From NCBI GenBank assembly GCA_964490975.1, contig CAZBEQ010000015.1, positions 1,995-65,994 on the forward strand: DNA of 64,000 nt, given 5' to 3'. Position numbers and translations under genes: made by a program. This DNA comes from an uncultured Oscillospiraceae bacterium (GTDB lineage Bacteria; Bacillota; Clostridia; Acetivibrionales; DTU013). The stretch's first letter is position 1. Each line of letters opens with the position of its first letter. Under the pieces are notes generated by a model. That model saw only the letters and a list, made by a program, of their open reading frames with translations, was not told the origin of the DNA and searched no databases. Of the stretch, positions 1-64,000 are shown piece after piece.

Positions 1-2379
1 GGCTCTTATAGCTTCTGCAGTCTGTTTCAGGGTCTCCACGATCTGACTCACTGTGCCTGTCATTTCAAGTATATTGTTCCTTGCATGATCGATCTTGCTA
101 ACACCCTCATCCACGCCTGCAACACCGTCTCCGATACGCTCCACTGCGTATTTGATCCTGTTTTGTATCTCGCTTATCAGCTGCTTTATTTCATGGGCTG
201 CCTTATTACTGGCCTCGGAAAGCTTTCTGATTTCGTCAGCGAGTACCGTAAAGCCCTTGCCCTGCTGGCCGGCCCTTGCTGCCTCGATTGCAGCATTAAG
301 TGCCAGAAGGTTGGTCTTTGAAGCTATATCAGTTATTGTATTTGTGATATTCCCGATTTTGCTTGATGAATTTTCTAGCTCACCGATTGATCCTGCGATC
401 TGTTTAACAGTATCGGTTACATTACGGATGACTTCTTCAGCCTCTTTTACCGACTTCTCACCTCTGGCAGCTATCTCTATTACCTTCATTCCATCTTCAA
501 CGGCCTTGCCCGCTGTCTCGGCAAGATTCTCTGCATTGCTTCCATGTATGGCGACTCCTGAGGCAGGGCGCTTGATTCCTGTTATCAGGCTGTCCATAAT
601 GCTTTTAAGTCCATTGGTGACCTTTCCGGTATTTTCTCTGCTGTGTGAAAACAGCTCTGCCAACCCGCTTTTAAGTATGCCTATATTGCCGTTGGTGTTC
701 TTGACCTGCTCAATTATCCTTTGTTGTCCATCCAGTACTACATTGACCTTTTCACCCAATTCACCAAGCTCGTCCTGTCTGTTGCCTTTTACCCTGTCTG
801 TCAGGTCTCCCTTACCAGCTTTATCAAGCAGCCTGGTCATATCGCGTATTGGGTTGAGTATATTCCTTGACAGCCACAGCGCTGTGATCATACCAATTAA
901 CAGTGAAAGGAACGCAATGACAGCCAACGTTATCAGTAGCTCTTTTTTGAGCTCCTTTGATCTTTCTACATCATTTGTCAGATAAGTCTTATAAGCATCT
1001 TCAAGGCCTTTAAGCACAGTCAGCTGCTGATCATACAGCGCTGATGCATCTCCAAAGCTTTTTGGCAGTCCAGTATTTTCAAGCGACAGCTTCGCTGACA
1101 GAAGCGGCTCAAATGCAGATGATAATTTGGTACAGGCTTTGGCTGCTTCAGTTGCCAGCGGCGCATTTGTTGTCGAGAGCTCTGTCCCCAGCTTCGTAAG
1201 CTCATCTGCAGCATTTTGGATAGCTTTGCTGAATTCAGCTTTATCGCCACCGCTGCTTGATAATGCAGACATAGCTTGGTTATATGCTTCCTGCGTTTGT
1301 GAAATCACGTAATTAACAGATATAAGCTTTTTAATAGCGTATTGTTGCTCTTTTCCTGCCAAGCCATTAATGCTGCCCTGCATATCAGTTCCGTTAAGCA
1401 ATGCACTATCGAGATATAAACGTACACTCTCCTCAAGAGAAATGTCATAAACCGTGACCGGTATGTCGAGAGCTGATGCTGACTGCCGCCCGCTTGCGCC
1501 AAGGCCTGATGATGCCCCATTTGCTGCCTGCTGAACCGATATATTGCCTGAGCTAGACTGTGCGCTAGCTATTTGTCCGCTCTGTCCGGATTGCTGAACA
1601 TTGCCTGTCATACCTGAAGGCTGGCCTTTCAGCGCTTCCAGCTCAGCCTTCAGACTCTCTGTCTCTTTCTGGAGTGCCTCAATACTTTGCTGGAGGCTTG
1701 TTATCTCTTTACGCTGATTGCCGGTTAATCCAACAAGTTCACCGTTAGCTGCAGTTGCAGACTTATACTCCCCTATCACTTTCTCAATGACAGGAACAAA
1801 TTCACTGAGCAGGGTGAGCTGTTCTCCGGACAATGCTCCCAGCTCTTCTTTGTTATTGATTATTTTTACACTATTTTCAACTATCTGATTGAGTATGTTG
1901 TTCTGTAATGCACTTTCTTTTTCTGTCAGAAGACCATATTGAGCGGAAAAGCTTGAAAACAGGCTCTCATAGGTACTTCTGTCCGTCTTTGCTATACCGT
2001 CCGTTATATCATTGCCGCAGATTTGGACATATTGTGCAATTAATTCCTTTACCTTAGCGAGTTCAGCCTTTTCATTATCATCCGATTGCGCCGACAGATT
2101 ATCAACAGCCTTTAAAAGCCGTTCATTATTTGCTTCAAACTCATCTAAAGCCTGAGCATCTTCGCTTATCACACTCATTGATACTATCTGCTGCTGTTTA
2201 CGGATAATGTCACCGATTTCGCGCACACTGATTACACGGGCATTATTACTGTCCGCGCTCGCAGCGATACCTGATATCATAAGGTTGTAGCCTCCAAAGG
2301 TGACAGCCAGAGTGGCAATGGAACATATCAGGACCGTAACTGCAAATGCCAGGATCAATTTCGATCTAATTTTTATCAT
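1..2379 (-). CDS. methyl-accepting chemotaxis protein (3' end runs off the window)
   Basis: Absent from the ORF track because there is no stop codon inside the window. My minus-strand translation from the ATG at 2379 gives [26 protein letters not shown] (TM). In the same frame (327 and 2379 are both divisible by 3) it gives [38 protein letters not shown], the canonical MCP signalling hairpin. A second TM plus a HAMP-like segment lies near nt 830-960. Confidence 0.9.
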
Positions 2380-2481
2380 CAGCTATATCCTCGCAATTAT
2401 TTAAACATCAGCTTATCCACAATCAAGTATATTATTCGATAAAACATTACAAATTCCTTCTAGTATCGATGATTATCTTAT

Positions 2482-2510
2482 TTGACAATGTTTAGAATAT
2501 AATATATAAA
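2482..2510 (+). promoter_or_regulatory. candidate sigma-A promoter for the M23 peptidase-bactofilin operon
   Basis: TTGACA (2482-2487), 17-nt spacer, TATAAA (2505-2510), about 137 nt upstream of the ATG at 2647. Confidence 0.4.
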
Positions 2511-2646
2511 TATTATGTGATTATTTTTCGGGAAAAAAGGATTTTACATAATTATGTAGAATTATAATATTGCCTTTTTTTCTGGCCATCACTGTACAAA
2601 AGATAAGAATATTTTGAGTATTATCATTTTTTACAGGCGGTTAGAC

Positions 2647-3579
2647 ATGAAGAAAGGGAAAGCCAAGAAAACACAAAGAAAATATTTTTCTGTTGTTTTG
2701 GTACCACATTCATCAAGTCATGTAAAGGTATTAAAATTTACGTCTTTTTATGCAAAGTTGACAGCCTTTTTTGTCATTTTAATTGCTGTGTCTGTTTGCA
2801 GTGGTTTATTCATATCAAAAATGCTTAAAGAAAATGCAGCTCTGAAGGATAACATCAACCAGCTCTACAGTACTACAGCCAAGCAAAACAAGCTCCTGGA
2901 TGAAAAATCTGAGGAGATCGATCGACTCCAGTCGGAAAGCGATGCATTCAAGGAAGTTGTAAATGATAAGATCGAAGAGTTTACGGAAGATTTCAACAAG
3001 ATAACTGATGAATACCTTGAAGAACGCAGTCAGAAGGTGAGCCGTTCAGGCGAAAGGAATGAGACAGAGTTCACCAGTGACATGCGCAATCTGAAATCTT
3101 CTCTTGACAGCCTTACGCAGCTTTATAGCAGATCAGACAGTCTCAATGCGGATCTCGATGCAGCTGAAGAAAAAATAGATGAGTTCATGGAAACGATTCC
3201 AACATTGTGGCCGGTCTCAGGTACAATAACAGACACATTCGGCACCGGGAAGGATCCGTTTACCAGAAGGCTAAGGTACCACACAGGAGTTGACATAGGT
3301 GCTGATTATGGCAGATCCATTAAGGCAGCCGCAAGCGGCAAGGTCACATCGGTAGATTATGTATATGGAACAGGGCGTACTGTAAAGATCTCTCACGGCA
3401 ACGGCATCACTACCTTGTACGGACACTGCTCCAGGATTCTCGTTGAGGAGGGCCAGACGGTAGAAAAGGGTGAAGTGATCGCAAAGATCGGAAGCTCCGG
3501 ACGCAGTACAGGCCCTCATCTCCATTTCGAAATACAGGTGTACGGGATCCCCGTTAATCCGCTTAAATATCTGGAATAA
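2647..3579 (+). CDS. M23 family metallopeptidase with N-terminal TM and coiled coil
   Basis: The C-terminal domain carries HTGVDIGADYGRSIKAAASGKV ... GPHLHFEIQVYGIPVNP, the LytM/M23 signature. The ATG at 2647 (MKKGKAKK) is preferred over the TTG at 2614 used in the ORF track. Confidence 0.85.
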   Translation: MKKGKAKKTQRKYFSVVLVPHSSSHVKVLKFTSFYAKLTAFFVILIAVSVCSGLFISKMLKENAALKDNINQLYSTTAKQNKLLDEKSEEIDRLQSESDAFKEVVNDKIEEFTEDFNKITDEYLEERSQKVSRSGERNETEFTSDMRNLKSSLDSLTQLYSRSDSLNADLDAAEEKIDEFMETIPTLWPVSGTITDTFGTGKDPFTRRLRYHTGVDIGADYGRSIKAAASGKVTSVDYVYGTGRTVKISHGNGITTLYGHCSRILVEEGQTVEKGEVIAKIGSSGRSTGPHLHFEIQVYGIPVNPLKYLE

Positions 3580-3598
3580 TAATCTGGAGGTATAAATT

Positions 3599-4015
3599 AT
3601 GTTAAGAAAGAAAGCAAGCTTCCGAGAAGGCGTAGATACTTTGATAGGCAGTAATTCAACATTTACCGGCAGTATAGAATCCGATGGTACAGTCAGGGTA
3701 GATGGAAAGCTGATAGGAGATATAAAGATAAAGGGAGACTGCTATGTCGGTAACAATGCAACCATACATGGAAATATCGAAGCTGCCAATGTCCACCTGT
3801 CCGGCACTGTTGAAGGCAATATTCTCGCCAGCGGTATATTGAAGATCCTGTCAACAGCAAAGCTGTACGGCAATATAAAAGTTAGCAGCTTTGTAGCTGA
3901 TGAGGGAGCTTTGTTCCAGGGCAAGTGTGAAATGCTGGATAATTCTTCAAATAACATCGTATCGGAGAAATCCACGAAGAATTATATAAAGAACAGTAAT
4001 TTAGAGAGCTCTTAA
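3599..4015 (+). CDS. bactofilin family polymer-forming cytoskeletal protein
   Basis: Repetitive beta-helix pattern: FTGSIESDGTVRVDGKLIGDIKIKGDCYVGNNATIHGNIEAANVHLSGTVEGNI...LYGNIKV. The RBS GGAGGT lies 8 nt upstream. Confidence 0.85.
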   Translation: MLRKKASFREGVDTLIGSNSTFTGSIESDGTVRVDGKLIGDIKIKGDCYVGNNATIHGNIEAANVHLSGTVEGNILASGILKILSTAKLYGNIKVSSFVADEGALFQGKCEMLDNSSNNIVSEKSTKNYIKNSNLESS

Positions 4016-4017
4016 TT

Positions 4018-4176
4018 CTACATCCCAATCAATTCGAATATATTTATTTGTGTAAGCAGATAGGCTACTGCCATTATCAACGCAGTGAGGGCAAGGCGGA
4101 GCAGCATACGGATCCGTTTGATGTTCCGCTTTTTCACATACCACCACTTGCGGTATAGTTTGCTGTTCCTGAACAT
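4018..4176 (-). CDS. small (52 aa) basic/hydrophobic membrane or pro-peptide-like protein
   Basis: Below the ORF-track size cutoff. My translation is MFRNSKLYRKWWYVKKRNIKRIRMLLRLALTALIMAVAYLLTQINIFELIGM. The RBS GGAGGTG lies 6 nt upstream of the ATG at 4176. Caveat: this RBS is also the arm of a plus-strand terminator hairpin. Confidence 0.4.
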   Translation of the reverse strand: MFRNSKLYRKWWYVKKRNIKRIRMLLRLALTALIMAVAYLLTQINIFELIGM

Positions 4177-4177
4177 G

Positions 4178-4222
4178 GAAACACCTCCGTCGCATTATAG
4201 TATGCGGAAGGTGTTTTTTTGG
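4178..4222 (+). terminator. rho-independent terminator, probably for the M23-bactofilin transcript
   Basis: AAACACCTCC...GGAAGGTGTTT stem followed by a T7 run (4214-4220). Confidence 0.6.
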
Positions 4223-4242
4223 TTACACATGAAAAAAATTTC

Positions 4243-4713
4243 TCACTCCTGCTTCCAGTTGAAATTTTTCAATATCTCTACAGACATATACCGTTTTAGG
4301 GCTGTTTCAGACTGCACATATGTATCCTCCAAAAAAAGCTTGTATAATGCATCATCTTCTATAAGGTACTTGCTGTCCAGCAAACGGTCGAGTATACTAC
4401 TGATTTTTTTCTGGATCTCTCTGTCCTCAAGCACCTTCATATTCCTGTCCTTTGCTATGACAAGTCTGAGCAGCGAAGGTACCCTGAGTGCAGGCGTTTC
4501 GTTCTGTTGCTCTATTCCAAGCAATTCATCGATATCTAAATCAAGCTCGTTTGCTATCCTTAGCATCAATTCCAGATTGGGATTTGTTTTTCTGCCATTT
4601 TCCAGCTGTGAAAGATATCCCGGTGAAATTCCTGCCCTTTTGGCAAAATCCACCAGCGATATTTTCAGTTCTTCCCTTCTGGCCTTAATTATCTCACCTA
4701 CTTTGATCTGCAA
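4243..4713 (-). CDS. XRE family HTH transcriptional regulator
   Basis: HTH_3 signature: ISLVDFAKRAGISPGYLSQLENGRKTNPNLELMLRIANELDLDIDELLG. The TTG at 4713 sits 6 nt after AAGGGGTG. The ORF track starts at the GTG at 4722. Confidence 0.8.
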   Translation of the reverse strand: MQIKVGEIIKARREELKISLVDFAKRAGISPGYLSQLENGRKTNPNLELMLRIANELDLDIDELLGIEQQNETPALRVPSLLRLVIAKDRNMKVLEDREIQKKISSILDRLLDSKYLIEDDALYKLFLEDTYVQSETALKRYMSVEILKNFNWKQE

Positions 4714-4869
4714 AGAAAACACCCCTTATTTGATGCATTATTGACCGGTAGATACGTTTCACACGGCATAATATTATTGTATATAACAACTTGAAATAAT
4801 ACAACAAAATTGCTACACGACGATACTTCTAATCACATTAACACTTAAATATACGTGTTAGCTGTCTTT

Positions 4870-4898
4870 TTGCAGCAATGGATTAAATGTGTTATAAT
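4870..4898 (+). promoter_or_regulatory. sigma-A promoter with extended -10, upstream of the PBP gene
   Basis: TTGCAG (4870-4875), 17-nt spacer ending in TGT, TATAAT (4893-4898). Confidence 0.55.
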
Positions 4899-5001
4899 GT
4901 AAAGGCATTTTTAAAAGGGAACCATTGATTATAAGAAACAGTCTATAATTATTGGAAGCATACTATTTAGTATGAAACACTTAACCAGAGGGAGGACACA
5001 C

Positions 5002-7593
5002 ATGAAGTCCAGTAAAAAACCTGCTGACAGTACAGCAGTCAAAAAAACAAAAAAAGCAAAGAGACCTTCATTTATAAAAAAGTTTATATTGACTTTTATC
5101 ATTTGCCTTATAATATTTGTCCTTGCAATAGGCTTTGCTATGGCGGGTCTAGTTGGTGGAGCCGTCTATGGATACATAAAAACCTCAACCCCTATCACGG
5201 AAGAGCAGCTTTTAGCAAAAGCCTCAAACAGGACTACTCTTATATATGACGCAAAGGGTAATATCATACAGAAGCTGACCGGCAGGGACAATATGGACAG
5301 TGAACCGATTACGGACAAGCAAGCTCCCAAGTACCTGAAAGATGCAATAATCGCCATAGAGGATGAACGGTTCAAGACGCACCCCGGAGTGGACATACAG
5401 GGTGTTATTAACGCAGGACTTGGATTTGTCAAAAGTATAGTTACAGGTGATAATTCAACCTCGCGCGGCGGCAGTACGATAACACAACAGGTCGTCAAGA
5501 ATATCACGGGTGATGATACACGTTCTATCGAAAGAAAGGTGCAGGAAGGTTATGCTGCAATAATGCTGGAGAAGAAGCTTGAGAAGTGGCAGATACTTGA
5601 GCTGTATATGAACCTCGGGTACTGGGGTAATAGCTGCACAGGCGTTCAATCCGCTTCGAAAAAGTACTTTGGAAAACCTGTCAGCGAGCTCTCTTTGGCG
5701 CAATGCGCGCTTCTGGCCGGTATAACCAACAGCCCGGGCAAGTATAACCCATTTACAGAAAAAGGTCGTGAAAAAACAAAGGAGCGTCAGAAGATAATAC
5801 TATCTTTGATGCTCAAGCAGGGCAAAATATCGCAGGCCGAATATGACCAGGCAATTAAAGAAGATCTGAAATTTGTTCCAAAATCCAACTCGCAAAGGGT
5901 CGTAAGTGTACAAAGTTATTTCGTAGACCAGGTAATCGTAGATGTCAGGAAAGCATTAATGGAGCAGATGAATATATCCGCAACGATGGCTAATTACATG
6001 ATATACGGCGGCGGTCTTGAGATATATACGACAATGGACCCGAAAATCCAGACTGATATGGATTCTGTATTTCTGGATGACAAATACTTCCCTCAGGTGA
6101 ATGAAACGGCTAAAAGGCAGATGGAGCATTCGCAGGCCGCAATGGCGATAGTTGACGTACAAAACGGCCATATTAAAGCACTTTACGGCGGTTATGGCAA
6201 AAAAGAAGCAAGCAATACGCTAAACAGAGCCTCCTCCTCACTCATGAAGAGGCAGCCCGGTTCTACTGCCAAGCCTATAACAACATATGCCCCAGCCATA
6301 GATATGAAAAAGATCACAGCTGCAACAGTAATTGATGACAAACCCGTATATATGTTGACAGGCAAGGATTCCGAACGTCCTTACCCTACAAACTATGATA
6401 ATAAGTATGACGGTCTGACAACAGTCCGCAATGGCTTGAAAAACTCGGTAAATGTTGTTGCTGCAACTATATGGAGAGATTACCTGGGCGCCGACAACTC
6501 AATTGAGTATCTAAAGAAGGTAGGTATCAACAGGGAAAAAGAAAAATACATCTCGCTTGTCATGGGCGGATGGGAACAGGGAATAAATCCGCTTCAGCTG
6601 GCAGCAGCCTATGTCCCCTTTGCACATGAAGGCCTTTACTATGAACCCACGACCTTTACCCTGGTTAAGGACAGTGACGGAGCTGAATTGATCAATAGAA
6701 AAGCTTCCAATTTCAATATAGCTTACAGCGAGCAAACAGCTTTCATAATGACTGATATGCTGCAGGAAGTAACAAAGGGACGTACGTCCACATATCCTCA
6801 TTCCGGAACAGCTGTAACTAACGTAAACGAGGAGATTATTGGCATGCCGATAGCTGCCAAAACAGGAACCACACAGAGCAATATCGACAAGTGGCTGGTT
6901 GGTTATACGCCCTATTATTCCGCTGCTGTTTGGTATGGCTATGATAATTCGGGCTCTGAGCCCATAGAGGTAAAAAAAGAAGAGATGTACCAGGCCCATA
7001 AGATATTCTCCGCTGTTATGAAGAAAGTCCATGAGGACTTGCCAAAGAAAGAATTCAATGAAATGCCAAGCGATATAGTTAAAAAGACGATATGTATTTA
7101 CTCTGGGAAAGTAGCAACAGATCTATGCAAACATGAGCCCAGAGGTAATGCAACAAAGGTCGAATACTTTATTAAAGGAACTGAACCTCGCGATGACGAT
7201 CCATGTACTATTCATGTCGAAGCTCAGGTCTGTACCGAAAGTCAGGACACTTTAAAGCGCAATTTGCTTGCGGGTCCGTATTGTCCTGCCGAGAAAATTG
7301 TTTCAAAGGTATTCATACAGCGCGATCCTCCATATTTACCTGTAAAGCCAAATGAAACAGCGCCAAAGGACGTAATCTATGAGCTCCCTGCCGGGGAATT
7401 CTGTACAGTCCATGGGGCACCTCCTGTCACAGAGCTCCCGGGTATCGGTGATATGCTCGACTGGCTGCTTCCTGGCGGTGATGAAAATACTGATACCGAC
7501 GGGTCAGCTACCGATAATGAAGGCGATCCGACAAATCCGGACAGTCCACAGGACAGTACTCACGATCTCGACAGTATAATACCGCTGGAATAG
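5002..7593 (+). CDS. class A (bifunctional) penicillin-binding protein, PBP1A family
   Basis: N-terminal TM. GT51 motifs: IAIEDERFKTHPGVD, RGGSTITQQVVKN. Transpeptidase motifs: STAKP, KTGTT. The RBS GAGGGAGG precedes the ATG at 5002. Confidence 0.92.
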   Translation: MKSSKKPADSTAVKKTKKAKRPSFIKKFILTFIICLIIFVLAIGFAMAGLVGGAVYGYIKTSTPITEEQLLAKASNRTTLIYDAKGNIIQKLTGRDNMDSEPITDKQAPKYLKDAIIAIEDERFKTHPGVDIQGVINAGLGFVKSIVTGDNSTSRGGSTITQQVVKNITGDDTRSIERKVQEGYAAIMLEKKLEKWQILELYMNLGYWGNSCTGVQSASKKYFGKPVSELSLAQCALLAGITNSPGKYNPFTEKGREKTKERQKIILSLMLKQGKISQAEYDQAIKEDLKFVPKSNSQRVVSVQSYFVDQVIVDVRKALMEQMNISATMANYMIYGGGLEIYTTMDPKIQTDMDSVFLDDKYFPQVNETAKRQMEHSQAAMAIVDVQNGHIKALYGGYGKKEASNTLNRASSSLMKRQPGSTAKPITTYAPAIDMKKITAATVIDDKPVYMLTGKDSERPYPTNYDNKYDGLTTVRNGLKNSVNVVAATIWRDYLGADNSIEYLKKVGINREKEKYISLVMGGWEQGINPLQLAAAYVPFAHEGLYYEPTTFTLVKDSDGAELINRKASNFNIAYSEQTAFIMTDMLQEVTKGRTSTYPHSGTAVTNVNEEIIGMPIAAKTGTTQSNIDKWLVGYTPYYSAAVWYGYDNSGSEPIEVKKEEMYQAHKIFSAVMKKVHEDLPKKEFNEMPSDIVKKTICIYSGKVATDLCKHEPRGNATKVEYFIKGTEPRDDDPCTIHVEAQVCTESQDTLKRNLLAGPYCPAEKIVSKVFIQRDPPYLPVKPNETAPKDVIYELPAGEFCTVHGAPPVTELPGIGDMLDWLLPGGDENTDTDGSATDNEGDPTNPDSPQDSTHDLDSIIPLE

Positions 7594-7610
7594 AGAGTTA
7601 CAGAATAGTG

Positions 7611-7646
7611 AACCACCGGCCTGGGCATGGCCGGTGGTTTTTCTTT
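7611..7646 (+). terminator. rho-independent terminator of the PBP gene
   Basis: AACCACCGGCC / GGCCGGTGGTT stem followed by TTTCTTT. Confidence 0.8.
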
Positions 7647-7659
7647 AGCGGGCATAACC

Positions 7660-7935
7660 CAGGTTCAGATTTGACCGTACTACTCGTTTTTGCAATTATA
7701 GGACAAAATTGCAGGGCATTGCGAAGAAAAAGCCTTACTTTTAATCGGTTTATATATACAACAGGTCATTTTTTAGTGAAATTCCGTTCTAAAGTTACAA
7801 TAATGAGTAGTGCGCTATTATATTTATTCAGGCAAAGAGGTACCACATATACTTGGATTTTAGTTGGATTTGACAGATCACAACCATGTCGTATCAAAAG
7901 TACTTTTTTTACTTATCGCTGAAAGCTCTACGGAA
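7660..7935 (+). repeat. copy A of a diverged ~280-nt intergenic repeat family
   Basis: Aligns by eye along its length with 51223-51505. This includes an identical 23-mer, ACTACTCGTTTTTGCAATTATAG (7679-7701 = 51250-51272), and the blocks GTTCTAAAGTT, CAGGCAAAGA and ATCGCTGAAAGC. Its 3' half also aligns with the minus strand of 29972-30096. Confidence 0.75.
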
Positions 7936-7968
7936 CCCCTCGTCTAACGCAAGGTTCCACATACAACT

Positions 7969-8003
7969 AAACGCAGGGTTGATTTGTCCCTGCGTTCTTG
8001 TTT
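7969..8003. terminator. hairpin between repeat copy A and the 3' end of proB
   Basis: AAACGCAGGG / CCCTGCGTT stem with CTTGTTT after it on the plus strand. The T-run is weak on both strands. Confidence 0.45.
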
Positions 8004-8034
8004 AACCGACTATAATAATTCTATTATGCATTAC

Positions 8035-8856
8035 CTATTTGTTTTTACCAACAAAAAGCGTTCCTGTATCCTTACCCTCAATAATAGACATAATGTTTAC
8101 AGGATCTGATCCGTTTGCTAGTATCATATCGATAGAATTCTTATTTGCTATCCTGGCGGCTGTGAGCTTTGTTATCATTCCCCCGGTCCCCCGTCTTGTG
8201 CCTGCTCCGCCGGCGCATTGTTCTATTTCAGGAGTTATATCCCTGATAATGGGCAATTTCCTTGCATTGGGATTTTCATGCGGATCGCCGTCATAGAAGC
8301 CGTCTATGTCCGACAGGATGACCAGCAGGTCAGCATTGACAAGAACAGCGACTATTGCAGAAAGTGTGTCATTATCACCGAAAACCCTCTTTTCACCGTA
8401 TTCGATTTCATCTATCGAAACAGAGTCGTTCTCATTAACAATAGGTACTATTCCATACTCGAGCAGAGTCTCAAAGGTGTTGATGACGTTCTGCCTTGTG
8501 TGCTCTTCCTCTACTACATCACGAGTGAGCAGTATCTGTCCGACTGTATGCCCATATTCCGAGAAGAATTTGCTATATATATGCATAAGCTCGCATTGGC
8601 CGACTGCAGCTACTGCCTGCTTACCCCTGACTGTCTTCGGCTTCTCTTTTAGCTTTAGCTTTCCAACCCCTACACCGATAGCACCTGATGAGACCAGCAC
8701 TACTTCTCTATCCTGATTGAGCAGATCTGACAGTACCATTGCCAGCTTATCGATCCTTGAAAAATTTACCTTGCCATTCTCGTATGTAAGCGTAGATGTC
8801 CCGACCTTTATAACTATTCTTTTTGCCTGCTTAAGTTTTTCTCTTTCACTTATCAT
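8035..8856 (-). CDS. proB: glutamate 5-kinase
   Basis: IVIKVGTSTLT...VVLVSSGAIGVG...GDNDTLSAIVA, the amino-acid kinase fold typical of ProB. There is no PUA domain (short form). The ATG at 8856 follows GAAGGAGAT; the ORF-track start at 8916 lies inside the repeat array. Confidence 0.9.
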   Translation of the reverse strand: MISEREKLKQAKRIVIKVGTSTLTYENGKVNFSRIDKLAMVLSDLLNQDREVVLVSSGAIGVGVGKLKLKEKPKTVRGKQAVAAVGQCELMHIYSKFFSEYGHTVGQILLTRDVVEEEHTRQNVINTFETLLEYGIVPIVNENDSVSIDEIEYGEKRVFGDNDTLSAIVAVLVNADLLVILSDIDGFYDGDPHENPNARKLPIIRDITPEIEQCAGGAGTRRGTGGMITKLTAARIANKNSIDMILANGSDPVNIMSIIEGKDTGTLFVGKNK

Positions 8857-8888
8857 TTTTATATCTCCTTCGTGAATACCAGGTTGCC

Positions 8889-9074
8889 GGGGGACATACT
8901 TCCGTCCAACAGCCACACTTCAAGTTGCTTTAGCGTCAAAAGGGGACATTCTTCGTCCCTCGTAGCCATGCTCCATTTGCTTTAGCGTCAAAAGGGGACA
9001 TTCTTCGGCCCCCGTAGCCGCGCTCCCTGTAGAAGTGTGTCCCCTTACCTATTATGTGTCCCCTTACCATTATA
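8889..9074. repeat. tandem array of an AAGGGGACA / TGTCCCCTT palindromic element
   Basis: On the plus strand there are three ~52-nt units starting GGGGACAT(A/T)CTTC(C)G (8889, 8942, 8994). Two of them end in TTGCTTTAGCGTCAAAA. They are followed by two 19-nt units, GTGTCCCCTTACC(T/A)TTAT (9037, 9056). Confidence 0.85.
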
Positions 9075-10661
9075 CTACGTTGCCTCCTCTGATTCCACCC
9101 CTGCTTTTGCCTCCTCCGACTCTGCTTTTTCTTCAGTTGGTGGGGCGCTTGTCAACTTCGGAGCGTGGCGATACTCTCCTGGCGATATCTCCATATACTT
9201 TTTGAAGAACCTTATAAAGCTCTGTTCATTATTGTAACCCAGCCTCAGTGCTATCTCCCTGACAGTCATACCTGTGCCCGTAAGCAGCTGCTTCGACTCA
9301 TCGATCCTCATCCGGTTGATGTAATTTGTGATATTATCCCCGGTTTCATCCTTGAATACCTTCCTCATATGAGAGTAGCTAATGCCCACATGTTCAGCTA
9401 TGATATTTATATCAATATCTTTTTTATAATTGTTTCTTATATAATCGATTGCTATCTCGAAATAGGTCTTATTTTGTCTATGATCACACTCAGGCAATAT
9501 TTGTTCTCCGTTTTGCTTTTCTGGAGCCTTTACCTTTGTAGTTTTTTCGATTACAGCGCAAAGTCTTTCACCTTCCTTGACCAGAGCCTCAAAAGCATTT
9601 GACAGGATATCTGTTTCATTATCATTAGTATCATCGTCATTAATATATATCCCACTCTTATCCTTTATATCTTTGACCAGCTTTTTCAATGGTGCCGATA
9701 TCCTCCTGGAAACAAAATAAGATATAACGATCCCTGCTATGATCATAACAAAACATAATATAAACGTTCTGATCATAACATTGTTCACTTTACCCATAAG
9801 CATATCCATGGGAAATACTCCTATATATATCCAGTCATTGAATCCTGCTTTGTAGTACGTAATCAATTGCCTCTCATTGCCTGAATCACTCACAATATAG
9901 CCTTCTGCATCTGTTCTCGCGAGAATATCATTTATATAGCCCTCTTCAAGCCTCTGCCCCACCTTGCCCTCATCAATATGAGTTATTATATCTTTATCAG
10001 TATTGACTACTATAATATAACCTTCGGTTAATACACTATTAGTGTTAATAAGGTCTCTGAGCTCATTTTCGCGCAGATTGAAGACAATGGTCCCATCAAC
10101 AGCAGTGGTATATGGTGTAAACATATAAAAAAAGGTTATTACCTTGTCTGAGCCGTTTATAGTTCTTGTAAGCATCCAGCCGGACTTTGACTTGAATTCT
10201 CTGAATGCCAGATATTCATCGATCCAATCCCTGTCGTAAAAATCAGATAATCTTGATATGTTCTTATTGGATGAAATCACAAAGTCGGCATCTTCCGGGA
10301 CAAGATATACAGAGTGTAGTATCATATTCGCATCGGTCAGGTTCTCAACCGAATCCTGGATCTGATAGAACAAGGTTATTCCATCCTGGTTTTCAAGTAT
10401 ATCATCATAATTTTTGATATTGACCAATGAGTCCAGTTCGCCGTCGAGCGTTATCCTCAGTGCATCAAAATAAATATTTTCAACAAGCATTTCTGTCATA
10501 TTGCTTGCGACCTTTAGCTTGCCTATATATGATTTGCCAATTTCACTTTCAGAGTAGCGCATTAGTTCAAAGCTTAGTATTATAACTATTATCAACATTG
10601 GAACAGATACAAGAATTGTTATTGACATAAAAAAATTAAAAAAAAGCGATTTCTTTTTCAT
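9075..10661 (-). CDS. membrane-bound one-component sensor/regulator (TM, extracytoplasmic sensor, TM, HAMP-like, AraC-type HTH)
   Basis: Two hydrophobic segments (FFNFFMSITILVSVPMLIIVIILSF and IRTFILCFVMIIAGIVISYFV) flank a ~270-aa domain. The C-terminus carries AraC HTH motifs: IAEHVGISYSHMRKVFK...REIALRLGYNNEQSFIRFFKKYMEISPGEYR. The start is uncertain (10661, 10673 or 10706). Confidence 0.8.
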   Translation of the reverse strand: MKKKSLFFNFFMSITILVSVPMLIIVIILSFELMRYSESEIGKSYIGKLKVASNMTEMLVENIYFDALRITLDGELDSLVNIKNYDDILENQDGITLFYQIQDSVENLTDANMILHSVYLVPEDADFVISSNKNISRLSDFYDRDWIDEYLAFREFKSKSGWMLTRTINGSDKVITFFYMFTPYTTAVDGTIVFNLRENELRDLINTNSVLTEGYIIVVNTDKDIITHIDEGKVGQRLEEGYINDILARTDAEGYIVSDSGNERQLITYYKAGFNDWIYIGVFPMDMLMGKVNNVMIRTFILCFVMIIAGIVISYFVSRRISAPLKKLVKDIKDKSGIYINDDDTNDNETDILSNAFEALVKEGERLCAVIEKTTKVKAPEKQNGEQILPECDHRQNKTYFEIAIDYIRNNYKKDIDINIIAEHVGISYSHMRKVFKDETGDNITNYINRMRIDESKQLLTGTGMTVREIALRLGYNNEQSFIRFFKKYMEISPGEYRHAPKLTSAPPTEEKAESEEAKAGVESEEAT

Positions 10662-10765
10662 TGAATCACCCATAGCTATAATATCACATGTTTTCATAAT
10701 ATACAATTAACAATACATACCGTTAATGTTGATATTTAATGTGGTCAATCCATTTCGTTCCCATA

Positions 10766-10798
10766 AAAATCAAAAACCGGAGTGTTTCCACTCCGGTC
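10766..10798 (-). terminator. rho-independent terminator after the solute-binding protein gene
   Basis: Minus strand: ACCGGAGTG GAAA CACTCCGGT followed by TTTTTGATTTTTA. Confidence 0.8.
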
Positions 10799-10814
10799 TG
10801 TGAAAGCTCAGATA

Positions 10815-12611
10815 TTACTTATTCTTTTCCTTTGCCCAAGCAGCTATTCTCTGCTGAAGGACTTCCTTGCCGCCGATACTCATCAATTCATTCTGCATCC
10901 TTGACCAGGTCTTGTCAAAGTCTTCAGGCTTACATGTAATAGTCTTAGCAAAGAATTCGTAGCCCTTTTCTCTAAGGGTGTTGGAATACTTGGCATCAGC
11001 ATCACATGGTATTGAAAGCGTCGGTGCTACATAGCTATCTTTCAAGGCTGTGTTGTAGGACTTGATATAAAGACTTTCCATTCCGCCGTAAGCAAGGGAA
11101 TTGATCTTTATGTTCTTCTGCTTGTCGCCTACATCGATTCCATTGATAATGTATGTGTAGTCTATATTATTAACTGAATTGAACTGCTTTTCACCTGTCT
11201 TGACATTCTGGTATATCGGCAGCCCGTCCTTAATAACATGTCCTACACCCTTTTCACCGTACTGGAGGAAGAAGATAACATCCTTGTCAGCCATCCAGTT
11301 CAGATACTGTATTGCTTCATTGACTCTCTTTTCGCTGGTCTTAGGAACTATTATCCTAAGTCCCGCCTGGTCATAAACCTGTTTTGTAGTCTTTCCGTTT
11401 TTATCCTTGAAAGGATCTATCGGCTGTATGTCGAATCCTTTTATCTTTTCCTTCATTGTGGGCAGATAAGCTGCTCCGGTTCTCAACGGCATATCATAGT
11501 TCTGGATATAGCTGCCTACATAACCGTTTGAGTAATCACTTTCGAGGATCTTACCATCCTTGTCAAGCGGGAACTCTGTGCTCATGAGACCTTCATTGTA
11601 CATCTTGTTGAGGAAACGAACGCCTTCCTTGTAGCCGGGAGCAAGAATACGAAGATTGTCACCGCTTATGTATCTGGAGTATTCCGACTGGTCAGTTACG
11701 AAGCATTCGAGCAGATTAGTTGCTGTGTAAAGTATGTCATGTGTCACGCCGAAAGGAATGACTCTCTTGACATTGCCAGGATTCTTTTCCTTGAACTTCT
11801 TCATAGTATCATAAAACTCTTCAATGGTGGTAGGAGTCTTGAGGTTGAGTTTATCCAGCCAATCCTGCCTGATCCATGTGTTGAATCTGGCGTTGATGAT
11901 CCTCTTAGCAGGAATAGACCACTGTTTTCCATAATACTTTCCGCGGCTAAGAACATCATCGCCGAGGAATGTCTTGAGGTCCTGGCCATATGTATTAAGA
12001 GCACTATCGAGCTGTGTAAGTCCGCTACTCTTATAATAGTTGAATACTGTGTTGACATCATAAGTAAGACATATATCCGGAGCCTGGTTGGATGCCATCC
12101 AAACGTTCAGCTTGTTGACTTCTTCCCATCTGGGTGCTGTTACGAATTTCAACTCTATATTAGGATACTTTTTGCCGAATTCTTTCTTTATCCAATCTGT
12201 CCAGTAGTTGTTATCTACAGCTGTACCGCCAACATTACCTCTGTCAAATATCTCGAGGGTCAACGTTACTTTTTCCTTCGCTTTGACTGTTACATTCAGC
12301 TTTGCAGTCAGCTTTTTATTGCTGTTGCTGGTAACAGTTATAACGGCCTTTCCAGCCTTCAGTGCTTTTATTGTTCCAGTTGCGTCTACAGAAACAGTGT
12401 TTTTGTCGCTGGTAGTAAAAGTAAGCAGTTTCTGTGTTGTTTTAGCTGGGGAGAAGATCACGTTCAGCTTCTGAGTGTCTCCAACCATCAATGTCGCTGA
12501 AGTCTTGTCCAGTTTTATTCCTGTAACCTTGACTACCGAGATCGCAAAAGCTGACACAGTCATGCATAATACGATCAAAAGACATAATAACCTTGAAACG
12601 ACCTTTTTCAT
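10815..12611 (-). CDS. ABC transporter extracellular solute-binding protein (LplA-like) with an N-terminal Big_2 Ig-like domain
   Basis: Signal sequence, then VTGIKLDKTSATLMVGDTQKLNVIFSPA...VSVDATGTIKALKAGKAVITVTS (Big_2 pattern), then a ~480-aa family-1 SBP-like body. AGGAGGG lies 5 nt before the ATG at 12611. Confidence 0.8.
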   Translation of the reverse strand: MKKVVSRLLCLLIVLCMTVSAFAISVVKVTGIKLDKTSATLMVGDTQKLNVIFSPAKTTQKLLTFTTSDKNTVSVDATGTIKALKAGKAVITVTSNSNKKLTAKLNVTVKAKEKVTLTLEIFDRGNVGGTAVDNNYWTDWIKKEFGKKYPNIELKFVTAPRWEEVNKLNVWMASNQAPDICLTYDVNTVFNYYKSSGLTQLDSALNTYGQDLKTFLGDDVLSRGKYYGKQWSIPAKRIINARFNTWIRQDWLDKLNLKTPTTIEEFYDTMKKFKEKNPGNVKRVIPFGVTHDILYTATNLLECFVTDQSEYSRYISGDNLRILAPGYKEGVRFLNKMYNEGLMSTEFPLDKDGKILESDYSNGYVGSYIQNYDMPLRTGAAYLPTMKEKIKGFDIQPIDPFKDKNGKTTKQVYDQAGLRIIVPKTSEKRVNEAIQYLNWMADKDVIFFLQYGEKGVGHVIKDGLPIYQNVKTGEKQFNSVNNIDYTYIINGIDVGDKQKNIKINSLAYGGMESLYIKSYNTALKDSYVAPTLSIPCDADAKYSNTLREKGYEFFAKTITCKPEDFDKTWSRMQNELMSIGGKEVLQQRIAAWAKEKNK

Positions 12612-12723
12612 ATACACCCTCCTGATTAAAATATTTTGGTAATAGAACCCTTGTAGAATGCTTTCCTTGACACCTCCCTAATATTTTATTTGCCATAATA
12701 TGGTTGCAAAAATTATTACCGGG

Positions 12724-13167
12724 TCATTTCTTCATGTAAGATACCATGCTATCCATATACGTCAGGACAAGATTCCCAGTCTCCTTGTCCACATATACTT
12801 CAGCAAAGTCACCTTCAGCAACCGTGACCTTAAGGATGCCATCACTCAATGCTGCCTCATATGCCCCATCATTATCTTCATATTTATATTTATCGCCTTC
12901 CTTTGTGATATTCACAAAGAGACTCTCATCGTCTACACCAACCCAGCTGCCCTCAAATGCATCCGTGCTGACTTCCGTATCTGCCGACTCAGTTATCTGC
13001 TCTGATATTTCCTGCTCCACGACTTCAGGAGCAGCCGCAACAGGCTCCGCTGCAGTATTGTCTGCATCGCCGCTGTTACCGGTATCACTGCCGCCTGAAC
13101 AACCGGCTAGCAACGATAGTGTTAATAGAGAGATAATAAGTACTGTTGAAATAGTTCTGATTTTCAT
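12724..13167 (-). CDS. small secreted lipoprotein of unknown function
   Basis: Lipobox LLAGC, followed by an acidic linker and a ~80-aa beta-rich domain. It is embedded between the permease and SBP genes. Confidence 0.7.
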   Translation of the reverse strand: MKIRTISTVLIISLLTLSLLAGCSGGSDTGNSGDADNTAAEPVAAAPEVVEQEISEQITESADTEVSTDAFEGSWVGVDDESLFVNITKEGDKYKYEDNDGAYEAALSDGILKVTVAEGDFAEVYVDKETGNLVLTYMDSMVSYMKK

Positions 13168-13213
13168 AATCCATTCTCCTCTTTTCGCTTTGTTTAAATA
13201 TGTATGAGTATTA

Positions 13214-14086
13214 TCAGCCCTTAACTGCGCCGATCATAACACCCGATAAGAAATAACGCTGAAGCCATGGATAAATGAGCAGTATCGGTATGGTGGCAAA
13301 CATAACTGCTGCGGACTTCAGACCCTCAGGGGTCACATTCTGGTTTGCCATTCCCTCCGCGAGGGCAATCTCAGACATCTGGTTGTTATAGACTAGCTGA
13401 TACAATTTAAGCTGGAGTGGAAAATACTCCTGCTTGTTGATATAGATCAAAGCATCCTGAAAACCGTTCCAGCGGCCGACTGCGTAGAAAAGCGCCAGAG
13501 TTGCCAGAACAGGTTTTGAAAGCGGCAGTACTATCCTGACCAAGATCGTAAAATATGATGCCCCGTCAAGAAGTGCTGACTCTTCAAGGCTTTCCGGCAG
13601 GTTTGTGAAGAATGTCTTGAGTATGATCATATTGAAAGCACTCAAGCAATACGGGAACATAAGTGCCAGAGGACTGTCCGTCATTCCGAGGTCTTTGACC
13701 AGTATATATTCCGGTATCATACCTCCGCTGAAATACATTGTTATAACTATCATCACCAGGAAAAAATTTCTGCCTTTAAGACTCTTCTTAGTAAGAGGAT
13801 AAGCACACAGTATCGTCATGACCAGGCTTAATACAGTACAGGCAACAGTCAGCCAAATTGTGAATATCATAGATCCTACGATCGATTTATCAGCCAGTAC
13901 CGCTTTATATGACTCAAGCGTGAACTCCACTGGCCAGATCGTAACGAGCCTGGCGGTAATAGCATAATTCGAGCTCAGCGATACTGATAACATATACAGC
14001 ATCGGCAGCAGACATGCTATGGATACTATGAGTATTATTAATATCATTGTAAAATCAAACGTCTTATCTTTTATACCCTTTTTCAT
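13214..14086 (-). CDS. carbohydrate ABC transporter permease (LplC/YtcP-like)
   Basis: Six TM segments. EAA loop: LEESALLDGASYFTILVRIVLPLSKP. Confidence 0.9.
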   Translation of the reverse strand: MKKGIKDKTFDFTMILIILIVSIACLLPMLYMLSVSLSSNYAITARLVTIWPVEFTLESYKAVLADKSIVGSMIFTIWLTVACTVLSLVMTILCAYPLTKKSLKGRNFFLVMIVITMYFSGGMIPEYILVKDLGMTDSPLALMFPYCLSAFNMIILKTFFTNLPESLEESALLDGASYFTILVRIVLPLSKPVLATLALFYAVGRWNGFQDALIYINKQEYFPLQLKLYQLVYNNQMSEIALAEGMANQNVTPEGLKSAAVMFATIPILLIYPWLQRYFLSGVMIGAVKG

Positions 14087-14111
14087 ATTACGACCCCCTG
14101 TATGCTTTTAT

Positions 14112-15095
14112 TTACCAGATTCCCTGTTCACCGACCTTGTTTGATATGTAGTTGGTAGTCAACAGGAATATAAGACCTACTACCGATTGAAACAGGCCGA
14201 CTGCAGTTGCGATGGAAAACTGGAACGACTGAAGACCTATACGGTACACAAATGTACTAATAACGTCAGAATATTCCATAACCAGTGCATTACCTATGAC
14301 ATAAGGTCTGTCGAAACCTATGGAGAGCATCCTTCCCACCTGCATTATAAGCAGTATTATTATGGTAGGCTTTAAACCGGGCAGTGTAATGTGCCATATC
14401 TTGCGAAGCCGTCCCGCTCCATCGACAACAGCAGCCTCGTACAATTCCTGGTTTATACCCGCTATTGCTGCAAGATATATGATCGTATTCCAGCCTACAC
14501 TCTGCCAAACTCCCAAAATTGTGTATGTTAACAGCCAAACCAAGGGGTCCGTCAGGAATGGAACCGGTTCACTCAGGCCCATCTGCATGAGCAGATTGTT
14601 GATGATGCCCGTTTCTGGAGATAAAAGCTGCAGTGAGACTGTGCCTATTATGACCCATGAGAGAAAATGAGGAAGGTATAGTACCGTCTGTGAGATCTTT
14701 TTGAATCTTTCCAAACATATTTCACTGAGAATTATAGATAAAATTATAGGAGCCGGAAAACCAAATATCAGATCAAGGGTGTTCAAAAGAAACGTATTCC
14801 TTACAGCCGTAAGGAACTGAGGCATGGTGAATATTTCCTTGAATGATGCGAAATTGTTCCAGGGACTGGTCCAAACGCCCTCAAATATGTTGTAATCTTT
14901 GAATGCTATCAGAATGCCATACAGCGGACCGTACTTGAATAATAGAAAATATACAAGCGGAGGAAGTAAAAACAGATAAAGCATGTAATTATTTCTTAAA
15001 TATATTAGGAAGCGATTACGTCTGGAGCCGGTCATCTGTAATTCTGGTACGTTTTGTTTCTGTAAAGCAGTCACATCAGTCTTTAATTTTGACAT
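14112..15095 (-). CDS. carbohydrate ABC transporter permease (LplB-like)
   Basis: EAA loop: LYEAAVVDGAGRLRKIWHITLPGLKP. The ATG at 15095 lies 9 nt after AAGGGAG. Confidence 0.9.
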   Translation of the reverse strand: MSKLKTDVTALQKQNVPELQMTGSRRNRFLIYLRNNYMLYLFLLPPLVYFLLFKYGPLYGILIAFKDYNIFEGVWTSPWNNFASFKEIFTMPQFLTAVRNTFLLNTLDLIFGFPAPIILSIILSEICLERFKKISQTVLYLPHFLSWVIIGTVSLQLLSPETGIINNLLMQMGLSEPVPFLTDPLVWLLTYTILGVWQSVGWNTIIYLAAIAGINQELYEAAVVDGAGRLRKIWHITLPGLKPTIIILLIMQVGRMLSIGFDRPYVIGNALVMEYSDVISTFVYRIGLQSFQFSIATAVGLFQSVVGLIFLLTTNYISNKVGEQGIW

Positions 15096-15420
15096 TCTGA
15101 ACAACTCCCTTATTAGTATATTAACGTATATAATTTATTTATAAAATAATTATATGCAAGCACTTATTGTATATCAATAATGACTTTCGCTTATTACTAT
15201 CACTTTTGCTTATTTAGATACACCAGCTATTTTAAGTCGCTTGAAGATTAAGTGATCTAATTATCACCTAAATGTATAATTCAAATATGGTTAATATATT
15301 TTAACTAACTAACTAGAAATCAATTTCCACTATAGTCTTTATTTTTTACAAACTTTTATATTTTGTTCTATTGAATAGGCTCGATTGATTCATTATTATA
15401 TATGCAGGAGGGATGTATTA

Positions 15421-16530
15421 ATGTATGTTGATCTAGAAAAATTCTGGGCCGATGACGAGCTTTCACATGAAGATAACTGTTTCAGCCCTAAGGCACCTCA
15501 GGTAGCACTTGGAATTAGAATGAGTGAGGAATGTGTTTTCGCGGAGCTTGGCGAAGAAGGCAATCCATGGGGATACACTCCTCGCAAAAGGCGTCTCGAG
15601 CTTAACAGGCGTTATAATGACAAGGCAGAAAAAATAGTGGGCCGCAGACTGCTTCCCGACAACCTTCCCGAATCCGATGCCGAATTTCCTTATATTAAGA
15701 GAATTGGAGAGGTTTTTGAAGGTAAATATGTCCATAATGATATCTCGGAATGGCTTGAACAATCAGCAAACACACCCTCTGAACTGGAAAAGCTTTTAGA
15801 CAGGGTGGATAGGCTTGATCTGCGTGAATTCATTCTTCCTGCTGACTGGGAGAAGGAGAAAAAGCGTATTTTTGAGAAGTATGGACTAAAGCCATCACTA
15901 ATGAGGCACATAAGAGGTCCCGTGACACTTGCCACCTCTATCTATGGTATTGAAAATCTTATATACCTTATTATTGACGAGCCTGATCTGGCAAAACGCT
16001 TTTCGGATACTATATTAAAGGTTGTCACAGGTATCGCATCCATTATGGATGAAGAAGCAGGATATAACGAGACCAATCGTCCGGGAGGCTTCAGCTTCGC
16101 TGATGACAACTGCTACCTTCTCACGCCTGATATGTATGAAGAATTTGGCTACCCTATACTGAAGTCCATTTTTGAACGTTGGAGTCCAAATCCAGGTGAC
16201 ATGCGTTACCAGCATTCCGATTCGGCCATGACCCATATAGTTCCCATATTGGGCAGGTTGAACCTGACAGGCTGTAATTTCGGACCAACTGTCCTCGTGG
16301 ACGATATACGCAAATATATGCCAAAAACCAGAATAGATGGCTGTTTGGCTCCATTTACATTTATGAACAACGATACTGAGGGTATTATTAAGGAAGTCAA
16401 GCGTGACTGTGAAATGTCTCGCGAATGCAGGGGGTTGAATCTTTCAACTGCTGGCTCGATCAACAACGGAAGTCTTCTGACTAGCATGCTGACCGTTATG
16501 TATACCATACAAAATTATGGAAGGTATTGA
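15421..16530 (+). CDS. hypothetical protein, possibly a URO-D (uroporphyrinogen decarboxylase / MtaA-like) TIM-barrel family member
   Basis: The C-terminal half follows the URO-D family layout by eye: RYQHSDSAMTHIVPILGRL...IDGCLAPFTFM..TEGIIKEVKR...LSTAGSINNGSLLTSMLTVMYTIQNYG. AGGAGGG precedes the ATG at 15421. The family call is from memory only. Confidence 0.45.
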   Translation: MYVDLEKFWADDELSHEDNCFSPKAPQVALGIRMSEECVFAELGEEGNPWGYTPRKRRLELNRRYNDKAEKIVGRRLLPDNLPESDAEFPYIKRIGEVFEGKYVHNDISEWLEQSANTPSELEKLLDRVDRLDLREFILPADWEKEKKRIFEKYGLKPSLMRHIRGPVTLATSIYGIENLIYLIIDEPDLAKRFSDTILKVVTGIASIMDEEAGYNETNRPGGFSFADDNCYLLTPDMYEEFGYPILKSIFERWSPNPGDMRYQHSDSAMTHIVPILGRLNLTGCNFGPTVLVDDIRKYMPKTRIDGCLAPFTFMNNDTEGIIKEVKRDCEMSRECRGLNLSTAGSINNGSLLTSMLTVMYTIQNYGRY

Positions 16531-16531
16531 G

Positions 16532-17335
16532 CTACAAGCCCCTTCCTTTGAGCAATACTGATGGCGCGTAGCCCCTATATGCCCTGTATACCTTGCTGAA
16601 GTAGAACAAGTCATCAAATCCGCTGCGCGCTGCCGCTTCACTAACGGTATAACCGCCGGTTGACAGCAGGTTCTCCGCATTATTAATCCGTATACGTGTA
16701 ATATATTGCTTGATGGTACAGCCATTAGCCTTCTTGAAAAAGGCGCCGAGATAAACAGGATTAAGCTCTGCGATTTCAGCCAGCTCAAATATTTCTATCC
16801 TGTTCATAAAATTGTGGAGGATATGCTGTTTGATTTTCAGCAGTCTGGGATCCTCCTGTTGCATGGGTATACCTGAAGCAATACGGCAAAGAAGCTTGTC
16901 CAGTATAAGCATGAATACAGCCCGGGCTCTCATAATGTAATTGAAGGACTGCTCCACCCAGATATGGTCCAGCTCGCTGTACAGACTCATTAGTTCACCG
17001 GAAACTCCGGTTTTTATAACAGGCTCTTCCGTCAGTTTAATGTCTTCGGCTCCACCTCCGATATCATGGATAAGGAGGTTGGCGGCAAAGCATTGCATGG
17101 GTTCATCAGGATCTGTATAAGCCTGGCGTACGTTACCGGTGGGTACATAAATAAAATCTCCCTGGCTGATATTGTGCTTTACCCCATTTATAAGATAAGT
17201 GGAACGCCCCTTGTAGACATATGTCAAGTCATGAAAATTGATTTCTCCCTGCACAATACTCCAGTTAGGCGTACATTTTCTGTTGACAAAATAAATCAGT
17301 TCAGGGACAATATTTGAAAATTTGTTTCGTTCCAT
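16532..17335 (-). CDS. AraC family transcriptional regulator (cupin plus HTH)
   Basis: N-terminal cupin-like region: FHDLTYVYKGRSTYLINGVKH. C-terminal region: LAEIAELNPVYLGAFFKKANGCTIKQYITRIRINNAENLL...VSEAAARSGFDDLFYFSKVYRAYRGYAPS. An alternative start is at 17353. Confidence 0.88.
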   Translation of the reverse strand: MERNKFSNIVPELIYFVNRKCTPNWSIVQGEINFHDLTYVYKGRSTYLINGVKHNISQGDFIYVPTGNVRQAYTDPDEPMQCFAANLLIHDIGGGAEDIKLTEEPVIKTGVSGELMSLYSELDHIWVEQSFNYIMRARAVFMLILDKLLCRIASGIPMQQEDPRLLKIKQHILHNFMNRIEIFELAEIAELNPVYLGAFFKKANGCTIKQYITRIRINNAENLLSTGGYTVSEAAARSGFDDLFYFSKVYRAYRGYAPSVLLKGRGL

Positions 17336-17415
17336 TATTACACCAGATTTCATAAATTTTATTTACTTTTACCATTTTACTATAACTATAAGTATTTCTG
17401 CAAGGAAGGGATAAG

Positions 17416-19524
17416 ATGACTATGCGAAACCCAATAAACAATAGCGGATATGATGCATGGCTCAGCTTCAGCACTGCTGATAGCACGGCTGTCAGCAAAT
17501 TGTCAACATTTTTTGGCAGCATATGCCTGGAATCTAATGACCCATTGGTATCGATGGCCGGAAAGGAATTGAAATCAGCTTTTAAAACAATTTTCGTCAA
17601 AAGCCCTTTAACCGTTAAAAGTACAAAGGCTCAAGGGACAGTTGTCCTGTGCACTATTCCCGAAAGAACATCACCACCTGTTGTCGCTGATGTCGATAAA
17701 GCCGCCAGTATTTCCTTTATAACTGATAAAGAGTATGACAATATCGGTGGCGAGGGTTTTATTATAAAGCGCTGCAAGCATAGTAATAGCAGTTTTACAA
17801 TAATTGCCGCTAAATCCGGTGCCGGTGTACTTTATGGAGCTTATACACTTCTGCGGCTTATCCTATGTGGAGGCTTCAGCGAAAATATCAGCATTATTGA
17901 GAATCCATCACTGTCACTGCGTATGATCAATCAATGGGACAATATGGATGGCAGCATAGAAAGAGGTTATGCGGGGCTCTCTATTTTCTATAAGAATGGC
18001 AGTATTCTTACCGACAGCAAAAGGATCCGTGATTATGCACGGCTATTGGCATCCATCGGTCTCAACGCAATCGTACTGAACAACGTCAATGTGCACGACA
18101 TGGAAACAAGGCTGCTTTCAAAAGAAGAACTCCCAAAGGTTGCAAAGCTGGCTGAAATTTTTAGGTGCTATGGAATAAAGATTTTTCTGAGTATCAACTA
18201 CTCCAGCCCCATTGAACTCGGGGGGCTGGATACAGCAGACCCTTTGGATGCTGGAGTCCGGTCATGGTGGAGCTCCAAAGCCGCCGAGATCTACAGCTAT
18301 ATCCCAGATTTTGGTGGCTTTCTTGTCAAGGCGGATTCAGAGTTCCGTCCGGGACCCTTCACTTATGGAAGAAATCATGCGGAAGGTGCAAACGTACTGG
18401 CAGAGGCTCTTAAGCCCTATGGCGGTATTGTTGTCTGGCGGTGCTTCGTTTATAACTGCAGACAAGATTGGCGTGATACAATAACAGACAGGGCAAGCTC
18501 TGCCTATGACAACTTTATGCCTCTTGACGGTAAATTCGCGGATAATGTGCTGCTTCAGATCAAGAACGGGCCGATGGATTTCCAGGTTAGAGAACCTATA
18601 TCACCGCTTCTTGGAGGGCTTAGAAAATCTAATATGGTGCTTGAGGTGCAGATCACGCAGGAATACACGGGACAGCAGCGTCATCTTTGCTACCTTGCAC
18701 CAGTGTGGAAGGACACACTGGATTTTGATACCTTCAATAACGGTAAGGATAGTACAGTAGCAAATATACTTGTTAATGCTCCAAAAAACGGTATGTTGTC
18801 AGGCATTGCAGCGGTCTCTAACATCGGTGATGATATGAACTGGACAGGACATGATCTGGCGCAGGCCAACCTTTATTGCTTTGGAAGACTTGCATGGGAT
18901 CCTGGCCTGTCCTCCGAAGTAATCGCAAAGGAGTGGACAACTCAGACCTTTGGAAACGATCCGGTCGTTATGGATACTATTACCGGTATGCTTATGGAAT
19001 CATATAATATTTATGAAAGCTACACTTCACCGCTTGGTATCGGCTGGATGGTCAATCCCAATCATCATTATGGTCCAAGTGTGGATGGCTATGAGTACTC
19101 AGCCTGGGGAACATATCACAGAGCCGACCATGAGGGTATAGGTGTAGATAGATCCGTAGCTTTGGGAACCGGCTATGCCGGCAGATATTCCCCCCCGAAC
19201 TCGACTATGTATGAAAACATTGAAACCTGCCCCGAGGAACTACTTTTGTTTTTCCACCATGTTCCATACAAGTATAGGCTAAAATCAGGTACTACACTGA
19301 TACAGTATATATATGATACTCACTTTGAAGGAGCTGAAAAGGCCGCAGAGCTGGTCAACAAATGGAAGAGCCTCAATGGCAGGATCAACAGCCAATGCAG
19401 CGACCGCGTCCTTAAAAGGCTTGAGGAGCAGGCCGCTCACTCATGTGAATGGCGCGACGTTATCAACTCATACTTTTACAGAAAGAGTGGTATCCCGGAC
19501 GAAAAGTCCAGAAAAATTTATTGA
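17416..19524 (+). CDS. aguA: alpha-glucuronidase, glycoside hydrolase family 67
   Basis: GH67-typical N-terminus SGYDAWL, a ~700-aa length, and the blocks [16 protein letters not shown] and [11 protein letters not shown]. Confidence 0.85.
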
Positions 19525-19525
19525 T

Positions 19526-19603
19526 CAATCAAAGGGGACGGGGGTTTTTGATTATCAATTAACTTGTTAATTGATAATCAAAAACCCCCGTCCCCTTTGA
19601 TTG
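19526..19603. repeat. perfect 37-bp-stem palindrome
   Basis: CAATCAAAGGGGACGGGGGTTTTTGATTATCAATTAA (19526-19562), loop CTTG, exact reverse complement at 19567-19603. It starts 1 nt after the aguA stop and ends 5 nt before the proA -35 box. Confidence 0.95.
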
Positions 19604-19608
19604 TGCCC

Positions 19609-19637
19609 TTGTAATACGCATATTCATCTGATATACT
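19609..19637 (+). promoter_or_regulatory. sigma-A promoter (extended -10) of proA
   Basis: TTGTAA (19609-19614), 17-nt spacer ending in TGA, TATACT (19632-19637). The ATG is at 19667. Confidence 0.55.
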
Positions 19638-19666
19638 AATAAAAACCATCAGAACGAGGTGTTTTT

Positions 19667-20962
19667 ATGAGCGTTACCGAAGCATGCCATGGAGTCAAGT
19701 CAGCATCCATAAAGCTGGCGGTGTCCACTACTGCCGAAAAAAACAACGCGCTTCTTAGTATTGCAGATGCGCTTCTCAACCATAAAGAAGATATTTTCGC
19801 TGCAAATCGTCAGGATTTGAAAAGAAGCGAAGAAGAAAATGTACCCTTTCCCCTGCTTAAGAGACTGAAGTTCGATGAATCCAAGCTGAATGACGTCATA
19901 GCAGGTATCCACAGTCTTGTCGGTCTTGAGGATCCGGTAGGCAGAACATTGCTTTCTACGGAGCTGGATGATGGACTTGAGCTCTACAGGGTCACGTGTC
20001 CTATTGGCGCTATCGGTATAATTTTCGAGTCAAGGCCGGATGCACTCGTTCAGATATCTACCCTCTGCCTTAAAAGCGGGAATGGAGTGCTTCTGAAGGG
20101 CGGTTCCGAAGCAATTGAAACAAACAGAGTACTGGCAAGGCTTATCATTTCCGCAACTGAAGCCGCCGGCATTCCGAAGGGCTGGTGCAGCCTTCTGGAA
20201 ACACGTTCAGATATAAATGAGCTGCTAAAGCAGGACAAATATGTTGACCTTATTATCCCAAGAGGCTCTAATGAATTTGTCAGATATATAATGAATAACA
20301 CTAACATACCTGTGATGGGCCACGCAGACGGCATTTGCCATTGCTATATAGATAACACGGCAGATATGGACATGGCTGTACGGGTGGCAATAGATTCAAA
20401 GACGCAGTATGTAGCTGTCTGCAATGCTATGGAAACGCTTCTTGTACACGAAGCTGCAGCAAAGGAATTCCTGCCCGGGCTCAAGAAAGCTGCTGATGAA
20501 AAAAATGTAGAGCTGTTCGGCTGCAGTAAAACTACAGCAATCATATCCGTATCACCGGCTTCAGAGGATGACTGGAGAACAGAGTATCTTGATTACAAGC
20601 TATCGGTTAAAATCGTCGGAAGCCTTGACGAAGCGATAGACCATATCAATACCTATGGCTCCGGTCATACTGACTCAATTGTCACTGCAGACAAGGATGC
20701 TGCCGCGCGTTTCATGTCTCTTGTGGATTCAGGAAATGTTATGTGGAACTGTTCCACCAGATTCAGCGACGGGTTCAAATATGGCCTGGGTGCCGAAGTT
20801 GGCATTAGCACAGGCAAGCTCCATGCACGCGGTCCCGTCGGACTCGAGGGACTTGTGATATATAAATACAAGCTGATAGGTAACGGTCATATTGTTTCAG
20901 ACTATGCCGAAAAAAGGAGCAGCTTCACTCACAGAAAGCTTGACAGGGACTGCCCTCTTTAG
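19667..20962 (+). CDS. proA: gamma-glutamyl phosphate reductase
   Basis: ALDH-superfamily ProA blocks: GIIFESRPDA, LLKGGSEA, IPRGSNEFV, CNAMETLLVH, GSGHTDSIVT, STRFSDG. Confidence 0.92.
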   Translation: MSVTEACHGVKSASIKLAVSTTAEKNNALLSIADALLNHKEDIFAANRQDLKRSEEENVPFPLLKRLKFDESKLNDVIAGIHSLVGLEDPVGRTLLSTELDDGLELYRVTCPIGAIGIIFESRPDALVQISTLCLKSGNGVLLKGGSEAIETNRVLARLIISATEAAGIPKGWCSLLETRSDINELLKQDKYVDLIIPRGSNEFVRYIMNNTNIPVMGHADGICHCYIDNTADMDMAVRVAIDSKTQYVAVCNAMETLLVHEAAAKEFLPGLKKAADEKNVELFGCSKTTAIISVSPASEDDWRTEYLDYKLSVKIVGSLDEAIDHINTYGSGHTDSIVTADKDAAARFMSLVDSGNVMWNCSTRFSDGFKYGLGAEVGISTGKLHARGPVGLEGLVIYKYKLIGNGHIVSDYAEKRSSFTHRKLDRDCPL

Positions 20963-21008
20963 AAACGGATATGTCCCGTTCATCTATGACGAATACTCAA
21001 ATATATGC

Positions 21009-21047
21009 GACTGCCTCAATATGAACGTTGAGGCAGTCTATTTTTTA
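21009..21047 (+). terminator. rho-independent terminator of proA
   Basis: GACTGCCTCAA / TTGAGGCAGTC stem followed by TATTTTTTA. Confidence 0.8.
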
Positions 21048-21364
21048 CCATAAAAAACAAAAGCCCGATCGCAAAATCATATCCCGACTCCGGCACATAT
21101 GTCTTACATATGCTGAGTAAAATATCAAATAATGGGTGGATGTTACTTGTTGAAGTTATCGAAAAACCTTAATTGCACTACATAAATCAGAAATCAACCG
21201 CATTATCTAGCCGTATATTAACAAAATCGGATATCTCACCACACATTACATGATTTTTTACTCACCAATTGATTTTGAGATAGCTTCTTTTTCATTTGTA
21301 TCAAATATGAACATTATAGCGGGTTTAACATAATATGAATTAAGAATATTGAGATCATGGTGGT

Positions 21365-21763
21365 ATGATGGAAAACACACTCAAATTGGAAAAGATAACA
21401 AGCGGGCTCCTTACACTTCAAAAAATAAAAGAACTGTACAATTATGAGCACAGGGCATCGGAAGAAAGCACTACCGATTATATCCGCCCGGATAGATTGA
21501 TGCTTATGCGTGAATTGCTTTCATCCGTTACGGAATTTCTCCCGCAGACCAGAAGCGGTATGTTCAGCAGCGCATTTGAGCAGGGCACCCGCTTCAGCGG
21601 CGCATACAGAGAGCTTAAGCATCATATCGGCAGTATGAGCAGAGGTACTCCCGCGCAGGAAGATTTTTTCAGAACGCTCAGGCTGCTTATACCTGTGCTT
21701 GATATCCGGCATAAAGTGTACATGGATAAGTTCGTGAAAATAATAGATATATTGATGTCCTGA
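21365..21763 (+). CDS. hypothetical protein (132 aa), orphan
   Basis: Only an ORF with a weak RBS (GGTGG). No family was recognised. Confidence 0.4.
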   Translation: MMENTLKLEKITSGLLTLQKIKELYNYEHRASEESTTDYIRPDRLMLMRELLSSVTEFLPQTRSGMFSSAFEQGTRFSGAYRELKHHIGSMSRGTPAQEDFFRTLRLLIPVLDIRHKVYMDKFVKIIDILMS

Positions 21764-21949
21764 TACATACAATTTTGCCATGCGAACAGTTATCTCAGTT
21801 GCAGTGCATAAATTAAATTCTAGTGTTCATCTGTATTTGCTCATTTCGTGTGACCCATACCAAGCTGCGTGTCACTGCGTTGATGCAGCTTATGCTACTA
21901 CGCATTCAACCTGTATACGTCCACTGGCCTACTCAATATTCGATAATTA

Positions 21950-21979
21950 TTGACAACACATATATTATGTGATTATAAT
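21950..21979 (+). promoter_or_regulatory. sigma-A promoter upstream of the HTH-cupin regulator / pot operon
   Basis: TTGACA (21950-21955), 18-nt spacer, TATAAT (21974-21979). Confidence 0.6.
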
Positions 21980-22066
21980 AAATTGTTTTTTATGTTTAGT
22001 GGTTCTAAACAAAATGTTTATAAATACAAACAAGCGTAATAGTTCTGAGAATAAAGGAACAAAATT

Positions 22067-22606
22067 ATGAAAATTGGCAACAAGCTCAAAATGCTGAGAA
22101 TTAAAAACGGTTTGACACAGGAAGAACTGGCCGACAGAAGTGAACTGTCCAAGGGCTTTATATCGCAGATCGAGAGGGATCTGACCTCCCCCTCCATAGC
22201 TACTCTTGTAGATGTACTACAGTGTCTGGGCTCAAACCTGAAGGATTTTTTCAATGAAAGCATAGATGAAAAGATCGTTTTCAGGAAGGATGATGTCTTC
22301 GTTAAGGAAAACAGTGACCTGAAGCATGAGATCAGATGGATCGTGCCTGACTCGCAAAAAAACAGAATGGAACCTATGCTTATCAGTTTGACTGAGGGTG
22401 GGGTCTCAGAAGCGGATGACCCCCACGAAGGCGAAGAGTATGGCTATGTACTGGCAGGCTCTATATTTATCAACCTTGCCGGAAGGAAATACAAGGTCAA
22501 AAAAGATGAGAGCTTTTATTTCAAGGCAAACTGTGTGCATTATATATCAAACAGCGGCAAGACAGAGGCAAAGGTGCTTTGGGTATCTACTCCCCCAAGC
22601 TTTTAA
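22067..22606 (+). CDS. XRE-HTH plus cupin transcriptional regulator (PuuR-like)
   Basis: N-terminal LRIKNGLTQEELADRSELSKGFISQIERDLTSPSIATL and a C-terminal cupin (EEYGYVLAGSIFINLAGRKYKVKKDESFYF). Confidence 0.85.
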   Translation: MKIGNKLKMLRIKNGLTQEELADRSELSKGFISQIERDLTSPSIATLVDVLQCLGSNLKDFFNESIDEKIVFRKDDVFVKENSDLKHEIRWIVPDSQKNRMEPMLISLTEGGVSEADDPHEGEEYGYVLAGSIFINLAGRKYKVKKDESFYFKANCVHYISNSGKTEAKVLWVSTPPSF

Positions 22607-22662
22607 AGCACCTGTAACATAGATAAGTCAAATCAATATGAACATTGCAAGGAGTATACCAA

Positions 22663-23712
22663 ATGTCGAACCACATTATTGAATTGGTTGATCTGGTAAA
22701 GAAATATGATGGTACAGAAGCGCTGAAGGGCATCAACCTGTACATAAGGCAAAATGAGTTCATAACTCTGCTCGGTCCCAGCGGTTGCGGCAAAACTACC
22801 ACCTTGAGGCTTATTGGAGGATTTGAAAAGCCAACCTCGGGTAAGGTTTTATTTGAGGGTGCCGACGTTACTGATGTTCCCCCATATAAACGCAAGGTCA
22901 ATACGGTTTTTCAGAAATATGCGCTTTTCCCGCATATGAATGTTTATGATAACATAGCCTTTGGACTGCAGATCAAAAAAACCGAAAAAAATATCATCCG
23001 TGAAAAGGTTGCCAAAATGCTGGCAATGGTGAATTTAGAAGGTTTTGAAAAAAGATCTGTAGATTCACTGAGTGGCGGTCAACAGCAAAGAATTGCAATC
23101 GCCCGCGCGCTTGTCAATGAACCTGAAGTCCTTTTGTTGGACGAGCCCCTTGGCGCGTTGGACCTGAAGCTGCGAAAGGAAATGCAGCTGGAGCTGAAAA
23201 AGATGCAGCAACAGCTTGGTATTACCTTCATATATGTTACACACGACCAGGAAGAAGCATTGACGATGTCCGACACCATAGTTGTTATGTCCAAGGGCAC
23301 GATCCAGCAGATCGGAACTCCACAGGATATATACAATGAGCCGAGAAACGCCTTTGTTGCTGATTTCATTGGCGAGAGCAACATAATCGAAGGGGTAATG
23401 CTCCACGACTTCCGCGTGAGCTTTGCTGCCCATGAATTTGATTGTGCCGATAAGGGCTTCTCTGCAAATGAGAGTGTCGATGTTGTAGTCAGGCCCGAAG
23501 ATATCAAGCTGATCCAGGGAGACGAAAGCCTTCTACAGGGGACAGTAAGATCAGTCACCTTCAAGGGTGTCCACTATGAAATGCAGGTAGAAGACAGTAA
23601 CGGCTTCAGCTGGATCATTCACAGCACTGCACTGGAGCCTGTAGGCGCCAAAGTAGGGCTGAGCATACAGCCATTTGATATTCAAATAATGAAAAAGGTG
23701 TCTGCGACATGA
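22663..23712 (+). CDS. potA: spermidine/putrescine ABC transporter ATP-binding protein
   Basis: Walker [10 protein letters not shown], signature LSGGQQQR, Walker B LLLDEP, and a C-terminal TOBE-like domain. AAGGAG lies 8 nt before the ATG at 22663. Confidence 0.9.
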
Positions 23713-24533
23713 AAAAAGGATGGGTCTCATATCCATACATAGTTTGGATGATAATATTTATAATAGTGCCGCTCGTTCTTGTACTTTATTATAGTCTGAC
23801 TGTCACAAAGGATGGCTCGGTTGTGTTTTCGCTGAGCAACTTTGCCAAAGTGCTGCAGCCCATATATTTAAAGGTCTTATTGCGCTCAGTGCTCCTGGCT
23901 GTCGCAAGCACGGTCATATGCCTTTTATTAGGATATCCTGTTGCCATGATTTTGTCAGGCAGGGATCTCAGCAAGAAAGGTACATTGGTCATGCTTTTCA
24001 TAATTCCCATGTGGATGAATTTCTTACTCAGGACTTATGCCTGGATGACACTTCTTGATCGTAAGGGTATCATAAATTCGCTCCTTGGCTCAATAGGACT
24101 GCCTCAGGTCAACATTCTCTATACGGATTGGGCTGTTATCCTTGGTATGGTCTACAATTTCCTGCCGTTCATGGTCCTTCCGATATTTTCGGTACTCAGC
24201 AAAATCGACAGAAGCCTGATCGAAGCTGCTGAAGACCTTGGATCGGACTCCTTCACAGTTTTCACAAGGGTCACCTTCCCTCTCAGCTTGCCTGGAGTAG
24301 TGTCCGGTATAACAATGGTATTCATGCCGGCAGTCACAACCTTCATTATTTCAAAGCTCCTTGGCGGAAGCCAGTATACACTGATCGGAAATCTGATCGA
24401 GGATCAGTTCATGAGGGTATATGACTGGAACTTCGGTTCGGCCGTGTCGATCATAATGATGCTGCTGATACTTGCAAGTATGGCACTTATGTCGCGATAC
24501 GACAAGGAAGATGCGGGAGGTGGATTGCTTTGA
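23709..24533 (+). CDS. potB: spermidine/putrescine ABC transporter permease
   Basis: EAA loop [27 protein letters not shown]. It overlaps the potA stop by 4 nt. Confidence 0.88.
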
Positions 24534-25330
24534 AAAAAACGCTTAAAAAGCTTTATCTGTTCATAATTTTTATATTCCTGTATGCTCCGGTAGTTACACT
24601 TATAGTATTTTCTTTTAACAGTTCTAAATCCAGAGCCAGTTGGGGAGGCTTTACATTCAAATGGTACGGTGATCTTTTCCGTGACAAGCAGATTATGTCG
24701 TCATTGTACTATACCGTTGCTGTAGCATTGCTGGCATCTTTGATTGCTACCATTGCAGGCACAGCCGCAGCAGTTGGCATCCACAATATGAATAAACCAC
24801 TTAGGAAGCTAATAATGAATGTTACATACCTGCCGGTCCTGAACCCTGATATCGTGACTGGTATATCTCTGATGATACTTTTTATATTCCTGAAGCTGAA
24901 CCTTGGCTTTGTAACGCTGCTGCTGGCACATATAACCTTTAATATACCCTATGTGATACTGTCTGTACTGCCAAAGCTAAAACAGCTCAACAAGCATATG
25001 TATGAAGCAGCGCTCGATCTTGGAGCCGAGCCGATAAATGCCTTTTTCAAGGTCATACTGCCTGAGATCATGCCTGGTATCATTACGGGCTTCCTGCTGG
25101 CGTTCACATTATCACTGGATGATTTCATAATCAGCTTTTTCACGACTGGTTCCGGAGTCTCAACACTTTCGATCACAGTATACTCCATGGCAAGGCGAGG
25201 CATCAATCCGAAGATAAATGCTTTGTCAACGCTGATGTTTATCGCAGTTCTTGGGCTTTTACTCATTATAAATAAAAGGTCATCAGCGAACAATAAGAAC
25301 GAAACCGCGGCGCTTAGCAACCTTATATGA
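24530..25330 (+). CDS. potC: spermidine/putrescine ABC transporter permease
   Basis: EAA loop MYEAALDLGAEPINAFFKVILPEIMPG. The TTG start overlaps the potB stop, and the RBS is GGGAGGTGG. Confidence 0.88.
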   Translation: MKKTLKKLYLFIIFIFLYAPVVTLIVFSFNSSKSRASWGGFTFKWYGDLFRDKQIMSSLYYTVAVALLASLIATIAGTAAAVGIHNMNKPLRKLIMNVTYLPVLNPDIVTGISLMILFIFLKLNLGFVTLLLAHITFNIPYVILSVLPKLKQLNKHMYEAALDLGAEPINAFFKVILPEIMPGIITGFLLAFTLSLDDFIISFFTTGSGVSTLSITVYSMARRGINPKINALSTLMFIAVLGLLLIINKRSSANNKNETAALSNLI

Positions 25331-25419
25331 AAACAATGCAGAAGGTGGCTCTGTCATCGGCCTCACCTTATGGACTGCTTGTATATATACTAAAATATTA
25401 TTAAGGAGTAATGTAAGAA

Positions 25420-26493
25420 ATGAAAATGAAAACACAAAGGATTTTTTCAATAATAGCAGCTATTGCACTGCTGGTCGTAACGTTTACCGCCTGCGGAGCT
25501 GCTGAAGACGGAAGTAAGAACGATATAGTGACCATCAATGTTTTCAATTGGGGCGATTATATCGCTGAATCAACGATCAAGGATTTTGAAACAAAGTATC
25601 CAAATATAAAGGTTAATTATGAGGGCTTTACAACAAATGAAGATATGTACGTTAAGATCAAAACAGGCGGATCGGCATATGATGTGGCTATTCCGTCCGA
25701 CTACATGATCAAAAGGATGCTTAATGAAGGTCTGGTCAACAAAATCAATATGAACAACATTACAAATTATAAATACATTGATGAACGCTTTAAAAACCTC
25801 AGCTTCGATCCGGGAAATGAATACTCGGTTCCGTATATGTGGGGAACTGTAGGAATATTATACAACAAGACAATGGTAACTGGCCCTATCGACAGCTGGG
25901 AGGTGCTCTGGGATGAGAAATACAGCAAACAGATCATTATGCCTGACAGCGAAAGAGACAGCCTTGGCGTTACTTTGAAAATGCTCGGCTACTCTATGAA
26001 TACCACAAATGTTGCGGAGCTGGAGGCTGCAAAAGAGAAGCTGCTTGAGCAAAAACCGCTTGTACTGGCCTACGTAGTGGATGAAGTAAAGGACATGATG
26101 ATAGGTGAGAGTGCCGCCATGGCAGTTGTATGGTCCGGAGACGCGTATTTCTGCATGTCCGAGAATGAGAACCTTGATTACATTATACCAAAGGAAGGAA
26201 GCAACTACTGGTTCGATTCAATGGTCATACCCTATACAAGCAAGCACCAGAAGGAAGCCGAGCTGTTCATAAATTTCATGTGTGATCCGGAAGTCGCATT
26301 TAACAATGCAGATTACATAGGTTATGCTACTCCTCACACTGAGGTTGTGAAAATGCTCGATCCGAAACTGGTATCTGACAGGAATGCATATCCTCCTAAG
26401 GAGGACCTGGTGAATAGCGAGATATTCGAATATCCAGGTGATGATATAAACAAAGAGTACAACCGTATCTGGACTGAAGTAAAGGCTGACTGA
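25420..26493 (+). CDS. potD: spermidine/putrescine ABC transporter substrate-binding lipoprotein
   Basis: Lipobox FTAC, and the PotD-like blocks NWGDYI, VPYMWGTVGILYN, YWFDSMVIP. Confidence 0.88.
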   Translation: MKMKTQRIFSIIAAIALLVVTFTACGAAEDGSKNDIVTINVFNWGDYIAESTIKDFETKYPNIKVNYEGFTTNEDMYVKIKTGGSAYDVAIPSDYMIKRMLNEGLVNKINMNNITNYKYIDERFKNLSFDPGNEYSVPYMWGTVGILYNKTMVTGPIDSWEVLWDEKYSKQIIMPDSERDSLGVTLKMLGYSMNTTNVAELEAAKEKLLEQKPLVLAYVVDEVKDMMIGESAAMAVVWSGDAYFCMSENENLDYIIPKEGSNYWFDSMVIPYTSKHQKEAELFINFMCDPEVAFNNADYIGYATPHTEVVKMLDPKLVSDRNAYPPKEDLVNSEIFEYPGDDINKEYNRIWTEVKAD

Positions 26494-26531
26494 TGATCTT
26501 TTGTCGGTTAAGTATTGATCAGGAGTAGTAT

Positions 26532-27737
26532 ATGTCAAAAAAAAGATATAAGGCGGGCAAACTATTTAATAAATTCCTTAAGCTTATCTTGGGCACTTAC
26601 ATGAAAACGTTGTTTTCAATAGGCATTGAGAACCGTCAGCTTAAGGACGCAAAACCGCCTTATATCATTCTTGCTAACCATACAAATTTCTGGGACCCAT
26701 TTTTGTTATCTCTGTGTATACCCGATCCAATCTATTTTGTCACATCAGACGCATACTTTAGAAATCCTGTCCTGAAACAGCTTCTAAAGCTTGTAGGAGC
26801 TATTCCCAAAAGGAAACAGGCTTCAGATCCTTCAACGATCCGCGGTATTTTAGAAGTTGTCAAAAGCAAAGGAATTATCGGAATATTCCCGGAGGGGAAA
26901 AGAAACTGGGACGGCAGAACACTGCAGCTACGCCGCGCTACTGCCAAGCTGATAAAATCACTGGATATTCCTGTGTATTCCGTACTGCTTAAAGGTGCGT
27001 ATCTGGCAATGCCAAGGTGGGCAGCTTTCTCAAGAAGGGGCAGGCTGTCAATGGAACTTGTAAAGGTTCTTGATAAGGAAGAAATCAAAAACCTGTCACC
27101 AGACGGGATATATGAAAGGATATCAAACAGCCTTGATTATGACGAATACAGCAGTCAGCGGCGCTTGATGCATACATATACCGGCAGGAACAAGGCTGAG
27201 CACATTGAGCTGTTCCTGTTTACCTGTGCTCATTGCAAAGGCATCGATACGCTGGTATCCTCAAAAGATAGCTTTGAATGCAGGAACTGTGGCCTAAAAA
27301 TGCATTATAACGATCGTGGATTTTTAGAAGCCGATAAAGGAGCTCAATTGCCGTTTGACAGCCCCAGGGACTGGAATCTATGGCAATTGGACAATCTGGA
27401 CACTATAATAGCTGATAATGCTAATAATTTGTCAGATAGCCCTATCACAAGTGACGATAATATCATACTAAAAACAGGTGGCAAAACAGGAAAACTGATT
27501 GGCAGCAACACCGGAGGCAGGCTTTCAGTATACTGTGACCGGCTCGAGTATTTAACATTCGGAAAGGATCAGCTGTTTTTTCCCATCAGCAAGATTTCCG
27601 GTATGAACATACAGTTCAACAATCAGTTGGAGTTTATCCATGATACGGTCCTTTACCGTTTTAGCTCGAAGAGCGGAATTTTCTCCGCTTATAAATATGT
27701 GATGATCGTCGAAAAACTAAGACTCAGGGCAGAATAA
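26532..27737 (+). CDS. lysophospholipid (PlsC-family) acyltransferase-like protein with a C-terminal zinc-ribbon-containing extension
   Basis: Acyltransferase blocks ILANHTNFWDPF (HX4D) and GIFPEGKRN, plus a CxxC...CxxC motif (CAHCKG...CRNCG). Confidence 0.7.
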   Translation: MSKKRYKAGKLFNKFLKLILGTYMKTLFSIGIENRQLKDAKPPYIILANHTNFWDPFLLSLCIPDPIYFVTSDAYFRNPVLKQLLKLVGAIPKRKQASDPSTIRGILEVVKSKGIIGIFPEGKRNWDGRTLQLRRATAKLIKSLDIPVYSVLLKGAYLAMPRWAAFSRRGRLSMELVKVLDKEEIKNLSPDGIYERISNSLDYDEYSSQRRLMHTYTGRNKAEHIELFLFTCAHCKGIDTLVSSKDSFECRNCGLKMHYNDRGFLEADKGAQLPFDSPRDWNLWQLDNLDTIIADNANNLSDSPITSDDNIILKTGGKTGKLIGSNTGGRLSVYCDRLEYLTFGKDQLFFPISKISGMNIQFNNQLEFIHDTVLYRFSSKSGIFSAYKYVMIVEKLRLRAE

Positions 27738-27756
27738 GCACCACAGGAGGTTTCTT

Positions 27757-29115
27757 ATGAGTGAGAGTTGGTCTTTTATCTGGGACATATTAGTCATCTC
27801 TTTATTTCTGGGGATTGCTACCTACATCAAAAGGAGCTTCAGATTTTTTGAAAGGTTCTTCATACCCAATCCTATCATTGCAGGGTTTATAGGTCTGCTG
27901 CTCGGTCCTAACGTACTTGGGCTGATAAAATTCAACACTGATAATATGGGTACACTTATATATCATTTGATGTCTGTCGGCTTTATATCACTGGCATTGA
28001 AGGACAGGAACACAACAAAGAGCAAGGATATAATCAATACCGGTATTTTCATCGTTAGTGGATATGTACTGCAGGGTATCGTAGGTTTTGGCCTGTCGCT
28101 GCTGATGGCATACACCTTTTTCCCGGATCTGTTTCCTGTTTTTGGTATGCTGCTCCCCCTTGGCTATGGTCAGGGCGCCGGTCAGGCATATTCAATGGGA
28201 AAGCAATGGGAGGCTCTCGGGTTCTCAAACGGTGGCAACATAGGCCTCTCGATAGCCGCAATGGGGCTGCTGTGGGCATGCATCGGCGGCATACCGCTTA
28301 TGAACTATCTTATCAGAGTCATGAAAATAAGGCCCTCCTACAGCGTACCAAAAGGCACAGCCGAAATACCTCATGAAGAAATACACAAGGAGGATGTGGG
28401 CGCGGCATCATCAGTTGATGGCTTCACCATCCAGATCTTCAGCATTGGCATAATATATCTTGCAACTTACCTCGCGCTGCGGGGAATGTCGGCTTTACTG
28501 AGCAATTTCGGGACCTTCGGCAGCACACTGTCAACCATGCTGTGGGGCTTCAGCTTTATCATTGCTGCTCTGTTTGCAATACTATTCCGCTTTATATACG
28601 ATTTTTTGAGGAAAAAGAAAATAGTTGTGCGTGAGTATACGAGCAATTTCCTCCTTGAGCGCATACAAGGAGGAGCATTTGATTACATGATCACAGCATC
28701 CATTGCTGCCATATCTATCTCAATATTGAAGCAGTACCTTATACCGACACTTGTTATAGGAATCATCGGAGGTATTGTTACAATTGTCTATATCATATTT
28801 GTGTGCAAAAGGATATATAAAACAGATGTACTGGAAAATATGCTTGCCCTGTACGGCAATCTGACCGGTGTCGTTTCCACAGGACTTGCATTGGTCAAGG
28901 AGATCGACCCCAATCTGCAATCCTCAGCTGGCAAGAACCTGGTGCTTGGGAGCGGCGCAGGATTGTTTGTCGGATTTCCTCTGATGCTCCTTCTAAATGT
29001 TCCAGTAGTAGGCTTCGTTACAAATAGACCTGTTCTTTATCTCTGGACCATGCTTGGGCTAACTGCATATTTTATCTTACTGTCTGTGGCGCTTTATATT
29101 AGAAGAGTAAGATAA
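27757..29115 (+). CDS. GltS (sodium/glutamate symporter) superfamily-like membrane transporter
   Basis: About 11-12 TM segments. The N-terminal layout resembles E. coli GltS (FIPNPIIAGFIGLLLGP; LPLGYGQGAGQA versus GGHGTGAA). Confidence 0.5.
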   Translation: MSESWSFIWDILVISLFLGIATYIKRSFRFFERFFIPNPIIAGFIGLLLGPNVLGLIKFNTDNMGTLIYHLMSVGFISLALKDRNTTKSKDIINTGIFIVSGYVLQGIVGFGLSLLMAYTFFPDLFPVFGMLLPLGYGQGAGQAYSMGKQWEALGFSNGGNIGLSIAAMGLLWACIGGIPLMNYLIRVMKIRPSYSVPKGTAEIPHEEIHKEDVGAASSVDGFTIQIFSIGIIYLATYLALRGMSALLSNFGTFGSTLSTMLWGFSFIIAALFAILFRFIYDFLRKKKIVVREYTSNFLLERIQGGAFDYMITASIAAISISILKQYLIPTLVIGIIGGIVTIVYIIFVCKRIYKTDVLENMLALYGNLTGVVSTGLALVKEIDPNLQSSAGKNLVLGSGAGLFVGFPLMLLLNVPVVGFVTNRPVLYLWTMLGLTAYFILLSVALYIRRVR

Positions 29116-29267
29116 CGTATTCTTTATGCACCAAACACTGCCATTTCGGGTATAGCTACGGTATTGAGCGAAATTATGCACTTCTCTTTTTGAGCCTGAA
29201 GAAGTATAATAGAACTAGAATATTATAAAGCATATAAGGCTGTAAAGTCTGATATGATGGTGATAAT

Positions 29268-29894
29268 ATGAAAATAGAAAAAATAAGTGAAAATATAATA
29301 AAAGTAACCATATCATATAACGACCTCGAAGAGAGACATGTCGATTTGAATGCCCTGAATTACAATACACCTGCGGCGCAGGAGTTCTTGTGGGATCTGA
29401 TGGAACAGGCAGAGGAACAGTTCGGCTTCAATCTTACAGATTCACAGCTTATTATAGAACCGATTCCCGACTCCAGTGACGGATTCGTTATAAATATCAC
29501 CCGGTTGGATGAAGACGGAGAATTTGAATCGATTCATAAGTACATTAAAAACAAGATGAAGAAGAGCGATCTTCGTGTCAAAAAGAAGAGTCGCAAAGTA
29601 TCCTCTCCCCTTTTGGTGTACTCCTTCAAAACATTGAATGACATATGTGAGCTTGCAAACAAGCTTGATATGCATTATAGCGGAGAAAGCACGCTATATA
29701 GGTGCAGAGAAACATATTATCTCTCACTTACAAGAAGCGGCCTGCTCTCTGCCGACATGAAAATGTTCGAGTTGATGCTTGCGGAATATGGCACTAAAAT
29801 AGCCAACACCAGTTTTATTGAGGGCTACATGAACGAATACGGAGATAAAATAATCGAGTACAACGCTCTTGAGGTACTGCGTAAATTCTATTGA
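29268..29894 (+). CDS. mecA: adaptor protein MecA
   Basis: MKIEKISENIIKVTISYNDLEERHVDLNAL... closely follows the MecA N-terminal pattern. The length is ~208 aa. Confidence 0.8.
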   Translation: MKIEKISENIIKVTISYNDLEERHVDLNALNYNTPAAQEFLWDLMEQAEEQFGFNLTDSQLIIEPIPDSSDGFVINITRLDEDGEFESIHKYIKNKMKKSDLRVKKKSRKVSSPLLVYSFKTLNDICELANKLDMHYSGESTLYRCRETYYLSLTRSGLLSADMKMFELMLAEYGTKIANTSFIEGYMNEYGDKIIEYNALEVLRKFY

Positions 29895-29902
29895 TAACAC
29901 AA

Positions 29903-29940
29903 GTCGGGAGATGCTACCAAACATCCCCCGATTTTTTATT
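29903..29940. terminator. bidirectional hairpin terminator after mecA
   Basis: TCGGGAGATG / CATCCCCCGA stem followed by TTTTTTATT on the plus strand. On the minus strand it follows repeat copy C and is followed by CTTGTGTT. Confidence 0.7.
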
Positions 29941-29971
29941 GTTGTGTTTAGAAAGTCCCGCGTTAAGCGCT

Positions 29972-30165
29972 GAGATCTGTAAAGCTTTCAGCGGTAAGTA
30001 ATTAAACTCCTTTTGCCATAACCTGGTTGCGGCCTGCCGACTGCAACTAAGATCCAAATATATGTAGTACCTCCTATGCCTGAATTATTATAGCGGTCGA
30101 GTCCTCTCTGCGAATCTCAAATTGCTATCGTTTTTTTACAAATACAAATTCTCCAAACGATCGGC
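29972..30165 (-). repeat. copy C (minus orientation, 3' part best conserved) of the ~280-nt intergenic repeat family
   Basis: The minus strand reads TTCAGGCATAGGAGGTACTACATATATTTGGATCTTAGTTG...GGCAGGCCGCAACCAGGTTATGGCAAAAGGAG...CTTACCGCTGAAAGCTTTACAG. This matches copy A (TTCAGGCAAAGAGGTACCACATATACTTGGATTTTAGTTG...CTTATCGCTGAAAGCTCTACGG) and copy B (AGCAGGCCACAACCAGGTTATATTAAAAGGAC...). Confidence 0.65.
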
Positions 30166-30575
30166 TAATAATAGATGACGATAACCCGTTCACGGGTGGC
30201 AAGAAATAATTCCCTATTACGGGTGCTGGCAGCAGGCTTATCACACGTGAAACATTCTGTATATTATTATTCTCGTTTACTTTACCAGTCATCACAGAGG
30301 TGTTCTTCAAAGAAATACTAAGTGAAGATCTATAGATGTCTGTAAGGTTGAACCTGAGAAACAGAATTCCCGTAATATCCGGCTTCGCACGTAAAGATAT
30401 CACCATCTGCGCGTATTGTTTTATCCATCCCTGACTGATTTGTGACAGTGAGTACGCTAGCTGAAATTTTGTCAAAAGCTTCTGGATATGCTTTTAGTCT
30501 ACTCCATTTCATACAGAGGGCACCGCATCCCTGTTAATCCTCAAGCAGTGCGCCAGTCTCAGGGATTCCTGAGCT

Positions 30576-31901
30576 TCACTTGTTATCGTTTTCAAGCACT
30601 TCAGTACCCGGTGCGATTTGTATAATAGATGTTTCGGCTTTATATGTATCCGTACTTATCAATTCATCATTCCTATATACCTTTATGGATACACCTTTTT
30701 TACCTGAACTCAGGACAATCATCTCGTCCGGCTTTAAATAATCTTTTTCAACATAATAGACAGGAGGCTTTATTTCCTGTACCGTTTCAGTACGAAGCAC
30801 ACATTTTTCCATCTTATCATTCCTGCTTCCACAAATGGCAACAGTAACGACGCTACCATTTCTTACAGCAAATACTGCCAGCTTATTGCTGAAAGGATTT
30901 TTGAACTTGATATCACCCGCATTACCTGATATCCATGCGTCCAATCCAGGTTCTATATAGTCAACAGCTGTTTCGTGAGGCAGCCTGGTTATGGAATCCT
31001 TTGGCACCCCGGCCGTGAGAAGGGCTGCGTACAAGGTTGACGCCACCTGGTCATAACCAATAACTTTATACTCTGATCCATCATTAAGACCAAGACATTC
31101 AACATAAGAAAATCCATCTTTACCGTCTTTGTCACCGGACGGAGCGAGGATAGTTCCATTTATACTATCAACAGCATACTGTATACTCTTGGTCAGACTG
31201 CGATCCTTTATACTGATTGAATACTCGCCAAATACCAGCTGTATTTCATCAAAATCCTTCATAGTAACATTAGCATCAATGATATTCAAAGCATCTCCAT
31301 CTTTCAGGTTAACTATCCCAAAGGGATCTGACGGCAGCTCATTTTCAAGAAGGCTGACTGTATTGTTGACATCCAGCTGGATCCCGGGATAATCTGCCTC
31401 CCTTTTAATAATTCCATCCATGTAATAAATTTTTGCATCAGTTGGTAAAGTATTTATTTTTTCAGATAACTCAAGCAGTTCCATCCTTAGCTTGCTTTCG
31501 TTGAATTTAACGGATGGCCTGAGATTAGTACCATAATGGCCGAAATATGTATTTATAAGTCGGGGTATGTCTCCAACGTCATTAACTGTCCTAACAGGGC
31601 TTAAGGTAGATTCACCATCCACATATGCCTCTATGTCGTTATAGGATATTTCATAAATATCCGTACCACCTGTGCTTAGCTTCAGCGTATTTTCGCCGAA
31701 TCTGGCTCCATATTCGGCCTTTATCGTTTCTGCGGCTTCAGTATAGCTTTGACCGCCGATATATACATCACCCGCATACACATTTGCCGGCACTTCCTTA
31801 TTAGACGCGTTTAATAGTGCAGCAATACCTGCAGTCATTGCTATAAGGCTTTGGACGACTATAATCAAAAAAATCAGCAGTGTCTTACGAGTTTTACCCA
31901 C
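30576..31901 (-). CDS. VanW family protein (TM anchor, VanW domain, C-terminal G5-like domain)
   Basis: VanW core: YDQVASTLYAALLTAGVP...VDYIEPGLDAWISGNAGDIKFKNPFSNKLAVFA. The start is a GTG with the RBS ACGGAG. Confidence 0.75.
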   Translation of the reverse strand: MGKTRKTLLIFLIIVVQSLIAMTAGIAALLNASNKEVPANVYAGDVYIGGQSYTEAAETIKAEYGARFGENTLKLSTGGTDIYEISYNDIEAYVDGESTLSPVRTVNDVGDIPRLINTYFGHYGTNLRPSVKFNESKLRMELLELSEKINTLPTDAKIYYMDGIIKREADYPGIQLDVNNTVSLLENELPSDPFGIVNLKDGDALNIIDANVTMKDFDEIQLVFGEYSISIKDRSLTKSIQYAVDSINGTILAPSGDKDGKDGFSYVECLGLNDGSEYKVIGYDQVASTLYAALLTAGVPKDSITRLPHETAVDYIEPGLDAWISGNAGDIKFKNPFSNKLAVFAVRNGSVVTVAICGSRNDKMEKCVLRTETVQEIKPPVYYVEKDYLKPDEMIVLSSGKKGVSIKVYRNDELISTDTYKAETSIIQIAPGTEVLENDNK

Positions 31902-32004
31902 TTAAAACAACTCCGTTTATTTTTCATTTGTCTCACTTGTTTACAAGAAATATTAACAAAAGAGTATAAAGCACTTAGTACTTTATACTCTTTATACAAG
32001 GGCC

Positions 32005-32952
32005 TTATGCCCTATTGTTCATTACGAGCTCGACCAGCTTGTCCTTTGCCTTGGCTTCATTTATCACTGCATCGTCTATTTGCATACCCTCACTGATGAT
32101 AACCTGACCAAAGTTATCAACTATTGTCCTGGTAGCATACCTGCCCTTGAGATATTGTCTCTGCCGCTGTTCAAAGAGCGCCGATGCGCTGTCAGATTTG
32201 ACAGACTCCTCTTGTACGGCAGCACTATCTGCCTCAGTGATTTCATTTATATCAGCAGTATCTGCAGCTGCAAATGTATCATCAGCTGATTCATCAGTTG
32301 CTGATTTATCATAAGTTTCATCATCATTAGCTGATTTATCATAAGTTCCATCGTCAACAGCTGAATTAACATATACAGGTTTACCTATTTCTTCTATAAC
32401 AACATTATTTTTTTTTTCCATCTCAGCGATAGCGACTTCACTGTCCAACTGCTCCAAAGTATCCAATAATGAAGCTTCAATATCTTCTTTTACAACTGTA
32501 AGATTCTTGCCAAATGTTATTACTGAATCCCTTGGGATAAGACGCACTTTTTTTTGAGTGATGTCAGCTATAAACTCAAGTCCGGTAATTTTGCATCCAT
32601 CGTTTTCATCGACATATATGTCTCCGATCTCACCGATCAGGCTTCCCTTCCTGGTAAGGACCTTGGTGCCCTTTACGCGTATGTCATTCTGAAGGAGCTG
32701 TATAGCTTCAGGTATCTTGCTTATATCTGTTATAACGCCTTCATTTTCGATAGTGAGCGCATATTCTCCAATACCCATTACATCATCGGTAGGTATCACT
32801 CTCGCGCTGAATATCTGAATACCGCTGTCGACAACAATATAGTCTATGGCGCCCCTGTCTGCATTTATTATAATGCTTTTGACCTTGCCGGCTTCCATTC
32901 CGTCGGATATGCTAATTATAGGTAATCCAAGTATTTTTTGAGTTTTTTTCAT
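32005..32952 (-). CDS. PRC-barrel domain-containing protein
   Basis: There are two PRC-barrel-like modules: KILGLPIISISDGMEAGKVKSIIINADRGAIDYIVVD and GTKVLTRKGSLIGEIGDIYVDENDGCKITGLEF. An acidic linker follows. Confidence 0.7.
   Translation of the reverse strand: MKKTQKILGLPIISISDGMEAGKVKSIIINADRGAIDYIVVDSGIQIFSARVIPTDDVMGIGEYALTIENEGVITDISKIPEAIQLLQNDIRVKGTKVLTRKGSLIGEIGDIYVDENDGCKITGLEFIADITQKKVRLIPRDSVITFGKNLTVVKEDIEASLLDTLEQLDSEVAIAEMEKKNNVVIEEIGKPVYVNSAVDDGTYDKSANDDETYDKSATDESADDTFAAADTADINEITEADSAAVQEESVKSDSASALFEQRQRQYLKGRYATRTIVDNFGQVIISEGMQIDDAVINEAKAKDKLVELVMNNRA
32300..32359. repeat. 30-nt tandem duplication inside the PRC-barrel gene
   Basis: GCTGATTTATCATAAGTTTCATCATCATTA / GCTGATTTATCATAAGTTCCATCGTCAACA, encoding DDGTYDKSAN / DDETYDKSAT. 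Confidence 0.9.
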
Positions 32953-32995
32953 ATAAATATATCCTCCTTCAAATCGTAGAAGACCATATTGCCTG

Positions 32996-34066
32996 TCAGG
33001 CCCTTATATCTGTAAGATTCCTAGCGATTTCTTTCTTTATGGAACTATCCATCTCATCACCGTATATGTCATAATAACTATCCAGTATATCAAGTGCCAA
33101 ATCCTGCTGTCCGAGTGACTTATACATAACGCATATATCTAGTATGATCCAGAAGGTAAGTTCTTTTTGAGGCTTTTTATCAAGAGCGTACATATAGTAC
33201 AGTATCGAACCTTCCGGATCGCCCTGTTCTCTAAGTCTGTATGCCTCATCAATGCACTCCTCGATAGTCAGACTACCACTATCTTGAATATTATTTTCTA
33301 TACCCATTTTATCAATATTTTCATTACTGTCAACAGATTTTTCATCACAATTTTTCCCAAGCCCTTCATTTTCTACATTATTTGCTACTGCTGTCAAGTC
33401 GTCTTCATTTCTTCCAACAAAATTAAGGAATATCTCCTCAATGTAATTATCTCCTGCCGCTCCTGTTGAATTGGATTTCGTACTTCCCCACATATTCAAG
33501 TCACCCTCCATAATATTTTCGACTGAAGATATTATTTTATCCTCCGATGTTATTGAGGAGGCTTCTTCCGCTTCCGGTTCAGCTGATACAGCCGCTTCCG
33601 CTGAAGTCAATATCTCTGAAGATACTGGTTCCGTTAACGGCAAAGCCGACTGTAAAGTATCAGATACAGCTGATTCAGTTGGCGCTGCCTCTAACTGTAC
33701 TTCTGACGTTACTTCTGGCATTGCTACTTCAAGACTTGTGTTTTGAAGCGATGCAGTCATCCTGCGTCCAATTTTTATTTTTGGCAGAATAAAGGAAATC
33801 ACAATACTGAGTATAAAGGCAATTATAAGATAAACTAATAACGAAATGATAGTGGTAGTTAACGCAGCTGACGGGTCAATGGCACTATTTTTGTATGAAG
33901 AAATTACGCTGAATATGCCAGGCATAATAAGTGCTGTTATTAGAGATGCTAATGTTATCGAAGCTGCTGTTCTATAATTAAATATTTTCAGCCGGTAAAA
34001 TATCACAGACATTATGATACCGCTGAGTGCTGCCGCACAGGCTACAGAAATCATATATATGGGCAT
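32996..34066 (-). CDS. membrane protein with an acidic S/A/E-rich linker and a TPR-like C-terminal domain
   Basis: About four N-terminal TM segments. The C-terminus is EAYRLREQGDPEGSILYYMYALDKKPQKELTFWIILDICVMYKSLGQQDLALDIL. Confidence 0.6.
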   Translation of the reverse strand: MPIYMISVACAAALSGIIMSVIFYRLKIFNYRTAASITLASLITALIMPGIFSVISSYKNSAIDPSAALTTTIISLLVYLIIAFILSIVISFILPKIKIGRRMTASLQNTSLEVAMPEVTSEVQLEAAPTESAVSDTLQSALPLTEPVSSEILTSAEAAVSAEPEAEEASSITSEDKIISSVENIMEGDLNMWGSTKSNSTGAAGDNYIEEIFLNFVGRNEDDLTAVANNVENEGLGKNCDEKSVDSNENIDKMGIENNIQDSGSLTIEECIDEAYRLREQGDPEGSILYYMYALDKKPQKELTFWIILDICVMYKSLGQQDLALDILDSYYDIYGDEMDSSIKKEIARNLTDIRA

Positions 34067-34189
34067 CCGGTACCTCCTGGACCAGTTTATAAGCTAGGAC
34101 ATTAACAACAATAATTCGATACTAGTCTACAATATTCCTTCATTTTTTTCAAAACACTTCAAATCTAAAATAATTTTTAGTGCCTGACC

Positions 34190-35878
34190 CTATCTGAATT
34201 CAACACAAAGTAAAGTTATATCGTCGTCCGGACTCCTAGCCCCGGCAAACACCTTAAGATCATTCTTAATAGCAGCGATTAAATTTTCGGAAGGCTTTCT
34301 GCCATTTTTCGAAAGCAACAGCCTTAGTCTTTCGGCTGTATATTGTTTCTCATTGTTGTTGCGTAGCTCAATAAGGCCATCTGTATATACCAGGAGCTTA
34401 TCTCCCGGGCCCGTGTATAATTCTGTGTCCTTATATGCAGCGTCATACAGCTCTCTGAGTTTGCATATAGGAAATCCCTTTATATCAATATCTCTAAGCT
34501 TTCCTTTTGCATTGACGAGCACCGGTTTTTCATTCATACCGGCAGAGCAGAATACAAGTTTTTTCGTCTTTGTATCATAGGTAAAGTAAATAAGCACGAT
34601 ATAGACTTCATCCCTGAAATTCGTATTATTGAAAGCGTTGTATACCTGTGACATCATATAAGACGGTGATGAAAGGGTTCCTTTGAGTCTGTCGGCTTCA
34701 ATAATATTCCCAATACACTGCTTAAGAAATACCGTCAGCATCGCCGCCGGAACTCCATGCCCTGAAACATCACACACATAAAAACCGATATGACTCTCAT
34801 CCAGCCAGAATACGTCATAAAAATCACCACTAAGTCTTTCTGCAGGCCTGTACAGTGAATTAAAGCTTACATGAGATGAGTTGGGGAAAAATGAAGGCAA
34901 CATCGATTTTTGGATATCCCGTGCAAATTCAAGGTCCTCTATTAACCTTTCGTTTATCCTTTTTAATTCTCCGGTCCTTATCTCAATCAGCTTGTCCAAA
35001 TTATCCGCATAATCCCTTAGTTCTTTCTGAGCAACAGCCATTGCGGTATATGGTGCCAATACATATTTTGAGAATGTCACCCTGAAGATCATAAAAAGTG
35101 AAATGCATTTGAATATATGCCCTATAAAATTATATATACCATACACATTAATGTATATCGTAAATGAAAATTCACTTAAAATACTCAGGATCAATGCTGT
35201 GAGCATTATGTACAATACGTGCCTTTTCGTTTTCATATACTTATCAAAGTAAATAATCGCGACAATTGCGGTTATTGCAATAATAATATATTCAGCAAGC
35301 TTTTTTGCAAAGGTAAGCCCTGATCCTTCAACATACATGGCAGGCAAAAGGTCAGGAAAATATGTCACGGCAGTGAACACTGCAAATGAAATTACTAAGG
35401 AAGCCATTGCAAACAAGTACCTGTTTATTGTGCTTTTTTTCTCATTGCTCATAATGGCTGAAGCCAAATATGCCAGTACAGAAAAAATCCTCGCTGCTAT
35501 CCAGAAGGTAGTCGCTCTGTTGGCTGTAACGTTTGCTATGAAAAAATCCGGCATACCTTTATAGCTTAACATGTGAAAGCCATCAATGATACCTGCTGTG
35601 GCCAGGAGCGATCCTACAACTATGGCCTTGATATTTTGCTCCTGCCTGTAGGTATACAATGAAACCATGAATATGGAAAAACAGGCTATGATACCTGTGA
35701 TTTCGAGAATATTATGCCACGACAGGAAGTTAGTAGTGTTCATTATGTTGACAAAATAGTCATTTAAAAGAGGCGCAACAATCAATAACGCTATTGAAAA
35801 AACTACTGTCAGCGTCGGTATAATTAAAGTTCTATTGGTTATTGTATCTGCTGATTGTTTTTTTAATATACTCATCAC
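34190..35878 (-). CDS. PP2C-family (SpoIIE/RsbU-type) serine phosphatase with an N-terminal multi-TM sensor domain
   Basis: About eight TM segments. The PPM motifs are SGDFYDVFWLDESHIGFYVCDVSGHGVPAAMLTVFLKQ and LLVYTDGLIE ... DDITLLCVEF. Confidence 0.85.
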   Translation of the reverse strand: MMSILKKQSADTITNRTLIIPTLTVVFSIALLIVAPLLNDYFVNIMNTTNFLSWHNILEITGIIACFSIFMVSLYTYRQEQNIKAIVVGSLLATAGIIDGFHMLSYKGMPDFFIANVTANRATTFWIAARIFSVLAYLASAIMSNEKKSTINRYLFAMASLVISFAVFTAVTYFPDLLPAMYVEGSGLTFAKKLAEYIIIAITAIVAIIYFDKYMKTKRHVLYIMLTALILSILSEFSFTIYINVYGIYNFIGHIFKCISLFMIFRVTFSKYVLAPYTAMAVAQKELRDYADNLDKLIEIRTGELKRINERLIEDLEFARDIQKSMLPSFFPNSSHVSFNSLYRPAERLSGDFYDVFWLDESHIGFYVCDVSGHGVPAAMLTVFLKQCIGNIIEADRLKGTLSSPSYMMSQVYNAFNNTNFRDEVYIVLIYFTYDTKTKKLVFCSAGMNEKPVLVNAKGKLRDIDIKGFPICKLRELYDAAYKDTELYTGPGDKLLVYTDGLIELRNNNEKQYTAERLRLLLSKNGRKPSENLIAAIKNDLKVFAGARSPDDDITLLCVEFR

Positions 35879-35912
35879 TCTATAATTTTATCACAAAATC
35901 AAATAAAAGAGT

Positions 35913-35950
35913 AAAAAAGGACATTTTTTGTGTGTAAAAAATATCCTTTT
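35913..35950 (-). terminator. rho-independent terminator of lon
   Basis: Minus strand: AAGGATATTTTTT ACACAC AAAAAATGTCCTT followed by TTTTTAC. Confidence 0.7.
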
Positions 35951-35991
35951 TATGAACGTAATAATTAAAATCTCGAATAATGCTGAAAGTC

Positions 35992-38421
35992 TTACATCTG
36001 GTGCTCCTGGCCCTGCTCCGATAATGCCGTATTCTCCTCTGCAATGAGCACAGGTTCCTGAGCTTTTTCTTTGTTCTCAAGCATTATCTCTCCTATTAAG
36101 GCATTGCTCAAAACTGTATCCATATCTTCAGCCAATATGAACTTTAGCTGTGCCCTTACATTTTCAGGTATATCATCGATATCCTTCCTGTTTTCAACGG
36201 GCACTATAATCGTATCTATTCCGGCCCTATGCGCAGCCAGCACCTTCTCCTTGAGTCCTCCTATAGGCAGTACACGGCCTCTGAGTGTTATTTCTCCGGT
36301 CATAGCCACATTTCTTCTCACTGCCCTGCCTGTAAGCGCGGATACCATGGCAGTAGCCAGTGTGATCCCTGCTGATGGACCATCCTTGGGTATGGCTCCC
36401 TCCGGCACATGGATATGGATATCATATTTGCTGTGAAACTCCTTGTCTATCCCCAACAGCTCTGCCTTTGAACGTATAAAGCTAATGGCCGCTTTTGCGG
36501 ACTCCTTCATAACATCACCCAGCTGTCCTGTGAGTTCCAGTTTACCGTTTCCATTCATCAGTGTGACTTCAATGACGAGCGTATCGCCACCCACCGGCGT
36601 CCATGCAAGCCCTGTAGCAAGGCCTACCTCATCCTTCTCATTAGCCTTGTCATACCTGTATTTCTTTGTACCCAGGTATTTCTCAATATTTGCGGGCGTC
36701 ATCGTAACAGATTTGCTTCCGCTTGCAACCAGCGTTCTGGCAGCCTTCCTGCAAACATTGGCTATTTCTCTCTCCAGGTTTCTTACACCGGCTTCTCTTG
36801 TATAATAGTTAATAACGTTCCTGAGAGTACCTTCGTCTATCCTGAGGTTCTTCTTCTGCAAGCCATGGGCCTTCATCTGCTTACCAAGCAGGTATTTCTG
36901 CGCAATGTGCACCTTTTCCTCTTCAGTATAGCCTGATATCGTTATAACTTCCATCCTGTCAAGCAAAGGCCTTGGTATAGTGTCAAGAGTGTTTGCTGTT
37001 GTCAGGAATAGCACATCCGATAAATCTACCGGCAATTCAAGGTAATGATCCCTAAAAGCAAAGTTCTGCTCACCGTCAAGAACTTCCAGCATAGCCGATG
37101 CCGGATCCCCTCTGAAATCACTGTTCATCTTGTCGATCTCATCGAGCAGTATCAGAGGATTACCAGATCCAGCCTGTTTGAGAGCATTTATTATACGGCC
37201 TGGCATTGCTCCGACATAGGTGCGTCTATGCCCTCTTATCTCAGCTTCATCCCTGACTCCGCCAAGAGACATTCTGACGTAATTTCTGTTCAGCGCCCTG
37301 GCGATAGATTTTGCAATTGATGTCTTACCTACACCAGGAGGTCCTACGAGGCAAAGAATCGGCCCCTTCAGATTGCTAGTGAGCTTCAGCACTGCAAGAT
37401 ACTCCAGTATCCTTTCCTTGACCTTCGCAAGTCCATAGTGATCTTCTTCAAGTATTTCCTCAGCCTTTTTAAGATCGATTAATTCTTCGGTCTTCTTGTT
37501 CCAGGGCAGATCAAGAATCCAATCAAGATATGTCCTGATTACTGATCCTTCAGCTGAACCGGAAGGCATCTTCAGCAGCCTGTCCAGCTCTTTGAGTGCC
37601 TTTATCTCTGCTTCCTCGGGAAGCTTCGCTGTTTCTATCTTCTTCTTGTATTCGTCTACTTCACCTACGACTCCGTCTTTATCACCAAGCTCTGTCTGTA
37701 TGGCTTTGATCTGTTCCCTGAGGTAGTATTCGCGTTGCATTTTGTCCATTTGCTTGCGTACGCGGACACTTATATTCTTTTCCACCTCAAGTATCTCTAT
37801 CTCACTCATGAGTATTTCCAGGAGCTTTTCAATCCTTTTTCCCGGATTGAACTCGTCTAATATTTCTTGTTTTTGATTTATCTTGAGCTGCATATTTGAC
37901 GCTATAATATCAGATAACTGCCCGATTTCTTCTATAGAAGCCATAGATGTAACAGTTTCAGGAGAAATCTTACCATTTAGCTTTGCATAATCGTCAAAAG
38001 TGCTCAAAACTTTGCGCTTTAGCGCTTCATACTCAATGCTGCGTTCTTTGTTCTCCGGTATTATCTTTTCTGTAACCTCTGCAATAAAATAAGGCTCAGT
38101 CTGTGTATAGCCCTTAACTTCAGCCCTGCTAACGCCTTCCACAAGCACCCTGATTGTATTTCCGGGCAGCTTAAGGAGCTGCTTTACCCTCGATATGGTA
38201 CCAACGCTGTATATATCATCTACACCAGGAGAGTCTTCCTTTGCATCCTTCTGGGCAACAAGGAAAATCATCTGATTATTGATCATAGCCTCATCCAGCG
38301 CCTTTACAGATTTCTCCCGCCCTACGTCAAAAGTCAGGATCATATAAGGAAACACTGTCAGCCCTCTCAGCGGCAGCAACGGGAGAGTTCTCTTTTTCAA
38401 TACCTTTCTGGATTCTGCCAT
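35992..38421 (-). CDS. lon: ATP-dependent Lon protease (LonA)
   Basis: LON N-domain, Walker [10 protein letters not shown], and the protease motif [14 protein letters not shown] with the catalytic Ser. Confidence 0.95.
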
Positions 38422-38455
38422 TTGACCATCCCCTTACTTTTCTAAGTGTTTTTTT

Positions 38456-38484
38456 ATTATATCCTGTAGATAATGCTTTTTCAA
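38456..38484 (-). promoter_or_regulatory. sigma-A promoter of lon
   Basis: Minus strand: TTGAAA (38484-38479), 17-nt spacer, TATAAT (38461-38456). Confidence 0.65.
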
Positions 38485-38499
38485 TTGTTTTATTTGGCA

Positions 38500-38558
38500 T
38501 AAGGGGACATTCCTGACATTCCCGCTCCGGAGTCTCCTGCTGAAGGAGTGTCCCCTTA
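38500..38558. repeat. single copy of the AAGGGGACA...TGTCCCCTT palindromic element
   Basis: TAAGGGGACA (38500-38509) pairs with TGTCCCCTTA (38549-38558). Its ends match the units of the 8889-9074 array (AAGGGGACATTCYT ... GAAG.GTGTCCCCTTAC). Confidence 0.8.
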
Positions 38559-38570
38559 CGCCTATTCCCC

Positions 38571-39980
38571 TTATTTTAGCAGACCGTCGTAATATGTCTG
38601 GGCTCTGGCAAGCGTGTCAGTGTCCGGCACTACTTCTCCGTAACGTACCTGTTCATATATCTCAGTGAAGGGAGATAAGCTATCCTGCACTTCTACATTT
38701 TCCGAAGCCTTTACTACTATTTCCCGTACTGTATCGGTGTTTTCGGGTTTTATGCCACGCATTGGCAGCATTCCAAGGATATTACCGTACATATGCCTTA
38801 CTTTTTCTACCGGATCAGTTATCTGGTTCAGGCTTTTAGCCTTACATTTCTTCTTTTTTGCTCTTTTGGGCAAATCTCGCACATCAGGCAGAACTATCTC
38901 AGTCAAATCCACAAAATCAGACTCAGCATATGCTTCAGTACTGTTGTTAATTCCAAACATTTTTTTAACTATTCCAATAATTTTGGCAATAAACGAGGGT
39001 ATCCTTACAACAATAGCAAATATCAGCTTGTAAGCAAGATAAAGTATTACAAAATATTTCAGCACATTTGTTATCAGATTAAGGAATGGGAGCGGCCGAC
39101 TGCCGTAGCCATAGATTATGCTGCCTTGCGTCACAGAACCGCCGGTTGCCGTCTCCGTCAAAAGATTTTCAATAACCCACAGAAAAGCGCGAAAGACTAA
39201 ATCAATAATCTGCCTTGCTAAATTAAGAATATAGACAACTATTGTTTTCAGATTAAACAAAAGCAGCGTTATTACAAATACAAAGCATACCATCGTCAGA
39301 TTGAACCGTCTGAGGTTCTTTGGCAGTACGGATTTATCTATATGCTTTTTACTGAATATCTGATTTTCAATATCCTCTTGATTCTTAATAACAAGGAATG
39401 CAAATATAATGAAGTATGCAGCTATGAAGTACAGCGGGCGAAGATATGCCAGGCGATTGACAAGGTAAGGAAGCTCAAGGCATATTACCATGATAGACAT
39501 ACCTGCGAAAATGCTGGTACTGTTCATGATCCTAGCCGGCGAGAGCCTCGACTGCTTAAGAGGCACAATATAGGCAGTGGCCATCGGGATCAGTTCAAAT
39601 ATAACCCTCTCAATGCTAAACCTTCCATAAACGATTACTGTCACGGCTGCAGGGACGACGATCAGTCCCCATACAGCTAAAGAAGAGATAAACCTTTCAC
39701 TCTCCCGTATATTCAGCATGAAAGTTACAAATCTGACAAATTTAGTCGCTCCCATACGTTTTAGAAGGAGAATGTCCCTCGATATCAAAAAGCTTCCCAG
39801 TGCATGCGCAAAGCAGACGAATACTGCGTATAGTACAGCCGAGGCTGCGCCTCCATCGTCGTGGAATATAAAAGCACGCAGCATTATAATGCCTGCATAT
39901 ATAAACACATTTACTGCAAGTACTGACAAAATGCGCAGCATTATGTTCTCGATATTACTTTTTCCATTCTCAGTAGTCAT
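38571..39980 (-). CDS. multi-pass membrane protein with a DUF4129-like C-terminal domain
   Basis: About 9-10 TM segments. The C-terminal soluble tail (VEKVRHMYGNILGML...FTEIYEQVRYGEVVP) resembles the DUF4129 tail of TgpA-type proteins. No transglutaminase Cys-His-Asp core was recognised. Confidence 0.6.
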   Translation of the reverse strand: MTTENGKSNIENIMLRILSVLAVNVFIYAGIIMLRAFIFHDDGGAASAVLYAVFVCFAHALGSFLISRDILLLKRMGATKFVRFVTFMLNIRESERFISSLAVWGLIVVPAAVTVIVYGRFSIERVIFELIPMATAYIVPLKQSRLSPARIMNSTSIFAGMSIMVICLELPYLVNRLAYLRPLYFIAAYFIIFAFLVIKNQEDIENQIFSKKHIDKSVLPKNLRRFNLTMVCFVFVITLLLFNLKTIVVYILNLARQIIDLVFRAFLWVIENLLTETATGGSVTQGSIIYGYGSRPLPFLNLITNVLKYFVILYLAYKLIFAIVVRIPSFIAKIIGIVKKMFGINNSTEAYAESDFVDLTEIVLPDVRDLPKRAKKKKCKAKSLNQITDPVEKVRHMYGNILGMLPMRGIKPENTDTVREIVVKASENVEVQDSLSPFTEIYEQVRYGEVVPDTDTLARAQTYYDGLLK

Positions 39981-40008
39981 ATCCCCGCCCTCCCGGACCT
40001 CATGGGGT

Positions 40009-41157
40009 CTATACCCATTCTTCAGCCTTCAGCCAGTTGCCATCAGAGAGCATATATAGTTCTGCTGTTTCAGGCTTTGCTCCGTTCTCATATTCAGTAT
40101 CCAACAGGATGATGCACACGCTATTCCCCTCATCAGCCATACGGTCTGCCTGTGTGCACAAATCCTTGCTTAGATAAGCTGTTATGATAATTGTTTCAGA
40201 GTTTACTACATTCGGTGACATATCCTCAAGAAGGCTTTCAAAGTTCTTTATACTTTTCATCATAAGTCCCGCCAGTATTTTGAAAAGCTCCGTGATATGA
40301 TCCTTATCCGCAGCTTCACTTGTAATTATTGGCTGTTTCGCATCCTCGGAGGTACAGCCATTTGTGGCGAATACTACAGGTGTTCCCTCCCTCAGCGCTT
40401 TGTCGAAAAGCGTTGCAGCAACCTTTATGCCAAGCTCGGCGATACGTCTGTTTATTACATTTGTGAATTCATAGAGCTTTGATTGCATATTTAGTATGAC
40501 AGTTAGATTTTGCTGGGAAGTGAATTCATTTTTTCTTGCCATCAGCTTTCCGGTTCTTGCTGTAGCAGGCCAGTGGATCCGGTTCAGGGGATCGTTGAGC
40601 GTATGCTCCCGAATACCGGAAAACATAAATGGATCATCTATTATCCACCTGCTTACTACTTTATCGCTCTGAAGCAGATTTACAGGTACGAATAATTCAT
40701 CCAGATCTACTATTTCAGGGTAAACCATAAGTGTGATATTTACAGGCAATGCCTCTGAATTGTTACATAGATTAAGGAGATCGCCTCCGATCAGTGTAAC
40801 ATTTTCAGTATGAAAAACCCCTCTTTTGATACACTTCAGTTTCCATTTCCTTGTTGTCTTCTGATAGCTTTTCAATAGAAAGCTGCTCGTCACACGCCTG
40901 TCATCCTGGGCCAACACCGAACACATACCTGCAAAGTCCAGCCATCTGGAAGTATGTATATCTACCTTGAGCCAAGACACAGGCAACAATTTACCGTTAT
41001 AGACCGTCTCAACCAGATAGATCGTGTCACCCTCATGTGCTTCGGAGACACTGAATTTGCAGCTATAATCCAGCTTACTGAACGTATAGTTGCCAAATAT
41101 ATATGCCTGTAGCCATAGTACACCAACAAAGATCAGCAACAATGCGATGACATCCAT
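40009..41157 (-). CDS. DUF58 domain-containing protein
   Basis: N-terminal TM and the DUF58 hallmark FSGIREHTLNDPLNRIHWPATARTGKLMARKNEFTSQ. Confidence 0.8.
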   Translation of the reverse strand: MDVIALLLIFVGVLWLQAYIFGNYTFSKLDYSCKFSVSEAHEGDTIYLVETVYNGKLLPVSWLKVDIHTSRWLDFAGMCSVLAQDDRRVTSSFLLKSYQKTTRKWKLKCIKRGVFHTENVTLIGGDLLNLCNNSEALPVNITLMVYPEIVDLDELFVPVNLLQSDKVVSRWIIDDPFMFSGIREHTLNDPLNRIHWPATARTGKLMARKNEFTSQQNLTVILNMQSKLYEFTNVINRRIAELGIKVAATLFDKALREGTPVVFATNGCTSEDAKQPIITSEAADKDHITELFKILAGLMMKSIKNFESLLEDMSPNVVNSETIIITAYLSKDLCTQADRMADEGNSVCIILLDTEYENGAKPETAELYMLSDGNWLKAEEWV

Positions 41158-41166
41158 TTCAGCACC

Positions 41167-42144
41167 TCAAATCTCTTCAGTGGGTACACGGACTGTTCCT
41201 AAAATATCGCGGATAGTATTTTCAGCATTTTCCGAGCCTCCGGTAATCGCATGTCCTTTTATTATCAGACGATGAGCAAGTACGGGCACTGCCATTTCTT
41301 TGACGTCATCCGGAGTGATAAAATCACGTCCGTTCAATACTGCATTTACCTGGGCTGCCTTCATCAGCGCTATGCTGCCTCGCGGACTGACACCCAGAGA
41401 TATTCTATTGTCATGCCTTGTTGCTTCAATTATGTCTACGATATACTGCTGTGAAGCATCCGATGTCCTCACTGAAGTAACTGCATCCTGTGCATCAATA
41501 ACTTCTTCCTTTGAAGCTGCCGTCTTCAATGTCTCAAGAGGATCGGAGTCCCTAAAGCGTTTTAAAATTTCCATACCTTCATGAGGATCGGGATAGCCCA
41601 TCCTCAGGCGCATAAAAAATCTGTCAAGCTGTGCTTCAGGCAGCGGGAAAGTACCACGCGTCTCAACGGGATTCTGTGTGGCTATAACAAAGAAAGGCCT
41701 GTGAAGAAGCCTGGTTTCTCCATCCACAGTGACCTGCTTTTCCTCCATGCATTCCAAAAGGCTGGACTGAGTTCGCGGTGTTGCTCTGTTGATTTCATCA
41801 GCAAGAATTATATTAGTAAAAACCGGGCCTGACCTGAAGATGAATTCTCCGTTTTTCTGATCGAAGTAGTTGATCCCTGTTAAATCCGACGGCAATAGGT
41901 CTGGAGTGAACTGTATCCTTTTAAAGTCACATTTCAAAGACCTGGCCAGGCATTTTGCCAGCATCGTCTTGCCGACACCGGGAACATCCTCCAGCAGGAC
42001 ATGGCCTCCGCACAGAAGCGAAGTTAGTACCAGATCGATAGTTTCCTCCCTGCCGACCAAAACCCTGGATATATTATCCCTGATCAAACCGGCAAGCTTT
42101 TTTACATCAGACAGTTTCATAATATCCCCCTTGTTCAAATCCAT
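41167..42144 (-). CDS. MoxR family AAA+ ATPase
   Basis: GHVLLEDVPGVGKT (Walker A), ILADEINRA (Walker B), and the MoxR-typical PEAQLDRF. An alternative start is at 42120. Confidence 0.92.
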   Translation of the reverse strand: MDLNKGDIMKLSDVKKLAGLIRDNISRVLVGREETIDLVLTSLLCGGHVLLEDVPGVGKTMLAKCLARSLKCDFKRIQFTPDLLPSDLTGINYFDQKNGEFIFRSGPVFTNIILADEINRATPRTQSSLLECMEEKQVTVDGETRLLHRPFFVIATQNPVETRGTFPLPEAQLDRFFMRLRMGYPDPHEGMEILKRFRDSDPLETLKTAASKEEVIDAQDAVTSVRTSDASQQYIVDIIEATRHDNRISLGVSPRGSIALMKAAQVNAVLNGRDFITPDDVKEMAVPVLAHRLIIKGHAITGGSENAENTIRDILGTVRVPTEEI

Positions 42145-42151
42145 CGCCTCG

Positions 42152-42349
42152 TTATTGAACCTGATCGACTGTTTCAGCGCTCAATTGTCTTTCATTCCAG
42201 ATCCGGAGTTTTTCATTGTCCTCCTTGAACTGTGGGATACTCAACAATATGGATATTATAAGTATGACAGCAATAACAATGAGCTCCCTTATTATCGACG
42301 GACTCATATTTTTGATCCTGACACCTGCACGTTTGAATGCCAAAAACAT
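42152..42349 (-). CDS. small single-TM protein at the head of the MoxR operon
   Basis: MFLAFKRAGVRIKNMSPSIIRELIVIAVILIISILLSIPQF... The RBS AAAGGGG lies 7 nt upstream of the ATG at 42349. The stop is 8 nt before the MoxR start. Confidence 0.5.
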   Translation of the reverse strand: MFLAFKRAGVRIKNMSPSIIRELIVIAVILIISILLSIPQFKEDNEKLRIWNERQLSAETVDQVQ

Positions 42350-42450
42350 GAAAAAACCCCTTTTTACTAGCTTCATAGATTCATACTACCATCCTGTACA
42401 TACCAAAACAAGTAGAGAATTTTAATCTATAAAGTAGATAAAAAGAAGCT

Positions 42451-42531
42451 TGGGGTGCCAGGCACGAAAGATAGACACTTATTTGATATATATTTATCAA
42501 TAAGTGTCTATCTTTCGTGCCTGGCACCCCA
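42451..42531. repeat. long near-perfect palindrome (~33-36-bp stem) directly after the giant gene
   Basis: TGGGGTGCCAGGCACGAAAGATAGACACTTATT(T)GATA ... TATCAATAAGTGTCTATCTTTCGTGCCTGGCACCCCA. The only asymmetry is a single extra T. Confidence 0.95.
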
Positions 42532-42540
42532 ATCACCCAA

Positions 42541-45500
42541 TTAATGAGCGCCGATGACTCCGTCTACTCTTGTGCCGCCGCCCTGATAGGTCGTGACCCT
42601 TTCAGCGCCGGAATTGCCCACGATGTAGGTCGGCGTACCGCCGCCGTATGCGCCGTATGCTGCGGACCGATCCTCTGCTGAGAAGTAGGTGGCACAGCCG
42701 CCTGTGAGCGCAGCGGAGCTTGTCGAAAGCTGAGTCACCCATGTACCGTCAGACAGCTGTGTGAGCACCGGTTTCCCATTGTCGTAGCTGTTGAAAACGC
42801 TCTGCTGCGGTACCTCTTTACAACCAGTCAAAGTAAACCAGACATCGTAGATTTGTCCTGTCACACAGTTTATCAGCGTTGTATTAGCGTCAGTAGTTTC
42901 CTTGTCAACATCACCGTAGGATACAGAATTATCTGCCAGAATAGAATTGCAGAAGGTGACATTACTGCTTGTACCAGCAAGCGAACCTCTGTTATTTCCC
43001 GCCACAGTGACATTTACTGCGGTTGTACTGCCGTATACCGTATATATGCCGACTAAGTTGTTGGCTATTGTAGTATTATTCAGTATAACCTGGCCGGAAT
43101 CGTTATTTATACCTTTTGCTCCGGAGCCTGTGACCGAACAGTTTTCCATTGTGAGTATACCGCCGTTCGAACAGTATATCCCATCACCACCGTTATCTTT
43201 GATGGAGCAGTTCACCATTGTCATTGGAGCCTCGCAGAAAATGCCGCGGCCGCTGCCGGTTATCGTGCAGTTCCTAAGCTCAGCTACCGAGCCCCCCTGT
43301 GCCCTCAATGCATACTCAGAGGCATTGCACAAGGTCACATTATCAAGACTGATTTCCCCTGCGGTGTTGTTTATGCCCTCTTTGCCTCCAAAATCAACTG
43401 TCAGATAACTGATTGCACATGATGTGGTGGAGGAAAGTTCAAAGATCGTATTACTGGGATTGCTGTTCTGGAAATACAGTGTCCGCCCGCCACCGTCGAT
43501 ATTGACACTGGAAGGAAAAACAAGCACTTCTGTAACAATGATATCTCCATCATCCTGCGAAGCAAGTGCTGCCATCAGTTCTTCATATGTAGCAACCGAC
43601 GCTGATTCATCCCATCCCGCATATAGGGTTACATCCGAGTCATATACCCAATAACAGGTATCATCCGGATTTGGTGTGAGATAGGCAGAATTCGCGCCTG
43701 TGTAGTTAAAGCTCCCGTCGGCATTGATGAGCTTGGTGCCTCCCTGAACATACCAGCCGGTAAATGAAAAGCCTGTCCGGCTTGGATTTGTGATCGGCGG
43801 TAAAGCTGTCCCTTCATATGCAATTGTGACGGAAGGCGTGCCGGCAGTCGTGGCATCCTCAGCAGACAGTGTAATGGTATATGATTTTCTTTCAAACCGG
43901 GGTTCCACAAATATATCCCGTGGCGGCATTTTGGCCGGTATTGCCGGTTCCCATCCGGTAAAGGTAAAGCCTGCTTTCGTAGGAGCCTCGGGTGGTGTGA
44001 TGTCTGCTCCGGTCTGGAGCTGCTGTGGATTCGGTGCTCCGCTGCCGTCCGTATAAGTGAATGTATAAGAGTTAATGTCGTAATATAGATCCGCCGAGGC
44101 CGTACCGTCTGCCAAAACAATCAACTGAGGTATTTGTACACTAAGACGATAGCCTGAGTAGTATTGGCGCGGTACATATAGCGACAATTCTGCAGTGTAA
44201 TAATATGTTCTGGTGTCATAAAGAGTATACTCGCTGGAACCCGGAGCCGTTTGGAGATGGTGGCGCACCGTATACATCGCATCATCATTAAGCCGCCACT
44301 TCGCATAAAGAGTGTGCGGTTCGGAAATCCTTACTATACTGTCCGGCAGTACCTTTATTCCGTTTGCCCAACCATTCTCATCCTCGGAAAAATACCAGCC
44401 TGCAAACGTAAACCCTGTCATCACAGGTGTTTGCAATTCGCCATATTCAGACATATATGTAACGGTATCTACGTAACCATTCGGCAGGCCGCCTCCGTTG
44501 GTATCATATGTAATAGTGCAGCTATTGGGCCTCCAGACAGCAGTAGTTGAAAGCTCGTGTGCGGGCATGGTCATATTCTCCGATATCCCCTGCCACTCAC
44601 TGATATGCCAGTTATCTCTGAAAATAACCGGAGCGGAAATACATGCCCCGTATTTAATCATGGTCGTTACTAAGTAATTGGCTACTTCACCGGGATCGTC
44701 CCCGCTTTCATAATTATCAAACAGATCGCTTTCCGGTGTAAATCGTGCGTCAAAGGTCACCTCATAACTGTTGCGTGTATAGTAATAGTTCACTGTCCTG
44801 GTGCCATCCGGTGCTATGGTAACCGTTTGGAGAGGCGGTGCAGTAAAGCCCTCATATGATTTCACCGCAGGAGTGACGGTTGAATCTGTTGTTCCGGTAA
44901 ACAGCTGTCTGTCGGCAAGAGTATATTTTGAATCATTCAACAGGTCCTGCTTATGATGGCAAACCGTATAGCGGGTATTTGTCAACGGTTCCCATTTCGC
45001 ATAAAGGTTGAGGTAATATGCCGGCATGGTCGAAAAAGTATACTGCTGTGTAAATCCTTCGTCGGTATACCATCCTGCAAAGGTATATCCGGTCCTTGAA
45101 ACAGTTGGTTCTTGTATAATATCTCCGTAATAAAGGTGGAGATCCCTAACATAACTGCCACCGTTTTCATTGAAAAAGACCATGTAGCCGCCGTCATTGA
45201 CATCATCCCACTGCAGGTGATAGGTCTTGGAAATCGGCATGGATGAAAACGCCATTGGTCCGTGCCTCCAGGTAATCGTCATATCGCATTTGAGCATATG
45301 ATCATCCTTAGCAGTTGTCACAACGACCCGGTTCCCGTTTAGTGAAAAAGCATCATTTGAGAAGCTAAAATCGAAGTCGGATAACGGATAAGCCTTCTCG
45401 GTATATTCTCCCTCCCTCAGGTCAATATACTTCATGGTGATAAAGTCATCCGGAATAAGAAACTGCTTGTCACCATATTTCAGACGTATATCAGGCGTAT

Positions 45501-48500
45501 CCTTGTATACAAAGTCAACTACGGAGTATTGCGTACCTGCTGATAACAGAGGCCACTCATTCTCATAAAGTGTCCAGGTCGAGCCAATATTGCCGCTGAA
45601 CAGCTGTGCCACAAAATTAATTTCCAAATATACGCCAAGCTCAAAATATAGTGCGCCTGTGCTCATGTAAGAAGCAACACTGTTGACCTCCCGGTACTCA
45701 TAATAGAAGTAACCATAAAATTTTGCATATACTCCTGCCTCTGCAGTAAAACCTACGCTGTTGATGTCACAGCTGAACAGTCCTGCGGCCAGTTCAAGGC
45801 GGATCCCGGCACGCAAACCCAATTCGCCCATTATATAGAAGCGGAAGGTAAGCACCTCATCAGCAATATCCTGGGTATAGCTTCTGAAGTTTCTTGAGAA
45901 TATTCCCCCGTAAAAGGCATAGCATGTACCGCTGGAGTATTCAAAGCTGGTACCCAGTGCCACATTGATATATGCGCTGACAACGAAATGTCCGCTGAGC
46001 TTGATCTGTATTATACCAAAGAGTACCGGTATTCTCTGGTCGAACAATTTTTGTTCAAATAATTCTATCCAGTCGGAGCCTTGTTCAAGCATATCACAGT
46101 AAGTATCCAACAGTTCACTGACACCGGCTGCTATTTCGGCTGAATCGGTGCTTGTAAGCAGTGACTGTATTTCATCGGATATGTCAAGTGATAATCCGTC
46201 TTCCTGTGAATTTATGCTCGCTTCAAAGAACATACCCGTATAATTATAGACATTTGTGTAAGAGTAAAGGTTGTAATCCTTTATCCAGTATATAAAAAGC
46301 CAATGATCCCAGACAACACTGCCTGAGGCGTCGAGAGAAACGCTGATTTCCTGAACAAATGTGGCCGAACCACTTATGACAACTTCGTTATCACCGACTG
46401 CGACCGGCACGTCAAAGTTGACTGTGACCGCTGCACGCAAGCCATCTCTGCCTATTTTCTGTGTCTGTGAGCCAATCGACGTATCGACATCTATCCTGAT
46501 ATTATCCGTCGGGCCCAGTGTTGAAAGCGATCCTTCGGGAAGAGTTCCGAGAGCCGAAGTATAGTCTATCCTCTCTCCGGTAGTCTCTTCAAAGCCATCT
46601 GTTGCCATTGCTACAGCACTTAAATACACTGCTGCCTGTTCAGCAAAGCCGCTGTCTATAATGTGCTGCTCCAGGCTCGCCTCCAGCTGTGACACGTTTG
46701 CGCCCTCAAGCAGACTGTCACCGCTGACAGGAGTCTGAGCATAATAGCTCATCGCTGACTGCATTTCTTCCTGTGTAACAGAAGTGTAGCTTACAGTGAT
46801 TGAATTATCAGTACTGTTTGAAGTGATTCCGTTTATGACGGCATACCCGAGACAGTCGCCCAGACTCAGGTTTGCAAATTCGGGGTTTGTATAAAAGAAA
46901 ATGTAGTCACCAACATCGACAGTAGTGCTTGCATCCAGTCCAATGGAGGTAAAACCTGAAAAATCAAGCGCTTCGATATCCACAGTAAAGCTGGTACCTT
47001 CTGACGAGTAATTTCTCACCTGACTGGCAGAGCCCACATATATTGGCAAAGTGTCCGGCAGAGCAAGTACGTTTTCCGCAGCAGCCTGTGAATAGCTGAC
47101 TGTCGTACCGTTTACACCTGTAACCGAGACATAAGCTATATCTTCATTGATAAGAGCTTCAGAAGCGGCATCAGTGTCAGGAGGCGTATTGCCCGAATAT
47201 ATACATAACGTATCACCGGCGGTAAGTGTTTCATTTCCGCTGTATGTGAAGGTGCCTGTAATTGAGGTTATTTCCTCATCGCTTACAAGCGGAACATTCA
47301 GCGAATCAACTTCCTCGCCATTCTTAACTATGTTTGAAACTTTAACTGAGGGTATGTAAATGATCCCATCACTCAGCGGCAGGTCATCAGACTCTTCCTG
47401 CCTTATAGTAAAGGCGCAGGTCCGTATGTTTTGTTCCCTGTCGGAGTATGTCAGCTCATCATCGGTCAATATCAATGTATATGCAGCGCCTGCAGTGAAA
47501 CCTCCGTCTGCGGAGACGTTGAAGCTGCACTCTCCAGAGGATGCACCGCCGCTGTTGTCTCCCTGTCCTTCTGTGACCAGCAACACCTCCGGCGTACTGC
47601 CGTCCGCCCGCTCAATATCAATAGCGTTCTGCACTTCGCTCAGATTCATGGAAGCACTGGATATAATCGTAAAGCTGAGCGTCGTTGGCTGATCGGTCAG
47701 AGCAAACTGTTCGTCCTGCATACTGGTAACGCTCTCAAGCTCTGCATATTTAGCGTAAAGAGTTAGATTTGAGCTTACAACGGTCTCAGAGATAAAGCTT
47801 TCGGTAAACAATGGGTCCTTGTACCAGCCTAAAAAGACGAAACCAGTTCTTTGCGGTGTCGGAAGGTTTGAAATAGTGCCGCCGCTGGATACGATTTTTG
47901 CGTTTATAGTCAGTCCGCCATTGGTTTCAAAGCTGACGGTATAGTTCGATGCTGTACCGTTGGTGCCGTTGGTTCCATTATTGCCGCTATTGCCGCCTGT
48001 TCCAATGCCACCGCTATTGCCGTTGCTGTCTCCGGCGCCATTGTTTACGCCTCCGTCGGATAAAGAGACTGTTTGATGGACACGCATACTGACGGCAGCG
48101 CCTTCTGCTCTCTTTGCGCTGGATTTAGGATTAAAGCTGCCGTCCTCGTCCCCCTTCAGAATTCCTGCCCTCCAAAGGAGCATCACAGCTTCCCTTGCCC
48201 AATCGGAAACCTCGGATAGATCCTTCGGTTCCACCGTTGTTTCATCCAGGTCTCCAAGATCTATATTGCAGACAGTAAAGAAACGGACTGTAAAAACTGC
48301 CATCTGTTCTCTGTTAACAAGACCATTCGGGTCAAAATTTCCATTCCCAACACCCTGAGCAATTTGCATCCCAGCTGCCCAGGCAATGTAAGGAGCGTAA
48401 TACGCATCCGCAGTCACATCAGAAAATGTGTCACTGTAAGGATAATCGGAGGGCTTGATCCCGGCGATTCGCCCCAGAACAGTCACGTACATACCTCTTG

Positions 48501-48726
48501 TCATCGTGCCATCCGGCAAAAATGTATCTGTGCCGGTTCCGTTAAAAATGCCATTTTCAACGGCATACTTTACATACCCGTAATACCAGTCAGATTCGGA
48601 AATATCCTGAAACAGGCCGGATGGCGGGCTTGCAGCACCGCTTTGTGCTGCGGCGAATACATTGTACGGCATAACGGACAGAATCAGGCAAAGAATAAGT
48701 ATTATGCTGATAAGTCTACCTTTCAT
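42541..48726 (-). CDS. giant (2061 aa) S-layer-homology-anchored cell-surface protein with Listeria-Bacteroides repeats and a C-terminal parallel beta-helix
   Basis: The domain order is:
- signal peptide
- three SLH repeats (residues ~38-215)
- G/N-rich linker
- at least five GWY-type Listeria-Bacteroides repeats (for example RTGFVFLGWYKD, RTGYTFAGWYTD, MTGFTFAGWYFS)
- two YTV.HH MucBP/B-repeat-like modules
- C-terminal PbH1-like repeats (NCTITGSGRGIFC, NCSIKDNGGDGIYC, NCSVTGSGAKGINN). Confidence 0.9.
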   Translation of the reverse strand: MKGRLISIILILCLILSVMPYNVFAAAQSGAASPPSGLFQDISESDWYYGYVKYAVENGIFNGTGTDTFLPDGTMTRGMYVTVLGRIAGIKPSDYPYSDTFSDVTADAYYAPYIAWAAGMQIAQGVGNGNFDPNGLVNREQMAVFTVRFFTVCNIDLGDLDETTVEPKDLSEVSDWAREAVMLLWRAGILKGDEDGSFNPKSSAKRAEGAAVSMRVHQTVSLSDGGVNNGAGDSNGNSGGIGTGGNSGNNGTNGTNGTASNYTVSFETNGGLTINAKIVSSGGTISNLPTPQRTGFVFLGWYKDPLFTESFISETVVSSNLTLYAKYAELESVTSMQDEQFALTDQPTTLSFTIISSASMNLSEVQNAIDIERADGSTPEVLLVTEGQGDNSGGASSGECSFNVSADGGFTAGAAYTLILTDDELTYSDREQNIRTCAFTIRQEESDDLPLSDGIIYIPSVKVSNIVKNGEEVDSLNVPLVSDEEITSITGTFTYSGNETLTAGDTLCIYSGNTPPDTDAASEALINEDIAYVSVTGVNGTTVSYSQAAAENVLALPDTLPIYVGSASQVRNYSSEGTSFTVDIEALDFSGFTSIGLDASTTVDVGDYIFFYTNPEFANLSLGDCLGYAVINGITSNSTDNSITVSYTSVTQEEMQSAMSYYAQTPVSGDSLLEGANVSQLEASLEQHIIDSGFAEQAAVYLSAVAMATDGFEETTGERIDYTSALGTLPEGSLSTLGPTDNIRIDVDTSIGSQTQKIGRDGLRAAVTVNFDVPVAVGDNEVVISGSATFVQEISVSLDASGSVVWDHWLFIYWIKDYNLYSYTNVYNYTGMFFEASINSQEDGLSLDISDEIQSLLTSTDSAEIAAGVSELLDTYCDMLEQGSDWIELFEQKLFDQRIPVLFGIIQIKLSGHFVVSAYINVALGTSFEYSSGTCYAFYGGIFSRNFRSYTQDIADEVLTFRFYIMGELGLRAGIRLELAAGLFSCDINSVGFTAEAGVYAKFYGYFYYEYREVNSVASYMSTGALYFELGVYLEINFVAQLFSGNIGSTWTLYENEWPLLSAGTQYSVVDFVYKDTPDIRLKYGDKQFLIPDDFITMKYIDLREGEYTEKAYPLSDFDFSFSNDAFSLNGNRVVVTTAKDDHMLKCDMTITWRHGPMAFSSMPISKTYHLQWDDVNDGGYMVFFNENGGSYVRDLHLYYGDIIQEPTVSRTGYTFAGWYTDEGFTQQYTFSTMPAYYLNLYAKWEPLTNTRYTVCHHKQDLLNDSKYTLADRQLFTGTTDSTVTPAVKSYEGFTAPPLQTVTIAPDGTRTVNYYYTRNSYEVTFDARFTPESDLFDNYESGDDPGEVANYLVTTMIKYGACISAPVIFRDNWHISEWQGISENMTMPAHELSTTAVWRPNSCTITYDTNGGGLPNGYVDTVTYMSEYGELQTPVMTGFTFAGWYFSEDENGWANGIKVLPDSIVRISEPHTLYAKWRLNDDAMYTVRHHLQTAPGSSEYTLYDTRTYYYTAELSLYVPRQYYSGYRLSVQIPQLIVLADGTASADLYYDINSYTFTYTDGSGAPNPQQLQTGADITPPEAPTKAGFTFTGWEPAIPAKMPPRDIFVEPRFERKSYTITLSAEDATTAGTPSVTIAYEGTALPPITNPSRTGFSFTGWYVQGGTKLINADGSFNYTGANSAYLTPNPDDTCYWVYDSDVTLYAGWDESASVATYEELMAALASQDDGDIIVTEVLVFPSSVNIDGGGRTLYFQNSNPSNTIFELSSTTSCAISYLTVDFGGKEGINNTAGEISLDNVTLCNASEYALRAQGGSVAELRNCTITGSGRGIFCEAPMTMVNCSIKDNGGDGIYCSNGGILTMENCSVTGSGAKGINNDSGQVILNNTTIANNLVGIYTVYGSTTAVNVTVAGNNRGSLAGTSSNVTFCNSILADNSVSYGDVDKETTDANTTLINCVTGQIYDVWFTLTGCKEVPQQSVFNSYDNGKPVLTQLSDGTWVTQLSTSSAALTGGCATYFSAEDRSAAYGAYGGGTPTYIVGNSGAERVTTYQGGGTRVDGVIGAH

Positions 48727-48830
48727 TATCTCGCCTCTTTCCCTCGATTACATTCTTTCTATTACAGCCTGGAAGAGCTATTCTTAGGTGGATATTTCCA
48801 TTGCCTGCATAAATTTTCCATGATACAATT

Positions 48831-48861
48831 ATTGTACACCTCATGTTAACACGAGAGTCAA
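48831..48861 (-). promoter_or_regulatory. MerR-type promoter (19-bp spacer with dyad operator) driving the giant surface-protein gene
   Basis: Minus strand: TTGACT (48861-48856), spacer CTCGTGTTAACATGAGGTG (19 nt), TACAAT (48836-48831). The spacer holds the dyad CTCGTGTTAACATGAG, with 2 mismatches from a perfect palindrome. Confidence 0.7.
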
Positions 48862-48927
48862 GTACTGATTACAGATTCTTCGCGTTTTTTTGACAAATAT
48901 CAACCTTGAAAAGAGAGGTATCACTTC

Positions 48928-49737
48928 ATGCCAAAACCGGATGGACTGTTTTCCATAGGCGAGATTGCCGTAAGCAGCGGTCTGAGCATTAATGCCATAA
49001 GGTTCTACGAAACAAAGGCACTCATTAAACCTTCATCCACCTGTCCAAAATCCGGTTACCGCTATTACAGCCGGGAAAATCTTCTCCGTCTGCGGACAAT
49101 CATAGTGCTGAAGAATGCGGGGCTGTCCCTGCAGGAGATCGGAGATTATTTGGATGGAGAGAGATATACTGAGAAAAAGATTGAGGAGCTTACACTGCAG
49201 CGTGATTTTTTAAACCGCGCAATTGAGGACTTGATTATTCGAACGGTAAAGACCGGAGACTTGACAGTACACGAGATCGAGCTTCCGGAACGCTTCTGCC
49301 TCTGCCGTACAATACAGGCAAAAGACGCTGACCATGCACTTAGCGCCATTGGTGCATTTTATGAAGAGCTGATCCGCAAAGGGATCACGATCAGCTATAC
49401 CTGGCCGGAATTCTGCGAATACCCTGATTATGGGCTTTTAAATGGTAAATTTCCCATCAATGATTTCACCGTCACCGCATGTCTGCCGGTCGAAAATGAA
49501 GACGCACAGCCCGAAGCTGTGCGCTATCCTCCAGGAAGTGCAGTATCAGTTAATTACAGAGGTGATTATTTTGGGCTGTGGAAGGCATATGAGGCTCTGC
49601 ATCAATACATGGCAACCCACGGGTACGTTCCGTCCGGATATCCGCAGGAAATCTATATAGAAATTGGCTCTGACGGAGCGGTTCAGCCTGACAGTTTAGA
49701 TAACATTACCTGCGTGATTGTTCCAGTAAGAAAGTAA
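48928..49737 (+). CDS. MerR family transcriptional regulator with a GyrI-like effector-binding domain (BmrR-like)
   Basis: FSIGEIAVSSGLSINAIRFYETKALIKP...GYRYYSRENLLRLRTIIVLKNAGLSLQEI (MerR HTH), a coiled coil, and a GyrI-like C-terminus (VSVNYRGDYFGLWKAYEALHQYMATHGY). Confidence 0.88.
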   Translation: MPKPDGLFSIGEIAVSSGLSINAIRFYETKALIKPSSTCPKSGYRYYSRENLLRLRTIIVLKNAGLSLQEIGDYLDGERYTEKKIEELTLQRDFLNRAIEDLIIRTVKTGDLTVHEIELPERFCLCRTIQAKDADHALSAIGAFYEELIRKGITISYTWPEFCEYPDYGLLNGKFPINDFTVTACLPVENEDAQPEAVRYPPGSAVSVNYRGDYFGLWKAYEALHQYMATHGYVPSGYPQEIYIEIGSDGAVQPDSLDNITCVIVPVRK

Positions 49738-49757
49738 CGTATCGCTTGAGGCAGTAT

Positions 49758-49798
49758 AAAAAATCCCCTGAAAACTTATCGATTCCAGAGGATTTTTA
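49758..49798. terminator. bidirectional terminator (MerR regulator gene / flavodiiron gene)
   Basis: AAAAATCCCCTG ... CAGAGGATTTTT stem (one mismatch) flanked by A- and T-runs. Confidence 0.65.
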
Positions 49799-49820
49799 TA
49801 CTTCAAAAGTTGTTAGGCCA

Positions 49821-49856
49821 ACACATAGATACTTATTGATAAGTGCCTATGTGTCT
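49821..49856. repeat. degenerate short copy of the 42451-42531 palindrome
   Basis: ACACATAGATACTTATTGATAAGTGCCTATGTGT. The core ATAGA(T/C)ACTTATT(T)GATA...AAGTG(C/T)CTAT is shared with 42471-42513. Confidence 0.6.
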
Positions 49857-49869
49857 TATCAGACACCCA

Positions 49870-51063
49870 TTATGCTTTCATAGCTGCTGCAAAGCTCTCT
49901 CCGAACTCAGTGCATCTCTTAAGAGCACTTTCATCAGGCCGGTATTTTATGCCTAATGGTTCCAGCGGAATAGTCAATCCCGATTTTTCGAGCGATGCAC
50001 TGATCACCTTAGGCGATTCTCCACTCCAGCCATAGCTGCCGAAACCTGCACCGAGTTTTCCCTTGAATTTGTGTCCCTTGATTTCTTCCAGCAAGCCGGC
50101 TGTTGGGCGCAGAACAGTATTATTGACGGTACAGCTTCCAATGATTACGCCTTTTGCTTTAAATAATTCAGTCAGCAGGTCGCTCTGATCAGTTACCGCT
50201 ACATTGAACAGCTTGTACGCGGCTCCCTTCTTTCCAAGGCCTTCGGCGATTGCCTCTGCTATAGTCCTTGTGGCTTCGTACATAGTGTCATATATGATTA
50301 CGGCATAACCCTCATTATATTCCTGAGACCATTGATAATATTTTTCTATGATCTGCATCGGATCCTTTCGCCAGATTACACCATGGCTTGGAGCGATCAT
50401 ATCTATGTTAAGGTTCAAAGCCTTGATCTGCTCGATTTTTTTTGTTATCAGAGGGCTAAAGGGCGTCAGGATATTAGCATAATACTTGATAGCTTCCTGA
50501 TAAAGCTCACAATTATCCAACTCGTCATTATAGAATGACAAACCTGCATAGTGCTGCCCGAAAGCATCATTGGACAGTACTGTACCGGCTCCTTTAACAT
50601 AGGTGAGCATGCTGTCCGGCCAATGTATCATTTGCATCTCAACAAAAATAAGATCGTACTTACCAATATTAATTGAGTCACCGGTTTTTACGATTTGAAT
50701 ATTTAAATCATCACAGTGGAAATAGCTCTTTATAATATCTGCTCCATTTCTGGTACAATATATAGGTATATCCTTTGAGGGAAGTCTTTCGAGCAAATAA
50801 CCGAGACTGCCGCCATGATCCGGCTCACAGTGATTTATAATAATCATATCAATATTGCCAAGTCCAACATCCTTGTCCAGATTCCTGACGAAATCTTCCT
50901 TGTATGGATCCCATACAGTATCTACAAGAACTGTTTTCTGATCCTTTATTATGTATGAGTTATAGCTTGAGCCTCTGTGTGTAGACAGTTCATGTCCATG
51001 AAAGTGCCGCAGGCCCCAATCCTTAATACCTACCCAATATATACTGTCTTTTATTTCTACCAT
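49870..51063 (-). CDS. flavodiiron protein (FprA-type oxygen/NO reductase: metallo-beta-lactamase-like plus flavodoxin domains)
   Basis: Di-iron motif INHCEPDHGG, and a flavodoxin-like C-terminus (AVIIYDTMYEATRTIAEAI...GVIIGSCTVNN). Confidence 0.85.
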   Translation of the reverse strand: MVEIKDSIYWVGIKDWGLRHFHGHELSTHRGSSYNSYIIKDQKTVLVDTVWDPYKEDFVRNLDKDVGLGNIDMIIINHCEPDHGGSLGYLLERLPSKDIPIYCTRNGADIIKSYFHCDDLNIQIVKTGDSINIGKYDLIFVEMQMIHWPDSMLTYVKGAGTVLSNDAFGQHYAGLSFYNDELDNCELYQEAIKYYANILTPFSPLITKKIEQIKALNLNIDMIAPSHGVIWRKDPMQIIEKYYQWSQEYNEGYAVIIYDTMYEATRTIAEAIAEGLGKKGAAYKLFNVAVTDQSDLLTELFKAKGVIIGSCTVNNTVLRPTAGLLEEIKGHKFKGKLGAGFGSYGWSGESPKVISASLEKSGLTIPLEPLGIKYRPDESALKRCTEFGESFAAAMKA

Positions 51064-51222
51064 AACACCGACTCCTTTTGATTATCATTAAATTAGCAAC
51101 GAATCTATTATTACCCAAAATTATATCATATAAAACGTGAATTATCTTTTGCCACATACAAGCAAGTTATTGTCATTCTATAGTTGAGTGACTGTTTGAA
51201 GAATTTGGAAATGAAGAAATGA

Positions 51223-51505
51223 CAGGTTCAGATTCGGATTTGATACAAATTGTGATCGGACTACTCGTTTTTGCAATTATAGAACGTAATTGAGAGGCAT
51301 TATGAAGAATAAGCCATATTTTTAATATAAAAATGACCATTTCTTGGTGGAATTATGTTCTAAAGTTGAAAAAACGGGTAGTGCACTATCAAAATAACCA
51401 GGCAAAGAAGTTTCCACATGTATTTGTATATTAATTACAGTTAGCAGGCCACAACCAGGTTATATTAAAAGGACTTTCTACTCATCGCTGAAAGCCATAC
51501 GGAAG
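51223..51505 (+). repeat. copy B of the diverged ~280-nt intergenic repeat family
   Basis: See copy A. It contains the identical 23-mer at 51250-51272 and the conserved 3' block CTCATCGCTGAAAGCCATACGGAAG. Confidence 0.75.
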
Positions 51506-51530
51506 CTTATGTCTATCACAGTGCTTTTTA

Positions 51531-51573
51531 AACAACAAAAAAGGTGCAGTTTGCATAGCAAACCGCACCTTTT
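51531..51573 (-). terminator. rho-independent terminator of tuf (hairpin usable on both strands)
   Basis: Minus strand: AAAAGGTGCGGTTTGC TATG CAAACTGCACCTTTTTT. Confidence 0.85.
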
Positions 51574-51585
51574 AAAGTATCCTTA

Positions 51586-52788
51586 TTATTCGATTATACC
51601 AGTAACAGTACCGGAACCAACAGTTCTGCCACCTTCACGGATAGCGAACCTGAGTCCTTCTTCCATAGCTATAGGAGTGATGAGCTTAATAACCATTTCG
51701 ATATGGTCACCAGGCATGCACATCTCTGTACCTGCAGGAAGTTCAGCAATACCTGTAACGTCAGTGGTCCTGAAATAGAACTGGGGTCTGTAACCATTGA
51801 AGAAAGGAGTATGTCTTCCGCCTTCTTCCTTGGTCAGAACGTAAACCTGGCTCTTGAAATGAGTGTGGGGCTTGATGGATCCAGGCTTAGCCAGAACCTG
51901 TCCTCTTTCAACTTCATTTCTCTGGATACCTCTGAGCAGGCAGCCGATGTTATCGCCGGCAACAGCCTGATCAAGGAGCTTCCTGAACATTTCAACGCCG
52001 GTTACGACGGTCTTTCTCGGAGCATCCATTAAACCAACTATTTCAACTTCCTCGCCAACCTTTACCATACCTCTTTCAACCCTACCTGTAGCAACTGTGC
52101 CACGGCCGGTGATTGAGAATACGTCCTCGACAGGCATAATGAAAGGCTTGTCTGTAGGTCTTTCCGGTGAAGGAATGTAGCTGTCAACTTCCTTCATGAG
52201 GTTGAGTATCGGCAGATATTCAGGAGCATTAGGATCAGTGGAGGTGCTTTCGAGAGCAACCAGAGCGGATCCTCTTACTATTGGAATATTGTCACCGTCG
52301 AATTCGTAGGAGCTGAGGAGTTCCCTGAGTTCCATTTCAACGAGCTCGATGAGTTCTTCGTCATCAACCATGTCGCACTTGTTAAGGAATACTACGATGT
52401 AAGGAACGCCAACCTGACGAGCAAGGAGTATGTGCTCCCTGGTCTGTGGCATCGGGCCGTCTGCTGCGGAAACAACGAGTATAGCGCCGTCCATCTGAGC
52501 AGCACCGGTGATCATGTTCTTAACATAGTCAGCATGGCCGGGGCAGTCAACGTGAGCATAATGCCTGTTGTCTGTTTCATATTCAACGTGTGCGGTCGAG
52601 ATCGTGATTCCTCTTGCTTTTTCTTCAGGAGCCTTGTCGATCTGGTCGTATGCAGTATAGTTAGCCTTACCAGAGAATCCCAATACCTTTGTTATAGCTG
52701 CTGTCAATGAAGTCTTGCCGTGGTCAACGTGACCGATAGTTCCAATGTTAACGTGGGGTTTTGTTCTTTCAAATTTGGCCTTACCCAT
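51586..52788 (-). CDS. tuf: elongation factor Tu
   Basis: [33 protein letters not shown]...DCPGHADY...NKCD. Confidence 0.99.
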
Positions 52789-52915
52789 TTTTTAATTCTC
52801 CTCCCTTGTTCAGTTAAACACTGAATGATTATTAATAATTTTTTTATTTTATATGCTGCAAAACGTATCAACTATATTGATGTGATCCTGCAGCATATTG
52901 ACTGCTTTGAATCTT

Positions 52916-54979
52916 TTATTTAAGCACCGATTCCTGTATGCTCTTGGGGACTTCTTCATAGTGGCTGAACTGCATTGTGAACACGCCTCTGCCCTGTGTC
53001 CTTGAACGAAGCTCAGTAGCATATCCAAACATGTTCGCAAGCGGCACATGCGAAGTGATAACCTGTGCGCCTGACCTGTTTTCCATACCCTCGATCCTTC
53101 CACGGCGTGAATTGAGATCACCCATGACGTCTCCCATGTATGTTTCAGGTACAACCACGTCAACCCTCATTATTGGCTCAAGCAACACCGGATCAGCCTT
53201 GCGGCAGCCTTCCTTGAAGGCCATTGATCCTGCTATCTTGAATGCCATTTCTGAAGAATCGACCTCATGATACGATCCATCTACAAGAGTAGCTTTGATG
53301 TCAAGTACCTGATAGCCCCCCAGTATACCATTCTGCATGGCATCCTGTATACCTTCGTCGATAGGCGAGATATACTCCTTGGGAACTACTCCTCCAACGA
53401 TCTTGTTTACAAACGTATATCCGCTTCCGGGCTCCTGTGGCTCCAACTCAATAACGCAGTGGCCATACTGGCCTCTGCCACCTGACTGCCTTACGAATTT
53501 GCCTTCGGCCTTTACAGCCTTCCTTATGGTTTCCTTGTATGCAACCTGGGGTTGGCCTATATTAGCTTCTACCTTGAATTCTCTCATCATTCTGTCAACG
53601 ATGATCTCAAGATGCAGCTCGCCCATACCGGAGATAATTGTTTGCCCTGTTTCCGGATCTGTGTGGGCCTTGAATGTCGGGTCTTCTTCAGCAAGCTTAG
53701 CAAGAGCGGCTGACATCTTATCCTGTCCTGCCTTTGTCTTGGGTTCCACAGCGATGTGGATGACAGGTTCCGGGAATTCCATGGATTCCAATATAATTGG
53801 AGAATCCTCACTGCAAAGCGTATCGCCTGTGGTTGTATCCTTCAAGCCTACAATTGCGGCAATATCACCGGAATAAACAGAATCTATATCCTCTCTGTGG
53901 TTGGCATGCATCTGAAGGAGCCTGCCGACCCTTTCCCTCTTGTTCTTTGTAGAATTCAGCACATATGACCCCGAACTCAACTTTCCTGAATAAACTCTGA
54001 AAAAGCAAAGTTTTCCGACAAATGGATCAGCCATGATCTTGAACGCCAGCGCAGCGAAGGGTCCTTCGTCATTTGCAGGTCTGTCAAGCTCTGTCTCATC
54101 ATCGGGGGAAACACCTTTAATTGCAGGTACATCCAACGGAGAAGGCATATAATCAATAACTGCGTCCAGCAGCTTTTGTACACCCTTGTTCCTGTAGGAT
54201 GAACCACAGGTTACCGGTATCATATCAACGGCAATGGTTGCCTTTCTGATACCTGCACGTATTTCCTCTACGGTCAGTTCTTCACCTTCAAGGTATTTAT
54301 TCATCAAGTTCTCATCTTGTTCAGCAACAGCTTCGATTAAAATGTTACGATATTTTTCAACGATATCAACCATATCTTCCGGTATCGGTTCTTCATCCAA
54401 TACCGTTCCAAGGTCATCGGTGTAGTATATGGCCTTCATCGTCACCAGGTCGACTATACCCTTGTAATTATCTTCTTTGCCGATAGGTAGCTGAATTGGA
54501 ACAGCATTTGCCTTAAGTCTGTCCTTCATCATCTGGACACAATTAAAAAAATCTGCGCCCATAATATCCATTTTATTAACATATGCAATACGGGGAACAT
54601 TGTACTTGTCGGCCTGTCTCCAAACGGTTTCAGACTGAGGTTCCACCCCGCCCTTTGCACAGAAAAGTGTTACCGAACCATCGAGAACTCTCAGAGATCT
54701 TTCAACCTCGACCGTAAAGTCAACGTGCCCCGGCGTATCAATAATGTTGATCCTGTTACCCTTCCACTGTGCGGTAGTTGCAGCAGAGGTTATCGTGATG
54801 CCTCTTTCCTGCTCCTGCTCCATCCAGTCCATTGTTGCAGCGCCCTCATGAACTTCTCCCATCTTATGCAGTTTGCCTGTATAAAACAGAATACGCTCTG
54901 TTGTAGTTGTCTTACCAGCATCTATGTGAGCCATTATACCAATGTTTCTGGTATTTTCCAAACTAAATTGCCTGGGCAT
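52916..54979 (-). CDS. fusA: elongation factor G
   Basis: [24 protein letters not shown]...[10 protein letters not shown]...NKMD. Confidence 0.99.
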
Positions 54980-55085
54980 GATTGCCTCCTTTCTTCCTCG
55001 ATAAGTTCAAATTTTTGAAATCCTATTAATATAACTTCTGCAGATTTCTCACCTTTATACTGCAACCGGTGATACCGGGCAGCGA

Positions 55086-55556
55086 TTACCAGCGATAATG
55101 TGCAAAAGCCCTGTTTGCCTCTGCCATCTTGTGGGTGTCTTCTTTTTTCTTGTAAGCTCCACCGGCATTGTTGACAGCGTCAAGGATCTCTCCTGCAAGT
55201 CTTTCCTTCATTGTCTTTTCGCCTCTTGCGCGCGAATAATTGGTCAACCATCTCAGTCCTAAAGCCTGCCTTCTTTCAGGTCTGACTTCCATTGGAACCT
55301 GGTAGGTTGCACCGCCGACTCTTCTGGCTTTGACTTCCAGTACAGGCATTATGTTATTCATTGCCTGTTCAAAAACTTCAAGCGGATCCTTTCCTGTCTT
55401 CTCCTTTATAATGTCGAATGCATCATAACAAATTCTCTGAGCAACACCTTTTTTGCCGTCAAGCATAATGTTGTTGATCAGTTTTGTAACAACCTTGTCA
55501 TTATATATAGGATCCGGCAGAACATCCCTTTTGGGCGTATGTCCTTTTCTTGGCAC
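55086..55556 (-). CDS. rpsG: 30S ribosomal protein S7
   Basis: [28 protein letters not shown]... The start is a GTG 7 nt after AAGGAGG. Confidence 0.98.
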
Positions 55557-55750
55557 TTTACTTCCCTCCTTTTAGTAATGATAGGGGCAAGCTAACTCCC
55601 CTTCGAATGTTTACGAGGTACTCGGAACCCGTAGGTCCTCGTCAGTGCGTCAGTACATGTAATATATAAATCAATCAATATATAAATTAATTTGTTTTTA
55701 TCTATTCAACATACCTTGCACTTATTTTGGTCTGACCTCATCGGACGCTG

Positions 55751-56179
55751 TTATTTCTTAACTGCGCCAGCTTTAGGCCTCTTTGCACCATACTTGGAAC
55801 GGCCCTGCATTCTCTTTGCAACACCTGCTGTATCAAGGGTACCTCTGATAATGTGATACCTGACACCAGGGAGATCCTTAACCCTGCCGCCTCTGATAAG
55901 CACGACGCTGTGTTCCTGCAGATTGTGGCCTATTCCTGGGATGTAAGCACTGACTTCGATACCGTTTGTCAAACGCACCCTGGCAACCTTTCTCAAAGCT
56001 GAGTTAGGCTTCTTCGGTGTTTGCGTTCTTACAACAGTGCAAACTCCCCTCTTTTGCGGAGAATTAGTTTCAACAGGCTTCTTTTTCAGCGAGTTGAATC
56101 CTTTTTGCAGAGCCGGAGCAGTAGATTTGTATTCAACTGACTCTCTTCCCTTTCTGACCATCTGATTAAATGTTGGCAA
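55751..56179 (-). CDS. rpsL: 30S ribosomal protein S12
   Basis: (M)[11 protein letters not shown]...[19 protein letters not shown]. The TTG start at 56179 lies 5 nt after GGGAGGTG. The ORF-track start at 56197 is upstream of the RBS. Confidence 0.97.
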
Positions 56180-56239
56180 TTTTACACCTCCCTTCAAGTT
56201 TTGAATATTATTTATATCAAATTATTGATATATCGTTAT

Positions 56240-56521
56240 TTACCTCATTATACAAACTGCAGATGCGCCTACTTCAATGCCTACTGCCTTGCCTAACTGC
56301 TTCATTGTATCTACATACTCAATTTCTATTGAATTAGCGAGGCATTGCTCTTTAAGGTTCTCAGTGATTTTCACGTCAGCATCCTTTGCAATGAAAACTT
56401 TTATCGCGGTCTTGTTCTCCACCGCTTTCAAGGTTTGCTTTATTCCTATTGCTTTGTTGCTGCCTTTCAAAAGCTCAAGCACTTGTCGAGCACCTATCCC
56501 CTCTGTGACCTTTTTGTACAA
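56240..56521 (-). CDS. L7Ae-family ribosomal protein (YbxF/RplGB-like)
   Basis: GIKQTLKAVENKTAIKVFIAKDAD...MKQLGKAVGIEVGASAVCI matches the B. subtilis YbxF pattern, and the gene holds the same position between rpoC and rpsL. The GTG at 56482 (RBS AGGTG) is an equally plausible start. Confidence 0.85.
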   Translation of the reverse strand: MYKKVTEGIGARQVLELLKGSNKAIGIKQTLKAVENKTAIKVFIAKDADVKITENLKEQCLANSIEIEYVDTMKQLGKAVGIEVGASAVCIMR

Positions 56522-56586
56522 TTAAATCCCAAATGCGGTTAAAACCAACCTAATGGGCATAATACTCCCTGAATTCGCACTGAAAC

Positions 56587-56615
56587 ATTCTATCACCGCT
56601 TTGCAATGTTGTCAA
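56587..56615 (-). promoter_or_regulatory. sigma-A promoter (extended -10) internal to the rpoBC-str block
   Basis: Minus strand: TTGACA (56615-56610), 17-nt spacer ending in TGA, TAGAAT (56592-56587). Confidence 0.6.
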
Positions 56616-56676
56616 GATAAACGTAAAGACCGATGGTGCCGTTTATACAAACGACACCACCAGTCTCTCCCACTGA

Positions 56677-59600
56677 CTACTCGGTCACGGTACTGATATT
56701 TATATCCTTGTATCTGCTCATGCCTGTTCCGGCAGGTATAAGCTTTCCTATTATAACGTTTTCCTTGAGTCCGACCAGCGGATCTACCTTGCCCTTGATT
56801 GCAGCTTCAGTCAATACTCTTGTAGTCTCCTGGAACGACGCAGCCGACAGGAATGACTCAGTAGCAAGCGATGCCTTCGTGATACCAAGCAAAGTACGTT
56901 TACCGGTTGCCGGTCTCAATCCCTCAGCCGTTACCCTTGCATTTTCACTCTCAAAGTCAAACATATCCACCAGACCGCCCGGCAGCATATCAGTGTCACC
57001 GGCATCCTCTATCTTTACCTTCCTGAGCATCTGCCTGATTATTACTTCGATATGCTTGTCATTGATATCAACACCCTGCAGCCTGTAAACCCTTTGAACT
57101 TCCTGCAACAGGTATTGCTGAACTCCCTTGATGCCTTTTATCTTCAATATATCATGCGGATTTACGGAACCTTCTGTGATCTCATCTCCGGCTTCAATAA
57201 CGTCGCCGTCTGAAACCTTTATCCTGGAGCCGTATGTTATCTGGTATGAATGTGACTCTCCATCCTCAGAGGTTACGATTACTTCCCTCTTCTTCTTGGT
57301 ATCACTTATCTTTACCGTACCTGCGATTTCGGATATAACTGCAAGCCCTTTTGGTTTCCTGGCTTCAAAAAGTTCCTCGACACGCGGGAGACCCTGTGTG
57401 ATGTCATCACCGGCAACACCACCGGTATGGAACGTTCTCATTGTAAGCTGTGTACCAGGTTCGCCTATTGACTGTGCTGCCACTATACCGACAGCCTCGC
57501 CTACATTGACATCCTCATTGGTTGCCAGGTTCGCACCGTAACACTTGGCGCATACTCCATACTCCGAATGACAGGTAAGCATGGATCTGATCCTTGCTTT
57601 CTTGATTCCGGCCTTGACGACCCTTTCAGCTTGGCTGTCTGTGATCCTAGTATTGGCTTCAATAATTACTTCACCTGTTTCAGGATGTACGATATCATCG
57701 GTCGCGTACCTTCCTACAAGCCTTTCAGCCAGACCTTCTATGACTTCGCTTCCATCCTTGATCTCGGATACCTCTATTCCCTTTCTGGTACCGCAGTCAA
57801 TTTCCCTTACAATAACGTCCTGGCTTACATCAACAAGACGGCGTGTCAGATAACCTGAGTCAGCTGTTCTAAGTGCTGTATCTGCAAGACCTTTTCTGGC
57901 TCCATGGGAGGATATGAAGTACTCAAGAACATTCAAGCCTTCACGGAAATTAGCCTTTATCGGAATTTCCAGAGTTCTACCCTGTGTATCTGCCATAAGG
58001 CCTCTCATACCGGACAGCTGTTTGATCTGGCTGATACTTCCGCGGGCTCCGGACTGGGACATCATGAATATTGGATTGAAACGATCCAATGTCTCCATAA
58101 GCGCCTTGGTCAGGTTTTCGCCTGTGTCTGTCCATGCCTGGATAACTGAGGTATATCTTTCTTCTTCAGATATGAGACCTCTCTTGTACATCTTTGTTAT
58201 GTTCTCTATCTTTGCTTCAGTTTCATCAATGAACTTCTTTTTAACATCAGGTATTACCATGTCAGATACACTGACAGTGATTGCGCCTCTTGTCGAGTAT
58301 TTGAAGCCTAAAGCTTTGATCCTGTCGAGTACGATAGCAGTCTCTGTTGTACCATGTGCTTTTATACACTTATCTATTATCTTGCCCAATTCTTTCTTAG
58401 TTACGATCTGTGTTATTTCAAGATTGAAAAGGCTGTCAGGAGTTGATCTGTCAACAAAACCAAGATCCTGTGGAATAGCTTCATTGAACAGCATTTTCCC
58501 AACAGTAGTCTCAATTATCTTTGATTTGGGCTGGCCGTCTATCACCTTGATCGTTTTGATCCTGACCTTGGCATGCAGTCCGACAACACCTTCATCGTAA
58601 GCCATTACTGCTTCATCAAGGTTTCCGAATACCTTACCTTCACCGGGTTCTCCCTCGCGTTCGATCGTAAGGTAATAGCTTCCGAGAACCATGTCCTGTG
58701 TAGGTACAGTTATCGGCTTGCCATCCTTTGGAGCCAGAAGATTGTTGGCCGAGAGCATGAGGAACCTTGCCTCAGCTTGTGCTTCAGCAGACAGCGGAAC
58801 ATGCACAGCCATCTGGTCACCATCGAAGTCGGCATTGTAAGCTGTACATACCAGAGGATGAAGCTTCAAAGCCCTTCCTTCTACGAGTACCGGCTCAAAT
58901 GCCTGTATGCCGAGTCTATGGAGCGTAGGTGCACGGTTAAGCAATACGGGATGTTCCTTGATGACTTCCTCGAGCACGTCCCATACCTCTGCCCTGACTC
59001 TTTCGACCATTCTCTTTGCACTCTTTATATTATGGGCAAGCCCGTCGTTCACGAGCTTTTTCATTACAAACGGTTTGAACAGTTCCAGCGCCATTTCCTT
59101 TGGAAGACCACACTGGAATATCTTCAGTTCAGGACCGACAACGATAACCGAACGTCCTGAATAGTCAACACGTTTTCCGAGCAGGTTCTGACGAAAACGT
59201 CCCTGCTTTCCCTTAAGCATGTCTGAAAGTGATTTCAGCGGCCTGTTGCCAGGGCCTGTTACAGGGCGGCCTCTCCTGCCGTTGTCTATAAGAGCATCAA
59301 CTGCTTCCTGCAGCATCCTCTTCTCATTTCTTACGATTATGTCAGGGGCTCCAAGATCCAGCAGCCTCTTCAAACGGTTATTCCTGTTGATGACACGTCT
59401 ATAAAGGTCGTTAAGATCCGATGTAGCGAACCTTCCGCCGTCCAACTGCACCATAGGGCGAAGCTCCGGCGGTATGACAGGAACAACGTCCATTATCATC
59501 CACTCGGGTCTGTTGCCTGAAAGTCTGAACGCTTCTACAACCTCGAGCCTCTTTATAGTTCTTATCCTCTTTTGTCCGGAAGCATCCTCCAGATCAGCTC

Positions 59601-60174
59601 TCAATTCCTTTGACTGCGCTTCCAAATCGATCTCCATGAGCAATTCTTTTATAGCTTCCGCGCCCATTGCCGCCTTGAATTTGTAGCCGAACTTTTCTAC
59701 GCTGTCCCTATATTCCTTATCGTTCATTATCTGCTTCTTTGAAAGCGGTGTCTGTCCGGGATCGATAACAACGTATGATGCAAAATAAAGTATCTTCTCC
59801 AGCGCTCTCGGGGACATGTCCAGTATAAGCCCCATCCTGCTGGGTATACCTTTGAAATACCATATGTGTGATACAGGCGCTGCCAGTTCGATATGGCCCA
59901 TACGTTCTCTTCTTACCTTTGAACGCGTGACCTCGACTCCACATCTGTCGCAGACGATGCCCTTGTATCTGATCCTTTTATACTTTCCGCAGTGGCATTC
60001 CCAGTCCTTCTGAGGTCCGAATATCCTTTCGCAGAAGAGACCGTCTCTCTCAGGCTTCAACGTCCTGTAGTTGATTGTCTCTGGTTTTTTTACCTCTCCC
60101 CTGGACCATTCTCTGATTTTCTCAGGGGAAGCCAAACCTATTTTTATAGCATCAAAATTATTCATCTCAAACAT
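56677..60174 (-). CDS. rpoC: DNA-directed RNA polymerase subunit beta'
   Basis: Zn-finger [20 protein letters not shown] and the catalytic motif [12 protein letters not shown]. Confidence 0.99.
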
Positions 60175-60191
60175 GGCCTAAATCTCCCTCC

Positions 60192-63100
60192 TTAAAAATC
60201 CTCATCGTCCAGGTTATCAGCAAACTCATCCTCTTCGGAGAATAAGTCATCTGACAGCGTATCATCAAGATTATCCGTAGTATTTGTGATGTCGCCTATG
60301 TCAAAATCATCTATGCTGATATCGTCTTCGATAAGGTCATCTCCGATATCCTCATAATCTGTGATAGGAGTTTCATCCTCACGTCCTTCAATGTTGACAT
60401 TGAGTTCTTCCATATCATCATCGGCAGATTCCTTGATCGCGATTTCCTCTCGTTCTTCGGAATATACCTTGACATCAAGAGCCAGGCTCTGCAGTTCCTT
60501 TATCAATACCTTAAAGGATTCAGGTATTCCCGGCTCAGGTACATTCTCACCCTTTACGATGGACTCGTAAGTCTTGACTCTTCCTACAACGTCATCGGAT
60601 TTGACCGTGAGGATCTCCTGCAATGTATATGCAGCGCCGTATGCCTCCAGAGCCCAAACTTCCATTTCTCCGAATCTCTGTCCGCCGAACTGCGCCTTGC
60701 CTCCGAGAGGCTGCTGTGTAACAAGTGAGTACGGTCCCGTAGAACGGGCATGTATCTTGTCATCTACCAGATGCGCCAGCTTGAGCATATACATGTAGCC
60801 GACCGTTACACGGTTTTCAAATGGTTTTCCGGTCCTGCCGTCGTATAGGATGGTCTTTCCATCCTCAGCAAGTCCTGCTCTTTTCAGCGTATCTACGATA
60901 TCCTGCTCTGTTGCACCGTCAAATACCGGTGTAGCTATTTTCCAGCCCAGCGCTTTTGCCGCATAGCCAAGATGTACTTCAAGCACCTGTCCGATATTCA
61001 TACGTGACGGAACGCCCAGAGGATTGAGCACTATTTCAAGAGGAGTGCCGTCAGGAAGGAATGGCATATCCTCTTCAGGGAGAATCCTTGAGATAACACC
61101 CTTGTTTCCATGTCTTCCTGCCATTTTATCTCCAACTGATATCTTTCTCTTCTGAGCGATATAGCACCTTACAAGCTGGTTGACTCCGGGCGGCAACTCG
61201 TCGCCATTCTCTCTTGTAAATACCTTTACGTCGACGATAATACCTGATTCACCGTGTGGTACTCTCAGTGAAGTATCTCTTACTTCTCTTGCCTTTTCCC
61301 CGAATATCGCCCTGAGCAGCCTTTCCTCGGCTGTAAGCTCGGTCTCTCCCTTTGGTGTGACCTTACCAACCAATATATCGCCTGCTCTGACCTCTGCGCC
61401 TATCCTTATGATACCTCTGTCATCGAGATCCTTGAGTGATTCTTCACTTACATTAGGAATGTCGCGTGTGATTTCTTCAGGTCCGAGCTTTGTATCCCTT
61501 GACTCTGCTTCGTATTCCTCTATGTGGATGGATGTAAATACATCTTCTTTAACAAGCTTTTCACTTATAAGGATAGCATCCTCGTAGTTGTAGCCCTCCC
61601 AGGTCATGAAGCCTATGAGGATATTCTTGCCAAGCGCTATCTCTCCGACATCAGTTGAAGGACCATCAGCAATTACATCACCCTTTTCAACCACTTCGCC
61701 CTTTCTTACTATAGGTCTCTGGTTTATACACGTGCCCTGATTTGATCTGATATATTTCAGCAGCTTGAATGAATCCTTTTTCCCGCTCTTTGTGCGGATC
61801 GTTATCTCTCTGGCCGAAACCTTTTCGACAACACCGTCATTTTTTGCAAGTATAACCGTGCCTGAATCCTTGGCTGCCTTATACTCAATACCGGTCCCTA
61901 CGACAGGCGACTGGGGCTTGATCAGCGGAACAGCCTGGCGCTGCATGTTTGAACCCATCAATGCACGGTTCGCGTCATCATTCTCAAGGAACGGTATCAT
62001 AGCTGTCGCTACTGAAACCAACTGCTTTGGAGATACATCCATATAATCAACGCGGCCGCTCTCAACCTCCAGGATATCGTCCCTGAATCTCGAAAGCACC
62101 TTCTTATATTTGAATTTTCTGTTCTCGTCCAGCTTCTCATTTGCCTGTGCAACTATATATTTATCTTCCTCATCAGCAGTGAGGTAATCTATCTGTTCTG
62201 TTACAACATCGGTAGCCTTGTCTACCTTCCTGTAAGGTGCTTCGATAAAGCCATACTCATTGATCCTCGCATATGTGCTCAAAGAGCCGATCAAGCCTAT
62301 ATTAGGACCTTCAGGGGTCTCTATCGGACACATACGTCCATAGTGTGAATGGTGAACGTCACGCACTTCGAAGCCTGCCCTCTCTCTGCTGAGACCACCT
62401 GGTCCCAAAGCGCTGAGCCTTCTTTTGTGTGTAAGCTCTGCCAGCGGGTTCGTCTGATCCATGAACTGTGACAGCTGGCTGCTTCCGAAGAACTCTTTAA
62501 TAGCTGCGGCAACCGGCCTGATGTTGATCAATGCCTGCGGCGTTACGATATCGATGTCCTGAATGGTCATTCTTTCTCTTACAACTCTTTCCATCCTGGC
62601 AAGGCCTATCCTGAACTGGTTCTGCAATAGTTCACCTACACAGCGCAGCCTTCTGTTGCCAAGATGGTCAATATCATCATCTATACCTATATTGTAGTTG
62701 AGATGTATAATGTAATTGATTGAGGATATGATATCTTCGATAGTTATATATTTGGGAACAAGAGAATCAACATTCTCCAATATAGCCCTGTGAAGGTCAT
62801 CAGAATCGCTGTTCTCCTCCATCAGCTTTTTAAGAGTATCAAGCCTTACTCTTTCAGTTATACCGGTATCTGTAATGTCAAAGTCCACATATGCCTTGAG
62901 ATCGACTGTGCCGTTTCCGATTATCTTGATCCTTTTGCCCTCTACATTGACATATACGTTATTTATACCTGAGTTCTGGATAACTTCAGCTTTCTCTCTG
63001 TCGATATATGAATCTTCCTCGACAAGTATCTCGCCTGTTTCAGGGTGAATTATCTTTTCGGCAGCTTTCTGCCCGTTGATCCTTGTCGCAATTGATAACT

Positions 63101-63932
63101 TTTTATTGAATTTGAATCTTCCAAACTTAGCAAGATCATATCTCTTTGGGTCGAAGAAAAGGCTGGTCAAAAGTGTAGTAGCGCTTTCGACAGTAGGTGG
63201 TTCACCGGGTCTGAGCCTCTTGTATATTTCGATCAGGCCTTCGTCCTTGGTCTTGGCGTTATCCTTTTGTATGGTAGCCATAATTCTCTCGTCATCGCCA
63301 AGCAGTTCAGTGATCTGAAGATCCGTACCATACCCGAGTGCGCGTAGCAGAACAGTTATTGGCAGTTTTCTGGTCCTGTCGATCCTGACAGACATAACAT
63401 CATTGGAATCTGTTTCATACTCAAGCCATGCTCCACGGTTCGGGATCACAGTAGCTGAGAAAAGCTGTTTTCCTGTTTTGTCAAGCTTTTTTGAATAGTA
63501 CATTCCGGGAGATCTGACAAGCTGGCTGACTATGACCCTTTCCGCACCATTGATGATAAATGTTCCGTTATCGGTCATCAGTGGGAAATCCCCCATGAAT
63601 ATTTCCTGTTCCTTGACTTCACCTGTTTCCTTGTTGATAAGGCGTACTTTGACTTTCAATGGTGCTGAATATGTAGTATCTCTTTCCTTGCACTCCTCAA
63701 CACTATACTTCGGATTGTCATCCTCCAGTTTGTAATCGGGAAATTCCAGAATCAGGTTGCCCGTGTAATCCTGTATGGGAGAAACGTCTCTGAATACCTC
63801 GCGAAGACCCTCTTCCAAGAACCACTTGTAAGAGTTCTTCTGCACCTCGATCAGATTTGGCATATCCAGAACTTCATCGATTCTGGAATAGCTCATTCTG
63901 GTATTCCGGCCCAATTTTACGGGATGTACCAT
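60192..63932 (-). CDS. rpoB: DNA-directed RNA polymerase subunit beta (with an ~88-aa acidic C-terminal tail)
   Basis: Rif-region [34 protein letters not shown] and the motif [13 protein letters not shown]. Confidence 0.99.
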
Positions 63933-64000
63933 TAATAATCACCTCATAAATTAAGACTTTAAAATGAACAACTTTACATGAAAGGACTGCATTCATGCAA

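Follow-up and report, generated by a model that had tools for sequence, protein, structure and literature searches.

Introduction

Insertion sequences of the IS200/IS605 family move as single-stranded DNA by the action of a Y1 HUH transposase, TnpA, via subterminal hairpins, and insertion, on the 3' side of a short target, leaves no duplications; their gene-less derivatives, the PATEs, depend on mobilisation in trans (PMC10055086, PMC5027513). [quoted passage not shown] The 5'UTR of Salmonella IS200 and the RNA antisense to it each have a function as RNA (PMC4513863, PMC5435999). Terminators have also been reported to be strongly enriched immediately upstream of IS200/IS605 elements (PMC13548323).

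The present analysis concerns three diverged copies of an intergenic repeat, A, B and C, which are found in the window, that is, the whole 64-kb stretch of DNA that was analysed. When compared with the systems above, the three copies are very probably transposase-less, non-autonomous derivatives of an element of the IS200 group (IS200/IS605), similar in kind to PATEs or MITEs.

The repeat family

The three copies are situated between genes, in the context that a sequence-only reading of this DNA had described. Copy A is placed between the gene of a class A PBP (PBP1, plus strand) and proB (minus strand), copy B between a flavodiiron-type gene and tuf (both on the minus strand), and copy C between mecA (plus strand) and a VanW-like gene (minus strand). 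The similarity between A and B, which had been estimated by eye at two-thirds to three-quarters, amounts in blastn to 73.2% identity over 265 nt (7672-7935 versus 51253-51504, E 2e-39), and the conserved blocks that had been pointed out are seen in this alignment together with indels of 10, 18 and 2 nt. The match between the 3' half of A and the minus strand at C was equally recovered, with 75.9% identity over 133 nt (7819-7950 versus 30092-29960, E 2e-21), and B and C are 76.6% identical over 107 nt (E 4e-17). The identical 23-mer shared by A and B, ACTACTCGTTTTTGCAATTATAG, has exactly two occurrences in the window, at 7679 and 51260, against a chance expectation of 0.00, and no third match is obtained there even at up to three mismatches. 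It is clear that the repeat is real, but its limits had been drawn too narrowly, given that copy A extends over approximately 7602-7963, and that B and C have in common an extra tail of approximately 100 nt beyond the repeat as first noted.

The 104-codon ORF at 7608-7922 had been considered not to be preserved in the other copies. This holds, given that the ORF has no Pfam match and no counterpart of at least 80 aa at B, and given the indels between A and B; no ORF is conserved among the copies. Two other coding candidates were rejected. The 116-aa ORF at 30125-30475 is without a Pfam match and has an implausible sequence, and frame-breaking indels rule out that the palindromic unit or the tail, both described below, contains a small conserved ORF.

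Left ends

A scan of the whole window with Rfam at the gathering score returned nothing. In E-value mode, the three copies match the family RF01405 (STnc490), which represents the left end of Salmonella IS200, over the full length of the model, with 28.5 bits for copy A (E 0.001), 22.4 bits for copy C (E 0.026) and 16.8 bits for copy B, none of which reaches the gathering score of 56 bits. All three matches are found on the strand opposite to the orientation that had been assigned to the element. A scan for the shared motif, performed with one genome per species, returned 17 loci. In 10 of these, all from Clostridia MAGs, the motif is located approximately 95 nt upstream of tnpA and in the same sense, and the tnpA products are 60-68% identical to Salmonella IS200 TnpA; the remaining seven loci have unrelated contexts. 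The layout common to the MAG loci starts with a terminator hairpin and its T-tract, which closes with TTG; 6-7 nt further on comes a hairpin AAAACCCC.AGAT.GTCT.GGGGTT, followed by C.GTA.AGCTTTCAGCGATGAGTAGACA, by a stem-loop in which GGGG(A) is hidden and by the tnpA start codon ATG. This arrangement agrees with the one published for IS200 (PMC4513863).

A covariance model (R1) was made from eight MAG left ends located upstream of real tnpA genes, with zero window sequence included, and was searched against the whole 64-kb window with filters off. The model recovered exactly copies A, C and B, at 7958-7841 on the minus strand (42.9 bits, E 2.3e-6), 29952-30067 on the plus strand (32.2 bits, E 2.6e-4) and 51528-51405 on the minus strand (30.7 bits, E 4.9e-4), respectively, and the next match in the window has an E-value of 2.7. 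On the basis of R1 and STnc490, and for copy A also of the layout seen in the MAG elements, the left end with its module resembling the tnpA 5'UTR spans 7813-7963 in A (minus strand), 51384-51532 in B (minus strand) and 29945-30096 in C (plus strand, without the palindromic unit). This module is a discrete unit in all three copies and has the same inner boundary in each of them. In copy A, it includes the conserved block GTAGAGCTTTCAGCGATAAGTA and two stem-loops, of which the first is the terminal hairpin (7956-7934), and no tnpA comes after it. Going by this homology, the part that had been called the 3' half of the repeat is an IS200 left end and tnpA 5'UTR in reverse complement. For A and B, the orientation first given to the element has to be turned around, the opposite strand being the biologically meaningful one.

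Right end of copy A

A second covariance model (R2) was made only from the right ends of five tnpA-bearing IS200 elements from MAGs. The right ends of such elements consist of a small hairpin, AAAGGAAAAA and a hairpin CC.CC.GC/GC.GG.GG. The sole significant match of R2 in the window is at 7660-7602 on the minus strand, with 28.3 bits and an E-value of 1.2e-4 (the next best has an E-value of approximately 1). This match abuts the left boundary that had been given for copy A, and its strand and order fit the left end. The right end of copy A (7602-7660, minus strand), which is defined by the R2 match and the terminator scan, has in order a small hairpin GGGttatGCCC, AAAGAAAAA and a hairpin CCACCGGCC/GGCCGGTGG. 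It is preceded by a linker (7661-7677, minus strand) reading ..GGTCAAATCTGAACCTG in element sense, which according to the alignments is common to B and diverged in C.

In copy A, only 152 nt (7661-7812), made up of the palindromic unit and the short linker, separate the left-end module from the right end, and tblastn with IS200 TnpA detected no coding sequence resembling tnpA in the window (best E 1.1). Given that both ends are matched and tnpA is missing, copy A is a complete mini-IS200 that carries no gene, of approximately 362 bp (~7602-7963, minus strand). The absence of tnpA also means that the copies are derivatives, and not autonomous members of IS200. The hairpin at 7610-7640 scores on the plus strand as an intrinsic terminator, 17 nt past the stop codon of PBP1. 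Its interpretation as merely the terminator of PBP1 was revised after the R2 match and the agreement in size with the empty site described below, and transcription of PBP1 would now be ended by the right-end hairpin of copy A.

Landing sites and empty sites in relatives

In relatives with a ProB that is 87-89% identical (seven loci, L020-L026), the order of an AraC-like gene, proB and a convergent PBP1 gene is maintained. The spacer between proB and PBP1 is 60-75 nt long in these loci, and its sole feature is a homologue of the hairpin 7969-7996 (CCGCAGGGA..TCCCTGCGG), namely a single bidirectional terminator, aaaaCCGCAGGGA..TCCCTGCGGtttt. Measured from the stop codon of PBP1, the terminator stem is 17 nt away in L023 versus 378 nt in the window, and since the difference of approximately 361 nt is that of the predicted 362-bp element A, the insertion is accounted for. 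The spacer between tuf and the flavodiiron gene measures 174 nt in L028, where the flavodiiron protein is 83% identical, versus 522 nt in the window; the tuf terminators of the two are homologous, and the similarity resumes at a promoter-like TGGGTAATAATAG. No match to R1 was obtained in 80 kb of the relatives' loci. Copies A and B are insertions and not conserved genes.

It had been remarked that each copy is followed by a hairpin. These hairpins do exist, but each is the terminator of a neighbouring gene and was already there in relatives free of the element. The landing site of A is the proB terminator (7969-7996, minus strand; bidirectional in relatives, where the homologous hairpin is found), that of B is the tuf terminator (51539-51573, minus strand), recognised by the terminator scan and by its homologue after tuf in L027 and L028, and that of C is the mecA terminator (29904-29931, plus strand), also from the terminator scan, the minus-strand hairpin being the same inverted repeat. 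All three copies of the window and the 10 MAG elements are located 6-20 nt past a terminator made of a hairpin and a T-tract that ends with TTG, and the same landing motif is present in the flanks of other left ends in the source run (..TTTTTT(C)TTGTAT..). Each copy is oriented as the gene upstream of it (proB, tuf and mecA, respectively).

Copy number in the source metagenome

Sequencing depth was obtained from the bioreactor metagenome run from which the window comes, with contigs aligned at an identity of at least 80%. The flanks of the window copies have a depth of 39-43x, compared with approximately 495x for the core of the left end (7910-7937), 160-270x for the rest of the left-end module and 200x for the tail. 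The summed depths are built from contig pieces of approximately 36-45x each, most of which are less than 95% identical to A, and suggest that there are approximately 4-15 copies of each module in this genome. A 7.2-kb contig with a depth of 40.5x, which equals that of this genome, has an IS200-type tnpA that starts approximately 110 nt from the contig end, and on this coincidence of depth only it is a plausible autonomous partner of the copies.

Copy A has no match in plasmids by distant blastn, and a search for other copies by way of spurious ORF calls, using a concatenated six-frame translation against a protein collection, gave no match. A recent spread to a second metagenome, in which a 258-nt contig is identical to A, was considered and rejected, given that other identical patches over 20 kb show that both metagenomes contain the same strain, with only a trace of coverage in the second.

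The nested palindromic unit

The unit found in copies A and B is MITE-like and is given without strand. In A it occupies 135 nt (7678-7812), as defined by an internal inverted repeat in blastn (7679-7713 versus 7777-7814), the fold, the depth and its absence from C, and in B it occupies 125 nt (51259-51383), as defined by the inverted repeat (51257-51291 versus 51348-51382), the fold and the alignment. The arms in A are at approximately 7679-7705 and 7785-7811. The 23-mer is found in the left arm (at 51260-51282 in B), the right arm is the block GTTCTAAAGTT..GAGTAGTG, and the local hairpin TGCAATT/AATTGCA that had been described for A is contained within the 135-nt unit. When 7678-7812 is taken out of A and 51259-51383 out of B, both align with C across the junction ..ATAGCG|GTC.., and this clean alignment means that C is precisely without the unit.

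The arms of the unit have a depth of approximately 620x, which is 14-15 times the single-copy depth, versus approximately 40x in the flanks, and the centre has approximately 240x (6 times). Among approximately 15 copies, no variant is seen in the 26 nt of the left arm (7679-7704), and the right arm varies. This invariance of the left arm exceeds what simple decay predicts. At 7705, 7797 and 7801, the majority bases in the source run restore pairs that were lost in copy A. At loose ends of contigs, the unit is found beside other sequences and without the IS200 module, and in its behaviour it is like a small palindromic MITE. A CG dinucleotide flanks several copies of the unit, although not all.

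No IS family could be assigned to the unit among the collections compared. A degenerate form of the 23-mer gave two matches in the metagenome scan, both due to chance and with a single arm each, and the 23-mer has no match in viral contigs. The energy of the hairpin of the unit as RNA is -38.4 and -52.5 kcal/mol on the plus strand versus -26.6 and -32.5 kcal/mol on the minus strand. The better fold of the plus strand is due to three or four G-U pairs, and such a modelled preference hints only weakly at a transcript under selection.

Tails of copies B and C

The remaining part of copy B is a linker and tail at 51138-51258 (minus strand), and that of copy C is a tail at 30097-30250 (plus strand); R2 has no match in either of them. 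Local alignment of 51207-51138 in B with 30145-30213 in C gives a score of 31 versus 17.8 +/- 2.3 for shuffled sequences, at an equal offset in both copies, which shows the two tails to be homologous. Depth, loose ends and the homology with the tail of B indicate that the segment 30143-30235 is repeated approximately 4-5 times in the genome, and the other genomic copies of the C tail keep matching to approximately 30250. The C tail ends in a hairpin, AACCCGttcaCGGGTGG, loosely reminiscent of the right end, and it is possible that this is a degenerate right end of C. The tails of B and C bear some resemblance to an IS200 right end (AACC..GGTGG..ATAATT), but they have no R2 match. Given that B and C have no recognisable right end, they may not be whole elements.

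Discussion

From the order of the modules, copy A is read as a left end with its terminal hairpin, a 5'UTR-like stem-loop, the 135-nt unit in place of tnpA, the linker and the right-end hairpins. Copy B has the same left end and nested unit with a different and probably degenerate tail, and copy C has the left end and a tail like that of B, without the nested unit. What is known of the family suggests that the copies would have been moved in trans by a Y1 HUH TnpA, through excision and insertion of a single strand. The transposase would recognise the subterminal hairpins, and insertion would take place just 3' of the terminator T-tract ..TTG, which is the presumed target rule. The islands of conservation would then correspond to what an active IS200 needs, namely the terminator-forming hairpin bound by TnpA, the block GTA.AGCTTTCAGCG after it and the stem-loop of the 5'UTR. 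At present, the copies are probably decaying and inactive relics, as suggested by their likeness of 73-76% and by the degenerate ends of B and C.

It is very improbable that the copies constitute a dedicated family of structured ncRNA genes, with an RNA of approximately 300 nt transcribed from the plus strand at A and B and running from near the 23-mer to the downstream hairpin. A promoter-like TTGACC-17-AATTAT with an upstream TG does overlap the 23-mer in A, but its -35 element has no conserved counterpart in B, where the scan finds no such site, and a promoter within the left arm would exclude this arm from the transcript, so that the long hairpin, which is stabler on the plus strand and might speak for such a gene, could not form in that RNA. 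The hairpin downstream of each copy would suit an RNA gene as well, yet these hairpins are the terminators of the neighbours and are present also at the empty sites. Furthermore, the orthologous proB/PBP1 and tuf/flavodiiron spacers are empty in relatives, no family reaches the Rfam gathering score, and both halves of the repeat are separately repeated, the 3' half being an IS200 end. The consensus fold obtained with RNAalifold, from three copies only, is weak on both strands, with -9.7 kcal/mol in the element sense, -9.1 kcal/mol in antisense and 1-2 compensatory pairs. An RNA function inherited from IS200 was also considered, in which the copies would act in trans through a 5'tnpA-like sRNA, an art200-like antisense RNA, or both. 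For this there is the precedent of Salmonella (PMC4513863, PMC5435999), and A, B and C all retain the left-end/5'UTR module, with an inner boundary common to them. A -10-like hexamer is also found in antisense in the same alignment column of the three copies (TATTAT in A, TATCAA in B and TATAAT in C). Nonetheless, past needs of transposition explain the conservation of the module equally well, the copies are merely 73-76% identical, the Shine-Dalgarno/start region that art200 targets is gone, and the R1 search of 80 kb of the relatives' loci found no copies there, which makes such an exaptation improbable.

There is a small chance that the left-end modules still yield RNAs of the 5'tnpA or art200 type and that the palindromic unit is a mobile promoter or protein-binding cassette; the unit in A contains the promoter-like TTGACC-17-TGcAATTAT and a 26-nt left arm that is invariant in approximately 15 copies. 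It is hardly credible that the copies are pieces of a larger mobile element or prophage of which the IS200-like end would be one part. The tails of B and C do pass the repeat as first noted and are repeated up to approximately 30250, and other copies have a different sequence beside the palindromic unit. Against this, A has IS200 ends on either side and the size of the whole insertion when compared with the empty site, no match was found in collections of phage contigs or plasmids, and coding capacity is not conserved between copies.

Gene-less derivation from an IS200-group element is, for these reasons, the reading that we retain. The alternative of a decayed element, already raised by the sequence-only reading, is borne out by the left-end homology of all three copies, the right end of A, the empty sites and the multiple copies. 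That reading had favoured a functional RNA, or an element bound by protein, over a MITE, a preference that has to be abandoned given that the copies turned out to be IS fragments, a finding which it had itself named as counting against an ncRNA. Its view that the strictly conserved islands are functional stands in so far as they are parts of IS200 ends used by the transposase and by regulatory RNAs, but not in the sense of a dedicated ncRNA. The copies are ordinary mobile-element debris, and nothing so far indicates a dedicated RNA gene.

The benefit is mainly one of annotation, in that three long intergenic regions of the window that seemed "empty" are accounted for and one candidate family of ncRNAs is struck off. 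For PBP1, the ancestral shared terminator has been displaced by approximately 360 nt, and an end of an IS apparently serves the host as a terminator. The landing of IS200-type elements just behind terminators in Clostridia is represented here by 13 independent cases. To our knowledge, gene-less derivatives of the IS200 group with a second repeat nested at the position of the deleted tnpA have been little described. Such nested derivatives could confuse searches for sRNAs or for guides resembling omega RNA.

Comparison with known systems

The reference set of IS200 elements comprised Salmonella IS200, Yersinia IS1541 and the MAG elements L001, L002, L006, L014 and L016, from gut and rumen Clostridia. 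As in IS200 and IS1541, the terminal hairpin of the copies is located approximately 10 nt inside the left end. The copies also share with IS200 the block GTTC.GTA.AGCTTTCAGC, with a 14-mer that is identical in copy C and in the Rfam IS200 consensus, a second stem-loop in the 5'UTR, the absence of terminal inverted repeats, and their place directly after an intrinsic terminator, in the same orientation as the gene upstream. In copy A only, the right end has the small hairpin, the A-run and the hairpin CCACC.GC../..GC.GGTGG of IS200, whereas the tail of B and C does not match the right end. Unlike IS200, the copies have no tnpA, their Shine-Dalgarno/start region is replaced, and a foreign palindromic unit of 125-135 nt is found at the tnpA position in A and B. 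When compared with the left ends of the MAG elements, identity is confined to a core of approximately 40 nt.

In comparison with art200 (STnc490) and the 5'tnpA sRNA of Salmonella IS200, the window copies align over the full STnc490 model, which spans the left-end hairpin and the 5'UTR, but they do so with 17-29 bits versus a gathering score of 56, and the region around the start codon with which art200 pairs is absent. The host also differs from that of Salmonella art200, being a Clostridia-class bacterium without known Hfq dependence.

The copies are similar to the PATEs of Haloquadratum and Geobacillus stearothermophilus (PMC10055086) in being short, gene-less and multi-copy. PATEs keep the left-end and right-end hairpins of IS200/IS605 and rely on TnpA in trans (PMC10055086), whereas here both ends are recognisable only in A. 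PATEs described alongside TnpB-type elements frequently encode an omega RNA, and none was detected in the window copies.

The nested unit has its own counterparts in ERIC/IRU, Correia (NEMIS) and RUP, which are palindromic MITEs of bacteria. We take it to be like these in its length of approximately 100-150 bp, its intergenic location and its dozen or so copies. Presumably, it also resembles them in its architecture, which is that of an imperfect palindrome with a variable centre between conserved arms of 23-28 nt, able to form a long hairpin as RNA.

Probable non-coding sequence behind copy C

The tail of copy C, an IS200-type relic lacking tnpA, is overlapped by an ORF of 116 amino acids on the minus strand (30125-30475), which opens with a TTG start. 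This ORF found no match in Pfam and its sequence is implausible for a protein and, for these reasons, it is probably not a gene. As a consequence, the approximately 480 nt that separate the left end of copy C from the VanW-like gene would be non-coding, and the repeat accounts for only part of them.

In locus L014, from a Clostridia MAG, a tandem pair of IS200-type elements is found at approximately 324-1011. The right-end hairpin of the first element and its T-tract (..TTATTG) are immediately followed by the left end of the second, indicating that the right end of an IS200 can itself be a landing site.

Leader of proB

The interval between the AraC-like gene and proB contains a proB leader with a repeat (8920-9068, minus strand). 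Two 52-nt units in direct tandem (8920-8971 and 8972-9023) are 88% identical, and at the end of each stands a hairpin resembling a terminator (GGGAC..GTCCCC), with TTTTGACG after it. The arrangement looks like a doubled attenuator, in which the two copies of GGTAAGGGGACAC that precede the tandem repeat could pair as anti-terminators. No Rfam family matched this leader repeat (best E 0.9).

Gene order near tuf and perfect inverted repeats

The neighbourhood at 40009-51063 was compared with those of three relatives (L027, L028, and L029). In the relatives, the flavodiiron gene and the MoxR/DUF58 genes are immediate neighbours, and two of the three relatives carry the flavodiiron gene inverted relative to tuf. 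In the window, the flavodiiron and MoxR/DUF58 genes are separated by an ORF of 2061 aa together with a MerR-type gene. More than one rearrangement event is involved in this neighbourhood.

Directly downstream of the 2061-aa ORF (42541-48726, minus strand) lies an inverted repeat whose 34-nt arms match perfectly around a loop of 15 nt (42450-42532). Another perfect repeat, of 38 nt with a 2-nt loop (19526-19603; arms CAATCAAAGGGGACGGGGGTTTTTGATTATCAATTAAC and its complement), occupies the gap between the plus-strand genes 17416-19524 and 19667-20962, and is unusually long and perfect by the standards of terminators.

Follow-up and report, generated by a model that had tools for sequence, protein, structure and literature searches.

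In the mer system, the promoters of the regulator and of the structural genes are divergent and overlapping, the operator dyad is located in a 19-bp spacer, and the regulator is subject to autoregulation. In Bacillus subtilis, the regulatory gene bmrR is located downstream of bmr. MlrA of Escherichia coli is a MerR-family regulator without a GyrI-like domain; it is linked to the surface and biofilm lifestyle and acts indirectly, on csgD. A survey of MerR-family promoters found spacers of 19–20 bp in 28 out of 28 (PMC7722741), and a review table of MerR regulators lists BmrR, BltR, Mta, and BrlR with efflux pumps only (PMC9909328); among the references of this review is a paper on the divergent mer promoters. 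Our search of the literature on MerR regulators with SLH/S-layer, GyrI-like, DUF4379, Cthe_2159, adhesin, and surface protein did not find the pairing presented below described; an SLH paper that surfaced as a mention of MerR (PMC3776848) contains the surname Merritt in its reference list.

The locus analysed here lies in a 64-kb stretch of DNA, referred to as the window, by which we mean that stretch at its full length. A MerR-family regulator gene and a giant surface-protein gene are encoded on opposite strands, and two predicted promoters, denoted P_slh (for the giant gene) and P_reg (for the regulator), are located between them. The features are as follows:

48928–49737, plus strand: regulator, 269 aa; MerR winged HTH, dimerisation helix, and GyrI-like effector domain (from Pfam, EcmrR alignment, and model)
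42541–48726, minus strand: giant target protein, 2061 aa (ORF call; Pfam, SLH three times, Flg_new five times, Beta_helix)
48856–48861, minus strand: −35 hexamer of P_slh, TTGACT (read from the window sequence)
48837–48855, minus strand: spacer of P_slh, CTCGTGTTAACATGAGGTG, 19 nt (read from the window sequence)
48831–48836, minus strand: −10 hexamer of P_slh, TACAAT (read from the window sequence)
48840–48855, no strand assigned: 16-bp candidate operator dyad, half-sites CTCGTGTT and AACATGAG, GTTAAC at the centre, 7 of 8 pairs complementary
48801–48829, plus strand: P_reg, TTGCCT (48801–48806), 17 nt, TG-n-TACAAT (promoter scan)
48821–48822 and 48824–48829, plus strand: TG and −10 hexamer, respectively, of the extended −10 of P_reg (promoter scan)
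48727–48824, minus strand: predicted 5′ UTR of the giant mRNA, about 98 nt, its start (an A at about 48824) placed from the position of the −10
42450–42532, minus strand: hairpin directly after the giant gene's stop codon, with a perfect 34-bp stem and a 15-nt loop, then a T-run

The divergent control region

The two ORFs, whose positions and lengths are those of the original prediction, are separated by a divergent intergenic region of 201 bp. Read on the minus strand at 48861–48831, this region contains TTGACT, 19 nt, and TACAAT, as had been reported; the whole of P_slh, from the −35 through the −10, spans 31 bp. The dyad takes up spacer positions 1–16 and is centred between positions 8 and 9. 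It had been described as a 16-bp dyad centred on GTTAAC with two mismatches: the dyad and its centre stand, the count does not, as the two mismatches are the two sides of a single G/T pair. A single substitution separates the window dyad from the perfect palindrome present in relatives. An over-long spacer with a dyad inside it, the architecture claimed for this promoter, was recovered throughout the alignment of 22 orthologous loci described below. With a spacer in the 19–20 bp range (a measure we took from PMC7722741 and PMC8113463), a pseudopalindrome inside that spacer, and a MerR-family gene adjacent to it, the intergenic region has the architecture of a MerR-type promoter, and its reading as a MerR-type divergent control region is supported by this arrangement of motifs.

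Taken singly, the parts of this arrangement are ordinary. Hexamers at the 19-nt spacing are unremarkable (5 in the window, 2.5 expected), and 16-bp dyads with 7/8 pairs are common (42 in the window, about 26 in shuffled sequences). The joint occurrence of hexamers, spacing, and dyad was seen a single time in the window and in none of 300 shuffled sequences, and the window has no second copy of the 25-nt motif. Further copies of the operator were sought in the window and in the 8-kb flanks of the loci, and none was found there.

On the other strand, the regulator has a predicted promoter of the canonical extended −10 type, P_reg. The −10 hexamers of P_reg and P_slh lie on opposite strands, 1 bp apart. 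Across loci the conserved pattern is TTG-(3+17 nt)-TG-n-TAnnnT, and TTG, TG, TA, and T (alignment columns 79–81, 60–61, 57–58, and 53) are invariant in 22 of 22. Transcription is predicted to start at about 48836 (plus strand) for the regulator and about 48824 (minus strand) for the giant gene, an arrangement in which the 5′ ends of the transcripts would overlap, by about 13 nt. Numbered from the predicted regulator start, the dyad extends from about +4 to +19, and the two polymerase footprints would overlap. By analogy with mer, this divergent layout would predict autoregulation.

Conservation among relatives

A scan of a genome collection returned 34 loci; the relatives all come from metagenomic assemblies and their carriers are uncultured. 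An ungapped alignment was made of 22 orthologous loci, the regulators of which are 50–69% identical. At all 22 loci, TTGACT is invariant, the spacer is exactly 19 nt, and positions T1, A2, and T6 of the −10 (TAnnnT) are retained. Wherever the upstream region of an orthologous locus is intact, the P_slh element is divergent from the regulator. Each locus has a single copy of the operator motif, which in every case is located in the divergent intergenic region; at L011 the promoter site is degenerate. Within the dyad columns, 86% of cells pair (G–T counted), as compared to 26–58% when the partner columns were slid. Symmetric compensatory changes were observed at alignment pairs 31–38 and 29–40, and three loci (L015, L016, and L021) carry the perfect palindrome CTCGTGTTAACACGAG. 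Conservation of the dyad and of the 19-bp spacing in related genomes had been put forward as a check on the original prediction; both were kept at 22 of 22 loci, L016 included.

The subfamily at 50% identity or above is narrow: clustered at the 50% level, it amounts to about three representatives of full length. Beyond it, TTGACT was also observed in the remote relatives L040, L041, and L043. In L040, whose regulator is 39% identical, the promoter reads TTGACT-19-TATGTT; its dyad is a different one, and the gene opposite encodes a DUF4379 protein. At 36% identity, another relative combines a 19-bp spacer that contains a perfect GTTAAC palindrome with a lipoprotein esterase as the gene opposite. 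A regulator with 34% identity is located opposite a secreted beta-helix protein (998 aa or more), and a 37%-identical relative adjoins a GerE-type gene.

The 56%-identical regulator of L046/L047 (2022–2834) is without the promoter motif and is located in a methylamine-type gene cluster. Its neighbours include two more MerR-family paralogs (one with a GyrI-like match), an aldehyde dehydrogenase, an amino-acid permease, and EutQ, together with a dimethylamine methyltransferase gene that is split as if by an in-frame pyrrolysine codon. This context may hint at cationic amine ligands.

The regulator

In comparisons with Pfam, only MerR HTH models matched the regulator (MerR_1, 8.9e-18); its C-terminal half, searched alone, gave no Pfam match even at E = 10. 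Because Pfam misses this half, the GyrI-like assignment was drawn from homologs, PDB sequence matches, and structure. The GyrI-like family PF06445 is present in most of 80 regulator homologs that are 50–69% identical. The best relative of solved structure found by phmmer is EcmrR (9e-10, residues 18–245, 23% identity), and in the PDB sequence search the C-terminal half also matched the EcmrR C-terminal domain and CTR107. An AF2 model made with an alignment of 20 homologs as input (pLDDT 82) has helices at residues 10–17, 21–29, 49–63, and 81–105. The top Foldseek matches of the full-length model are EcmrR, BmrR, and BrlR; its effector domain matched the EcmrR C-terminal domain with a TM of 0.76, CTR107 with 0.70, and also SAV2435 and CtaZ. 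The regulator had been described as a MerR HTH fused to a GyrI-like domain, and the PF06445 matches of its homologs, the full-length alignment to EcmrR, and the structural match of the effector domain all bear this out: it has the winged HTH and long antiparallel coiled-coil helix of the BmrR/EcmrR-like subfamily and, by way of its homologs and model, the GyrI-like C-terminal fold of that subfamily.

Two other identities were considered and rejected. NCBIfam gave sub-threshold HTH matches only (ZntR, CueR, MerR, SoxR, and a choline-utilisation activator), none of them an equivalog, and PADLOC, searched for known defence systems, gave a generic HTH match (mad1) and nothing else.

The DNA contacts of EcmrR (PMC8113463) were transferred through the sequence alignment of the two regulators. 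EcmrR H19, Y21, Y38, and R39 align with R25, Y27, Y44, and R45 of the regulator, and all four positions are invariant in the family. In the effector domain, by the same alignment at 23% identity, the invariant E241 is matched with E243 of EcmrR, the site-II glutamate that selects cations, and the site-I glutamate, E185, with L186 (PMC8113463). Aromatic pocket motifs are contributed by W159, F162, Y165, Y221, and Y243.

The effector domain also contains conserved cysteines (window 49297–49482): C124, C163, and C185 are invariant across the family and C126 is nearly so. Two of them share one face of a single beta-strand. They could be a redox or metal site.

Two classes of operator were distinguished: class A, CTnnAG[T/C]TAACTnnAG, at 8 loci, and class B, CTCGnGTTAAnnCGAG, at 14 loci including the window. 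When the first 110 residues of the regulator were searched, residue 22 was the only column to part the two classes perfectly, being Asp in class A and Asn in class B (window 48991–48993). It aligns with EcmrR K16, an alpha-2 residue that makes base-specific major-groove contacts (PMC8113463); in those remote relatives whose dyads differ, the residue is Arg or Ser. The division into classes is likely to reflect phylogeny, and the correlation is therefore not independent evidence per locus. The covariation is what would be expected if the regulator reads the GTTAAC-centred dyad, which is suggestive and not proof, and residue 22 is a candidate specificity determinant.

The target genes

The giant protein is composed, from N- to C-terminus, of a signal peptide, three SLH domains, Flg_new repeats, about 880 aa without a match, more Flg_new repeats, and a right-handed beta-helix. 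Its N-terminus, MKGRLISIILILCLILSVMPYNVFAAA, is followed by the three SLH domains within residues 39 to about 215; a signal peptide with three tandem SLH domains identifies it as an SLH-anchored surface protein. Residues from about 330 to 1210 (45097–47739, minus strand) gave no significant match to Pfam or to PDB sequences. This region of about 880 aa is conserved in the ortholog at L016.

The ATG of the giant gene, at 48726, is preceded by the ribosome-binding site AAGAGG. No Rfam family was found anywhere in the window, and the 5′ UTR is thus without a known riboswitch. The hairpin at 42450–42532 is a likely terminator and, because it and its T-run directly follow the stop codon, the giant gene is probably monocistronic; the MoxR/DUF58 operon downstream is separate from it. 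Between P_slh and the hairpin there is no transporter gene. A stem of 34 bp exceeds what is usual in intrinsic terminators, and the hairpin was missed by a simple terminator scan.

The surroundings of the module in the window (34190–42376 and 49870–63932) are core chromosome. On one flank are rpoB (partial, assigned by position only), rpoC, rpsG, fusA, tuf, and a flavodiiron-like ODP/flavodoxin protein; on the other are a MoxR AAA-DUF58-DUF4129 operon, a Lon protease, and a MASE3-SpoIIE phosphatase. No tRNA genes were found in the 64 kb.

To what extent the target is shared was determined with a tblastn census limited to the 19 loci whose upstream DNA extends for 2 kb or more. An SLH ORF was present on the divergent strand in 18 of the 19, the exception being L011, the locus with the degenerate promoter, and no transporter was found in the divergent target position at those loci. 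The usual feature of the GyrI subfamily, a multidrug efflux transporter as the regulated gene, is thus not seen here. That the promoter is aimed at the 2061-aa SLH protein with its beta-helix, and not at an efflux gene, was the central claim of the original prediction; it agrees both with the Pfam domains and with this census. SLH synteny is likewise kept at 50–58% regulator identity on three further contigs with unrelated surroundings. Large divergent proteins sampled at other loci carry SLH domains in 7 of 7 cases, joined to passenger domains that vary: Cthe_2159, Flg_new(_2), Glug, DUF6273, CBM_X2, and Cadherin-like.

Orthologous pairs of regulator and giant protein had been named as a further check. 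One is found at L016, where the giant ortholog, colinear and 58% identical over 1537 aa with an N-terminal SLH region, is located behind the same promoter. At this locus a gap of 205 nt precedes the giant gene, ahead of which an additional promoter is possible.

At 17 loci the first gene after the promoter encodes a DUF4379 treble-clef zinc-finger protein:

L032:7534–7833, minus strand: DUF4379 gene
L014:7535–7855, minus strand: DUF4379 gene
L019:7564–7863, minus strand: DUF4379 gene
L016:4921–5262, minus strand: DUF4379 gene
13 other loci: DUF4379 gene

These proteins are about 76–130 aa in length (85–105 aa in most loci) and have a basic C-terminal tail. The DUF4379 stop codon usually overlaps the SLH start codon by 4 nt, an arrangement of translational coupling. 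The gene is absent from the window, L008/L009, L013, and L026; a remnant of it was sought in the 5′ UTR of the window's giant gene, and none was found there.

Some loci show further features. In L035 and L036 (3797–7579, minus strand), which are the same locus in two samples, a Cthe_2159/Flg_new/SLH gene is broken into three ORFs with different breakpoints, and serine-recombinase fragments adjoin the broken gene; the breaks could be frameshift decay, variation, or assembly error. The two most divergent orthologous loci, L037:5201–12150 and L038:9073–16003, encode a 1012-aa FG-GAP protein downstream of the regulator. On that side they also have dlt-like genes (AMP-binding, PP-binding carrier, and MBOAT), another cell-envelope function beside the module.

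Proposed mechanism and alternatives

Since the relatives all come from metagenomic assemblies, we infer the transcription start, binding, and induction from the observed architecture, its conservation, the fold of the regulator, and the conserved class of target. On these grounds we consider it probable that P_slh is under classical MerR-type control, gated by an effector through distortion of the spacer, with the regulator limiting its own synthesis. The proposed order of events is as follows: a dimer of the regulator would bind the GTTAAC-centred dyad within the P_slh spacer. As long as no effector is present, this over-long 19-bp spacer would hold the −35 and −10 out of phase, and the giant SLH gene would be silent or repressed. 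Upon binding of a small molecule in the GyrI-like domain, the dimer would kink and under-twist the spacer, and sigma-A RNA polymerase could then use TTGACT/TACAAT, starting at about 48824 and producing a monocistronic giant mRNA. The regulator itself would be transcribed from P_reg, from a start at about 48836, a short distance ahead of the operator; its synthesis would be limited by the bound regulator and by RNA polymerase on P_slh, as in mer. For the ligand we tentatively suggest a small molecule that is hydrophobic and/or cationic.

It is unlikely that the regulator acts mainly as a repressor, either occluding a promoter TTAACA (48849–48844)-18-TATCAT (48825–48820) or only autoregulating P_reg, with the giant gene derepressed or constitutive. 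This hexamer pair is the best-scoring sigma-70-like match in the region (10/12 positions in a simple promoter scan), its −35 is the centre of the dyad, and the position of the dyad in the predicted regulator transcript is typical of a roadblock operator. However, the final T of TATCAT is kept in just 13 of the 22 loci, and the rest of this hexamer is already accounted for as the complement of the invariant TGnTA of P_reg; TTAACA-18-TATCAT was rejected as the primary promoter for its poor conservation among these loci. A pure repressor site, moreover, would have no need of TTGACT, the exact 19-nt spacing, and TAnnnT, which are retained at all 22 loci and in relatives with 34–39% identity, and the characterised MerR-family members with spacers of 19–20 bp are activators (PMC7722741, PMC8113463).

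Under MerR-type activation, the signal might still differ from a drug-like compound: the effector-domain cysteines, three invariant and one nearly so, could sense redox state or metal, or the signal could be a protein partner such as the DUF4379 protein, whose gene heads the target operon at 17 loci, in translational coupling with the SLH gene. We regard this as quite unlikely. The effector fold is that of the GyrI-like small-molecule binders EcmrR, CTR107, SAV2435, and CtaZ, the invariant E241 aligns with the site-II glutamate of EcmrR, and the pocket motifs are rich in aromatic residues. As to the DUF4379 protein, the window is without its gene, yet keeps the whole module.

A chance likeness, or coincidental neighbours with the real targets (e.g. 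efflux pumps) elsewhere, would fit the ordinary frequencies of the hexamer spacing and of 7/8-pair dyads, and additional distant targets are compatible with these incomplete genomes, but such an explanation is effectively refuted because promoter, dyad, and SLH synteny are conserved over 22 loci in different Clostridia assemblies with varying neighbourhoods, with a single operator per locus and a joint motif absent from all shuffles, while regulator identities of 50–69% are at odds with a single recently spread mobile element.

Effector-gated activation of the giant gene thus remains the preferred reading. It combines a familiar mechanism with a new conserved class of output, an SLH surface protein, and in most relatives with an uncharacterised partner gene; the conserved motifs and synteny support this combination. 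Over 20 related uncultured Clostridia share the pairing, which is seen in a looser form in relatives with 34–39% identity. We can go further and propose, with confidence evenly divided for and against, that these loci represent an undescribed, conserved cassette of anaerobic Clostridia for the small-molecule-gated display of surface proteins: a GyrI-type MerR sensor, a GTTAAC 19-bp-spacer promoter, usually a DUF4379 gene, and a highly variable surface protein that is SLH-anchored or secreted and beta-helix/adhesin-like. If so, the sensing logic of multidrug resistance would have been re-used for remodelling of the cell surface, the cue might be, for example, a substrate-derived or toxic cationic or aromatic compound, and the zinc-finger protein would be an unrecognised co-factor. 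Confirmation would widen the output repertoire of MerR-type activation, provide a rare testable handle on the control of surface-protein display in anaerobic Firmicutes, and give DUF4379 a functional context. Being compact, with one regulator, one predicted specificity residue, and a promoter of 31 bp, the module would lend itself to reconstruction in a model host and possibly to use as a sensor part.

Comparison with known systems

The likeness to the bmr promoter that had been drawn in the original prediction agrees with published data. The sequence of the Pbmr primer is ...TTGACTCTCCCC (PMC7722741), and P_slh resembles Pbmr in being a sigma-A type of promoter with a 19-bp spacer, a start of TTGACT-CTC..., and a dyad in the spacer (PMC7722741). 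BmrR of B. subtilis, like the regulator described here, combines a MerR HTH, a coiled coil, and a GyrI-like effector domain, and Foldseek E-values against BmrR structures ranged from 5e-12 to 1.6e-10. The differences are as follows: identity in the structural alignment is about 16–19%, the operator here is GTTAAC-centred, the regulator here is divergent from its target with overlapping promoters, and the target is a 2061-aa SLH-anchored protein, whereas that of BmrR is an MFS efflux pump. The register of the P_slh dyad is about half a base pair apart from that in the BmrR-derived spacer (PMC8113463).

EcmrR of E. coli (PDB 6XL5, 6WL5) is the best match of the regulator in both sequence and structure. 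The residues that contact the DNA backbone and minor groove are conserved between the two; the major-groove residue differs (K16 in EcmrR, N22 here, D22 in class A), as does the position of the site-I glutamate E185, which is Leu here in an alignment at 23% identity. EcmrR was studied on a synthetic promoter derived from that of BmrR.

BrlR of Pseudomonas aeruginosa shares the GyrI-like domain and is tied to a surface and biofilm lifestyle, but it activates efflux pumps (PMC9909328) and does not directly drive a cell-wall-anchored protein. Nor does MlrA drive such a protein directly, which sets it apart from the regulator proposed here.

In layout, the closest parallel is to MerR and the mer operator-promoter (Tn21/Tn501), with divergent, overlapping promoters and a dyad in a 19-bp spacer whose centre falls after position 8, a register that we take the merT promoter to share with P_slh. 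The systems part at either end of the signal path: where MerR has a Cys-based metal site, the effector domain here is GyrI-like, and where the output of mer is detoxification, the output here is a surface protein.
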